Below are positions 1-64,000 of a stretch of DNA of 64,000 nt, piece after piece (the first letter of the stretch is position 1; each line of letters begins with the position of its first letter). Source of the stretch: Amoebophrya sp. A120 (lineage: Eukaryota > Protista > Dinoflagellata); assembly GCA_905178155.1 (NCBI GenBank), contig CAJINV010000012.1, forward strand, positions 1,926,492-1,990,491. Reading direction: 5' to 3'. The notes beneath the pieces are model-generated. The model saw nothing but the letters and a program-made list of their open reading frames with translations. It was not told the DNA's origin and ran no database searches. The position numbers and the translations under genes were made by a program.

Positions 1-3000
1 ACTAAACACCGTTGGAAGTCGATCAGTAAGGTGTGGGATTCCGCGTCCCAGTGCCGGAGGCCCATGCGGGATAATCTCGTTTCCCACTTTGGTTTCTCGA
101 CCTTCTTCACGATTATGCAACACAAAATCACCGCACGATATGCTTACCAAAGCACGAAAACCAAAAGCTTCAGCAACGCAGTCATGCAATTTCTCTTGCG
201 GAATGGATCTGGGTGAAGAGCCTTGTCATGCATCATCGCCATGCATGACTCTAGGAGCTTATCTTGCTCACACGTGTGATGCGATTTCTGTGTGGGTAGC
301 AACTATTGCTTGGGTCTTAGCCGCGTCGGAGCCGGAGGAGGGGCCGGGGGAACCTGATAGTGATATAGATTTCTCGTATTGCGAATTATGAACTACGGGC
401 ACGACAACTTACTGCATGTTCCTCATGCACGTGCTGTTCATGCAACAAGACAAAAAGGTTTACTTATTTTGATTCCATTTCCTTTGTCAACGCACTTAAA
501 ACTGTCATACGACCTGAGCGGCAGGTGGATGTAAACAGAATCCTCATTAAATTTAAACTACCGATCAGTGTAAAAATACCTGGCGGCGTTTTCTTCAGAC
601 TGGCGTCATCCCCACTTCCGCTCGCCAAATTTGCCTGCGTGGCGGATGCGTTTAAGTTTGCGCTACTCGCGTTCGCGTTCCCTATTTCCGCGCCCTCTTG
701 CTGGACGGTTTCTACAACATCCAACGATTCCCCTAGCAGATCCGGCTTCGGCACACCCAACTTCATCACCCAATCCAGCAGTTCCGGCCCTTGCCGACTA
801 TTCGCGTTGTAGACGAAGCTTGGCGGGCAGTCCTCCCAGAGCAGGAAAAAGTAGACCGCGGATAAGTGGATTTTCTTCTGCTCCACCAACTTCTTAAACG
901 GCTCTTCGCACATGTAGACGAACTCGAAGCAGGTGATTTCTATTTGCAAGGGGAGGAGATTTGGCGGCTTTTCAAATATCACCGGCAGGTCGTCTATCGC
1001 GTCAGACTGGACGACTTGGAGGTAATTGCCGTCCTTTTTCGACTTGTTCGACTTGAAGTTCTTGGACTTCAAATCGTCCGCCTCTTCCCCCAGCCGGCTC
1101 TGCAACCTATGAAATGCAAAAGCACCGTACTAGTAGTAACCGCATTACAAATTTGCTAAGCGTGACAAAAGGAATTTATCATGCTGATTCATGATCTTGA
1201 GAAAGAGATTTGTCATGCACAACTGCGATTACTACGAATGCGATACTTCTGCACAGGATACAACCCACGCAGCGTGGATTTTTGATTCTTGCCCTCTTCT
1301 CTTTTCTCCCGTTCCTCATCCCACCTAACCACAGCCTTTTGAAACAGTTCCGACCAGGCTTTGGTCAGCGTGCCGTGCTTCTTTTTCAGCTTGTTCTTCC
1401 AGATAATCACGTCCTTGTGCAGCTTCGAAAACGCGTCGTTCTGCATCTTCTTCCGCCTTGGGTCGCCAGTGGGGGAAAGAATCCTGTTCAGGTAGGAGGT
1501 TGTCGTGGAGTTTTTGCAGAATTACAAATGACGAGGATCTAGTTTTGTGCAGCTCCACCTCCAGCAAGCCCAAGCTTCACTAGACTGACAAGTCAGTGAG
1601 ACGCGATGTGGTGCTCCTTCGCACATAAAAGTCACTCTATGTCTATCTTCATCATGATGCTCATGCCAAATCATTGACCAAAGATCTTCCAGTACCTTGG
1701 CGACCCTCCCTGTTCTGGGTCAAATTCCTTGCTCCTCGCGCGGTTGAATTCCTGCGTTGTCCGCAAGGTTTCTCGGGTCACCATGGTGGTTTTCAACCCC
1801 ACTCGCTTCGGCGAGCGCATCTCCTTCGGGATTTCCTGCATCGTGAACACCTCTTGCGTATGGGTTGTAAAAGTGTCTGGGTCTGGAAACTTGTGACGCT
1901 GGGTGGCGTATCATGAAGAGGCCACAAGTGCTGGCGCAGCATGACAAGCTTTTGAGCTTCTAGGTGTTGCCTATTCTGCGTGACAAACTGCGTTTCTGCA
2001 TGACAGCAAAGTGGGGCTCTTGGGTATCGTGCATGACAGATTTAAGAGTCATGCCAGACAAGCATGACAGACATGCAATCTTCCAGACCCAGACACTTTT
2101 GCATTTGATATTGCGCAAAGTGCTTGCTGTATTCCAGTTCAATCAAGTCGAACGCAAAGTCCAAATCTTCTTGTAGCAGGTAATTCCCGAAGCTGTGCCG
2201 GCGGATCAATAAAGGGAAAACCGCCTTCACCTCCCGTTTCATGTTGATCTATCCAAGAAAAAAACTGTGTTAGTGTAACTTTCTATCGGCTGACAGCATC
2301 ACAAATTTGCTCTACATGACAGAGAAAACCTGTCATGCGTGGCTTGTAAGGGAAAACGCACATGAAAAGAGAACTTAATGGTTGTCTGGCATGACAGGCG
2401 TAACTTCGTTGCATGTTCTGCATTACAGAGTCACACTTACACAGTTTTTTTCTTGCATATGATCATGTCCCGCTTCATCTTCGTCGCTGTGCGGACTTGG
2501 GAAGCGTCTAAATTCGCGAGGAGTTGTGTCTCCAGTGCTACTATGCATTGGAAAAGCATCGCACTCGTAGTAATTCCTGTGATGCATGACAAATCTACTG
2601 TCTTAAAGAAATCAGCATTACAAATTCTTCTTTTCTTCTTGGCAAAATTTGTCATGCTATTCCTACTAGTACGATACTTTGGCAATGCATAGCTACCAGC
2701 TGCACGCACTTGTCCTGGAAGTCTTGATACGGCATCTTTAAGATATCCTTTTTATCCTGTGCAAAAGTATCGTACTCGTAGTAATGGCAGCCATGCATTA
2801 CAAATCTTTTTCTTACGGCAAACCCGCATTACAAATTTTATTTCTCATGCTGAGGAAATTCGTAATGCATTTATACGAGTACGATACTTTTGCACAGGAT
2901 ACTTTTCCCGGAAAAACCAATCGGACAAAAGCTGTTTCGCCTTGTATTTTGGTATCGACCGGAAGGTATCCAACCCGTTCAAAGACAGCTGGTCCGCTTG

Positions 3001-5275
3001 CTGTCTGCGTTTTATCGCCCGTTCGTCCTCCGTCGGTGCGCCTTTCGGCTTTTCCTCCTTCTTCGCCTCCTCGGCTGGCGGTTGCGCTGCCTGCGACTTG
3101 TTGGCGGCATCGTCCTTTTTGCTTGCCTTTTTGCGGTATCAAATGCAAATATGTCTGGGTCTGGAAGAGTGTAGCTTGTCATGCTACATCTGGATCGTGG
3201 AAAAATCTGTGTTGCATGATTACCAAAAGAGCAAGAGGTCCATTTTTGAACAAGTTTAGAGGCAGTTTCCTATGCAGGAAAGGCATGATAGAGATCTCCC
3301 AGAACCTGTCATGCTAGGCCGTGCATGCTAGACCGCGCTGGTCATGGAAAACCTGCATGACAAACCTAGCAATCTTCCAGACCCAGACATTTTTGCCTTT
3401 GATATACTGTCTTTTCTCGACTTCTTCGTGTCGGGAGGAGGCTGAAGATTTCGATTTTTTCGTATAAAGTTTGTAGAACACCAATACAACTTCAACTGAT
3501 CTTCATACAACTGACAGACAGCGACCATCTTCCTCGTAGTTCTTGCACACGCTGTAGTTGCAGTGCAGTGCCATCCTCCTCCTCGCAAAGGGGAAGCTCT
3601 TTATTGCAGCTATCATGCTATGCAGAAACAAGAACGAAGTTTCTGCAAATCTTCTAGTACCTACACGAAAAAAACTATACCGCAACAGTCTCCACGGGTT
3701 TCTCTTCGAATATTATCCCTTCTAGTGGGTGTTTATCCTGTGCAAAAGTGTCGCATTCGTATTCATTGCAATCATGCATTACAAATCTGTTTATTAAGGT
3801 AAATCCGCATTACAAATTCTATTTCTCATGCTGCGGAAATTTGTCATGCATTTATACGAGTACGATACTTTTGCACTTCATAGTGTTTTTTCTCCCGAAA
3901 AGTGTAGCCGAACTTCTTTCCCAAGTAGTCCGTATCCAGCTCCTGCTCGTTTGCGATCAAAACTTTTCTCACAATCCGGAAGATGAACCGGGATAAAAAG
4001 TCCGTGCCCTTCTTGTCCAAGTCCCGTAGAGTGAAGGACTCGTGCTCCGCGTTCCGGTATCAAAATGAAAAATCCCCCCACCCCATACTCAAACTAGAAA
4101 TTAGTGATGCAGATTTGTGGCCACAAATCAGCTTTGTCATGCTAGAAGGGAAAAGATGCGGACTGCAGTGCTGGTTGGCGTGGGAAAGCCTTGCATCTTC
4201 AGCATGACAGGGGGCAGCAGGAAGTGGGAAACAGCATGACAAATTGCCTGCAAACGAGGCCACAGCTGCGTCTCTTGGCCTTCTAGCATTACACGTCGAT
4301 TTGTGTACTCAAATACAGCATCACAAATTTCGTTTTCGATATGGGGAGGGGGGATTTTTCCTTTTGATATCCGGATGGCCATCGGTGCGCGCGACGAACC
4401 CGGTCGCCATTCTGACACCGCGGTACCCGGGCCGACTGAGAATTTCAATTTGTGATGGAGGTGGAGGTACTTTTTTCATAAGAAAACCTAAATCTCTTCC
4501 ATGATGCGGCAAAAATAAGCGACGCATGAGATGAAAAAACAAAACACAAACCAAAAGGTCGTCCCTATGTTGTATACATTTCACAGGACTGCTGGTTGGG
4601 CTGTGGGTCTTGGAAGGTGATTTTTTGTCAAATTGCGCGACCACACCGTATCAAACGCAAATGTCTGGGTGTGGAAGGATGCGAGGTTTGCCATGCACGT
4701 TTCGCATGACCCATGATGTCTGTGATGCGTGCCCGAGCATCACAGATTTTTTGAGGGCGTCTTCATGCTTACGCATATTCCGCATGAGAGACTCCCTCTC
4801 CACAAAGCAACAACTGGACTCCTCTTGCTGCTCATGCAATACAGATTTTTTAAGAGTCCGAAGGCAGCATCACAAGTTGCATTTCTCCAGACCCCGACGT
4901 ATTTGCATTTGATACAGCGCTCGTCTCATTGATTTTGTCCACCCGCTGTTGCACGATCGCGTTTTTCAGCGTCAACACGTTCTCGTAGCCACTCACCCGT
5001 ACCCTTTTGCAGAACTCCTGAACGCTGATCCGCTGTTTCTGTTCCGGATCGAGATACACGCGCCAGAACTCGGCCATCTGCATGCCCGCCTTCGCATGCT
5101 TGATGAACGACCGGAACTCGTTAAGGACGTCATTTTCCTGGGTCAGTTCCTCCTCCTCCCCCGTGTTATCCTGGTGCGAGGCCGAGAGGTCGAAGGAAAA
5201 AGACAGGTCCTGCGTCGTCGCGCCTGGCGCCGCAGCGGCGGCTGCCGCGGGGTTTGCAGCTCCGGCGTCGGCCAT
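1..5275 (-). CDS. Large multi-exon hypothetical protein with an EF-hand-like segment; 3' end probably runs off the window
   Basis: Starts MADAGAANP at 5275. ORF pieces join in frame after introner removal (ETS|xVVAQFDKK, RKD|xKKASKK, LRGL|QSRLGEE). LDPEQKQRISVQEF is EF-hand-like. Bases 1-113 remain open on the minus strand. Not every junction was resolved. Confidence 0.65.
114..301. mobile_element. Decayed introner
   Basis: TAT left end, weak TIR, TSD ACGAT/ACTAT; removal keeps the frame (QAIV|KKVEKP). Confidence 0.45.
1108..1260. mobile_element. Introner, family B (TGCAAAAGTATCG TIR)
   Basis: TAT...ATA, TSD CAACC; frame restored. Confidence 0.9.
1859..2110. mobile_element. Introner, family A (TGTCTGGGTCTGGAAG TIR)
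   Basis: TAT...ATA, TSD TTGCG. Confidence 0.9.
2250..2459. mobile_element. Introner, family G (CAAGAAAAAAAC TIR)
   Basis: TAT...ATA, TSD TGATC; homologous to 38132-38326. Confidence 0.9.
2542..2691. mobile_element. Introner, family B
   Basis: TAT...ATA, TSD GCTAC. Confidence 0.9.
2753..2901. mobile_element. Introner, family B
   Basis: TAT...ATA, TSD CTTTT. Confidence 0.9.
3137..3404. mobile_element. Introner, family A
   Basis: TAT...ATA, diverged TSD TGCGG/TACTG; removing element plus 5 nt keeps the frame. Confidence 0.85.
3734..3882. mobile_element. Introner, family B
   Basis: TAT...ATA, TSD GTGTT. Confidence 0.9.
4058..4369. mobile_element. Introner, family D (AAAAATCCCCCC TIR)
   Basis: TAT...ATA, TSD TCCGG. 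Confidence 0.9.
4649..4914. mobile_element. Introner, family A
   Basis: TAT...ATA, TSD CACCG/CAGCG; frame restored. Confidence 0.9.
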
Positions 5276-5942
5276 AGAATTGGTTGTAAAAGAAGTTTTA
5301 CAACAACAAGAGTATCAAAGTCAGCTCAACACCATCTTCAAAATGTCCTGGTCGCAGTGCGATAGACTGCGACCTCTTCCTCGCTACTGAACAACAGTTT
5401 TCAGGGTTGTAGTTTTCAACACGAAAAATCATGAAGACGAAACAACAAAGACACAGAGTCGCAATGCAACAATGTAACGATTATTTTCAATACTGTTTTG
5501 ACTTGTAGCGACGTGTCGTTCTTTGATGCGATTACACTATACGATTTTTTCCATTTCTCTCGTGGATCATTCCCTCTAGAAGTACTACGAAAACAAGTGT
5601 CGCTCTTCGTCTCTCGATTTTTTCTTCACACGAAGACGATCATGAATGACGAGGATTTGAAGGGCACGACTTTATTATATTCGGGCATCATGGAGGAGAT
5701 GGAATAGGTGGAGCGTCGAAAGCGATAACGATATAGACCAACCACCACCACCACGACCAGAGCTAGAGCAGTACAGCTCGTGTATGAAGTCGGGGTAGTT
5801 GTTCCGTGTGACTTCTATGCGAACGCCGTACAACAGCAAGATACTCCCGTAAACAACAGGGTTCTTGTTCAATCGGTAATGAAACTAAAAATTTGATCCT
5901 TTGTTCTCCAGATGAAGCTGCAGAAGTTCTTCACAAGTGTGA

Positions 5943-8900
5943 TCAAAAAATCATCGGTGGTTTCGTGACCATCGGATGTGCGATTTTTCGAAATTCCACG
6001 TACTGTCTGGCGATCCTGTTTATCACAATTGATTTCAGACACGTCATGCAGCCGAAGCACTTGGCGTAACTCAGGTATTTTTCCTGCAAAAACCACGGCT
6101 TTTCCATATGCATTGCAAAAGTATCGCACTCGTATGAATGCATTACAGATTTCCTCAGCATGAGAAATGAAATTTGGAATGCGGATTTACATTTAGGAAA
6201 AGATTTGTAATGCTAATGCATGATTGCAATTACTACGAGTACGATACTTTTGCAGAGGATATTCCACCCCCTCAAACCACTGCGCGAGAAAATCCTTCTC
6301 GATTTCTCCAATCGTTTATGACAGTGCACAACTACCCCTACCCCTCATTTGTCATGCAAGTCCCCGAATCCACTCGGTGCCTTATCGCACTGCTTGCATG
6401 ACAAGTTCTGGCACCCCGAAGAGCACTGCAACCCAGTGGAAATTTGTCATGCAGAACTGGCATTCTTGCTGATGCTTGTATTGGCGTTCATGCTATACAA
6501 ATGGGGTGGAGGGGGAGTTGTGCACTGCCATATCGTTTCCTTGGTTGAGTAGTCCGCGGATCTGTCCTTCCAATTCGCCTGCACCCACTGCTGAAAGGTC
6601 GCTTGGTAATCGCTCTGCGTAAAGTCAATTTTCAAATCCGTCTGCATCCGAGTGAACGCAATCGGCTCTACCTGTTTCGTCTTCGGGTTTACGGCGGTTG
6701 TTTTTGGTTCGAATTTCTCACTCACGTCCGTCACCTTCAGCTCTCCGAAGAAGCTGTTTCGGTGCGTGTAGACCCGTTTAGTTGTCGTCCTCCGGTTTTT
6801 CCCGGAGCCAGTCGTGGTGGTCACCGTGTGGTAACAGGCAATCTTCCACTCAAAAGTGACCGTCGCTTCTTGGCAGTCTTTGATCCGCGCCGCGACCTTC
6901 GGAATTCCCACCACGGGCTCGCTTTGCAGCGCCTCCAGGAACCGCATCCGGGAAATGGCTCCGTAGTAGCACCCGGCGCCAAGCAGTGTGCCGATGAGCA
7001 CCATCGGGAGGACGAGGAAGTGCATGCGCACGATCAATTCGTCTAGGACGGTGGAAATCAGGGCCAGGAAAATCAGTCCGCCGATATGGGTATCCTGGGC
7101 AAAAGGATCGCACTCGTAGTGATTGCAGTCATGCATCACAAATTTCCTTCTGAAGGTAAATCCGCATGACAAATTTTATTTCTCATGCTGGGGAAATTTG
7201 TAATGCATTTATACGAGTACGATACTTTGGCAATGCATAATGGAAGAAGTAGCCGATAAGGGCGCAAAGGTCCGTGCCGGTGCATGGTTGTTCATCGGCT
7301 GGGGCGGCAGTCGTGGAACTTGTTTGCTGTTCACCTCCGGAATTAGCAGTAGTGGTGAGTTGCTGCTTCTTGATGCTCACGCCCATCCATTTCGTGGTGT
7401 CGATTTTTGTCTGTGGAAGTCCGGGCTGTTCTACTACTACTGCTTCCTCCTGTGGGGCTGCAAACCGCTGATCCATCATGGCTTGAAAGCCCCCACCAGG
7501 ACCCGCTTGAGGAGCTCCACCGTAATCGAAGACGTTAGCTGGTGTCATCTTCATTACGGCTGGCATTCCCTCCGGATCGTTTGTATGCATTGCAAAAGTA
7601 TCGTACTCGTATAAATGCATTACAAATTTCCTCAGCATGAGAAAGAAAATTTGTAATGCGGATTTGCCTTAAGAACAAGATTTGTAATGCATGATTGCAA
7701 TACGAGTACGATACTTTTGCACAGGATAGTTTGCGTAAGGATTGATGGTGACGAACGCCGGCATGTTCTGCGTAAAAACATCCCCATCCCAGAGTTGTTG
7801 TGCAAATCTGCATGCCGGAAAAGTTTCTCATGCGGAGCCCCATGCGAAGCATTTTGTCGCCGTGTTTTGGAATTTGTGTTGCTTTCATCAGCGTGATGCG
7901 CTAGGTCTGTGATGCTGCTGAACTAGCTAAACAGGACTACACTACGGGGACAAACCTCTTGCCATGCGAAGCAACCAACTCTGGTCGATTTGTGTAGCTG
8001 ATTTTGCAGTATGCGGTGGGGACGTTTTTACTCAGGATACGGCATTTCCGGCCGGCGATTCAGTTCCACCAATGCCCACTGCTCCAGCACCTCCCTATGG
8101 CCTGCTCAAACGTTACAATGATCTCAAGCGTTACAACAGAATCTGGAATTTGTATTGCATGAAAAGCATGAGGAACGCAGAGAGAGTTGAGCTTTTCGCA
8201 ATACAAATTTTGCCGGATTTGAGGTGGGTTTGGGACTCCGAAACTTGTCATGCGCAATCCTATGGGAGTAGGCTAGATCATGCAGCTCTTGCATCACATA
8301 TTTCCAGATTCTATTGTAACAGTTGAGATTGTAACGTCTGAGCGGGTCATACTCCCGGGCGTGCTTTTTCTCCTTGTTCAGGTCGCTACAATCGGCCAAC
8401 ATCAGTTCCATTTGCAGTTTGATCAGCAACTCGTCGATCGAAATAATCCCGTTCTTCTCGATGTCTAGTTTCGTGAAAAGCGTGTCAAACTCCGCATCGG
8501 TTAGTTGCAGATGGTAGAGGAAATACCGCAGCTCCGCCCTGCACAGAACCCCCGACTATGCATTGCAAAAATGTCTGGGTCTGGAAGCTTGTAATGCTGC
8601 GTTGGGAATAGCGAATGCTCTGTAATGCACAGCCAAGCATGAGAAATATCTGCGCTTCAGCTTCTTTGTGTTGCGTTTTTCGCATGACAAACTGCGTTTT
8701 TGCATGACAGGCAAAAGGGTCTCTTCTTGGACACGCATCACAAACTTTTTGGTCATGCCAGACAAGCATGACAGACCTCGCAATCTTCCAGAACCAAACA
8801 TTTTTACATTTGATACCGACCGGTTCACGTCCATTTCTTGTTTGAACAGGTTCCGAAGATCGTCCGCTGTCGCGGAATTCATCTGCACCGCGGAAGACCT

Positions 8901-9476
8901 TTCTTGCAGCTCGACCTCGCTCGAGCCACCTCCCTGTGTTGCTGGATCGAAGTTCTCTGATGCAGATGATGATGCTTTTTGGTTTCCAGCACTTCCGGTG
9001 GTCGCATTATTAGCTCTAGGAGAGATGTCCGCGAAGTCGGTTACAACCGATCTCCGCGATTTTTCATCGAGTAGTAGGATGAACTTGTAAGCCGCTGGTG
9101 CGATGAAGGACTTGGACTCTGCATTCAGTGGTATCGCCCGGCAGCGTTTGGACCTGTTCGACCTTTCAACCGTATGCGGAAGGAGCTGCTCATGCTCGTT
9201 GTGGCCGTAGGATGAGAAAGTAGATTCAGATGCGGCAAACGAACTCTCCGCGATTTTGACAATCTGCAGCAATTCGGTCGCTTCGAGGCCCAAATTCCTG
9301 ATGAAGTTCCCCTCTTGCCGTATCGGCGTGTTAAGCGTGGCGCGTTTCTCGAAAACCTTCCCGCTTTGGTTAATCACCACGACCAAGGTGCTCCCACTCG
9401 GCGGCGCCGGCTCGAACACGAGAGGCGTGTCTACTCCGGAGGAGGGGTCGTGGCGTTTGCGGAGGAACATGGACAT
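5943..9476 (-). CDS. EF-hand pair plus TMEM151-like membrane protein, 7 introner introns
   Basis: Hand splicing gives a continuous ORF with DVNRSGVLCRAE...DIEKNGIISIDE (two EF-hand loops), hydrophobic helices (FFHIGGLIFLAL..., FLVLPMVLIGTLLGAG) and WKIACYH...KRVYTH, which resembles TMEM151. Stop at 5943. Confidence 0.75.
6107..6261. mobile_element. Introner, family B
   Basis: TAT...ATA, TSD TTCCA; frame restored. Confidence 0.9.
6317..6532. mobile_element. Introner, family E (AGTGCACAACT TIR)
   Basis: TAT...ATA, TSD TCGTT; frame restored. Confidence 0.9.
7091..7239. mobile_element. Introner, family B
   Basis: TAT...ATA, TSD ATGGG/ATGGA; frame restored. Confidence 0.9.
7584..7728. mobile_element. 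Introner, family B
   Basis: TAT...ATA, TSD GTTTG; frame restored. Confidence 0.9.
7764..8039. mobile_element. Introner, family J (GTAAAAACnTCCCCA TIR)
   Basis: TGT...ATA, TSD CGGCA; frame restored. Confidence 0.85.
8096..8351. mobile_element. Introner, family K (CTCA..CGTTAC TIR)
   Basis: TAT...ATA, TSD CTCCC; frame restored. Confidence 0.9.
8557..8815. mobile_element. Introner, family A, splits an EF-hand loop
   Basis: TAT...ATA, TSD CCGAC; rebuilds DVNRS|GVLCRAE. Confidence 0.92.
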
Positions 9477-10257
9477 GATGGAGTTGTTTTTTTTTCTTTG
9501 GAGTCTTTCTCTTTAATTCTGCTACAGCCCAAAAATCAAAAACTTTAAACACCGAAATGTTAGATCTAGAAGCAGCTAAGTATGTGTAGAGCCGCTCGAC
9601 GAGTTATCGGCCCATGCGGATTGACACTCTGAAAATTGCAGCGCTCGCCCTTCTTTACGTATCCCTCTCCTCTGCAGGCCTATGCCTATCATCGCTCCAC
9701 ATTGATGGCTGTCGCCGGTGGTGCAGTTGTCGTTTTACAAACGCTCGACTATGCCTTATTGCGTCATGGACGGCAACGAGTCCTGGCACGGAAGGAATGA
9801 TGTGTAATCTGACTCTGAACTACCAGTAGTAGTACAGAACACATCTGCCACCTGTGAAGATGGTAACGTAAGAACTCATCTACGCTACATGTTGCGATGT
9901 GCCGCAAAAGCTGCGTTAGGAGGACGGCAGCGATTTTTCTCTGCAGCACCGTCCACGACGCATCCTTCTTGCCGCAATAATGTTCTTCTTGGAAATCTGA
10001 CTTGCTTCCTGCTGTCCATCATACACCACAATTTGCAATGATTATACATGGGGGCTATGTCTTGAGGTTAAGACCTTATCCCTCCAAACAAGGAGGTGGG
10101 GGCTGATTTCCAAAGTATCCTCGTCTTTTTTACAAATCCCTACTGTCATTCCGCCTTAAATTCTACAGAAATATCTTCTTGCATGTCCTCATGCGAACAC
10201 GCAGTAACGACCACCCGCCTCGGCAGCTACTGGTACAACATCTGTACCTGCTCTATC

Positions 10258-10396
10258 TCAGTTCAACTGCTGCACCTTCAAGTGCAGATCTATTGAAATA
10301 ACACCAGCTTCTATTGAGATCAGTTCAACCGCTTCTATTGAGATCTATTGAGATCTATTGCTCTATCTCAGTTCAACCGCTTCTATTGAAATAACA
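10258..10396. repeat. Duplicated TRIM gene 3' end plus short tandem array
   Basis: 10258-10290 is identical to 12407-12439 and is followed by repeats of TCTATTGA(GATC/AATAACAC) and CAGTTCAACCGCT. Confidence 0.8.
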
Positions 10397-10575
10397 CTTT
10401 TAGAAAAGGCGGCTAATTTTTGGCGTTCGCGTTTAATATTTTGTGGATGATTGACAAACGCACAATCGACGAACAGCTGAATTTTGGATTGTTATACTAT
10501 CATGGTGGTTTTGCTCCTTTTCTTTGAGGAAGTATGAATCTAATTTCCACCCCCCTGTAATTTCTCAGCCCCTTG

Positions 10576-11800
10576 CTAATCCTCCCTCGGAATTAACGCG
10601 GGTGGACCGCTTGTGCATCTGTTGTCAAACCCACTTTTTACTCCCGCCAAGAACCCCTTGACAAATGCGGATTTTAATGTTTCCTCATTCGCCAGTCCAT
10701 ATTTCATCAAAACTTGCTCCGTTACCAAATCTTCCGCCGTTGCTCCATATTTCACCAAAACACTTTTCATCTTTTGCAAGTTGATGTCGAACCAGTCGAT
10801 AAAGGCCGCAATCGCTTTATTCTTGAACATCTCCGGATCTTTCTCGAATTTCGTCCGCGTCAAATCCGGTTCCGGCGCGGGATCGTTTGACTGCTCGTAC
10901 TTCTTCGTGTCGTCGCGCACCAGTGCCTTCCGAAACCCACACCCCATCTCTTTTCCGTCATGTGCACGCTCATGTCCAGTTCGTTGCGCAAATGGTTCAT
11001 TTCCTTCACTTGGTTCGGGTTCTCTGCACTCTCAGCCGCCGTACTCTCGCTCGCCGCGTTGCTTGTTCCTCCACCGCGGACCCGATTCCACCAGTCGCTC
11101 ATTGGCTTCATCAATTCACCCGTCTCCACAAACCCCTCGGCCTCCCCAGATCCCGTCACAATTTCCGGACTAAATTCCCCCTCGTGATCGCTGACCATCC
11201 GCTCCTTTTTACTGTTACTGTTTTTCCCGCGATTACTGTACTGTACTGTTCTTGTTCCGCATCCGCATCTCCAACCGTGCCGGAGGACACCACGTTCGCT
11301 TGCACCCCCGGGAGTTGTTGCACCACCAGTCCACCCGCAGCGGACAGAGCGGTCACCAGCACCGCTTTGCCAGCCCCGCTTCTGGAGCGGCTCGCACTGG
11401 TGGTCGCTTTCCTCGTGTTGTTCAGCAGCTCACGGTCATCTGCTTCATGGAATCGTTCGCGCCCGAGGCGTATCAAATGCAAATATTTCTAGCTGTGGAA
11501 GATTGCTAGGTTAGTCATGCAGGTTTTCAATGACCACGACCAGCCACAAGGTCTGGCATGCACGGCCTAGCATGACAGATTCTGTGAGATGGAGATCTCT
11601 ATCATGCCTCACCTGCATGCGAAACTGCCTTTACACTTGTTCAAAAGTGGACAACTTTTGGTCATCATGCAACGCATATTTTTCACGATCCAGATCTAGC
11701 ATGACAAGTTACACTCTTCCAGACCCCGACGCATTTGCAATGCATAAGGCGCGAATCCGAAAATGAAAATCGACTTCTACTACTTCTTGCTTCAGGCCTT
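10576..11800 (-). CDS. Hypothetical protein, exon structure unresolved
   Basis: Protein-like ORF pieces 11156-11482, 10860-11198 and 10576-10947 lie in different frames and there is one introner. A full splice path was not found. Confidence 0.35.
11471..11746. mobile_element. Introner, family A
   Basis: TAT...ATA, TSD AGGCG; host frame unresolved. Confidence 0.85.
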
Positions 11801-12406
11801 GCTTATGTGAGCTCCCAAGTAGACTGCCACTGCATCGCTTGCGCTTGCTTTCCCAGCCAATGCTCTCTCCCACTCTCACAACAACTCTTCTCTCTACGCA
11901 GGAAGCGCGAGGACGAGACTTTCGCTCCCAAGGGAGCAAGTTTTGATCGAACTGAACAACAGAGGACATCGTATGACGAGCACGTACTAGTGCGAAGCTA
12001 CACGCGAAGTGTCGCGCTAGAAGAGTTCCTTCACGTAAGAAGGCGGCGATTGCTCTTCTCGGTTTCTACAGCGTCCGCGAGGACGCTTCCTTCTTGCCGC
12101 ACTGATGACGCCCTTCCTTCTTGGAATAAATCTGTACTGGCCATCATACAATGGAATGTCTATCATCCAGGTCTGCAATGATCATACATTGGAGCAGGTT
12201 CCAGGGCCACTTGAGGTCACGGCTGTATCCTTCCATATAACAGCTACGAGGACAATCTCCAAAGCATCTTCATCTTTTTTTACAAGTTCATCATCAGACT
12301 TCAATTCTACAACTAAATTATGTTCTCATACGTCGTCGTCGTCGTCGTCGTCGTGTGAACAAGTAGTGACACATCTCTGCAACTGCAGCTGCAACTCCTG
12401 TCTTTT

Positions 12407-15400
12407 TCAGTTCAACTGCTGCACCTTCAAGTGCAGATCGCGCACCTTTGCAATCGCACTCGCACCATACCGCTGTAGCCATTCGTTTGGTTTCGAGCTG
12501 TCCGTTGGAAGCGGCAGCTCGGCGACAAGGAGTTGGTTTAGCTGCAACCGGGCCTCGGCGTACCTGATAATGTAATTTCAGCACAACTTCTGCTGTTACG
12601 AAGTTCGCTTGATGCTGAATAAACACGCATGACAGGAGGAGGTACCGCGATGCAAATCAATGTAGCGTTCGATAAGCACCAGAGTCATCCGATGTAGTAC
12701 GACGACAAGAACATTTATTCTACCAGTTCAGAGCCTCCACCGAATTCTGCATGGAACTCGCGTTCTGCGGCGTCGCTGTGTTGTGTTGCATCGTCGTCTA
12801 TGCAATACAAATTTCCCGTACATGATGTGCATCACAAATTGCCCCAATTTGAAGTGTAACACTTGTCATGCTCAACTAGCATCGCAGTCAAGTTTTGTCA
12901 TGCAGGCACCGCAGTTGTACGTCGTGTACGGGAAATTTACTGTGGATATCGTCTGGGCCTCACGTAACTGCTCCACTTGCTCCCGAATCTCGCTCATTTT
13001 CGTTTCTGCTAAAGCAACCCCGTCACGAACGCCCTCGCCTAGCATCCGCTTCATCTCTTGTTCTTTCAGGGCGAGGGTCTTACCTTTAGAGATACAGCAT
13101 CGTACATATTTCACTTTCGAGTGTGTCAATCATGACTCCAAAAAATCATCATATCTGTCATGCAGCGGGACATCAAACGGTTTAAAAAGCACAAATCAAA
13201 GACAAAAAAGCATCGATCCAAGTTATGAAATATGTACGTATTTCCGAAAACTGCTCGGCAACTTTCAATTTCATCTGTTCCTGTGTATTGTACATCTCCC
13301 GCTGTTTTCTGTCCCACGACTGCGCTAAATGAGAGTGCCCAACTCCCCCTCCCCCTCATTTGTAATGCAAAGTACCAAATAATTCAAACCTTGCTCGTAA
13401 GCACTGCTCGCAGATTTGTCATGCGAAAGCCCCTTTTCTGCTGTTGCTTGTGTTGCTGTTCATGCAATACAAATGAGGGGGAGGGGGTGGAGTTGTGCAC
13501 TCTCATACGCTATGCCATTCAGCTCATTAACCCGCTCGCGCAACTCGCCGGAAAGGGATTGGACTTTGGACTGGAGCAGTGGGTAGCTGGACAGTGGATT
13601 TGGACGTTCATCATTTTCTTCGTTGATGCAAGACACCCACATGCACATGCTGTCTCTACTCCACGTATGTGAAACCCAACATGTTGTACTAGCTCGTCGC
13701 AAACTTCCAGTGGCTAATCCTCGACGCAAATCGACGATGAAAGAAAACTATCAAAAAGTACGAAAAATCAAATACGCTTTCTTCACTGACAGCACTTCGT
13801 GTCCCTTGTGCATCCCGTGTATTACGCACTCGCTGCAAACGCACTTGCATATGAAAGCCTCAGGTTGGAAATCCTCAAAGTGGAAATGATTTGTAATGCA
13901 AAAAAACCACTCGCACTCCAGTTGAAGCGCCGTTTGTAGTCGGCACATGAAAAATTTCCCGGGCACTTAAAGCATGTCTGTCATGCAGGTTAGGCAACGG
14001 GGTGTCCTTCTCTCGTGCTAGGCAGCACTCCAATTCTTCACCCCTAGCAGGACAATAGTCGGCCTCCGTTGCGTCCTCTGCAATACAGTCTTTTTTGCTT
14101 CGCATTTCATGCGTCACAAATTATTTCCACTTTGAGGATTTCCATTCTGAGGCTTTCATATTGCACTCGCAATCCAGACAGAAGTAGCTGACAGGCTCCT
14201 CCGGATGGGCGGGGCAAAACGTGGTCACCGTGTGAATCCCAGTGCTGTTTGGCGGCTTCACGTTTGACGTCGAGGAGGTTGCCGGTCCGGTGCCGACGTA
14301 AGGCTGTTGCTGAGCCGTAGCTTGTTTTGTCGCGAGATCTTGGCCGGGGGCGAGTTTGGTGTTCCGTGCCGTGTCCCATTTGTAGTCGTTCTGCTGTAGT
14401 AAATCCACCGGTGACATCCTGGGTATGGGTGTGTCAGGATTGAAATCGACAAAGTTGGAATAATTTGTCATGCATAAAATGCAAGGCGCGACGTGACTGT
14501 CTTGCCGGGTTGGCAAGTGAGGCCGACTGTCAGCCTGTTTCTGGTTTGGGATAAAGCTGCTAAAGTAGCATGACAAAGGATGCCTTCTGTCGCAAAACAG
14601 CATGACAAACTGGATTTCGATGACGTTGAAATTTGTCATGCGCTTCTTGGAAATTCGGCTTCCTACTGGTATCGGTTTTATGCATCACAAATTTTTCAAC
14701 TTTGTCCATTTCAATCCTGACAATTCCATACTGGGTAGACCAGACATAAGCGTCTCGACGGAGTGCGGGCTGAAATCCGTACTGGGAGGGAGATATCAAA
14801 TGTAAAAATGTCTGGGTCTGGAAGATTTCTAGATTTGTCATGCATATTTTCCATCACCCATGATGTCTGTGATGCATGCCGTAGCATCACAGATCGTTAG
14901 AGCGCTTCCTCATGCCTATTCCGCATGACAAATGCCATCTCCGCGGAGCACAAAGTCTACTCCTCTTACTGGTCATGCAATACAAATCTTTTTCGAATCC
15001 AGAGACAGCATCACAAGTTTAGATTCTTCCAGACCCAGACATTTTTACATTTGATAGGAGACCTGGCGCGGTTTTTGGTTTTAGTTGGCAGGATCGGTCG
15101 CAGTCATGGATACCAAAACGTCATGCCGTCCTACTATAGAAATGCAAAGCAAATTATAGAACTTTGAATCTATCAATCATACCACCTCGCAACCTCGCTA
15201 CGGGAGGTGCCGCAGAAGTGACATCAGGTGTCTTGGCGACAAACTTTCCCAGCTGCTTCTTGGTAGCTGGTGGGAGCTGCGTCACCAAATGGACCGCCGA
15301 GTCAGCGTCAACTGGATAAATTTGATTTTTTTCGGTATAGGGACGCAGTGGTCAACATTTTGCATTCGACGACGTCACAACACGCACAAGCACGAGCTGT

Positions 15401-15654
15401 AGCAAGGTGATTTTTTGTACGCGCTGTGCAAAAAGGGGTCAAAATCCTATAATACCATTCGTCACGGCTCCGCAGACTTGGCATTCCAAGTCTACATTTT
15501 CCTTCGTGTCCCCGCTGTACCCCTGGCAATACAGCTCTTTCCCCGCACACTGCAAGCAAAGATTGTGGCTGCAAACCAGAATCAACGCGTCTTCTAGCGG
15601 CTCTTTACACTTGGCGCACTCAAATTGCTGTGATACTCCTCCGGGCGGCTGCAT
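12407..15654 (-). CDS. RING finger - B-box - coiled-coil (TRIM-like) protein
   Basis: RING CAKCKEPLEDALILVCSHNLCLQC...CQVC. The B-box CPAHPEEPVSYFCLDCEC|KCVCSECVIHGMHKGH is rebuilt across an introner. A coiled coil follows. Last exon ends ...LHLKVQQLN* at 12407. Confidence 0.85.
12799..12948. mobile_element. Introner, family F (AAATTTCCCGTAC TIR)
   Basis: TAT...ATA, TSD TCGTC. Confidence 0.9.
13084..13237 (-). other. Canonical GT-AG intron with an internal inverted repeat
   Basis: Minus strand GTACATAT...CTAAAG. Removal gives in-frame FSEIRKTLALKEQE. Confidence 0.7.
13328..13507. mobile_element. Introner, family E
   Basis: AAT...ATA, TSD CGCTA; frame restored. Confidence 0.88.
13850..14160. 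mobile_element. Introner, family H (TATGAAAGCCTCAG TIR), splits the B-box
   Basis: TAT...ATA, TSD TTGCA; rebuilds CLDCEC|KCVCSEC. Confidence 0.92.
14424..14730. mobile_element. Introner, family C (GTCAGG.TTGAAATCG TIR)
   Basis: TAT...ATA, TSD CTGGG. Confidence 0.9.
14794..15056. mobile_element. Introner, family A
   Basis: TAT...ATA, TSD GGAGA; near-identical to 40775-41037. Confidence 0.92.
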
Positions 15655-16262
15655 GGTTGCGTTTGGCTTCTTTGCTGCAGTGTGTGCACCAGATGCAGCT
15701 TGTATTGCGGTCTTTCTATATGGCAAAAATAAATGGAATTGTGCTGGCCTCGGTCCGAGTTGATTTCTTTTCCAACTCGAAAAAAGACCTTTGAGCTTAG
15801 AAGAATGAGTCTGCTTTTTGGAGGTGTATTGTCTGACATAATGATGATCTCTCTTCAGCGTACTAGTTTTTGCAGCTCTCATTTGCTCCTCTCAGAAAAC
15901 CATGGGTTGTGACATATGTGCAGAAGTAGAGGAGAACCAAGTAGAAGACGGAGACGAAAAATTCGACTCTGAAGAAGAATAACACAAAAACTACACACAC
16001 GCTTTACAAAAGACGGGACAAGAATGTGACCAAATACGGGAGTGATCACGACCCCGGAGGCAATGCAATCCTTGATATCAAATTCACGAAAAAACTTCAT
16101 TATTCATTCTCAAAGGAACAAGGCCGTGAAGATGATTTAGAAGAACAATAAATAGGTGTTTCTTTCTGCATCTTTAGGTAGGTCATTATAGACAACTTCA
16201 CAAAAACACATGAATGGGTCGTGTATCACGAAAAACGAATCGTGCTTAAAATCGAAACATGA

Positions 16263-17497
16263 GGTAGCGGAGGCCACATTTATTTGTTCAAACACAACTG
16301 ATCTTTAAAAATACTTCTTCTTTTTTTTTTCAAACAAACAGCAGCAGTAGTATGAAAATGTTTTTCCTCGTCCCCGGTCCTCTTCCTAATCCTCTATCTC
16401 AAGTCCACAAAGCAACGTCGGGGTGGCCCCCAGACGGAGGACTTCGGTACGAGCGAACGAACAGAGGAAGATGTATGTGAAAGGAGGAGGAAAACCGCAC
16501 TTCCAACAGTGGCCAACGGGGCCGCCGGGGCAAGGTAAAGGCCAACCGGTGCAGCAGCCAGGTCCTCCTAACCAGCCCACACCTCTCCAACCGTTCCACC
16601 AGAGCCAGACCAACCAGTTCGGCCAGCCGCTGCAACAGAACCTCAACTCCCCCCCGCAACAACAGTGCTTCGGCCCGCCTGCTTTGCAGCAATATCAACA
16701 AGGACCAGGCAACGCCAATGGAGCTGCAGTTGCAGGACCATGGCAGACGCGCCCAAAGGTAAAAGGGGCCACAAGAGTAGGAGACCTCAACGTCCAGTCG
16801 TTGAACAAAAGCGACCCCCCGGGGGCAGCGACGAAAGGAGCGGCGCTGCGGGAGTGGGCCGACGCAAACGAGGTGGACGTGATCCACCTGAAGGAGACAT
16901 GGGCCGACGAAGCCTATGTCTGTTGGTTTGCAACGGAGTACCTACCGGAGTTCGAGGTGGCGGACGTGCAGGCAGCGCAGGAGTCTGCAGGAGGAGGGGG
17001 CGCGTCGCTGGTGCGCAAAGGCACAAAAGGCGTGACCAAGTCCGGCACGGGCTGCCGGGTCACGGTAGAAGGAGCAAGCAGGAACACAGCGGTCACCTCG
17101 GTGACCCTGCACGGAGAGGACGGCCTCCCCTGGGCCGTGTCGGCGCAGGTGTACACACCGCCCGGCACACGCACCGGACCTGCCAAAGGTCGAGGTGCCG
17201 CCCGGGGTCGAGGTGTCCACTCAGTGGGACGCAAACCACTCATCCTCCGTGCCGAGGCAGAAGCAGGTCCAGGACTTCGCGGATGCCAGCGAGTTGCTGC
17301 CCTACGTGCCAGCACTGTGGACACGCCCACAGTCGCGCACCTCGCCAGACGTCACGCTGTTGAGTTCGGGGCTATTCGTACGCGCGAGTGAAGTCGAGGA
17401 AGGGCCGTCGCTTTTCCTCGTCGCAGGAGACCACTGCGCGTCGGTAGCGGAGGCCACATTTTGTTCAAACACAACTGATCTTTAAAAATACTTCTTC
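16263..17497. repeat. About 55-58 bp direct repeat pair (16263-16320 and 17443-17497)
   Basis: GGTAGCGGAGGCCACATTT(ATT)TGTTCAAACACAACTGATCTTTAAAAATACTTCTTC occurs on both sides of the LINE fragment. Confidence 0.9.
16321..17442 (+). mobile_element. Non-LTR retrotransposon remnant (APE/EEP endonuclease fragment)
   Basis: ORF 16423-17391 has GDLNVQSL, VDVIHLKETW, GGGASLVRK and VYTPP, the motif order of LINE APE endonucleases. GC-rich, no RT, flanked by a direct repeat of about 55 bp. Confidence 0.75.
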
Positions 17498-17734
17498 AAG
17501 TAGTTTTGTCGTTTCTGACTGTCGTGAAAGAAAGTCCGGCCTTGACGCCGGAAAAACATAAAAACGATAAAATTTTTGATATAAAAGGCTGGGCTGTACA
17601 ACGGACTACATAATTGTAGCAACTACCGACAGTAGTTGGATTATTATTTGAAGTTCGTTTTACATCCAGAAAAATTTATTTTTCGGTCGCTTCATTAGAT
17701 TTGATGAAACAGTACGATCTACTTTTCTTCATTT

Positions 17735-18484
17735 TTACAACCAGGTCAGCTCGCTAGTAGATGTAGAACTGTTGTCACCACTGACATGCTCTGCACCTGT
17801 TCTGTTTTCACCAGCAAGCACAGTTTCCCCGAATTCGTCCGGTTCCATTGCGAGGACTCGCTCTGAAGCAACACCCGCGGTTCCGCTTCTCGTCGCAGAA
17901 TTGTTCCCCAAATTGGTTAGCTGAAGCAGAAACTCTCGTCGTTGCTGCTCCTCATTCAGTCGTGCAACCACAAGTCTACTATTTGTTTCGATTTCTGGTT
18001 CACCAGTTTCAGACCACCGCAGGACGGCCTCCGTCCGAGTCTCGACGCCCGGCCCACCACGACTTCCGTGAATGAAACTTTCCGTTTTCAACCAAATCCG
18101 AATCGCAGCCCACAGGACGCCCGACGTCGACGTTCGAGTAACATTACCTCCGGGTGGACCGATCGGCTCGCTGGTTTGTGGCAAGAAAGCACGTAAAGAG
18201 GCAGGGAGCCACCCCGCTGGGATAAGGTCTTGTCCTCCGACGTTTTGGATGTGAAAGCACATGACTAGTTGCAGGTTTGCCAGTTCCTCCACGGTCGATT
18301 TTGAAAAACTCCGCCAAAAATTTATTTCGTCGGCCGATAGGTCCTCCGCGTCCTCCAGGGACCACGAGACGAACCACAGGCAACTCGGTTTCGTAATTCC
18401 GTCCTCAGAAAGATCACCTTTTTGCTCCGGAAGATGAGGTGCGAGCAGCTGTTTTTTGATAATTACAATTTGACTTTGAGACAA
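17735..18484 (-). CDS. Hypothetical protein (partial or exon)
   Basis: 249-codon ORF on the same strand as all other genes; no recognisable motif. Confidence 0.4.
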   Translation of the reverse strand: MSQSQIVIIKKQLLAPHLPEQKGDLSEDGITKPSCLWFVSWSLEDAEDLSADEINFWRSFSKSTVEELANLQLVMCFHIQNVGGQDLIPAGWLPASLRAFLPQTSEPIGPPGGNVTRTSTSGVLWAAIRIWLKTESFIHGSRGGPGVETRTEAVLRWSETGEPEIETNSRLVVARLNEEQQRREFLLQLTNLGNNSATRSGTAGVASERVLAMEPDEFGETVLAGENRTGAEHVSGDNSSTSTSELTWL

Positions 18485-19014
18485 TTTTCCAGATCATGCA
18501 GGCTGATGTTATATATTTTTTTCATCCAATGGCGTGGTCATGGTCTTCTATGTCGTCTACCTCGTCCACGAACTGCAAATACAAAATAATGAACTGAGCT
18601 GCTCATATTCAAGTTTATACCGCTGTCGTCGCTCCGGGCAGCCGCAAAGAGGCAGCGCTGTTCACGGATTGATTGCCGCAACGCCACAGTTTGTACGCAT
18701 CCAGATGCGCCTGGCACTGAGCTAACAGGGCGGTGGTTAGAGTGAGGGGAGGGGTTGATGTAGATCTTCGCGGTCGTTGTTCGTCGTTCGGGGTAGTGAT
18801 TGGTCGTGAAATACTGGAAACCAACCTGAGTTTTGTTAAAGATCGCTTAGACAATCCCCTGCAATGTAGAAGATCGCCATGATGCAGAAAAAGACACAGT
18901 TACAGGAACACAACTCCTGTAATTAGAATTTCAATCTTCTTGCGGTCAACATAGATTCACAATCGCGACGTAGCTCAACAACAAAACAGCCCCGAGCCCA
19001 ACAGTTTTGTACAA

Positions 19015-22000
19015 CTACAGCAAAACAGGAGTATACTTGTCCGAAATTTTGTGCACCAAATCGGTGTAGTTGTAGGCGTCAAAAGTCTGGTCGAACGCGT
19101 GCAGCAGGAATTTTTCGTGCAATAATTTCGCTAACAATTTCAAATATTCCGTGTATCTGGTGATGTTACTTTCATCCAGGAGAAGAGCTCGCCTCGCCGG
19201 ATTCCGATTCGTCCAGTTTGGGTCAATGTCAAATGTCAAAATGTCTGGGTCTGGAAGGATGCAACTTGTCATGCTAAATCTCAAGCATGCAAAAATCTGT
19301 GTTGCATGATTACCAAAAGTCGTCCAGTTTTGACCAAGTCGGAAAGGAGTTTGTCATGGAGGATAGGCATGAGAGAGATCGCACAGAATCTGTCATGCTA
19401 GGTCCTGCATTGCAGACCTCATGGGTCATGGAAAAGCTGCATGACAAGTCGCGCATTCTTCCAGACCCAGACATTTTTGCATTTGATAGTCAAAATTTTG
19501 TCGATTCTGGGCGTCAACTTGGGCTATTAGTTCATCCAGGCCGACATTATCGAGGTCGGCAATGTAGTTTTGTGCCTCTGCCCGTCGCCGTGCTTCTGCT
19601 TTTACTTGGTGTTGATCATTGTTTTCGTTCAACACCAAGAATAACTCAACAATGTCGTCGCTGATAGAATGGTTCAAACGGCCGAAAAGATTTATGCGGT
19701 CAAGGAGACCATGAGGGTTAGTTTCGGAATAACTTGGGCTTGTTTCAGTTTCTGAAGTGGATGCTGTTGTTTCACCTGTTGCAGATACTGCGGTTGCCGG
19801 CGAGGAAGTGGAAATGGTACTATCGTCGTGCAGTAATTTTTCCTCCAGAAGCTGCGATGGAGCTGTCTGGTTGGTACTTTTCGTGCTTGCAGTTTGAGTT
19901 TGTTGTTCAGGATTTCGATTTTCACCTCGTCCTGTTGTAGTGCTCTCCTTGTCTTTGTCTGAAGTAGGGTGAGGGTCCACACCTTGAAGAGGACCATCAA
20001 CCTGACCACCGTTGTCCTCCGCTGGCAGCGCCGCCCCACGACCGGCACCACCGCTGCTAGGTGTAGTCCCAGCCATCATTGTGCGCTGGTCCTCCTCGAC
20101 TATGGTTCTCTTCTGGTGCTCCCCGTAAGATACACGAGCTTGCTCCAACACACGGTTGACGTTGGCTTCGAAAGAAAGACGGGCAAAAGTTGCCGCATCG
20201 ATGTGGAGATCGGGTTGTGCTTCTGAAATAGTTCCGGTACTGAAATTTCTTGGTTGATGTTGTTCTTCAGTTGTCGCTTGTTCACTTCTTGGTTGTTCGA
20301 CACTGTCGACCGCGTCGTTGTTGACGCGAAGATTTTTACTTTCTTCTCCCAGCGCAGGAGCAGCCGCTTCTGGTCGTGCTGCATCAGGAAGGGCAGGAAA
20401 ATGACCTCCCGGAGTGAATGTGGTAGAAATGGTTTCATCATGTTCTTGCGGCGAATGAAACAATTGCGGCGGTGCCGTGGGGGCAGCAGGGGCTGCCACG
20501 GCCAAGGGAACTGCTGCTGGGGCTGCCGGCGCGGCGGGGAAGGGGAAGCTAGAGTTGTTGTAGTTCCTATTGATAGTGCTGTAGTTCATCGGTGGTTGTA
20601 TCATATTCATCAAGGATGCGCTACTAGTGGTAGCGCCTTGCTGTGCATTGATTTCATCGGGTAGATAAGTGTTTGGAAACAAATCGATCGGATTTAGGGC
20701 TGTATTGGGTCCCGTCAAGGGGAATGGCCCAGCAGCAGCTGGGGCTTGAGCTTCAGGAATTGAAAACCCGGAAAAGCTGAAACTACTGTGCTGCTCATTT
20801 GAAAAACCGGCCCCCCTGCGCCCTCCGAGGAGTTCCGTGAGCAGAATTTGTCCCGGAGTCCTGGCAGAAGGTGCCGGTCTGGTGACGAGATCGCTGTTGT
20901 TCGTAGGAAAAAAAGATGTATTCGTAGTGGTCGCAGAAGCGGGAGGTCCTTGTTCTACTACTGCTGGTCCCAGATGAGGCACAGCAGTCGAAGATGGTGC
21001 ATCAGGACTTTGTGTATTCTGATCGTCCTGCAGGAGGTCGCCGTCCTGTGCGGTGGTTGTACTAGCATCCACTCCATCTTCCCGATCATTTCGGCTAGTA
21101 AGAACCGTAGATGAAGCTGCTGCTGCGCTTTGCTCATGATGTTCTTCTTCTTGTTCCTCCTCTTGCAGTTGTTGTATATCACGACCATAATCGTTGCTTG
21201 TACTTGGGCTGCTCGTAGTTCCCCGAAGATGACGACCTTGGGAATCTACTTCATCAGCACGAGTGGTCGTGGTGCTCCCTTGAACGCGCCGCGCCCGTGC
21301 GAGCGTCGCGGCGGTGCTACCACTGTCCCTCTTCAATCTTGCTAGTTGTTGCGCTCTTTCTTCCCAAGTTGCCCCCGGTCGAAATAATGAGCCGAGATCT
21401 GCGTGCTCATTCGGTGGTAGCTCCTGTGGTCCACCCCTGCCGGTGCGTGCCGCCAGGGCCTCGTCTTCCACCTGGTGTACCAGAGTCGACGGCCCTACCG
21501 GTCCTACTGATGTTCCTCCTACTTCAGGCAGCACAGCCGGGGCAGGTGGGGACGCAGCTCTGCTTGCAATAGAATTTGTCGCCGGTGGTCTACTGGTGTG
21601 TTCCAAATCCGGATGACGATCCCAGCACTCTGCATTCTGATCACGTTGCAGCTCGAGCCGCTCTTCCTCCTGTGCAGGAGCACCTTGTTCGTGTTCCTGA
21701 ATTCTGGTATAATTGTCAGCGGAAGCAGCTGCTGGATTTTCTGTTTCCACTTCAACATGCACAAGTACACGATCATCATCATCATCGCTGCCTACCCCGC
21801 TCCCCCGCCGAACAAGAGCCTGGGCATCAGCACGACTGCTGTTGGACGCCCGAAAGAACCTCGCTAGTGCACCTGGTTGCAACATCCAAGGGACGCCAGG
21901 AGCTGCAGTTCTCCTCGCATTATTTACGAAGGAGCGCCGCGCCCCTGCTCGTCTAGGACGATTATATCGCGTTCGTAAGTACCTTCGCCAAGCGCTATTT

Positions 22001-25000
22001 TCCGGTGCACGTAGATCAGTCGCGTCATTCGTTCTGACGCCGCGCGCCCCTGCTTGTGCTATTCTCAGGATGGCCGCGCGACGTCTCTTATCCTGTGCAA
22101 AAGTATCGCACTCGTTGTACTAATTGCAGTGATGCATGACAAATTTCCTTTCCAAGGTAAAACAGCATGACAAATTCAATTTTTCATGCTGAGAAAATTT
22201 GTAGTGCAATTTAGACTTGTACGATGGTTTTGCAATTCATATCTCTCTGTACCGTTTGGCGTGCCGGTATCTCCCGCCTGTAACTCCGCCAGCAGCTCGT
22301 GCACTACGCCGCTGGCTGGCGCCCCGCCGCTACGGAGGTCCTCGTCTCCTTCCTCTTGCGACAATTGTTCGTCCTGTTCCCCCCGCAGATTGGAGGCCAC
22401 TGCATGAAGTAGATCTTCCTCATCACTAAAAGGCGGCGCAGCTTCTGCTTCACTGTCATCGTCCCCCGACCGATCTTCAGGCTCGAGCTGGTCCGGCGGG
22501 AGCCATGGTCGGAAAAAATACTCCTCCGCGGTGTCATTCCAGCGTCGCGGGGGCATTGGCTCTCGCTGTCCTCGTTGAAGGGCGGCGAAACGGTTTTCAG
22601 TACCTGATAAAGTAAACCGTGGTTTGGTTTCCTTGAATGAGGACAGATCGGCGAAGTCTAGTCCCCCGGTCAAGATCAATCTACGCAGGGGGCACCACGA
22701 GCCAAAAACAAATTTACGTTACATGTCTTACAGTCCTCGTGCAGCTTGCTTCATCTTCATTGCGAGGATGTGCGTGTAAAATTACATAGCATGCAGCTGC
22801 TGCGTCAAAGTCTTTCCACATTTTTGTCCGCAAGCAAGCATTTTTTCTTCCGAGACCTGCATTGAACAAGCGGGACTGCTGTAATAAGTAAAGGATACCT
22901 GTTCGTCGGCCAGCACTTCGCGAAGCTCCTGCAGCGGAACCCTCAACTCCCCGGCTTCCCGACGGGACCGGGAGCGAAAACTGGTGGTAAAGTGGGAATT
23001 GAATAACTGACGCATCAGGAAGATCGGGTTGTAAGGTGGGCATTGATAAGAAGCTGGGCGGGGGGCTCGAGGACCTTTCCGGCCCGCGAGCGGCACTACC
23101 CTCGGGCGGGCTTGTGGAGTCCGGTGCTGGCGGCCAAGGCAATGAAGGTGTGCTCCGCAGAAGTACCGGCGGCACGGTATAGCTTTTATGTATTCTTCGT
23201 TTTCTGATAGAGGTCAATGGCGTTATTTCGAAGGAGCAGCAAGCTTCGCCTTGATATGATTATGATGGTGAAATAAATCTTCACTATTCCTCCCTGTGTA
23301 CTAAAAAAACCACGTAAATCAAAATATCCAAATACTTTTGCATGAGTTGTGCCTGTGCCCCTACGGCAGTGCTTCGATGCAATCCCCCTTCCTGTTCATC
23401 ACGAATTGTCGACGCCCGGTACGGGTGCGTAACGCGATCAGGCACGAACTCGGGCGCGTCTGGGTTCAAAATGGACGAAATCGGGGCCGTGACGGTGGAA
23501 GGGGCTAGAGAAGGACGACTGCTAGTGGCCGGCTCGGCCTATCCAAGAGAAAATGTAAATGACAGGCAGGGCATATTTTTATTTTGTAATGCCAAAATAG
23601 TAAACACGCAAGAAAATCTCTCTCGTGTGTCCTCTTAAGCGGAATGCTATATGGTCATCTTTCTGTTAGTCATCTAGGTCTGTATTTACAACTATGCCCT
23701 CCCACCTGCTTTTTTTCTCTGTGATACAGCCGTTTCGGACAAAATTCGAAGGTGTGCTGTTCCACCTATAGGCGAGTACTCAAGAACATCTCGGTGCCCT
23801 GAAATTACTGCTCCCCGTGGTCGTTCTCGCGCATCGGCATTTTGTTCGTTTGAAGCGGTACCGATGAAGGGGTGCCACGGAATGGGAGCCAATTCTTGTG
23901 CCGAAGGAGCAGGAGTAGGGTTGCTCATGGACGAAGATGAAGAAGAAGATGCTGTTGCTGTGCTTGAAGTAGGACGATTGCGATTGTCATCAACAGCATT
24001 CATCATCATCTCACCGAAGTGCTGTCGTTGTGTACTATCTTCAAACCTGCCTACCCCAGCATCGCTGGGGAGTTGCGCGGAAGCCGCAGGCTGCTCAACA
24101 TCTTCCGGGATCGTCCAAGAATTCCAAGGTCTCGGTCTGTAGCCTCCGCTTTCGCCAGTGTTCTGGAGGTCGTGGCGCATCCACGAGTACCATTCACTCC
24201 AAGTAGACAAACCATAACCATTAGTATTGTTCTCGGCCGCCAAAGAAGCTCCTGATCTTGCTGTTCCCCCTTGAGTAGTTTCGGCAGCGTCTTCGTCATC
24301 GTTGTTCTCGGCGTCGTTTAATGCTATCCCATTCATGGCCCTATTAGCATTAGTCCCATTTCTTCTGCGCCGGATTAATACTTCGCGGCTTCCGGCACGG
24401 ATATTGGCGGCGTTGCGGCTGTTGTTTCCCCTGTCGTTTCCGCCCTGCTCTCCACCTGTGGCAGCATTTACTCTGGTGCTGGCCGCGCCAGTTGATGTAG
24501 TATCTCCTCTTATCCTGATTAAAACCGTACCCACACCATAGTGTAGTTGGGATCTCTGCAACACAGATCCAGGAGTTTTGAACGCCACGCATGACAAGTT
24601 ACAGCTCGCAGTGTAGTGCAGGTTAAGAAGGACAGCCGCATGACAAATCGAGATACGGATCCTCTTTACAGCATTACAAATTCCAAAACACGACAGGAAA
24701 TGCCCATCATAGGGGTCCGCATCACAAATGTTCTTGTCATTGCAAATCTGCATGACAACTCTGGGGTGGGGATGTTTTTACATAGGATACCTCTGCGCGT
24801 CCTCCAACGCTGCAGCACTGCTATCGACAGAAAAAAGACGAAGACCCAAACCACGACATCCAATTTTGCATGCGAAACATGCATGCGAAGTCACTGTGCT
24901 TGTCATGCAAAAAACGAATGGAGATGATGTTGTTGTTGGGTCATCTTGTCTTCTGTGGATAACTGCGTCCCGGTTGCCACTGGAGTTCCACCAGTCGGCT

Positions 25001-28000
25001 GCCGTGGCTGTTCTCTCGGTTGCATCCTGTGCAAAAGTATCGCACTCGTAATAATTGCAAATATGCATGACGAATGTTTTTCCTGAGGGAAAACAGCATG
25101 ACAAATTCCACTTTCCTTCTTGCCAAAATTTGTGACGCAATTAATACTAGTACGATGCTTTTGCAATGCATAGGTGGTCTCAGTTTGGTTTTCCTGATTC
25201 TCTTCGCCAGGACGTACACCTGGCGCACCGCCTTCTGGTACTCTTTCAGGTCGCTGTGCATCATGTAGTCCAGCAGCTCCTGCTACTCTTTCCCACCACG
25301 CAGGCAGTTCGCCTGCATTAGCATTACGCCGATCTGCTCTGTTTCTGCGCTGCCTGGAAGACGTGCCTGCTGTTGATGTCGTGCCAGGGCGATTGTTCCG
25401 AGCCGGAGAACGACCGTTATTTTCCTGCTCTTGAGTATGGAAGCGTCAGGTTTGAAATCGTCAAAGTTGAAATAATTTGTAATGCATAAAATGCGATACA
25501 AAAAGCGACTCTATTGCAGAGGACCCACGGGAGGCAGATTATAGTCCTGGTAAGGGTCAAAAGTTGGACTGCTAACAAGCATGCCAGAGGGCAGCTCTTT
25601 TGCCCTAAACCGCATGACAGACTCGCTTCCAGGACCGGGAAAATTTGTCATGCACCGACTACAAACTGTAGGTCCAACTGGTATCCGTTTGATGCATGAC
25701 AAATCATTTCAACTTTGACGATTTCAATCCTGACGTTCCCATATTGAGGGAGCACGCGGTAAAAATCATCAAGGTCGACGGGGGCGGCCCTTCTTGCTGC
25801 CTCTATCAAATGTAAAAATGTCTGGGTCTGGAAGATTCTGAGCCTTGTCATGCACGTTTTGCAGGGGTCATGATGTCTGTGATGCATGCCCTAGCATCAC
25901 AGACTTTTTGAGGGCTTCGCGATGCCTATTCCGCATGACAAATGTCCTCTCCGCGTAGCCAAAATTGCATTCCCTTTGCTGCTCATGCAATACAGATTTT
26001 TTTGGAATCCAAATGCAGCGTCACAAGTTTGGATTCTTCCAGACCCAGACATTTTTACAGTTGATAGCCTCAGCTTGGCGGCGTTCTCGCTCTCGTTGAC
26101 GATCTCGCCGCCGTTGCAGGGTGTTTGCCATAATCTCACGCAGTTGGTCCATCGTCATTCCCTCAAGATCAGCGGCAGTCATCGTAGTACTGGACCGTCT
26201 TGAAGATGTGGTGCTAGTATTACCCCGCTCTACTACTTCCTGGCCGCTTTGATGTTCGTCCACCGGAAGTTCTTCTTCCACAACGTCTTCTGCCTCGCGA
26301 AGACGACCGAGGGATGAATCATGCGCACGCGACGTGTTGGATCGTCCCGAAGCCAATCTCTCCCAGGCGGCGTTGTTCCTCCTCCTCCTCCTTGCCGCAT
26401 CTTCTTCTTCGCCGGCGTGGTCAACACGCCAGGTACTAGAATTTGTGCTTCCCGCAGCGTGTTCATCAGTCTGAGTGCCAGCACGACGAGAACCATCATT
26501 GATCCAAGCACTTCTAGTACGGGGTTGATCCTGATTACCTTCGCGGCGGGCGGGACTCTGCGCCGACGACGGCCCAACATTTTCGTTGTTGTTCTCCCGG
26601 CTGAACATAATATTTTTTGCAGAGTAGAAATCAGCTTTGATATTGAAGCACTGAATATCAAGGAAAAGAAACAGCTACAGCATCTACTTCTACACAACAC
26701 AAATTGACTTCGCATGAGAAGGACAGATGTCCTCTCGCACAAGAAATCGGTCATGTTGAAAAGAAGCAATTACGCAGATCCTCCCGCCCCTGGAGGGAAG
26801 GGAAGTCGTGATAAGGGCCTGGCGCCCAGATGCGCTACCTACCTGAGGTAGACGCGTCAAGTCTCGCAAACTAAGCGGCAGCACGCCGCTGCTCCTGGTG
26901 AGTAATGTAGGGCGGCGCCCGCGGTCCAGCGCGCGCCCCCTCGACCCTGGTGGGCGTTCTCTTCTTGAGGACGAGCCCAGCTCTGGAAGCCGGTGCGCCC
27001 TGTACTATGCTCCTGGCGAGTGAGACGGCGGAGGGCCGTCCGCGTGCTTAACCAGAGCAGCACAGCGCCACACCGCGCCCGACCAGTCCGAGGCGGGCCC
27101 TTTAGTGTGTTGCCGCGTCGTGTGCAAGGAGGCCCGGCATGGCGTGCCCCTCCCGGCGGCCTTGTGCCGTATTGGTGGTTGGAGGCGCGCCGTCGTAAGC
27201 CCTACTGCCCCACGTAGTGCGCAGCACGCAGCCGGCGGCACTTGCCGAAGATTGGCGAAAACGGTGGGGCCTGCGCTATTCTGGAAAGCCTGGGCTGGCA
27301 CCTTACCCCCCTGGCGGGGCCGCAAGACCGTTCCCGGGAGGCGGCGCAAGAGGCGGCGGTGGCTCCGCCTGCGTGAGCCGCCACCGCCACAGCTTGCGCC
27401 CTACATTCTGCCCGTCCGGCAATTGCCGGATGTCCGTGGAGCCGCTCTGGAAGCGCACCTCCCTACGCACGTAGCGTAATTATTCTGTGTTAGTGCGCCC
27501 GGTGTGCACCCTCTGAATAATGCTGCTATAAGGAGCGAGTGCTCGAAGCAGGGCAGCACAGCGCGCCCATTTCCCTTCATGCACGTTGCTCTCCTTCTGC
27601 TTCCACGACTTGAGGCCGTGTGTCGCGTTGAAGGGTTTTGGCACGTCCTGCTCCCACAACCGTGTTGTCAGACGGATCATCGCAAGTATAGCCTGGTCAA
27701 AGAGCGAGCACCGCATCTGTTTGAAACAAGAGCGGGTCAAATACAATACAATACAATTACGCAGATCCATCCGGTATGGTTCTGCTTTATTTCTATGAAT
27801 AGCAAAAATAACATTCTCATTTTTAAGCAAGCAACTTCACCTTCTTTTTCTTTCTCGGATAGTAGCAAGTAGTACCTAGAGCTGGATGCGGCGTTATTTG
27901 TTCCTGTTCGGCTCCGAAGGTCGTTGTGAGCCAGCTCGTTCCTGTTCCATGTAGTGGTCTCGCTATCCCAAATGTACTCGCGCGGAGCGCCGGCTACAAC

Positions 28001-31000
28001 AGCACCTTGATGAACAACGGAAGATGCTGCAGCCATTAAACTCCGGCGATCTTGTATTACAATGAAAAATGCCCCCACCCCCGAACTTGAAAGCATTTGT
28101 ATTGCAAACCTTTCCAAATGAAACATTTGTCCTCTTGCATGTATCAGCATCACAGATTTCCGATCGTGAATAGCAAAAATTTGTATTGCAAAAGATCCCA
28201 GCAAGAGCGGCGCTTGTCATGCAAGCGATGCGAAACACGACTAGAATCTGCATCAGAAAGATTCATTACTCCTTTCATGCATGACAAAAAGTTTTCATTT
28301 GGAAACTTCGCATCACAAATTTTTGCAACTTTGGGGGTGGGGGGCACTTTTCACTGTAATATCTTGGTTCTGGGTAAACCTCCATGCCCGACGCGCCCAG
28401 TCCAGCTCTAGCTCTCGCTCCCTTTGCCTCTCCGCCTCTAGAACTCGCTGTTGGCGCTCCCGAACTGGCGCGGCAAGGAGGCGAGCATCTATCAAAAGGA
28501 AAAATCCCCCCTCCCCACATCAAAACGAAATTTCTGATGCTGGATTTGAGTACACAAATCAGGTTTGTATTGCGGGAAAGCATTGCAGTCAGATCCCCAG
28601 GCTAGGTAGGGGCGTACGCGTCTAGTTGTTCAGCATGGCAAGCGGCTCCCCTTTAGGCCCAACAGCATGACAAATCGCTTCCATAGTGGGGCGGAAGCTT
28701 CTCCTTCTGCCCTTGTCTTCTTGCAATACAAATGTGATTTGCGACCTCAAATCAGCAACACAAATTTGCGGAAACATACCTTTTCGATATGGGGAGGGGG
28801 GATTTTTGCTTTTGATAGCATCTCTGTTCCGCCTCACGGCCGCCGCATCGTCGCCATGCTCCCCCTATGGATTGCAAAAATGTCTGGGTCTGGAAGATTC
28901 TAAACTTGTAATGCTGTCTCTGGATTCTAAAAAAATTTGTATTGCATGACCAGCAAGAGGACTGCAGTTCGTGCTACGCGGAAAGGGCATTTCTCATGCG
29001 GTAGAGGCATCGCAAAGTCCTCGAAAAATCTGTGATGCTAGGGCATGCATCACAGACATCATGGATCATTCAAAATATGCATGACAAACCTCTCAATCTT
29101 CCAGACCCAGACATTTTTACATTTGATACCCCCGCGTTGTGCTCTAGTAGCTGTGCGCGAAGCCGGTCCACCACTCCAACTTGCGCATTGGCCGCGTCTG
29201 CACCAAATTGTTGGAAATAAATATCATAGAGTCCATTTCTTGCAACATTGTGGTTGTCAAACTGGTTAAGAATATTTTGTTCCGGAAATTGAGGGCAGCT
29301 GCATTTGCGGCTTCGGGAGTAGTAGCCCAGAGAGTGCCGATTTGGGTTGGTGGTCGAATTATTTGCCGCAGTGGTTCTTGCGTTTGTCGTCGTACTACTT
29401 GAAGATGTAGTTCCTGCTCTGCCAGTCCCTCTACCTCTGCGGAGCTCGTGCGCAGGAGTAAAGTACTCTTCCCCGCATTCGTAGCAGAACTGGTAGCCGC
29501 ACGTGCAGGTCATGTGGTTGCATCCGGTTGTGCGCTCCACCCACGCATCGCAGCCTCCACACTTCTTCCAGCCATTGCGTTCGCAAGTCTCCCTGACCTC
29601 TCGCTCCATGCGCTCTGCATTCACCCGCGCCGCCTCACATGTCTGGCCCGGATGGGCCGCTCGTTTGCACAACATACACCAGTTTTCGCCGCAGTGAAGG
29701 CACGGAAGCGCTAAGTTGTTTTGGGAAGATGATAGGGACGTTGATGCCCCTGTTGTGGTACTCGTACTATCGTTGTTTCCATCTAGTACTTCATCTTCTG
29801 CGACCACAGCTGCACTACCTTCCTCCTCGGGTTCTAGTACTTTGTGCCTCTCGTGACGCGGAGCGAGCTCGCCAGATGCGGTACTGCTGGTAGCTTCTCC
29901 GTCACTGTTGATATTGGTCGTCGTCGTGGTGTTTCTTCGCTCGTTGAGGTTGTGGTTGACGTTTTCTTCATGGGTAAAAATTTCCACCTCCGCTACGGTT
30001 TCGAGCGGGCTCCTCAGAGGCAACGCCAAGGCTGAATCCGACTGATTTACATAGCTGTTCTTCTCCACGACCATGTCGTCCAGGTCGTGCGGCTCGCCAA
30101 GTTCTTGCGTCGTAATTTTCCTTTTCTTCATGTTTAGGTCACCACGAGAACCCCCACCACCACTACTGCTCGACGAGCTGGAGCTGGAGCTCGACGCTGG
30201 CCTCAGAGGAAAAGATGTGGATGGGTAGTTGTGGTTGTCTTCGGTTTCTAGTACGACCCGGCTATTCGAAATTTGCCACGAGCTACTGCTGCTAGAAGAG
30301 CTGCTGCTAGAAGAACTGCTACTAGAAGAAGACCTTGCGTTCGAAGAAGAAGGGTTTGAGGTAGATGAAGTCTGCTCGGAGTTGCAGATCCCTGTCACAG
30401 GAGAACCACTCCAGCCGGCTTCTTGTTTTGTGGAAAGAAGAACACTCTGACTATCATCGTCTTCTACCACAGGTCTGCAAATCCAGTCGTCTTCCTCTAC
30501 AATTTCATTTCCCTCGCCATCAAGCACCACCTCTAACTTCTTTCCGTCGATGATAAACTTGCCGCAGTTTGGGTTGGGACAGAAAATCTTCTCCTCCGCG
30601 ACCGCTTCTTCAAATTTGTCCATGTAATTCAGAAACTCCGCCGGACTTAAACACTCCCGAACGATCTCCGGCTTCACAAACTGTTTGTGATGTCCCGCCC
30701 CCGGGCAGCATCGGGCGGGGAAGACAACGGGGTCAGCGAAAGACCGCTTCGTATGAATTGCAAAAGTATCGTATTCGTATGCAAGTCTTGCATCACAAAT
30801 TTTTTTCTGAAGGCAAATCAGCATTACAAATTTCATCTCTCATACTGAGGAAATTTGGAATGCATTTATACGAGTATCACACGGCTAAACGCTTCACTTT
30901 TAAAAACTTCACTTGCTAAAAAAAAAATTTTTTTTAGTGAGGTTTGATGCTGTTGCTTACAGCATCGGCAGCTACGTGCCGACGGCGGCGATTGCGGCGC

Positions 31001-32868
31001 CTGCACCTTCTGGATCAATGGAAGGACGACTGGGCCTTGCTTTGGGTGGCAGCGATTGGCTTTTGACTAGTGAAGACGCCACGACATATAATTCTGAGAG
31101 CGAAAGTTCCACAGAGTCTTCAGTTGAGTAAGATGAAAGCAAAAAGCCAACTTTTGTGAGCGAAAAAGTGAAAAAGTCGACGACTTGGAAGTAAAATGAA
31201 TCAAACATCATTTTTTTGAGCGTAGCACCGGCCGAAGAATTCGCAAAAATCCAAAAACTGGCTCCGGGGACATTTGATTCATTTTCGCCGTTTTTGGCCA
31301 CCGTAGAAGCGGCGCGAGCTCTCAAAAGTGAGCACTTTTGAAAATCGTCGAAATGGTGCATCAAAGCGATGCTTTTGCGAAAAGTGCTATGGCTTTGAGG
31401 CATTTCTGGGAAGAACATAGGTGGGATTGTCATTTGATTCACCTCTCAAAGCTGGCCCTTTTTGGTGGCCCGAAAGTGACTCCTTTTTCGAGGCCTTTTG
31501 GGTTGGAGCTTAGGCGTGGCTGACAAACGATTCACCTCCTCGAAGCAGCTGCTTTGCTTTCAGAGATCCAAAAAAACACCAAAAAAAAATTTTTTTTTAA
31601 TGAGTGAAGTTTTTAAGCGTGAAGCGTTTAGCCTTGTGATAACGAGTACGATCTTTTTGCAATTCATACAGCGCGGTCTTCAACAATTCCGTGGTGCAGG
31701 TTTTGCACGCGTAGTGGCCACCGTCGTCGCAGAGTTTTGTCAGCTTCAAGGGTTCATCGACCGTCCGCTGCGGCGGGGAGGATTTCGGGTGGGGGTTCGA
31801 AACAGTAATCGTGGACTCTAGGCAAATGCAGCAAGCCTTAGAGACTTTGGCTTTCGCAGGACGAGCTGATGGAGTTGATGTTGTGTCAACATCTTCTAGG
31901 TCCTCGGCCCAAATAATGGAAGATGTAGTAGCTTTGCTAACTACGCTGGCCGCTGAGGCGGCCGGCGATGCTGAAGACGTTCTGGTAAGGTCTTGAGCTG
32001 TTGAAGTTCTTGTGTTCTCTGTTTCACTTTTACCTTCCCGGTCTACTTCATCGTTTGGTCCTTCTTGCTCGTAAACAACCGCGAATCCGGATTGCGATTG
32101 AGACTGCGGTCGTGCATCCACGGCCTTGCGAGAAGAAGTGCTGTTGATGGCAGTAGTTGTAGTAGTAGATGAGCCACCTGTGGGCTGATGTAGAAGTTGC
32201 TGTTCACGACCTGGCGACGTAATTGAATTTGAATTTCGTTCCTGCTGAGTACTAGTGTAGTTTACATCGTTTTCATTTTCACTAGAGACATCCGCCCATC
32301 TCGGTCGATGATTCTGGTTGAAGTTGTATTCTTCTAGTCGTCGATTTTCTTGCCGGCCCACGCCCACCATTCTCGCGGACGACGACGCTGTTGACCACTG
32401 TGCCCGACTAGTAGAAGCTGACGCTGTAGGACCAACACCTTGATCAGTGTTGTTATTTCTCGTCGTGATTGATGCTGTAGACGTACTGGTGGAAGACGAA
32501 GAAGTTCTAGTTATAGTTTCCTGATTTAGTCTAGTTGTCGCTCCATCTGTCGACGTGGTCCCCGTGGCATTTTCTTCTCTCGGGTCCTCGTTAGCAAACG
32601 TGACCCTCCTGATTCCTCTCGCACCGCCGGTGGTCGTTCTTGCAGAAGTAGTGGTCGTGGTTCTGTTAATACCCGTGCGTCTTGGAGAAGATGCGCTCGC
32701 AGTCGCTGTCGCGTTTCTACTCCTGCTTGGTGTCCATTGTATTGGCTGCTCGTCCTCCACCCCCTGGGCCGGGTGCAAATCCAATTGCGCGGTCCGCATC
32801 CGGCGGTGGTATCTGCGCAACGCAGCACGATGATGCATAGCTTCGGATCGAGCCCGAGCCTGACGCAC
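19015..32868 (-). CDS. Very large RBR-type (RING1-IBR-RING2) E3 ubiquitin ligase with a long low-complexity C-terminal region; may be two genes
   Basis: RING1 CCICLE...CDDGGHYACKTC joins across a nested introner to RSFADPVVFPARCC. IBR FCPNPNC...CLHCGENWCMLCKRAAHPGQTC. RING2 KKCGGCDAWVERTTGCNHMTCTCGYQFCYEC. Segment 22679-19015 is continuous after splicing; the link across 22680-23700 is unresolved. Confidence 0.75.
19227..19488. mobile_element. Introner, family A
   Basis: TGT...ATA, TSD GTCAA. Confidence 0.9.
22089..22241. mobile_element. Introner, family B
   Basis: TAT...ATA, TSD TCTCT; frame restored. Confidence 0.9.
24511..24789. mobile_element. Introner, family J
   Basis: TAT...ATA, TSD CCTCT. 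Confidence 0.85.
24822..24961. mobile_element. Introner, family M (TATC.ACAGAA TIR)
   Basis: TAT...ATA, TSD ACTGC. Confidence 0.85.
25023..25172. mobile_element. Introner, family B
   Basis: CAT...ATA, TSD GGTTG/GGTGG. Confidence 0.85.
25436..25743. mobile_element. Introner, family C
   Basis: TAT...ATA, TSD TTGAG; inverted close copy of 35263-35571. Confidence 0.92.
25804..26066. mobile_element. Introner, family A
   Basis: TAT...ATA, TSD GCCTC. Confidence 0.9.
26601..27875 (-). other. Long canonical GT-AG intron
   Basis: GTACTAC...GTTCAG. Removal gives in-frame AASSS|RENNNE. Confidence 0.65.
26770..27730. mobile_element. Decayed GC-rich insertion, probably a retroelement remnant
   Basis: Abrupt rise in GC inside an intron, broken ORFs, composition like the LINE fragment at 16.4-17.4 kb. 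No diagnostic motif. Confidence 0.4.
28055..28361. mobile_element. Introner, family L (TATTACA.TGAAAA.TGCCCC TIR)
   Basis: TAT...ATA, TSD TCTTG. Confidence 0.9.
28490..28817. mobile_element. Introner, family D
   Basis: TAT...ATA, TSD GCATC. Confidence 0.9.
28866..29128. mobile_element. Introner, family A
   Basis: TAT...ATA, TSD CCCCC. Confidence 0.9.
30752..31668. mobile_element. Introner, family B, carrying a nested insertion
   Basis: TAT...ATA, TSD CTTCG/CAGCG; removal joins LLKTAx|RSFADP within RING1. Confidence 0.88.
30875..31641. mobile_element. Nested 767-bp TIR element with a decayed ORF
   Basis: About 60-bp TIR TATCACA.GGCTAAACGCTTCAC..., TAT...ATA ends, perfect TSD ACGAG taken from the host introner's right TIR. 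Confidence 0.9.
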
Positions 32869-33048
32869 GCCTGGGCTGCTGCTCCTGAAAGAACCAACCG
32901 GGGGGTCTCGGTCGTGCCGGGGCGCTGGGGGGCGGGTTCCGGATCCAGCTCGCTCTTCCCGTTCATCTTCATCCTCAGACGAGAATGTGGTGCTGTTATC
33001 ACTATCGGTCGCAGATGACGAGTACCAAATATAGCCGCCGGGGCGGGG

Positions 33049-33751
33049 GTAGTGAGGTCGTGGGCGTTTTTTTGCCGACCGCCGCCTTGGCCGCGGCTTT
33101 GCTTTTTATGGGCTCGCCATACCGCCGTGAGTAAGGTTATGCCGCACGGTATGGCGGCCACTTGGGAAGCGTCGCAAATTTTGGCACATTTCCAAAATTC
33201 CTTTCCGAAAGCCAGCCCCGATGCTATGGGGCCGATCCGGGTGCCACGGAGGGCGCCCAAAAAGCGAAGAAAAACCGGGCCCATAGCATGCGGATTGGCT
33301 TTGCGCGTCGGGGGCGCTTTTTATTTTTCGCGTTTTTATTTTTCACGTCGGCGCTTTTTGCAAAGCTTCCCAGGCTCTAAAACCGGCGAAAAGGCAACCG
33401 CTTTCGCGGCCGCCCAGAATGCTCCGAAATCGCGGCCGTGCCAGGCTGTTTCGCTGTTCTGATTTTGGGCGTGTTTTTTGCGCGCCCCTTTTTGGGAGCC
33501 CCAAATCGCCAGAAACTAAGGCGGTGGGCGCCTCCGAAGGGCGCCCCTTTTGCCGGCTCTCCTGCGTCGTTTTATCAAGTGCGAATCGATAGATTTCGAC
33601 CGGGCTTGTTTGCTATCAAAGCCCCGGCCGCTTGATAATTGAAAATTTTTTACGTCCAAAAACGCTTCCGCCCGCTTGAAAACTGGCGGCCGTTTTGCTG
33701 TCTGGGTGTCAAAAAAACTCCCCGGTTAGAACCGTTCGGTGACCTCACTAC
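33049..33751. mobile_element. Putative decayed TIR element
   Basis: 11-bp inverted repeat GTAGTGAGGTC / GACCTCACTAC bounds a compositionally distinct segment. No TSD seen. Confidence 0.35.
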
Positions 33752-34169
33752 ATACTATGAGAGTCCAGCTAGTGCACAACAACCAGCCCCTGATTTTGTT
33801 CCCCCCCATACCTATCGATAGTACTGTTGTATATTAACAGCACGAACAGATACAACGAACAGATACAAAGTAGACACCTAACAGGAGGAGGAATGGTGCA
33901 GGAAATTTTTACTTAATGAATTAATACGTGCGAGAACCTGAGCAGACACGGATGAAAATATGATCTGTAGTGCGGGTCCTCGACCTCGCGGGAGGGCTGC
34001 CCTAGCATATGCTGCCGCAAAAGCATGCAAGTTACGACAAGCCGGCAGGGCATCGGCTGGCGCGGTAGTTCATCATCTTGCGCTTTATTCATCGCATTAC
34101 GAGAAGACCACGCAAGATGAGAAGAATACTAAAGTAAGGGGGCGCTCCTGTGCACAAGAACTCTCAACA

Positions 34170-35700
34170 TCTTCATACAGAGCTGCTACTACTGTTGTCT
34201 ACTTCATCAGAGCTCCTGCCTTCGCTCCTGTGGTTGTTGTTCTCGTATGGATGTGTCAGGAGCGAAATCGATAAAGTTGAAACGATGTGTCATGCATAAA
34301 ACGCAACCCACAAAGTGCCTGTCTTGCAGAGTAGGCAAGTGGGACAGATTGCAAGCCTGTTGAGGGGTAGAAATGGAGCTGCCAAACCAGCATGACAAAG
34401 GCTGTCGTCCTTACCGAAACAGCGCGACAAACTGGATTTCGGTTCTACTCAAATTTGGCATGCGTCGCTTGGAAACTGGGTGACAATTGGCATCCAATTT
34501 ATGCATGGCAAATCATTTCAACTTTGATGATTTCGAGCCTGACAGTTCCATATCTCGAGTTCTTGTTGTAAAAAGCCGCCCTCCTCCAGCCGCTCGCGAC
34601 GCAGCAATCCCGAAGAAGTTATCCTGTGCAAAAGTATCGCACTCGTAGTAATTCTAATTGCAATCATGCATTACAAATTTTTTTTCTGAAGCTAAATCCG
34701 CATTACAAATTTTATTTCTCATGCTGGAGAAATTTGTAATGCATTTATACGAGTAGTACGATACTTTTGCTATGCATAGAAGTAGGCTGTCGCTGATCCT
34801 GTTGTAGGCCGCTCTGTTGGAGTTGTTGTCCTTGTCGGCGAGTTGTACTAGCAGGGTTCCGCCGCGGCCCTGCGCGTAGTTGCCGCAACTGTGCAAAGGT
34901 GAGCCGAGGCCGAGGCTGTTGTACTACCCCGGAGGAGGACTGTTCGCCCAGTAGGTCCACCCCGCCCTGCCGCTCTTGCCGCCGCGGTCCGGCATCGTCA
35001 ACTCCCCGGCGTTGCCTTTCCCATTGTTCACGTGCCTGTTGCCGTTGCCGTTCTTCCTGCCGGACCAGGCGCTCTTCGCGGGCGTGCAGCTGTTGGGCAT
35101 ACTGCTCGTCCACGGCGACCTGGCGTTCGCGCCGGACGGCAACCGCTTCCTGCATGCGGCGAAGTCTGACGTCGTGCTCTTTCTGCGCAAGGTCGACGCA
35201 TGGGGACTTCTGCTGTGGCGGGTCGGGAGAGGAAGGATTGGTTGTAGCAGTTGTGCCGCCCATATGGATGTGTCAGGTTTGAAATCGTCAAAGTTGAAAG
35301 AGTTTGTCATGCATAAAACGGACACCAGTTAGACCTACAGTTTGTAGTCGGCGCATGACAAATCTCCCCGGTCCTGGAAGCGAGTCTGTCATGCGGTTTA
35401 GGGCAAAAGAGCTGCCTTCTGTCATGCTAGTTAGCAGTCCAACATTTGACCCTTACCAGGACTATAATCTGCCTCCCGTGGGTCCTCTGCAATAGAGTCA
35501 CTTTTTCTATCGCACTTTATGCATTACAAATATATTTCAACTCTGACGATTTCAAACCTGACGCTTCCATAGCCCATGTCAACGTCGTAGCCCTCCTGCA
35601 GCTCCTCCTGCATCTCGTCGCTGGTCGTATTTGCAGCTGGTGTCGACATCATGTTGCCGCCGAGGTGGACGCTTGTAGTTGATGTGGACGATCCTGGTAC
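34170..35700 (-). CDS. Low-complexity/coiled-coil exons, possibly the 5' part of the RBR gene
   Basis: In frame across three introners: ...EGYDVDMG|GTTATTN...QRQPTS|SGLLRRERLEEGGFLQQELE|NNNH. Confidence 0.55.
34246..34552. mobile_element. Introner, family C
   Basis: TAT...ATA, TSD TCTCG. Confidence 0.9.
34620..34778. mobile_element. Introner, family B
   Basis: TAT...ATA, TSD GAAGT. Confidence 0.9.
35263..35571. mobile_element. Introner, family C
   Basis: TAT...ATA, TSD GCCCA; frame restored. Confidence 0.92.
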
Positions 35701-38066
35701 TTCTATATGATGTTGTTTTGGGAAGAACGTCGGTATCGTTAGTTTTTGTGTTTATTCCGGGTCGTATGTCGCTTTTGGAGATGTTGAGACGCCCCTTGAT
35801 GTTGACACGTTTCGACGATTTTCAATACAGGGAGCTGCTTCGTGCCTTATTTCCACGAAATTGTATAGTACCTATAGAGAGATTTATATTTCGTAGTAGT
35901 TGTACTGTAATGTATACCACGTGTTCTTGTAGGTCGTTGTTGTCGCCGTCGTCGTGTTCTTTGTCTTGATATCAAGTCCTGCTGAAAAGATAATCTGTCA
36001 CAGCGTTCTTCTTCTCAGGACCAGTCGTCGGACTCGTTGCCAAAGATAGATGTCGCTTGATGTTTTGCTGGAACTCGTGTCGCTTATATTCCTCGTATCG
36101 GACAGCTACAGACAATGTTTGAAGTCCGTTTATATATGTTCAACTTCACCCCCGGGGAAGTAGATCATGATTGACGAAGATGGGGTAGTCGCTAAAACAG
36201 GTATTGAAGTGTTGAATTACTTCGCAGATCATTAACAAGCAACGAAGACGACCGGAGGTGAGGAGGGACGATGACGAAGAGGCCCTACTTCCGGGGATCA
36301 TGTAGTTGACAGTGATAATATCTTCGTCTTGGTCGCTACTTCCAATAAATCGGCTAGAGCGAGAAGGATATCAGGGGGAGATGATCCATGGAAATCGCCG
36401 TAAAAAAGTGCAGCTCTTCGATCGTTTTGTATCGCAGCGTACAACACGCCGCAGGAGCCGCAACGCGTGTACCTCTGCCCGTCCTCTCCACGAGGTACAA
36501 AGTTGTTCGTTCCTAGATCTTCAGTTTTCCGGGGTTGTAAACAATGGGAAAAGTAGCGACCCTCTTGCTCTTGCTGGTGCCAAGCGCAGCTGCGCTGCTG
36601 TCCATTTATTTCCGTACGGTGCGCCGCTGGTGCCAAACGGACGCGCGAATAGAGAGGACGAATCTTGTTTCTGAACCGTCACACAAACAGCCACTTGTCC
36701 GTCGCACACCGGTTCCACCTCCGCCTCGCAGTAAGTAGTTCTTTTAAACACTTTGGATGACAGAATCAGAAAGGTCTCGGAAAACTGCGCGTTCCACCAT
36801 CGAGGCCACACACCAAAATCGTGGTGAGGGCCCGACAAGTAGTTACCAACGTCGTACCGCCGTAGTACCCACAAATCAAACAACGTCGCCGGGGTTCTTT
36901 AAAAATGAAGAGTGTCGCCGGGGTAATACACCAGCTGAGAAGCACAACTAACTCCGAGAAAAGTTGTGAGGAAACTTGGCCAAAACAAAATTTAGAAAAA
37001 GTAAATCAACCTCCTGAAAGAACCACTTAGTGCTTGTTTTTCTTCAATTTTTTTACTCTAGACTACGCCTGTTTAAACGAAGATCATCTCATTCTCCTTC
37101 GGGGCTGCAATGAAAACATTTCATCTTCTCAGTTCAGGTATCTTTGCACAGCATGAAGCCGCAACGAAACTGAGCGGAAAAATCGAAGACCTTCTACTTT
37201 CATTGTCCTGGTGTGACAATAACTGAAACCTACGGATCTTAGATGGATCCACGAAGATCTTGCTCTTCTACCAGCCTATGAGGATAAACCTTCAAGAGCA
37301 ACGTTGCGGCTTCCGGAGCGGATCATCAACCAGAGCCTTGCTAAAGGAACTACCTGAGAATGCAAATATTATCACGTCGCACGATTGATGCGGGTCCGGA
37401 TGTCGGTGTTGGGAGGTGGAGGTGGAACAATCTCATATACAAGACTACAACACTTCCTCTATGCGCATTTTTACAAAAGGTGTGACGAGGATGAACAGAA
37501 ATAATCCCTCTCCTATCATAGCACAACCTCTAGGTTGTAGCCTATCCAAATGAGATTGAGATCCAGATCCAGTATCCAAAGCAAATTGAGATTGAGATAC
37601 AGCATAAAAAAAATCAGAACACCGCAGCAAGGTTCTCTTACATTGATTCTTGTCAGGCCGAGCTTGTAACAACGGCACGAATTTTATATTTGTATTCTAA
37701 CGGTCGTGTCTACTGCTGTGCATTTGCTCCTTACGCCACCAGCGTAGTAGACCCGGAGGCCACGGTTTGCACGACATGGTCGTGAAAATCATTGCGTACA
37801 ATTGCCTCTTGTCCATCGAAACTCTGTCTGTTCCAGTTCTTCGTACAATTTGCTCCGTTTCTGGTGTTTACTTTGACGGTTGCACAAAGCAAGACACTCT
37901 GTACAAAAACTACAGAGCAACGTCACCAAATCGTTCTCCTTGTTGTGAACAAAATTGTACTACCACCGTCCCGCCGACCACGTTCTGTCTGAGCTATATT
38001 AAAACATAAAGTTTCATTAGTACAACATAGAGTGCTGATGTCATTGATACTGTAGGGCTAATATTT

Positions 38067-41000
38067 TTATATGTGCAAAATGGTTTTTACGTTGCTGACT
38101 AGTGCGGACTTTTCCTCCTCGTCCGCTACCGTATGCAAGAAAAAAACATTGTAGGTGTAACTTTTTTGGAGGAACAGCATTACAAGTTTGCTCTACACGT
38201 CATGCGTGGCTCGTAAGGGAAAGCACAAATGAAAAGAGGACTTCATGGCTGTCTGGCATGACAGGTGTAACTCTGTTGCATGTTCTGCAACACAAATTTA
38301 CAATTACACAGTTTTTTTCTTGGATATGCCGCTGCGCTCGTCCAGTCGACATTATTCTTGTTCAAGACCGCCCTTGACAACTCCCCGATCATGCCTGTTT
38401 TCGGATCGATAAAAATGATCTCCTCCTCGTCGTTTGCGAACTGCTTCGCCTTCAGCATGAAGTCAAAAAGTCCCAGATCTGCCATCACCCCGGAAAACCG
38501 TTCGATCTGACATTTTTTTTTCGGTGATCATGCGTACTTAGTCGTGATACAATTTTGCTCCAAAGAAAAAATTTTCATCATCTCGTCGGCAATAATAGAT
38601 ACGGTGCGCCGTGATCTACTGTCATGCAGTACCTCACGCAAACCTAGAAGTAGAAACAAGCTCCAATATTTTTCAACCTGTTGCTGAAAGCCGGGTATTT
38701 CGCTGAGCAGCTGCTTCCCCGCCGTTTCGTCCATGATTTTCTGTTATGAAATGCAAAAGCATCGTACTAGTATGAATTGCATTACAAATTGGCTCATCAT
38801 TACAAATGAAATTTGTAAATGCTGTTTTACCTTAGGGAAGAGATTTGTCATGCATAACCGCAGTTACTACGAGTACGATACTTTTGCAATGCATATTTGT
38901 ACGTTCTCGAGTATTTCCGCGGCGTTTTTCATTTCTGTGTACATGGTATCAAGTGCAAAAGTGTCTGGGTCTGGAAGAATGCGCGACTTGTCACGCAGCT
39001 TTTCCATGACCCATGAAGCCTGGACTGCAGGACCTAGCATGACAGATTCTCTGCATTCTCTCTCATGCCTATCCTGCATGAGAAACTCCCTCCCGACTTG
39101 GTCTAAACAGGACGACTTTTGGCAATCATGCAACACAGATTTTTGCATGCTTCAGATTTAGCATGACAAGTTGCATTCTTCCAGACCCAGCCATTTTTAC
39201 ATTTGATACATGGAGAAGCTGGACTTGACCAACTCCAGCAGCAAGTGGTACTTGGTGTAACCGCACTTCGCTTCCGCGTTTGTGTTGGTGGGCATCAAGA
39301 CCATGAGCTGGGCGCCCAGCTCATGTTATGCAATGTAAATTTCCCGTACTACATGTACAAAATGCATGACAAATTTCGCTAACTTGCAGTGTCCAACTTG
39401 TCATGCTAGACTAGGATTGAAGGCAAGTTTTGTCATGCAGAGACTGCATTTGTACGAACGTCGTGTAGGGGAAATTTAACTGTGGATACATGTATCTTCG
39501 GATTCACGTCCGCGAGTAGCGATTTTCCCTTTACCGATATTTTAGCACCGCTGATGTCGCCCTTCTGTTTCAGATCGTCTAGTTGCTTCGCTTTCTCGTT
39601 CAGAGCGTGTATTTTCGTCCCGTATTGCTCGTGCGCCTTGCTCGCTTTGGCAGTTGCACCCGCGGAGGTGGTATCCTTTGCAAAAGCTGTGTCTGTGTCC
39701 TCCTCGTCACACAAAGTCGAGTTTAGTGAAATTTACGAGCATACACAGCACTGAAAATGGCATTACACAACAATTGCGCGCCACTCACGATCGGCACACC
39801 TTGTCTAAGTTTGTCAACATGTGATTTACATTTACACTAGAGGTACGACATCACTGTTGCAATGGATAGGACGCGCTGCTGGTTTTTTCCTCGATCAGCT
39901 TCGCGAACCGCTCTAAGAAGGTGCCCTTCAGTTTCCGGTACGCCCGGCCGGTCGCGACGGTTTATGCGAGTGCATAAGTAACTCCCCCTCCCCCTCCTTT
40001 GTACAGTGTGAAGAACAAGAACAGCAACAGAAGCATCAGCAAGAATGCAGGTTTTCTTGCGCGACAAATTTACACAGGAGTGTACTGCTGTTTGAGCTAC
40101 CAGAACTTGTCATGCAAACAGTGCCAAGAAGCACAGCCACAGCCTGAATTTGGTATGTTGCATTACATCAAATGAGGGGAAGGAGGACGAGCTGTGCACC
40201 CTCATACGGTTTCCAGCTTCTCCAGAACGGCCTTCAGCTCGGGGTCGGAGCGGAACAGGTTGTGTTCCCGGGGCGAGATGGGCGAGGCTTCGCTGGGTGC
40301 TTGCAACGCGGCGGAGTCGCGGATTGTGGACGGCGGGTTGTTGCTGCCACTGAACCCCCCGATGCCGTTGCTGAAAGCGCCGGCGTATCATGTGCAAAAG
40401 TATCGCGCTCATAGTAATTGCAGCCATGCATTACAAATTCTATTCTCAAGGCAGATCCGCATTGCAAATTCCATTTTTCATGCAATTTATACTAGTAGGA
40501 TACTTTTGTAATGCATACGGCGCTGCGCTCCGACTGGTGTTCGCCGAATTCGACCGTCAGCGATATCCAGCGCAAAAGTATCGTACTCGAATAAATGCAA
40601 GTCTTGCATCACAAATCTTGTTCCCAAGGCAAATCAGCATTACAAATTTTATTTCTCATGCTGAGGAAATTTGTATATGCATTTATACAACGAGAAGTAC
40701 GATACTTTTGCAGTTCATAAGCGACGTGACTTCCCCATCTGGTTTCGGGAGCCTCGTGAGTTGTGGCGGTTGCGTATCAAATGTAAAAATGTCTGGGTCT
40801 GGAAGATTTCTAGATTTGTCATGCATATTTTCCATGACCCATGATGTCTGTGATGCATGCCGTAGCATCACAGATTTTTAGAGCGCTTCCTCATGCCTAT
40901 TCCGCATGACAAATGCCATCTCCGCGGAGCACAAACTCTACTCCTCTTACTGGTCATGCAATGCAAATCTTTTTCGAATCCAGAGACAGCATCACAAGTT

Positions 41001-41380
41001 TAGATTCTTCCAGACCCAGACATTTTTACAATTGATATTGCGCACTGTCCGCATCCGATCCGCTGTCCTGCTGCTTGCCTTTCTTGTTTATGGATTGCAA
41101 ATATGTCTGGCTCTGGAAGGTTGCAACTTGTCATGCTAATTCTGGACTATGCAAAAATCTGTGCTGCATGGGTGCCAAAAGCTGTCCCCTTTCGACCAAG
41201 TTGGCAGGGGGTTTGCCATGCATGCAGGATAGGCATGGTAGGGATCTCACAGAATCTGTCATGCTACGTGCTGCATTCCAGACGACATGGATCATGGAAA
41301 ATCTGCATGACAAGTCTCGGAATCATCCAGACCCAGACATATTTGCACTTGATATTGTTCGGAGACACGCAACACGCCAT
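38067..41380 (-). CDS. Hypothetical protein with N-terminal MACC (possible palmitoylation), 9 introner introns
   Basis: Spliced start MACCVSPNK|KGKQQDSGSDADSAQ|PPQLTRLPKPDGEVTSL|TVEFGEHQSERSA|GAFSNG. End ...AAA|ADEEEKSALVSNVKTILHI*. Confidence 0.75.
38132..38326. mobile_element. Introner, family G
   Basis: TAT...ATA, TSD TACCG/TGCCG; frame restored. Confidence 0.9.
38745..38895. mobile_element. Introner, family B
   Basis: TAT...ATA, TSD TCTGT/TTTGT. Confidence 0.88.
38947..39208. mobile_element. Introner, family A
   Basis: TAT...ATA, TSD CATGG. Confidence 0.9.
39327..39488. mobile_element. Introner, family F
   Basis: TAT...ATA, TSD CATGT. Confidence 0.9.
39963..40206. mobile_element. Introner, family E
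   Basis: TAT...ATA, TSD CGGTT. Confidence 0.88.
40386..40517. mobile_element. Introner, family B
   Basis: TAT...ATA, TSD CGGCG; frame restored. Confidence 0.9.
40564..40719. mobile_element. Introner, family B
   Basis: TAT...ATA, TSD AGCGA; frame restored. Confidence 0.9.
40775..41037. mobile_element. Introner, family A
   Basis: TAT...ATA, TSD TTGCG; frame restored. Confidence 0.92.
41089..41354. mobile_element. Introner, family A
   Basis: TAT...ATA, TSD TTGTT; frame restored. Confidence 0.9.
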
Positions 41381-42010
41381 GGCTTGATGTTCTATCGTCG
41401 CTCCCCCGAGAGGACGAGCAACAGGAGGAGGGCCACAATGGAGTAGATGCTGTTGCTGGCAGAAACTTTTGTTTGCTTTTAATAAGTCGCTTCAAATTTC
41501 TACCCGCTGGTAGTCCCTGCTCGCTAGCGGATGATTACAGGTTGAGCAGAGTAAGGTTGATGCTTTTTTCTGCTGGAGTAATAAATCCGCTCGCTAGAAA
41601 TATTAAAGAGGGGCCGTTCTAGAATCAGAAGAAATTCCGCAGCTTATTTCTATTTCTTCAATCAGAGCCGCCTAACTTTGTTGTCCTCAACAGCTTGTGG
41701 TGTTTTTTTTTTTTCTGTTGTACTTCTATTCGTCATGCCGAAATTAACATGACTAGCAAACGAATAGGTACGAATCAGTTGCGAAGTTGAAGTTCATCTT
41801 GCACGAAAAGAAGGATCTCCACGGGAGAGACTTTAACATTAACTCTGGGTCCGAACAAGAACATGGAGGGAAATTTTTGTACTGCGCAGGAACAAGATGT
41901 AGATCAGCGAAATTGTTTGTTCTTTTCCGGCAAAGAATTGTAGTCGTCCCTCTCGTCCAATATTGTTACAACTCATAGCACCCAGGTTTCACCTCTCTGC
42001 GTACTTATCG

Positions 42011-44772
42011 TTATCTCCCGACTATGACTATGACATCGACAGAGTCCTCCTCCTCTGTGGTCGTGCGTTTTATTCTACATGTGGGCAAAGACATCAGGAC
42101 ATCACTCTTCACGCTCGCAGCTACACTCGTCAATCCGCCCTGTTCTTCACTGCATATCTCAATCGCTTCCAGGTTCTTGAACAAGACAGTATGTCTTGCT
42201 TCTGCCGAAAAGGGAGGCCATGGCCACTGCAACTTCTAGCATCAATGTATAAAGACCGATCGCTCGTTCTCCTGTCGAGAGCACAACTCTACTTGAGCTA
42301 CCGATAATTGTTGTTGTAAGTCATTCACAGACAGATTGAAAGCGTGCTCACTGCAAAAGTAGAGCGAAGACGGCCACTCACGTCCTCAAATGAGTAAAGT
42401 ATTTGTACTAGCACAACAACCGAGCTTGATCATCATCTTCACGCAGGTCGTGCGGATCAGGGGGAATCTTCCGCCAGCCGCCGTACCACGGTTGTGAACG
42501 ACCTGGACACGGCGCTTCATTTTTCGAAGCTGCATATTGAATCTACCACGGTGCATCGACCGAGCAACCGAAGATCAAATGGCGCAGCAGGGAACACGTT
42601 CTAGTACTAGTACTCAACTGCGCGGATAGCGATGGTGCAGGCCGCCCTCACGCATAGACCGTGGGGCAGCATTTTCGTCTTGCATACGTAGCGTACATCG
42701 GAAAAAGGACAAACAATTTTTTTTGCTGGACCCTCATCATGTAGTCCTCCAAGTCGTGTAGTAGTGCGCTACTGGAAAAGGTTTTTGAAAATCTTCAATC
42801 CCAATTCTTTCAAAACATCAAAACATTTTTTTCCAATGGTGTCCAGACGACAGAAGTTCGTAGTTCGTAATGTAGCAGTTGAGAGCGCCATATGCTCGAT
42901 CTTCAGCATGGACACCCGGACCGTCGGCATGTAGATGTGGTTGCAACGAAGGTTCCCGATGCGGAAGAGTAAGACCGGCAAGTTGTTCCGCGTTGTCACC
43001 TATCAAATGTTAAAGTGTCTTGGTCTGGAAGAATGCAGATTTTTGTCATGCTGTTTTTGCATGACACAAAATGTATGTCATGGAAGCCCTAGCATCACAG
43101 ATTTCGAGACAGAAGGTTCCGCATTGCTTAATCCGCATGACAAATCCCCCCTTCTTGGTGACAGGAAAGGGGCACCTTTTGCTGCCTATGCATGAGAGAT
43201 TGGTCTGTGTTGTGAAATGCGCATCACAAGTTCGCATCCTTCCACACCCAGACTGACATATTTGCAGTTGATATCACCAAAGCGTTTTTCGCAAACACGA
43301 TCGCGGGCATATGCAATGCAAATATGTCTGGTGGGTCTGGAACTTGTAATGCTGGGGCGTGAACAGTCAATACCCTGTAACGCACAGCAGAGCATGAGAA
43401 ATATATGCGCGGCTATAGTGTTGCGCTTTCCGCATGTCATGCGGCATGACGTGCTTCGTTTTTGCATGACAAGCAAAACCAAAAGGGTCTCTTCTTGCAC
43501 ACGCATCACAAGTTTCTCTGTCATGCCAGACAAGCATGACAAACCCTGCATCCGTCGAGACCCAGACATATTGGCAGTTCATAGGGCATGGGGTGTTGCA
43601 GTTTCGTCACAACAATGGTAAAAACCAAAACGTTGATGATGACCCCGCAGAACTGCTGGCTGCTGGCGAGGAAAAACAGCCCCAGGTCCGGTCGCTCCGT
43701 TTCCTTGTCGTAGGGAAAAAATTGCCCGTAGCCCATGGTGACCACGTGCGTCACGGAAAACACTAACGCCGTCTCCCGCTCGGAGACGTGTTCGTTTTTG
43801 TAGGTGGTGGAGTTTAAAATTCGTTCCGTGAAGTATGGCCTCCTCAGCTGTTACGTTCTCAACTGTTACGTAGCGAGGTGCTGTTTTTTGATCATTTTAA
43901 CTAGCTATACCGAGCGGTAGCTAAAATCATTAATTTTTTTAATTAAAATTGTGTTTTTTGAAATCGCGGCGGAGGGCTGGATCCACGGAGCGGCAAGGCG
44001 GAAATCCGGAACCTGCAGCTGCAATATGGATTGCAAAATCCCGCCTCCAGCATGACAAATCTCCGCGTCTGATGCATGAATTCTAATAGTCACAGAGACC
44101 TCCTCCTGGGGTCTGGGATCTGGAGATTTGTCATGCTGGAGGCGGGACTTTGGAGCTGATAACTGGCAACCACCCGCAGAAGGAAGGTCCCCCGGAAGGC
44201 TGGCTGTTTGTGGCTGCGGGATTTTGCAATCCATATTGCAGCTGCAGGTTCCGGATTTCCGCCTTGCCGCTCCGTGGATCCAGCCCTCCGCCGCGATTTC
44301 AAAAAACGCAATTTTAATTAAAAAAATTAATGATTTTAGCTACCGCTCGGCATAGCTAGTTAAAATGATCAAAAGACAGCACCTCGCTACGTAACAGTTG
44401 AGAACGTAACAGCTGAGGAGGCCATATGAAGGGCAGGGAGATGCAGGTGAAGACGAAACCGCAGAGGACGTAGAAGAAAACCACGTAGATCACCATGCGG
44501 CGCCAGGTGGAATCTAGCAGTAAGAAATACCAGGAATCTGTGACGGAAACATAGCCCTTTCTGCTATCCCGTAGAGCGGACCTCTCCTTCCCCATACGGA
44601 TAAAACCCTTGTTGAAAACTTTCTCGATCGTGATTTTCCGCCCGAAAAGACGGAGGGTACTCGTACTACGGGTGTTCTGCTCGACATTTTGGTTGTGGTG
44701 CTGTGATGTGGGTTGGGGCGGAAGGTAGTTGCCCATGGGCGCCACGCGGGTCGAGGAAGAAGTTGAATTCAT
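42011..44772 (-). CDS. Inward-rectifier (Kir-family) potassium channel; 3' end uncertain
   Basis: LLDSTWRRMVIYVVFFY (slide helix/M1), pore FSVTHVVTMGYG, M2 CGVIINVLVFTIVVTKLQHP, then MP|AIVFAKNALV|TTRNNLPVLLFRIGNLR rebuilt across two introners. Confidence 0.9.
43001..43273. mobile_element. Introner, family A
   Basis: TAT...ATA, TSD TCACC; frame restored. Confidence 0.92.
43310..43583. mobile_element. Introner, family A
   Basis: TAT...ATA, TSD GGGCA; frame restored. Confidence 0.92.
43834..44426. mobile_element. 593-bp foldback introner with arms of about 210 bp (family K-like ends)
   Basis: TAT...ATA, TSD TGAAG; removal gives SLPF|TERILNS...TMGYG. Confidence 0.92.
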
Positions 44773-45606
44773 GACGTCCGTCCTTGTTCTTTAGCTGGGT
44801 TCTGGTGTATTTCAAGTGCAGCAGTCGCGTCCAGTAATAAACCGGCTCGTACTACTACGAAGCGCTGTTCTGCTGAGGGCGCCAACTACGGCCGAACTGC
44901 TTCAGATGGGAGAGATCAGGAGGGAACGCACATATTGCACACCTTGTTCGAATTTTTTGTGATCCTTCATCAGAAGGAAAAGCATACAAGAAAACAACAT
45001 GTCACGACGATACGTCCTCGACACAAACACTAGTGTCTGTCGATGAAAGTAGAAGCAAGTCAGTCAAATAATTCACGCAAGACAAGTAGAAGCACGATGC
45101 GAACATGTCAAACCACGAAGCAACAATGAAATTTTTCGTCTGCAACGAAACGAAGTTGCTTCAGGTCGCTCCTAGTGCTTCTCAATCCAAAATTCTCTCT
45201 CCGCATGCTCTTACTTAAAAAATTCTTTTCATCGACAATACCGCTTGCTCTCTTCAAAAACGATGAATGGGGGCGACGACTGAAACATAAACTAACAATA
45301 ACAGGCAGCACCAACGATCAAAGTTTACGAAAGAAAAAGACGATCTTACAGACTGGACGAGGTCGAACAGGGTAGTGCTAGCACGAGAACGAAAAGTCGT
45401 GTCACGGAATTTCATGTAAAAATTTCCGAGAAGGAGGATCTGGTCGTCGTAGTCGCAAAAAAAACAATACTTCTAAACGAGTTCCACCAAAAATTAAGTA
45501 AAGCCTTCGTCAACGATGCCATGGCTTCCGCTTTTTCCTGGGTAGATATAATCCTTTGCAGAAGTGACACGATTGGCAACGGCAGTCCTGTCACGGTACA
45601 AAATCC

Positions 45607-47841
45607 TTAGCTCGGAGTACCCATCCTTTCCAGCTTCTCGAGCAATCGAATGGCGTGCTGTCTCGGCACATCCTGAATCAGATCCCCACCCGGTCGCGGA
45701 TTGCACTCGAAGATGCGAAGTTGTAGCGGAACTTTGTCACGCGGCGTCGCCTTTATTTTTCCCGTTTCCTTGTTTGTATTGGTGCCTGCTACCGACGTAT
45801 CAGCATCGGTAACAACCTTGTAGTTAAAGTTGCAGATTCCGCTGAATCCAGTCGTGAGCAGCTTCTCAAACACGTGAACAGCGAAACTGTCCAGTTCCTC
45901 GTGGGGAGAAAACTTTCTGGGCTCGGATTCCTTCACCCCATGCAGAGGCCAGATGTAGTAGTGACTTGTATCGTCGCTGTTGCGATCAGTCCTCTCTTCT
46001 CTTGCGCAGGACGAGGACCCTCCATTTGTACAGGTATCTTGGTTCTTACCGCCTCCGCTAGTTCTTGCAGAGGGCCTTGTAGTTGTACCTCCCCCGACTG
46101 CATACGTGTACTCGCACGTGATAGAATCGAGGATTTTCCCCTTTTCCACTAGCAGAGAGGTCGACCTTTCCTTGCTACCGACTGTGTACTCCTGCAGGAC
46201 GTACTGGTGGTTTTCCGCTGTCGTGCTGTCTGGTGCGTCTACTGGTGGATTTCCGCTCTTCACTGCCTTAGCAGCTGCGGCAGCTGCTGTCCTGGCTTGC
46301 TCTTCAACCCGTGCGACATCCTCCCAATTTCGCAACAATTTCGCCCCACGGCCGAACTGCCCGCGGCTGGGTTTTAGGATGATAGGGAAAGTGACGGGTG
46401 CGTGGTCTCCACCATTGAGGCGTGGTGATGAGTTTGAGTCTTTGTCCCGCCAATCACAAGAACTGACCACGCCTGTTTTCATCCGCAGACGCTCCTTCCC
46501 AAGCTCGTCTATCGATCCATACTGCCTCGGAAAGCTTTTCGCATATTCCTCTTTCGACAATAGGCATTTCGCGTGGGCCAAAAACTTCTTTTTGTCGGCC
46601 AAAGTTTCGATTAGACTTGCCGACTCCGCGGTTAAGACCCGCCAGTCGTTTTCCCGTAGCGCTTTCTGATTTGTCGCAATCCACACGGCAGCGGCATCCG
46701 TGGTTGGCAGGAGAATAGGTTTTTTAGCACTGGATCTCCCAAACGGTCTCTCGACATCAGCAGCAGTACCACCAGAATCGGAGCAGATAATTTTCCCTAG
46801 CTGCGGCCGACAAAACTCGCAGTGTGGCAGCACCACTGCAGGTCGTACTATGTCCTTCCGTGGTGACCGCGACAAGCAGCGCTCGGCAGAAGGTATGCAG
46901 GCTGTTGGCAGCACATTGTAGGCTTGCAGATGAAGCCTTCTGAGTGAAGAGCCCCACCGAACGTTATCCGGAACGAAGTGGAAGCGCGGCTGCGCAAAGT
47001 CCTCTTCCCCGAACTCTGAGTCACCGGCGCCGAATCTACTTCCCCTCTCCGCCTGAACGCGGCAACCGGCACAGGTGAAATTGTCAGCCGGTCGCTCTGA
47101 CGTGTCGTTTGTGTTAGTCGTCAAGTGCTGCCGCCTAGCACACTTCTCCACCGGGGCGGCGGTAGGGGCTTCGGCTTGCTCCGTTAAAACAAGAACTTCC
47201 AGATCCTTCTGTGGGTCCTGCATCAGGAAGCAGGCGCCATCGAGTGTCGTGCTTGATTGCTTGCCTCTTTCTGAACCACCTGCCGTTCCTCGCACAGGCA
47301 CAGGAAGTGGCCTTGCTCCAGCATAGGGATCGAGAGTGCAGTTTCTTGCCGAGATACGCACGCCGATTTTCTTGTTCACACCTATGCCTGCACTTCCTGG
47401 CGCTCTGTTTAGGCATCTTTCCTGCTCTGTGGACAGTGCGTTCCAAACCGTGAGCTGGCATTTGCGTGCGATCTCTACTCTCCTCCTTGTCGCCACTGGT
47501 TCCTCGTGTGGCTCGGCCTGCTCGGAAACCGGATCTTCATGCTTCCACCCAGCATCATGAAAGAGGATCTCCGCGTTTCTCAAGCTCAGGAATTTCAAAC
47601 CGCCATTTGTTTGCCGAGCTTTGACGACTTCGGCAGTCAGGTCGTAGAAAGGCTCTGTTCTTACCGTTCTGTTGTGTGGTCCCGAAATGGAAGTTGGGGC
47701 ATATTGCGCACGCTCTTGCTGGCCCTCTCCTCCCGCCATGTGACCATTTTTGTGAGGTGCGGGTCCGTGACTGATTTTGCAGCTACCAAATCTGAGATGA
47801 AGATCCTTAGAAATGTTGTCGTTGCGAATGTGAGCAGGCAT
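45607..47841 (-). CDS. ATP-grasp domain protein, apparently intronless
   Basis: 744-aa ORF with DKKKF, IILKPSRGQFGRG, YVLQEY, GFSGICNFNY and IFECNPRPGG motifs. Confidence 0.8.
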   Translation of the reverse strand: MPAHIRNDNISKDLHLRFGSCKISHGPAPHKNGHMAGGEGQQERAQYAPTSISGPHNRTVRTEPFYDLTAEVVKARQTNGGLKFLSLRNAEILFHDAGWKHEDPVSEQAEPHEEPVATRRRVEIARKCQLTVWNALSTEQERCLNRAPGSAGIGVNKKIGVRISARNCTLDPYAGARPLPVPVRGTAGGSERGKQSSTTLDGACFLMQDPQKDLEVLVLTEQAEAPTAAPVEKCARRQHLTTNTNDTSERPADNFTCAGCRVQAERGSRFGAGDSEFGEEDFAQPRFHFVPDNVRWGSSLRRLHLQAYNVLPTACIPSAERCLSRSPRKDIVRPAVVLPHCEFCRPQLGKIICSDSGGTAADVERPFGRSSAKKPILLPTTDAAAVWIATNQKALRENDWRVLTAESASLIETLADKKKFLAHAKCLLSKEEYAKSFPRQYGSIDELGKERLRMKTGVVSSCDWRDKDSNSSPRLNGGDHAPVTFPIILKPSRGQFGRGAKLLRNWEDVARVEEQARTAAAAAAKAVKSGNPPVDAPDSTTAENHQYVLQEYTVGSKERSTSLLVEKGKILDSITCEYTYAVGGGTTTRPSARTSGGGKNQDTCTNGGSSSCAREERTDRNSDDTSHYYIWPLHGVKESEPRKFSPHEELDSFAVHVFEKLLTTGFSGICNFNYKVVTDADTSVAGTNTNKETGKIKATPRDKVPLQLRIFECNPRPGGDLIQDVPRQHAIRLLEKLERMGTPS

Positions 47842-48284
47842 GATGTCTTTCTACAAGTGATGCTGTTCGAAACAAACAATGGCGCTAAGACTTCCTAAAC
47901 TCGTGCTGAATTCTCGTCAATGAAAGATCCTGATAGGATGTTCGAAAGAGAAACGATCAGCACCAAACGATATGATAATCAGCACATCATCTTCGCCCTA
48001 CACCAGAAACCACGACATTGTGAGCGATGCTTTTTCATCCACTTTTGCGATAGCACGACAACCACGATGATGAAGTGCAGGGCCGAGTGAGGACTGGTTT
48101 TGATTTTGCAGAACGGGAACATTCTTGTATGAGTTTTCGCATGTTTCCTATTTTGTACAGGATGGCATTCAACTATATTGTACACACGAGCAGGGTGGAG
48201 GGTATTGGTCGGTTTACTTCATTCAAAAAATCGCTGACTTCAATTTTGCGTCTTCAATTTCAGAATTAAAATCTCCTATCGCCT

Positions 48285-49802
48285 TCATTCATAATCTGGG
48301 TACATTTCTTTCCACAATTTCAAAGCTTCTTCTCGATACAACCAAGGATAGGTCGTTTTTGCGTTTTCCGAGACATACTTCGTATTGTCCCCGCCAAACC
48401 GCACTATTTCTGCCGTCTGCTCCCCCGCCGGACTTGTCGTGAGTAGGATTTTGAAAATCCCGCACGGAGCAAATTTCCCCACGTCTTTGGCCAAATCCTT
48501 CTTTCTCGCCAGATGGCCAACCAGCCCGACGGAAGCGGCGTGAGAAAAGAGAATGAGGGCTTTAGGCGGATGATCTACTTCTGCTGGTGAGTTGTTTTTT
48601 GCAGTAGTTGTAGTTGTGGTCGTGGTGGCCTCCCCGCTCTGTTTTTCTGCAAAAGGAGGTGGAACACCACCAGATCCGGTACTGTAGTAGTTCTTGGGGT
48701 TGCATTTTTCTCTCAGGAGATTTGCGACTTTTTCCATCCGCTTGAAGTAATCCACCGGGTAGTCTTCGCAGTTGGGAAATTGGAGGTCTACATCTTCAAA
48801 GGTTGCTTCTTGTTGGTCCCTTTCAATTCCGGACGAAGTAGAGAAGCAGATTTTACTTGTTCTCGTTTTTTGAGTTTGCTCTGCTACACGGGCCGGCTGC
48901 ACGACCTTAATATCCCCTTGTCGTCCTTTCGTCGAGCAGAAGCGAACTTCACCTGTTTTCTTGTCTGTTCCCATTTTCATGTGCCGGTGCGTGGATTTCA
49001 GTGCGAAATCTTCCGTACTGTTCTTCAACATGGGCTCATACAGCACGTCCACGTACGGGAAGGTCGCGAATCGGTGGCCCGGGACGTGGGTCGGGATGCC
49101 GACGACGTGCGTGGTTTCCGCCAATCCAGGTTCGATTTTCAGTTGCAGGCCGGCAGGCAGGCCCTCCTTATTTCCTTCCAAGCCTACCATGCCGGGCAAC
49201 TGCAAATTCAGATAGTGGACCAGAGGCGTGGCAGTCTCGATCACTCGCAGGTAGGGAGACGCGAGGATCTGAATTGCATTCTTGTTCCATGGGATGAACT
49301 TGTTATCCGGAAGATCTGGACTTTTGCATTCTTTTACGTCGACGTTTGGTCTACTCTTCTCCTCTGCATGAAAATCTTCCCGCAGCCAGTTCACCAAATC
49401 ACCTGCAAGCTCCTTGGCCGTTTCCCGCGCTTGCTGGTGCCCCAACGCGGAAAGAGGGGGGTCGATCACCGGGGAATATCAAACTCAAAAGGTCTTCGAA
49501 GATCATATCGCACTCGTACTAATTGCAATACTTACCGCATGGCAAGTCTTCTTTTTTGAGCAATACAAATGCCTTTTTTTCCGTCTGAAAGTTGTGATGC
49601 GACGTCTACTTCTGTACGACCAGCTCTAGCTCTAGCAGGAGCACGGAAGGAACGAAGACACTTTTGCAGTTATGCATAGGAAATTTTGGGCGACGATCTG
49701 TTCCTTCCATTCCGGATACGCGTAGTCATGACGATCGCCGTGCCGAATTAAGTAGATGATGGTGGTACTAGGTTTGGCAGCTGATTCCGCTGCTGGCACC
49801 AT
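48285..49802 (-). CDS. Histidine phosphatase (phosphoglycerate mutase-like) family protein
   Basis: IYLIRHGDR in exon 1, joined QNFP|VIDPPLSALG, then ASPYLRVIETA, EPGLAE and LFSHA. Confidence 0.9.
49477..49678. mobile_element. Decayed introner
   Basis: TAT...ATA, TSD GGGAA/GGAAA, imperfect TIR; frame restored. Confidence 0.8.
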
Positions 49803-50299
49803 GTCGTTCTGGTTTCGAGGGTGCGGAAACCCTTCCTTCCATGAATAGAAAGCAATAGAAACACCTTAGTAGCTATGGGCGGCGAGGATGGCTATGTGAA
49901 TTATCGCAGTCGGAATGGAGATACATTCTCCAAAAGTTGTGAATCGAATCTATACCGCCAAGCAAAGCAAATGATGTGCCATCACGAATGAGCTATGGAA
50001 CTGTAGGTGTATATATCGAAAAACAAATCTGGTTGAAATTATGTGCTGTCCATGGCGGTCATGATCTTGCACGTAAAATAGAGACTTTATTTATTTGCAA
50101 GATCATGATCTTCGTATTTTTCTGCAGCCTCAGGACAAGGACAGGAAGAAAAAAACAAATGAGCGGAAGATTTTTTTCTTTCTGCTGATCTCGATTTATA
50201 TACTTGCTTTCCGGCAGCAATGCAACTGCTCCCGTCTCGCTTCCGAACACTGCCGGTACAGAAATCGAAACCAACTGCCTCTTCCTCGTGATTGGTGCA

Positions 50300-51720
50300 A
50301 CAGCTTAACCAGTCGCCCACACCGAGCCGAAAGGGTGGCGCCCACCCTCAATGACGTTTGGCGCGAGGGGCGGGAAGCAAATAACCTGGCGGGGCCCGGT
50401 GCTGTAACAACAAACACAAAACCACACCCCCGCCGCGCCCTCAGGTGGGGAATACCCAAAGAGGGCTACGCGCTATGTAGAGCAGGCACGCGCCCGCCCA
50501 ACAACGAACGACCGGGCAATCCAAGGCAAGCAGGCCGCGCCAGGGAGTGCAAACATGCGCAAGACCACTGCAGAGGCGCCTAAAGTAAATAAGTAAGAAT
50601 CAGCGCAGGCGGCCACCAAGTCGGGGAAACACGCAAGACGCGAAGGGGCGGGCCTCCATCTTCGCCCGCGGCGCCCCCAATGCGGGCCGGCGCCAACGAA
50701 CACCAAGGAAGGCAGGCGGGGCACCGCCCGGCGCGGCCCCCGTGCGCCTGCGGGGGCGCAGCCGCCGGGCAGTAGGGGCGCCCGCCAAAACAACGGGCGG
50801 ACGCGCAACTGCCGGCGCGCCGCGCAAAGAATGAAACCAGCGCACGCTGGGGGGGCAGGGCGGGCCCGGCCCAACATAGTCGACAAGGGGCGGCCGGGCG
50901 GCTGCGTTTCGGTTACCGTTACATACCTACCTGGGCCGGCCGCAAAGCGACCGGGTCGCCTTTCGCTGGTCGATCAGCTCCACACGCCTCCGAACTCGAC
51001 CAACGCCGCCGGCCGAGGCAGAGCGCGCGGCCTTCCGGGCGCCTCTCTTGCTGCTGCAGCCCTCCCGCCCCCCCCCCTTAGTTCTATCTTTGCCCGGGTC
51101 GCGCTCTGTTGCGCGCGCGCACGGGCGGCATAGGCGGCGCGGACGGCCGGGCTCTGTGTTCGCTGGCCCCGTCGCCCCGGTGGGCGGGCCCCCCCGCGCT
51201 TCCCTGGCGGTAGGGGTTGCAACGGTTGCCCGCGTGTCAGAATGAGCACCCGCCGCCCCCGCACACGTGCGCCATTGTTTCCAAGTGACACCCTTCGACC
51301 ATTGCCCGGAAGCCCGGCGCGTCCATTGCCGTCGCGCGCCGGCCTATACTTACACCAGGCAGGGGGCGCAACAACTGGGGCCCGGGCCAGCCTCCTTGGA
51401 AAGAGCGGGCGCCCCGTCCTCTTGGCAGCAAGTGCAAGGGAACCACCACAAAGGGCGGCGCCACATGTCTCCCGAAACTCCCCCCGCGCAACAGGCACAA
51501 CAACCGCCAGCAACTGGCCCGCCTTGCCAGCTGCGGGGCTGGGAGCCTCCAAAAATGACGGCGGGAGGCGCTTCGGCCCGTCATGCGCTTCCCGCGCGTT
51601 CTGTTTAGTGTGGTCGTAGATTTTCTGCGCGCAATGAAGCTGCAACGGTCGGCCTCCACGAATCTCGAAGGGAAGCAACAAGACGCAGACGCCCTCTCTG
51701 TCTTCTTCTCCCTCTAGGTT
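50300..51720. mobile_element. Decayed GC-rich insertion, probably a retroelement remnant
   Basis: Sharp GC-rich block between genes with only broken, low-complexity ORFs. Confidence 0.4.
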
Positions 51721-52283
51721 AGTACCACACTGCCAGGAAAACCCGAACACGCTCCACCATCAATTTCAGCAACCATCTGCATCAAAGACCGAAATGCATT
51801 GGTAGATGAAAAATGAGAATGTTCCAAGTCTGTTGATGAACCTCAAGTTTTACCTTCCGGAGTGAGTGAGACTGTGCCTTTGAAACTCATCAGAATGTCA
51901 CCAGTGCAGATTTACAACACCTTCTGCTGTTCGTTTTGGAACCACTTCGAGTAAAGATGCGTACAGTCATTGACGTTGCAGTGCTGATGGATGGTATCAG
52001 TTTACTTCTTTCGAGCATGGCGTAAGCTTTTTGATTTTGGGTGAACATAGCCACTCAAGAATAGTTTATGACATCAATGGTCCTTGTTTAGAAGTCCTCT
52101 ACTTGCTAGTACTTCTGCTTACCAAAATCAAATTACAGTGCGGGATTCGCAAAATAGCATAGAAATGTCTCTGAAGCAAATGGAGGCAAAAGCCTTGACT
52201 TCGGCTCTGAGAAATAAGTAAGTGCAAACACATTCTACATCAGCGCCAGCTGCATCGCCAGAATCCTCCATTCTTTTTTCTCG

Positions 52284-54946
52284 TCAATCCGTATCCAGCA
52301 TCTGCACCCCAACAATCACCGAATACCCGAGACACAAGGAAAAGAACCGTAACAAAGGCTGCGTGGTCAGAACGAACTCTTCCGGGATCACTTCCGTATG
52401 GAAGCGTCAGGTTTGAAATCGACAAAGTTGAAATGATTTGTCATGCATAAAATGGATACCAGTCGGAAGACCAATTTCTAAGCGGCGCATGACAAATTTG
52501 CAGAGCACCGGAATCCAATTTGTCATGCTGTTTGGGCACAGAAGACTGCTTTTGTCATGCTCCTTTAGCAGCTCTATCCCCAACCCTAAATAGGCTCACA
52601 ATCTGCCTCACTTGCCATCCCGGCACGACAGGCGCTTGATGCATTGCATTTCATGCATGGCAAATCATTTCAACTTTGTCGATTTCAAACCTGACGCTTC
52701 CATATTCCGACATGCTGATGTACAACAACGTCCCCGCGGCGATCGCATTCGTGCTATGCATTGCAAATGTAATATCGCGCTATGGTAGAAACAGCATGAC
52801 AAATTCTTATTTTTGCAAAAGGGAGCGCCAAGTACAAGTTTGTCTGACAGTAGATTCACGTCAGAAAGCGGAAGAGAACTGAGTCATACATTACAAGAAG
52901 AAGAACCCGTACCACGAATACAAGCGCGATTATACTTACTTTTCCTCACCAGCATAGGTGCAGCCCTGTAACGAATCCAATGCGATTTCACTGATCAGGA
53001 TCCCGATCAAAATGCCCACTGGACTGGAAATCGCGAAAATGGACACAAACTTGTAGATCTTCGACTCCGGCTGTACGTTCGCGGTGGCGAACGCCGTGCC
53101 GATCGCGAACGCCGCGGCCCACTTGTGCGCCACCACGCAGAGGGAGACCATTGCCGCGGTTCGGAAGTTTCGCGCTATGCCGATTACAATCCCCTCAAAG
53201 ACGGAGTGGACGGACAGGGCCAGCATCATGATGTACGCGCCCTTGCCGCCTTTTTTCATCGATTTTCCATAGTCGTGCTGATGATGATCTTCACTGTCGT
53301 GGTGGTCCGAGGAGTGGCTGTGGCGGTTGTGGTGGTGCGATGAAGGAGGTAGTGGAGTAGCAGAGGAACCGTAAGCAATAGCAGTACCGTGGCCGTGCCC
53401 ATGGGACGGCTGTGAGGTAGAAGATGATGGTCCTCCTGCACAGTCCTCGTGGTCGCAACTAGATTTCCCTGAAGAGCTGCCACTCGCCCCAGAGGACGTC
53501 GAGGAGCCGGCACAGGCCGGTGAGGTTTTGCTATTTGTATTTGTTGTTCCTGCTACTTTCGCTGGTCCGGTGACATCGCGGCAATCTACTTCCGAGACCG
53601 AAATCCGTCTTGGATCGTTCTTGTTTTCCAACAACTCCGGACAGTTCTCATCCCCCGTGCACTTCGTGGCGTTTATGTCCGGGCAGTCTTGGTCCGTACA
53701 TAATTGTAGCTCGTCTCCTGGAGCCTCTACTTTCACCGCGTTTTGGTCCTCGGTCAAGAGTGGGAGTGACGGTGTTTTGGAGCAGCTGTTGTTCTTCAAT
53801 ACTGATACTGTACTATCGACAGTGCAGTTTTTGTCGGTGCAGGAAGTTGTAGACACTACTCCGGTAGTTGACGCTGTTGGTTGCATCGCCAAACCTCCTT
53901 CGTTTGCCCCTCCTCCTGCAGGACAGTTGTATTCCGGATCTTCGTTTGAAACTGCGGCACACGGGTATCCGTTGTTTTGTTCCATGTTTGTTAATGAAAA
54001 GTCACCATGTCCGTGTCCGTGGTATCGTGCTGCATTATCGTCCTCCCCATACTCGCAATCGCACAGCACACTCTTCGATGTGATTCTTTGTTTCAGCTTC
54101 TGGTGCTCACTCTCTTGCGTCTTTCCAAGAGACCCGATGACGCGCTCGCAGAACAGGATCAGCATGTAACCTAGCAACGGGAGTGAACTTTTCAGGGGTC
54201 AACATGTACTACTCCGACGCGCATCAGGTTTTCTTCAAAGATGCAATCCAATACCAACATGCATATGCAAAAATGGCTAGACGAATGACAAATTCAGAGC
54301 GTAGCTCAAAAAAAAACAAACCTCCTACTTATACCAGCAAACCCGCCCACACCGACGATGTTCAGTTTCGGGTTCTTCAACTCCGGAGCCAGCTCCATCG
54401 CTTCTGGCAGCAAGTGGTTAAAGGCCATCCCCAGAAACATGCCGGCGGCGCACACGTTGCATAAGTCAATTATGGACTGCTTACAAACCTTCGTGGCGTA
54501 GCGAACGCGGAAAATCGCCGAGCCCATGGAGAGAACGAAGTATCCTGTGCAAAAGTATCGTACTCGTAGTAATCGCAGTCATGCATTACAAATCTCGATC
54601 CCAAGGCAAAACAGCATGACGAACTCCATTTCTCATGCTGCGTGAATTTGTCATGCGATTTCTACTAGTACGATACTTTTGCAATGCATACGAAGATCAC
54701 GATCGCGACGATGAGCTGGAAAATCCGAAGACCGGTGTTGTTCGGGGCGGTGACGGTGGTGGTGGTTGAAATTGTTTGCGACATGAAATCCACACCATGA
54801 TCTTCGCTTGCTGTTGTACTCGTACCGGTAGGACCTTGATCAACCTGCTGCTGCATCTCCTGTAGCGCCGTGATGTCCTTTTCCGTGCCAGCAAACCACG
54901 ACAGGAAGGGACCACTCGGATTACGATCAACGGAAGCAGTAGACAT
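52284..54946 (-). CDS. ZIP-family zinc/iron permease
   Basis: AAGMFLGMAFNHLLPEA, His-rich loop, ALSVHSVFEG, VAHKW, and CT|NAIAAGTLLYISMSE|VIPEEF rebuilt across introners. Stop at 52284. Confidence 0.92.
52397..52704. mobile_element. Introner, family C
   Basis: TAT...ATA, TSD TTCCG; frame restored. Confidence 0.92.
52755..52956. mobile_element. Decayed introner
   Basis: TAT...ATA, TSD CGTGC/GGTGC, eroded TIR; frame restored. Confidence 0.8.
54541..54690. mobile_element. Introner, family B
   Basis: TAT...ATA, TSD CGAAG; frame restored. Confidence 0.9.
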
Positions 54947-55539
54947 CTTGGCTTTCTTAAGGTGTCGTGGTCTTCGGACAACCTACTTCTCGGCGAAGTG
55001 TTCGTGATCGTGGGGGGTAGCGCGTCGACGACGTCGTGCACGACCCTGTTGAAAAATGCAAAATTGTCTGACTAATAAATGCTGAAAATTCATCGTCCGA
55101 TAAAGATTTTCTTTCAGGTTTCAGGCCCACAAGGATCATGTGGAGAGACGGTTCAGCGCCCGATCATGCGCAATCGGTGTAAGTAATATCGACGATGAAA
55201 CGTAGCCGGGACTACAGAGGAACAACGAAGAACACGTCGATGAGCCAAAACTGGTTACACAGCAGGTACAGGAACACTTGTCCTCAAGCTGGGATTTCAT
55301 AAGACGAGTGCAGTTGTGCTACATTCTTGCTGAACTAGTAGAGCAGCTCTACTTCCGTCTATGAACTGTCCAAACGAGAATGAGGAACCAAATGCACATC
55401 AAATACGTACTTTTCAAATCGTACAGCAGAAGCCGAACTCTGTCTGAAAAATATCAAACTTTCAATACAGTGTCTCGACGAACTAATTTCCCGCAATGAA
55501 AGAGATTTTCGCGACAAGGCAAAAATCATCTGGCGTTTT

Positions 55540-55705
55540 CGTTTTGAAACTAAAAAGTTGTCTACCTTCTTCATTTTCGATCTGATAGTTACTTTGTTGC
55601 GTTTTGAAACTAAAAAGTTGTCTTTCGATTGAGAGCAAAACTCACTCACCTTGTTGATCGTGAGAAAGTACTTTCGAAAATGTTGCGTTTTGAAACTAAA
55701 AAGTT
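55540..55705. repeat. Three copies of CGTTTTGAAACTAAAAAGTT
   Basis: Copies at 55540, 55600 and 55686, intergenic. Confidence 0.85.
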
Positions 55706-55784
55706 TTCTTGATCATCATTTTGACAAATAGTAAATACTGAAGACATCCCTGGATGGTGATGTCAAAGCGGAAATGTTAATTTT

Positions 55785-58700
55785 TCACTCCCTCGACGCC
55801 TTGCGGTCGCCTTGGTAGTCCACGCCCGTTTCCCCGGTACCGCCTACGGACAAACTCCCGCGGCGACTTTTGGACTGCGACCGGTCGCGATGTTCGGGTC
55901 CGCCACCTTTGGAAGAGGTTATAGCCTCCCCGTATTTGTCCTGCTGATGTTGCTCCACATTGTATTTGTTGTGGTAGTCTGCACTAGGGAGGTACTGCTG
56001 CTGCTGCGGGTGGTGCTGCGAGTGGCCTACTGGTGGTGGAATGAACCCACCTCCTCCTGTACTAGGACCTCCACCACCACCTGACGAGGCATACGACACG
56101 TCTGTCATTCTTGCCTCCGGCCGGAAGTATCGGTGCTGTGCCGTGGAGCCACTGGAATTCCTTGGCGGCAAGTACTGCTGCTGATAGCTAATATTCTCTC
56201 GATGCGCGGCTACAAGGTCCGGCGGTAGCTGTGCTTTGATGATTTTGTGCAAATCAGCAGCCATGGAGGGCGAGCGGGGGTCGATAGAAGCGGGGTAAGC
56301 GGATGCGGAGGAAGTACCTGACGGCATGGTATTGTGCAGGTTCACAATCCTCCCAGGAGCCGCTTCTGGATGGTTCGCTGCAACTACTCCACTAGTTGTG
56401 GTTTGGTGCAGCTGCTTCAGGGACATCCGGTTGTTACCCGCACTGCTGCTCGAGGAAGAAGTCATGTTCATGGTTTGCTCGAGATGTTGACTCGTCACAC
56501 CACTCCCGGTTGTGGCATTGGCAGAGACATTGGTGTATCCACCTGCTGCGCTCGTGATCATAGTGCTTGTTGGTCCACCTCGCACTACACTGGGCGACAT
56601 CAGGGCGGATCCGCCCACCAAGGGTGGCGGGTTTCTATTCCTCAACGGACTCATCGTCCCAAAAGTAGTAGAACTGTCGCTGGTAGAGTTGATGCCACCG
56701 GAAGCTCCTGCTGCTGCACCGATAGATCCTCGCTCCACCAAGGAATTCTGCTCGCTGCTTCGCGCCACGATGCTATTCCCCGCTTTGCTGTGAATCATCG
56801 CGATTTCGTTCCGCGTGAAATCCTATGCGACGCAAAAGAACCAGCGCACTTGTAGGAATCGCAGTCGTGCATGACAGATCTCGCTTATTACCACTCTCTT
56901 TCAGCATTACAAATTTCCATTTTTCTTCTGAAACAAACATTTGTGATGCAGTTACTACTTTGTACGATACTTTTGCGATGCATAAATGCAAAGCAGATTT
57001 CCGTATTTCCTCCGGGGCCATGTCTTTCCCTTTTCGTTTCAGCGCCTCCTTCAAATCCTGCTTATCCTGTGCAAAAGTATCGCACTCGTATAAATGCAAG
57101 TCTTGCATTACAAATTCTTTTCTTAAGGTAAATCCGCATTACAAATTTTATTTCTCACGCTGAGGGAATTTGTAATGCATTTATACGAGTACGATACTAT
57201 TGCATTTCATATTGCTCTTTCTTGGCCGACAAAGCCTTCTCCAGTTGCTCAATGAGCAGCGACCTTCCGTGCTTCAAGTTGCCAATTTGCGCACTCTGGT
57301 CCCGGATCACTTCCATGGCGTCGTCCATGGATTTCACGTCAACAGACTTGCTGCGGTCCAGGTCGTCGCTGTTTGTTGTTTTTATTTGTCACGCATACCC
57401 GACTGCACCTCATCAAAAACCTTTGCACCGTCGCCGCAAGCAGCTTCGGACGCAGGAGATCTAGGGTCAGAACCGCGAAAATTGGAAACTCAAGCTTTTG
57501 ATGATTCTCTTGCGGGTCCTTGCAACACAAATTCAAAAACAAGCCTGGTGACTACAGGCGCGACCGCATCAACAATTAATATTAAATTCCTACCTCGGCG
57601 TATTCAACCCATCTCCCCGTACTATTCCCGCCGCGAAATTTCCCCGCAAAGTTTCGTTTTCCATCCTCAACTTCCCTAGATCTTCCAACACCTTGCTCTT
57701 CTCCTCCAGTAGATCCTTTACCTTCCTTTCGAAATTCATGTTCTCTTCTGCCAGCCCCTTTGCGTGCTCCTTCGACAACCTCAATTCCTCTTCCACCGCT
57801 TCTGTTTTTGCAAAGGCGGAGAGCTGCAGGTTGGAAGCGGTTGTGGTTTCTTTCAGCAACTGCTTGTCTTTCGCGAGTTCCCCCTGCTTCACCCGGTTTA
57901 ATTCAAACTGCAGGTTGGTCTTATCCTGTGCAAAAGTATCGCACGGCAGACAGTCGTATTGCAGTCATGCATTACAAATCTTTTTCTTAAGGTAAAGCAG
58001 CATTGCAAATTTTACTTCTCATGCTGAGGAAATTTGTAATGCATTTATACGAGTAGGAGTACTATACGTTTGCAATTCATAGTTCTTCTGGCGCTCCAAT
58101 TCTTCTTGCTTCTCCCGGTGTGCACTAATGGTCGCTTGCTGTTCCTCGACGAGGGCAAATTTCGTCTGCAACTCCTTTTCCAGCGACTTTATCCTTTCCT
58201 TGTTCATCAACACTTCGTTCGACAAGTACTGCTTCGCCTCATTCATTCGGCTCTCGAAGTCCCGATGGGCTTGGCCGGTTTGCAGTTTTTCGTTCTTCAG
58301 ATCCTCCAACTCGTTGACCAAATCCTGCTTTTCACCGTTCGTTGTCTGCCGCAAGTCTTTCAACTCTTTTTCCAAAACCGCCTTTTGCTGCACATACATC
58401 TCGAATTCGACGCTCAAGCCCTGATACCGCTGCTCCTGCTCCGACTTGTAGTGGTTGAAATGTGCCTCTGCGCTCTCGATGGCTTTGTTTTTTTCTTCTC
58501 TTTCTTTCTCTAAATCCTTCTGCAAAGAAGACGCTTCCATTCTCTGCACACTCTGCACGTGCTCAATGTTGGCGGTTAGCTCTTGTTGCAGCTTCTGTAA
58601 ATTTAGTTTTTCTTGCTGCAGTTCTGCGGTCTTGCTTTTCAATTCTTCCTCCAGCTTTTCATTTATGGTCTCTGTCGTCTCGATTTGGTTCCGCAAATCC

Positions 58701-61700
58701 TTGATCTTGAGTTCAAAATCCCTGATCTCCCGGTCCTGGTTGTTTTTCAGATCTGCGACGTTTTTCAGATTCCGGTCCTGAATCTCTTCCACGACTTCGT
58801 TTTTTTCCGCCCGCAGTTGCAACATCTGCTGTTCTAATTGCGAGATGTTGATTTGCAGTTGCTGCTGCTGTTCCTTCGCTTGCAGTACCGTTTTGCTGTT
58901 CTCAGTTCTCTATGGACTGCAAAAGTATCGCACTCGTATAAATGCATGACAAATTTCCTCAGCATGAGAAATAAAATTTGTAATGCAGATTTGCCTTGGG
59001 AACAAGATTTGTAATGCATGACTTGCATTTATACGAGTACGATACTTTTGCACAGGATATTCTCAATTCCTGCAACTGGTTCTGCAACTGCAATACCTCC
59101 TCTTCCTTCGTGGTTGAAAAATCCGAAGCCTGCACTTTCTGTTGCTGCAACTGGTTGGAGAGGTTGGCGATTTGCTGGTCTTTCAGTTGGGTTTTTTCCT
59201 CGAGAGTATTCTGCTGGTCCTGGAGCTGGTTCTCACGGACAGAAACCGTTTCAGAAAGCAGTTTCTCGATGTTTTCTAACTCCTGAACTCTATTTACGAG
59301 CCTTTCCCTTTCCAACTCCAGTTCTCTCACAGTCGCAGCAGAATCACTTCGCAGTTGCAAAACCTCGGCCTCCAGGTTCGCAATCTCGGTCGACGCGGTG
59401 GTGAGTTGGTTGTTGAGTTTTGTCAACGCGGTTTCTCTTTCCGACAAAACTTCTGAAAGCTTCTTTCCCTTCTCCCTTTCCTCTTTCAGGGTGAGAGACT
59501 GCTTTTCCATTGCCTCCTCGTGGACTCTTTCTTGCTCTTCCACATTGTCGGCCTTGGTCTTTAACTCCAGCTCATGCCCCTCCGCCATCTGTTCTATTCT
59601 GGATTTCAACTGTGCCACGAAGTTCTCATGTTCCAAGCCGATCTGTTCTATCTGCGCTTCCCGAGCGGTGAGACTGTCTTGCAAATTTGTGGCTTGTAGT
59701 TTGAGATTTTCTTTCTCCCTTTCAAGTTCCTCGGCTGTGGATTTTTCGGTCGCTAAGTCCCGTTTCAAAGAATCCAGCTCCGAGAAAATTTGTTTCTTGT
59801 CGGAAGACAACGTCTCCACCGTTCTGCTGTGTTCTTCGCCTAGCTGGAAAATCGCGTCTGCGTGGTCTTCCTTCGCTTTTGCATTCGCTTCTCTCTCCGC
59901 TTTGATTTCACGTTCCACCACCTGATAATCTTTCTGTCCCGTTTCAACCACCGCTTGCAATTCCGAGATTTTTTCAGCGAGAAAATCTTTATCCGCAGTT
60001 CTAGTGGCTAGTTCGGTTTTTGCGTTTTCTATCTCCCTGACCTTCGCCGCAATTTCCTTTTCCAAACGCTCTTTATCCACCGCCATCACCGATTCCGCAG
60101 CTTCGAGGGCTTTCGTCACGTCTGCGAGCTTTATCTCGGAGTTGTTCTTTTCATTTTCCAACACGGCATTTTCCTCTTTCAAGCCTGCAACTTTTCGTTG
60201 CAGATTTGTCAAATCCTCATCCGTAGAGGACTGTAATTTCTGCAATTTCCCCTCCAGCTTCTCTACTTCGGTTCTCTTAACCTCTTCCAACTCACTGATT
60301 TTTCCCTCCCGGCTCGCGATTTCTTTCTTCAAATCCGAAATCTGTTCCGCGGTCGACGTTGCTGCGGATTCTTGATTTGTCAGCGCTAGTTGCAGCTTCT
60401 CTTCCGTTTGTTGCAGCGAAGAACTCAGCTGGTTCCTTTCCACCTCCCTATCTTCGCTTAGGAACTTCAACTGATTCTCTAACTCCTGCTTCAGTTGTAT
60501 TTCCCGGGCCAACTGCGCCTCGCTGTCCTCCAGATTTTCCTTTACCTGCTCGTGTTTTTTTCTCATCAAATCCACCTGCTTCTCTAACTCTTCAATTCGG
60601 TTCCGATCGGACTCGGTTGATAACAACTTTGCTTCTGCGATTTCCCTTTCCTTCACCTCCAACTCGACAATGCGGAGTGCGGTGGTTTCTTCCTGTGAGT
60701 GAACTATTTTCTCTTCTAACTCTGCTAGTTTCGTTGATAGTTCCGCGATTTCAGCTGTTAATTTTTGGTTCTCCTTGTCTTTCTTATCCTTCTCAGCCGT
60801 CAAGTCGGAGAACCTGGCAGCAAAATCGGAAATCGTGTTCGTATCCTCCGCCCTCGCGGTTTCCAATTCTAATTTCGCCTGCACTTCTCTTGCCAACTGC
60901 GCTTCAGAAGCTTCCAGATTCTCCTTCACCAATTCGTGCTTCTCCTTCAGCAGGTCTACCTGCCGCTCCAGCTCCGCGATACGGTCCGTATCGGCCTCGG
61001 TCGAGGTGGCTTTGGCTTCTCCCAGCTCTTTCTCCTTCCCTTCCAGCCTTGCTTGCAGACCAGCAGTCTCTTCTCTTTTTTCCTCGATTTCAGCTTCGAG
61101 CGATTCGACTCTTTTTTTGAACTCTGCAGCTTCGGCTGTTAAATTCCTACTCTCTTCTATTCTTTTCTCCTTCTCAGTATCCAAAGTAGCGATTTTTCTT
61201 TCACATTCCGTGATTTTCGCAGCATCTTTTTCCTTCGCACTTTCGAATTCCGCGATTCGTTGCAAAAGTGTCTCGGACTGCTGTTTTGCGGATTTTTTTT
61301 CTTCTGCGAGCTTTTCCGCTAGAGCCTCTCGCTCTTCCGATTCTCTCGCCAAAGAAGACTGCACGGCAGCCAGCTCGGTTTTCTGGTGGTTATGTTCTGC
61401 TTTTAAATCGGATAACTTCTGCTCCACTTTTATGCAATACAGATTTCCGTCCGTTGTGCAAGTGCAAAACGCATGACAAGTTTTAGTTTTCTTGCCAACT
61501 CAATATTTAGAGCTAGAGCATGCTGCTTGTCATGCTGAATACGCTTCACGGTTGATTTTGTCATGCAGAAACCGCACCACTTGTTCTTATACAACACGTA
61601 CAGGAATTTATTGTGGATAACTTCGTCCTTCTCCTTCTTCACTTCTTCTAACTCCTGCTTATCAACTGCAAAAAAGTCTGGGACTGGATGAATGCAGATG

Positions 61701-64000
61701 TTTGTGATGCAGGTTTTGCATGACCCAGAGTGTCTGGCATGCAGGACCAGCATCACAGGTTCTTCGAGAGCTTCACGATGCCTACTCTGCATGAGAAATC
61801 CGCTCTCACCATGCCCAAACATACACAACTTTTGCTCTTTGTGCAAGACAGATTTTTGTGTGATCTGAAATGCGCATCACAAGTTGCAACCTTCCAGACC
61901 CAGACATATTTGCAATGCACACTGCTCTAAAACTTCCAATGTCGCCGTTCTCGCTGCGGAAGCGTTTTCCATTTCTTGTTTCTGCGTCTTGAACTCCACT
62001 ACCTGCAGCTCCGCGTCGGTCAACTTCCTGGAAGAAAGTTCCGCTTTCTCCTTTGCCTCTTCGTATTTCTGCGATAATAAATCGGACTTTCGCATCAACT
62101 CCTGTATTCGATCCTCCGCCGCTTCTTGATCTTGAGACACGGAAGTTTTGAGGTGCTGGTACTCGGTATTTAATTCGGTGAATTTTCCCTCCAGCGCTTG
62201 TTTCTTCTGCGTCAGCTCCGCAATCTCCTGCTCTGCCTCGTGTCTCTTCTGTGTCGCGTCTTGCTCGGCAGATGCGAGCTTCTGCTGCGAAGCAGTAACT
62301 TCTTTCTCGGCGGTCTGCAGCTTGTCCTCGAGAGACTTGGCTTTTTCGGCAACCACAGTGTGATCGCGTTCGAGGGCTTCCTTTGTTTGTGAGGATGAAA
62401 TTTGATGTCTTCTTCACTTGCAGTTTTTCCGAAGATTCAAGCAGAAAATCGATGGTGCTCCTGGTTGTGCAGATCAAATCGCAAAAATGTCATGCGGATA
62501 AAAAACTACGAGTACTACGAACAGCTGGTTCAAATTTTATCTTGAATGGAAATGGATCTTCTAGAACTGTGAAACTAATACCCTCCGGTCCACCTCTTCC
62601 CGCCTTCTACTCTCCGCTTCCAGCACCTCCTGGTCCTTCGCCCCAAGTTTCGCATCCACACTCTCTTTCTCTTCCCTGAGCTGTTGGTTTTCCAGCCTGA
62701 TTGCGTTCAAGTTCTTTTCATACGACCCTTCGAGTTCTTTCTGCTTGTCCTTCTCGAACCCCACCTTTTTCCGCAGCTCCTCCCGCTCCTGCTTCACTTG
62801 TTTCAGCTCAACGCTATGCATTGCAAAAATGTCTGGGTCTGAAAAGTTCGAACCTGTAATGCGTGTGTCGCATGTCTGAAAAATTTGTATTGCATAAGCA
62901 GCAACTCAAGCGCCACACTTTCGTCATGCAAAAGCGCAGTTTGTAATGCCAATGCGTTCTGCGCATGACAAAGCGTTTGAAAAATTTGTCATGCTGCGCT
63001 GCACTTAAAAGCACAGTCAATCGTAACCATTCAGCATCACAAGTTTCCAGACCCAGACTTTTTTGCAATGCATAAACGCTGTTGTCGTCCAATTCGTCCA
63101 GCCTTTTCTTCACTTTCTCCAACTCAATCTCCCGCATCCGCAGCTGGTTCACCGTGTCCGCCAAGTCCGTCGAGGTTTCGCTGTGTTCCGCCCGTAATTT
63201 CTCCAACTGCTCTTCTGCGTCTTTCTGTGCGGTCAAGTGCACCGTGAGCCTTGTATTCAGCGTTTCTTTCTCGCTTTGCATCTGTTTCCGTTCCTCCACC
63301 AGCTGCTTGATTTCCTCTTGCAAGACGTCGACTTGCTGCAGCGATTGGCTTTGCCGCGATTTCGCATGGGAAATTTCGTCATCCCTCTCCGCGTTGGCGA
63401 GCTTCGTGCGCTCAATTTCATCCTCGAAAGCCTGCTTCTCGCCCTGACAATGTTGACACGTGTTTGTGATGCAGATGCTGACAACTCATCACACACATCT
63501 GGTACTAGTAACACACAAGAACATGATGTGCGACGCGACATTTACGCGGCAAAAAGAGTACAACAAGACGTCCTACAGTACAACGTACGTACCTTCAACC
63601 TCGTGATCGCCCCTTCCAACTCCGATATCTTTGCCAGCTGCGCATCCAGTTTGTCTTCCAGGTTTTTCAGTTTCAAATCTTTCGAGGCGACCGTATCTCG
63701 GAGCTTGGCGACTTCGCGGTTGCGCTTGATGAGCTCGCCCTCGAGCTCTTCCAGGTTCCCCAAAGCAGCGGAGGAGGAAGACATGCTGTGATGTTTCAAT
63801 CAGACGAGGCGGCGTTGCGAAAACAGGATGTCGTAGCTCTTGCCCCAGCCAGCGCTGAATCTGAGATTTGTACGGGTACACAACGCGATGTACCCGGTAC
63901 CAGCGGCCTTGATGTTCTTGCCTGGGAGATGCAGCTAGTCCCGCTTGTTGTCCATCTGGGCTTGCTTGCGTGATGCTGATGCTACCTGGAGCTGTGGCGG
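55785..64000 (-). CDS. Giant coiled-coil protein with low-complexity C-terminus; 5' end probably outside the window
   Basis: E/K/L/Q-rich heptad ORFs (58959-61427, 58019-58825, 61877-62356, 62814-63323 and others) separated by 7 introners and apparent canonical introns. Confidence 0.8.
56824..56984. mobile_element. Introner, family B
   Basis: TAT...ATA, TSD AATCC/AATGC. Confidence 0.85.
57063..57211. mobile_element. Introner, family B
   Basis: TAT...ATA, TSD CTGCT/TTGCT. Confidence 0.88.
57922..58081. mobile_element. Introner, family B
   Basis: TAT...ATA, TSD GGTCT/GTTCT. Confidence 0.88.
58911..59059. mobile_element. Introner, family B
   Basis: TAT...ATA, TSD TTCTC. Confidence 0.9.
61431..61619. 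mobile_element. Introner, family F-like
   Basis: TAT...ATA, TSD ACTTT/ACTTC. Confidence 0.85.
61660..61921. mobile_element. Introner, family A
   Basis: TAT...ACA, TSD CTGCT. Confidence 0.88.
62815..63074. mobile_element. Introner, family A
   Basis: TAT...ATA, TSD AACGC. Confidence 0.9.

Follow-up and report, generated by a model that had tools for sequence, protein, structure and literature searches.

An internal motif with helical spacing is shared by introner families of Amoebophrya sp. A120 and may be a transposase-binding site

The genome of Amoebophrya sp. A120 contains 29,850 repeated non-canonical introns, or introners, in 1,954 families, and the published text left open what mobilises them (Farhat et al. 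2021, PMC7789003). As described there, these introners have inverted repeats consisting of TAT, seven looser bases and a run of A's, are bordered by direct repeats of 3-5 nt and are removed from RNA without GT-AG borders. The same text reports no transposase in A120, and its authors argue against a general mobilisation by transposases (PMC7789003). In the text of a later survey, the A120 families are mostly TIR elements of unknown superfamily, with one TIR family containing Copia-like frames (Gozashti et al. 2025, PMC12130899). Among better understood transposons, Hermes is described as binding short subterminal repeats that occur in both orientations, differ between the two ends and need an AT-rich follow-on (PMC10368747), and hAT5 elements are described as making 5-bp duplications (PMC12730594). 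In the Tn7-like CAST, according to the text of PMC10201428, transposase sites are spaced in step with the helical pitch, IHF binds between the sites and the ends require TG.

The DNA analyzed here is a 64-kb stretch (64,000 nucleotides, the window), in which a 420-residue frame shows 100% identity over 97% to a protein of Amoebophrya sp. A120. The repeated elements of the window are the published introners of this organism. They agree with the published account in organism, TAT repeats, border repeats and non-GT-AG removal, and lengths near 149, 209, 260 and 305 bp match rows of supplement 8 of PMC12130899. The published descriptions, in the parts consulted, contain no internal motif, spacing rule or uniform 5-bp duplication. 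The motif reported below goes without mention in the main text and supplement text of PMC7789003 (the figure logos of Fig. S25 lie outside that text), the main text of the same paper mentions neither subterminal sites nor a branch point, the text of PMC12130899, most supplements included, mentions no subterminal or binding sites, and the consulted parts of PMC9860276, PMC11282704 and PMC6004678 hold nothing on the motif. The elements are known, and the motif and its spacing appear to be absent from the literature searched, figures and non-open papers (also Roy et al. 2023) aside.

With the hAT elements Hermes, Ac and Tol2, as described in the texts consulted, the window elements share short repeats inward of the TIR, present in both orientations, with unequal ends and an AT-rich follow-on, and with hAT5 they share the 5-bp target duplication. 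However, the introner motif is about 10 bp long and not 4, it is common to families with unlike TIRs and it is helically phased; introners also act as introns and have no hAT transposase linked to them. By analogy, the best reading is that the elements would function in the manner of hAT-type MITEs that carry subterminal repeats. Tn7 and Mu make 5-bp duplications and have arrays of sites that all face the same direction, and Ginger termini are TGT...ACA. An earlier note on this DNA had compared the motif arrays to those of Tn7 and Mu, a comparison that holds for the likely way of working, with a 5-bp duplication and spaced sites, and fails for membership. Introners resemble Tn7, CAST and Mu in the 5-bp duplication, the several sites per end, the asymmetric ends, the helical-pitch spacing and a set distance between the tip and its first site. 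They differ in having TAT...ATA ends and not TG...CA, sites facing both ways, a first site 31-54 bp in and not about 8, a eukaryotic host and no TnsB-like gene among the frames scanned. The TAT...ATA ends likewise speak against membership in Ginger. A120 family 38, a Ginger-like or Copia-integrase-like TIR family that we compared by description, contains integrase-like frames and could make short duplications (PMC12130899).

The motif within the elements

The strict motif GCAT(C/G/T)ACAAA has 100 matches in the window. Enrichment over background had been set beforehand as a test by which the motif could fall, and it turned out to be strong, with 0.81 +/- 0.96 matches expected from 100 shuffles. 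The free fifth base in these copies is G in 52, T in 35, C in 13 and A in none, and the fuller form is (T/A)GCAT(G/T/C)ACAAA(T), with an A/T run after the core. Conservation per column is best in the GC-rich part GCAT.AC (0.87-0.99).

The window has 62 elements, of which 55 were called by TAT...ATA ends and a 5-bp duplication and seven were added by hand. The duplication is exact in 47, has one mismatch in 12 and two in three. The end bases T, A and T are found at 122, 121 and 124 of the 124 ends, the caller having required near-TAT, and an A stands at end positions 11-13 in 93, 100 and 114 of them, family C having CAGG there. The published end consensus (TAT, seven bases, AAA) was considered as a motif copy in its own right, which fits 17 of the 124 ends, a hint and no rule. 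Depending on the threshold, the elements fall into 14-20 groups. The families had been called different, as many of them indeed are, although some, such as B and D, share end sequences.

The elements, 14,544 bases in all, hold 99 of the 100 strict copies (6.8 per kb), and the 49,456 bases outside them hold one (0.02 per kb), in keeping with the claim that the motif is rare in exons and intergenic DNA. Shuffled element sequences contain a mean of 0.2 strict copies and at most two in 200 shuffles. A weight matrix finds 286 sites above 8 bits within elements and 30 outside, a comparison that is partly circular because the matrix was trained on window elements; the strict count is less so. The statement that each carries several copies does not hold throughout: in two of the 62 elements (30875-31641 and 39672-39868) no site exceeds 7 bits. 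Copies generally occur in both orientations, as had also been stated, although in some families (7764-8039 and 24511-24789) all sites lie on one strand.

The element at 14424-14730 is a 307-bp non-autonomous TIR element of family C (about 308 bp) with TAT...ATA ends, flanked on the plus strand by the 5-bp duplication copies 14419-14423 and 14731-14735. The left arm of its inverted repeat (14423-14465, plus strand) is 84% complementary to its partner at 14689-14731. About five motif copies had been claimed for it and exactly five strict copies were counted: the first site from the left end at 14464-14473 on the minus strand (position 41), 14568-14577 on the plus strand, 14600-14609 on the plus strand and 32 bp from the former, 14632-14641 on the minus strand and another 32 bp on, and 14682-14691 on the plus strand, the first site from the right end. 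The family alignment adds a degenerate minus-strand copy below 8 bits at 14496-14505, which lies 32 bp further in than the first site, and the equivalent position is above threshold in other family C members, as the minus-strand site at 73 in element 34246 and in L036. The element lies in a minus-strand gene with approximate limits 12400-15800, whose product has a weak Pfam match to a RING finger (E 3e-4, below the cut-off) and, by eye, a B-box-like Cys/His cluster and a coiled-coil-like tail.

Copies had been claimed in six further intervals and all six contain them. Strict copies number one in the family E element at 2250-2459 (four sites above 8 bits), three in the family F element at 4058-4369 (six sites above 8 bits, in three pairs 32 bp apart), two in the family G element at 6317-6532 (three sites above 8 bits), two in the family I element at 12799-12948 (four sites above 8 bits), two in the 307-bp element at 28055-28361 (seven sites above 8 bits) and two, facing each other at 44050 and 44127, in the 593-bp fold-back element at 43834-44426 with its 216-bp arms. 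The second of these facing copies runs to 44136, one base beyond the interval 44050-44135 noted earlier. A counter-example is the 767-bp element at 30875-31641, which has TAT...ATA ends and a clean 5-bp duplication and no motif, and is nested in a 917-bp family A element (30752-31668). It suggests that the motif is dispensable for moving, or that a second enzyme makes the same ends.

The motif is also found in a second Amoebophrya lineage. Scanning metagenomes for two motif copies 31-32 bp apart yielded 143 stretches in 139 loci; most of the 76 loci listed by name belong to assembly JACKZZ01, and nine that came from different records were set aside before elements were called. The loci carry the same families as the window, with best full-length matches 74-97% identical, and one protein of this second genome is 89% identical to its A120 orthologue, suggesting a related yet distinct lineage. 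The 392 further elements and the 62 of the window form 42 clusters, 18 of them with more than one member. Of the 454 elements, 446 have an interior site above 11 bits and eight do not. Strict copies in the second genome number 616 in 87.7 kb of elements vs 130 in 300.9 kb outside, counts in which overlapping loci were left unmerged, element calling was incomplete and the loci had been chosen by the motif.

Spacing and conservation of the motif copies

Among representatives of the 14 window families, eight have same-strand pairs 31-33 bp apart, where 2.0 are expected (reached in 0 of 5000 random placements). Plus-minus pairs in the window cluster at 31-33 bp as well, and minus-plus pairs at 47-51 bp. 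In a free scan of periods from 8 to 14 bp, the best fit came at 10.4 bp and a strand offset of 1.5 bp (0/300 permutations), which survives when gaps of 30-34 bp are dropped; with same-strand pairs alone, the signal is weak once these gaps are removed. Some gaps, at 18, 39 and 48-49 bp, fall off phase. For the ten families absent from the window, with parameters fixed in advance and seven likely mis-called or compound singletons dropped, the phasing was modest (R 0.26, 105/5000) and came to R 0.19 (223/5000) without the 30-34 bp gaps.

By site-to-site distances, a period of 16.4 bp does nearly as well as 10.4 bp (0.41 vs 0.44). It is the distance from the end to the first site that favours 10.4 bp, with R 0.71 at this period and 0.16 at 16.4 bp (0/20000 draws). 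A check of spacing relative to the ends had been called for, and in 35 of 36 family ends the first site stands 31-35, 37, 39-46 or 51-54 bp in, close to a whole number of helical turns, with the one other end at 79 bp. Gaps are well kept within families, where 21 of 315 gaps of 31-33 bp are off the mode vs 71 of 548 other gaps.

Conservation beyond that of neighbouring sequence was the other refutation test set beforehand, and the core proved better conserved than its flanks in nine of nine family alignments. When one member of each sequence pair served to call the motif and the other to score identity, core identity was 0.72-1.00 vs 0.52-0.70 for the 7-nt flanks. The free fifth base (0.22-0.78) was no better kept than the flanks in most alignments. 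The 16 nt that follow tandem copies are 0.18-0.34 alike in seven of eight families, compared with 0.29 across families, so that simple duplication does not explain the arrays; family A is the exception at 0.42.

When trees were drawn for the 371 copies of the ten largest families, motif-core changes numbered 361 on tips and 62 on internal branches, vs 3093 and 1677 for spacers (Fisher p 1e-19), a contrast that is inflated because the spacer columns shape the trees. TIR positions 11-28 show a pattern like that of the motif (680 tip, 138 internal; p 0.33). The concentration of motif changes on tips suggests that copies whose motif is damaged do occur but rarely leave descendants, and is as expected for a site that is needed to transpose. 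The motif changes on tips at 3.1% per site, near half of the 5.8% mismatch between the duplication copies, which are identical at insertion and whose use as a yardstick is biased low by the element caller and by coding constraint. Spacer tips change at 8.3%, a figure that includes change along unsampled lineages, and the lower rate of the motif may point to some constraint after insertion.

Candidate binders of the motif

The helical spacing and the difference between tip and internal branches favour a binder of double-stranded DNA that is needed for transposition. The earlier note had proposed the binding site of a common factor, and this part of it is partly supported, with such a binder favoured and a signal in single-stranded RNA disfavoured. 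We lean, with limited confidence, towards the view that the motif, present in nearly all of these introner families, is a putative double-stranded DNA binding site of one shared transposase. Such an enzyme, acting as a multimer, would have the TAT tip in its catalytic site and its DNA-binding domains on motif copies that lie on one face of the helix. Contacts would fall about 32, 42 or 52 bp in, and then often 31-33 bp further on, much as Hermes does on its subterminal repeats. A sequence of any kind would then be movable as long as it retained TAT ends and a phased array, which would explain how unlike families could share one machine. After insertion the motif could for the most part decay unhindered, and removal from RNA would depend on the ends and not on the motif. 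As to the enzyme, our guess would be a hAT5-like transposase first and an integrase-like one (Ginger-type) second.

The enzyme itself was not among the sequences searched. A Pfam scan gave no transposase or integrase in 20 frames of the window and no transposase family in 104 frames of the second-genome loci. Among these 124 frames, which are a small share of the two genomes, the hAT partner (a BED finger with a hAT transposase) was absent, and no frame matched a TnsB/MuA-type transposase. A 415-residue frame in locus L090 had no Pfam match. Seven long TAT...ATA candidates (489-2459 bp) were considered as autonomous elements, and the five that were read are short elements with nested inserts. 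Two family-end patterns matched 0 viral contigs. The motif pair occurs at 29 loci in viral contigs, mostly with two or three strict copies in 3-6 kb; these were put down to chance or coding repeats, with no element ends by eye.

An alternative that we consider unlikely is that a host protein which binds or bends DNA and is required for transposition occupies the motif, while the transposase reads the ends only. The results on conservation, spacing, strand and trees fit it equally at the DNA level. TIR positions 11-28 are unlike between families, yet their changes divide between tips and internal branches as those of the motif do, which would allow for several transposases with one shared host factor. 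The motif also ends in an A/T run, and there is a precedent in IHF, which some Tn7-like elements need according to the text of PMC10201428. However, a single strict copy in the 49.5 kb beyond the elements, which take in gene starts and intergenic DNA, would be odd for a protein that has a day job in the cell.

Removal from RNA and the remaining explanations

Contigs of runs X3 and X4, from one sample that is RNA by guess, lack the elements of the host gene. They skip 155, 185, 316 and 312 nt at the family I element 12799-12948, a shortened family G element (13328-13507), a family C element (13850-14160) and 14424-14730, each time the element plus five bases; the last joint, 14418 to 14731, takes out the element together with one copy of its 5-bp duplication. 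A fifth joint of 388 nt corresponds to the family B element 14794-15056 with five bases and a 120-nt GT-AG intron. All five elements are removed without GT-AG borders, and the nine joints combined leave a single open minus-strand frame. In a frame test of 453 elements, the clear calls were element plus 5 nt in 123 cases, plus 4 nt in 18 and plus 3 nt in 15. RNA run X9 gave just eight partly fitting reads on the window, and X3-X6 gave no joints in 21900-31900, a region that includes the element at 24511 and the nested 917-bp element.

The motif could serve this removal, as a branch-point-like or protein-binding signal, as pairing that tightens a hairpin or as a mark on the DNA that is read while transcription proceeds. 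Several observations are in keeping with such a role: the exact excision without GT-AG, the folding of 14424-14730 into a long hairpin within which motif copies pair (z -9.4), one weak motif copy in each of two of the four GT-AG introns seen, and the T-N-A-C at the end of the core, which resembles a branch point. The element 30875-31641, which has no motif, is nested and so needs no splicing of its own, in line with a part of the motif in splicing. In A120, moreover, U1 was not found, according to the text of PMC7789003.

The orientation of the sites argues against a signal in RNA. The family H elements at 7764-8039, with its interior sites all on the minus (transcribed-sense) strand, and 24511-24789, with all six on the plus (antisense) strand, are opposite in orientation, and removal of either plus 5 nt opens the frame and restores about 200 codons on each side. 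A spliceosomal branch point would require the sense strand, near the 3' end; among the 15 family H copies whose gene strand could be inferred, seven have no sense site above 11 bits and five no antisense site. Across 14 families (221 strand-assigned elements, with gene strands inferred from frames and not from RNA), there was no orientation bias relative to the gene strand, and an antisense bias in 17 clear calls (14 vs 3) was gone in this larger set. Strand tests of this kind bear on an RNA signal and not on a mark at the DNA level.

Free bases of inverted copies do not covary (418/1061 matches vs 407.5 shuffled; 118/268 vs 133 expected for the outermost pairs). TIR positions 11-28 match slightly better within than between copies (0.81 vs 0.78). 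The element at 13850-14160, whose sites are partly decayed, is still cleanly removed with one strict copy remaining. Since either strand may be the transcribed one, inverted copies show no covariation and motif changes pile up on tips, the tests point to an action of the motif at the DNA and not the RNA level, and the spacing, which tracks the DNA helix, also speaks against a role in RNA removal. That role, which we consider rather unlikely, is retained because of the nested motif-less element and because the splicing mechanism is open.

It is very unlikely that there is no specific binder and that the phased motif with its A/T run merely shapes the DNA, by bending it or by placing or excluding nucleosomes, and so aids excision. 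The 10.4-bp phasing and the A/T run after the core would suit this, and links to nucleosomes are described for other introners in the text of PMC9860276, but the high conservation of GCAT.AC with one free middle base looks base-specific rather than like a matter of shape. That the motif persists as a neutral relic of shared ancestry, or of 32-bp duplications within the elements, is hardly credible: some families do share ends and the family A tandem followers are alike, but the core is kept while its flanks diverge, few motif changes lie on internal branches, and tandem units in the other seven families are about as unlike as sequences from different families.

A bolder reading, which we regard as distinctly unlikely, is that one protein, not recognisable as a transposase, reads the phased motif lattice, moves the tens of thousands of introners and also marks them for exact removal from RNA. 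If it were true, any TAT-ended sequence with a phased array would be a mobile, self-removing intron in a cell without U1.

With the putative binding site of one shared transposase as the preferred reading, the shared motif and its spacing rule make a single system, with a single likely partner, out of many families. The motif can serve as bait for a pull-down, as a signature for an autonomous element and as a design for tests with mini-elements. It is a known kind of signal, yet it makes the open question of the mobiliser directly testable. It suggests how transposon families may diversify their TIRs and interiors and stay mobile, and that in these introners the signal for moving, the motif, may be separate from the signal for splicing, which likely lies in the ends.

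Element ends and their variants

At positions 4-10 of the element ends in the window, few variants are found and these are common to several families, and the two ends of one copy are often unlike, matching at 0.66 versus 0.64 when shuffled. Such sharing of variants between families, together with the mismatch within copies, suggests end swapping and little need for pairing at these positions. The fold-back element at 43834-44426 (216-bp arms, 98%) carries a second TAT-type end inside its arms, without a duplication of its own.

Nested inserts and other repeats

A motif-less 767-bp TAT...ATA element (30875-31641; 65-bp arms, 5-bp duplication) is nested in a family A element, and no second copy was found among the metagenome loci of the related Amoebophrya lineage. 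In those loci, four elements carry nested inserts that start near a motif copy (L038 505-1608, L073 3415-4562, L058 3622-4243 and L068 8803-9291). The L038 and L073 elements, which belong to different families, have one insert in common (87% over 543 bp). A family B element (L090 476-2934) holds near its end a 2.2-kb insert that is possibly a truncated retroelement; its 415-residue frame had no Pfam match.

One repeat in the window, at 33022-33755 (734 bp), is of another kind; it is 87% identical to L065 8299-9032 and lacks the strict motif. Three GC-rich stretches (16400-17450, 26700-27750 and 50250-51650) look like retroelement debris, although none of the scanned frames matched a Pfam family; a stretch at about 17443-17498 repeats 16263-16320.

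Elements and canonical introns

The 388-nt joint skipped in contigs of two runs, by guess RNA (14793-15182), comprises a family B element, its 5-bp duplication and a 120-nt GT-AG intron (15063-15182). Because one base and the duplication alone separate element and intron, the element is removed six bases from the canonical acceptor.

Single motif copies were found in the GT-AG introns at 12561-12720, 13081-13234 (with 13-bp inverted arms) and about 63445-63592, an intron called by eye that holds the window's sole strict copy outside elements. These three introns are possibly old elements that have become canonical.
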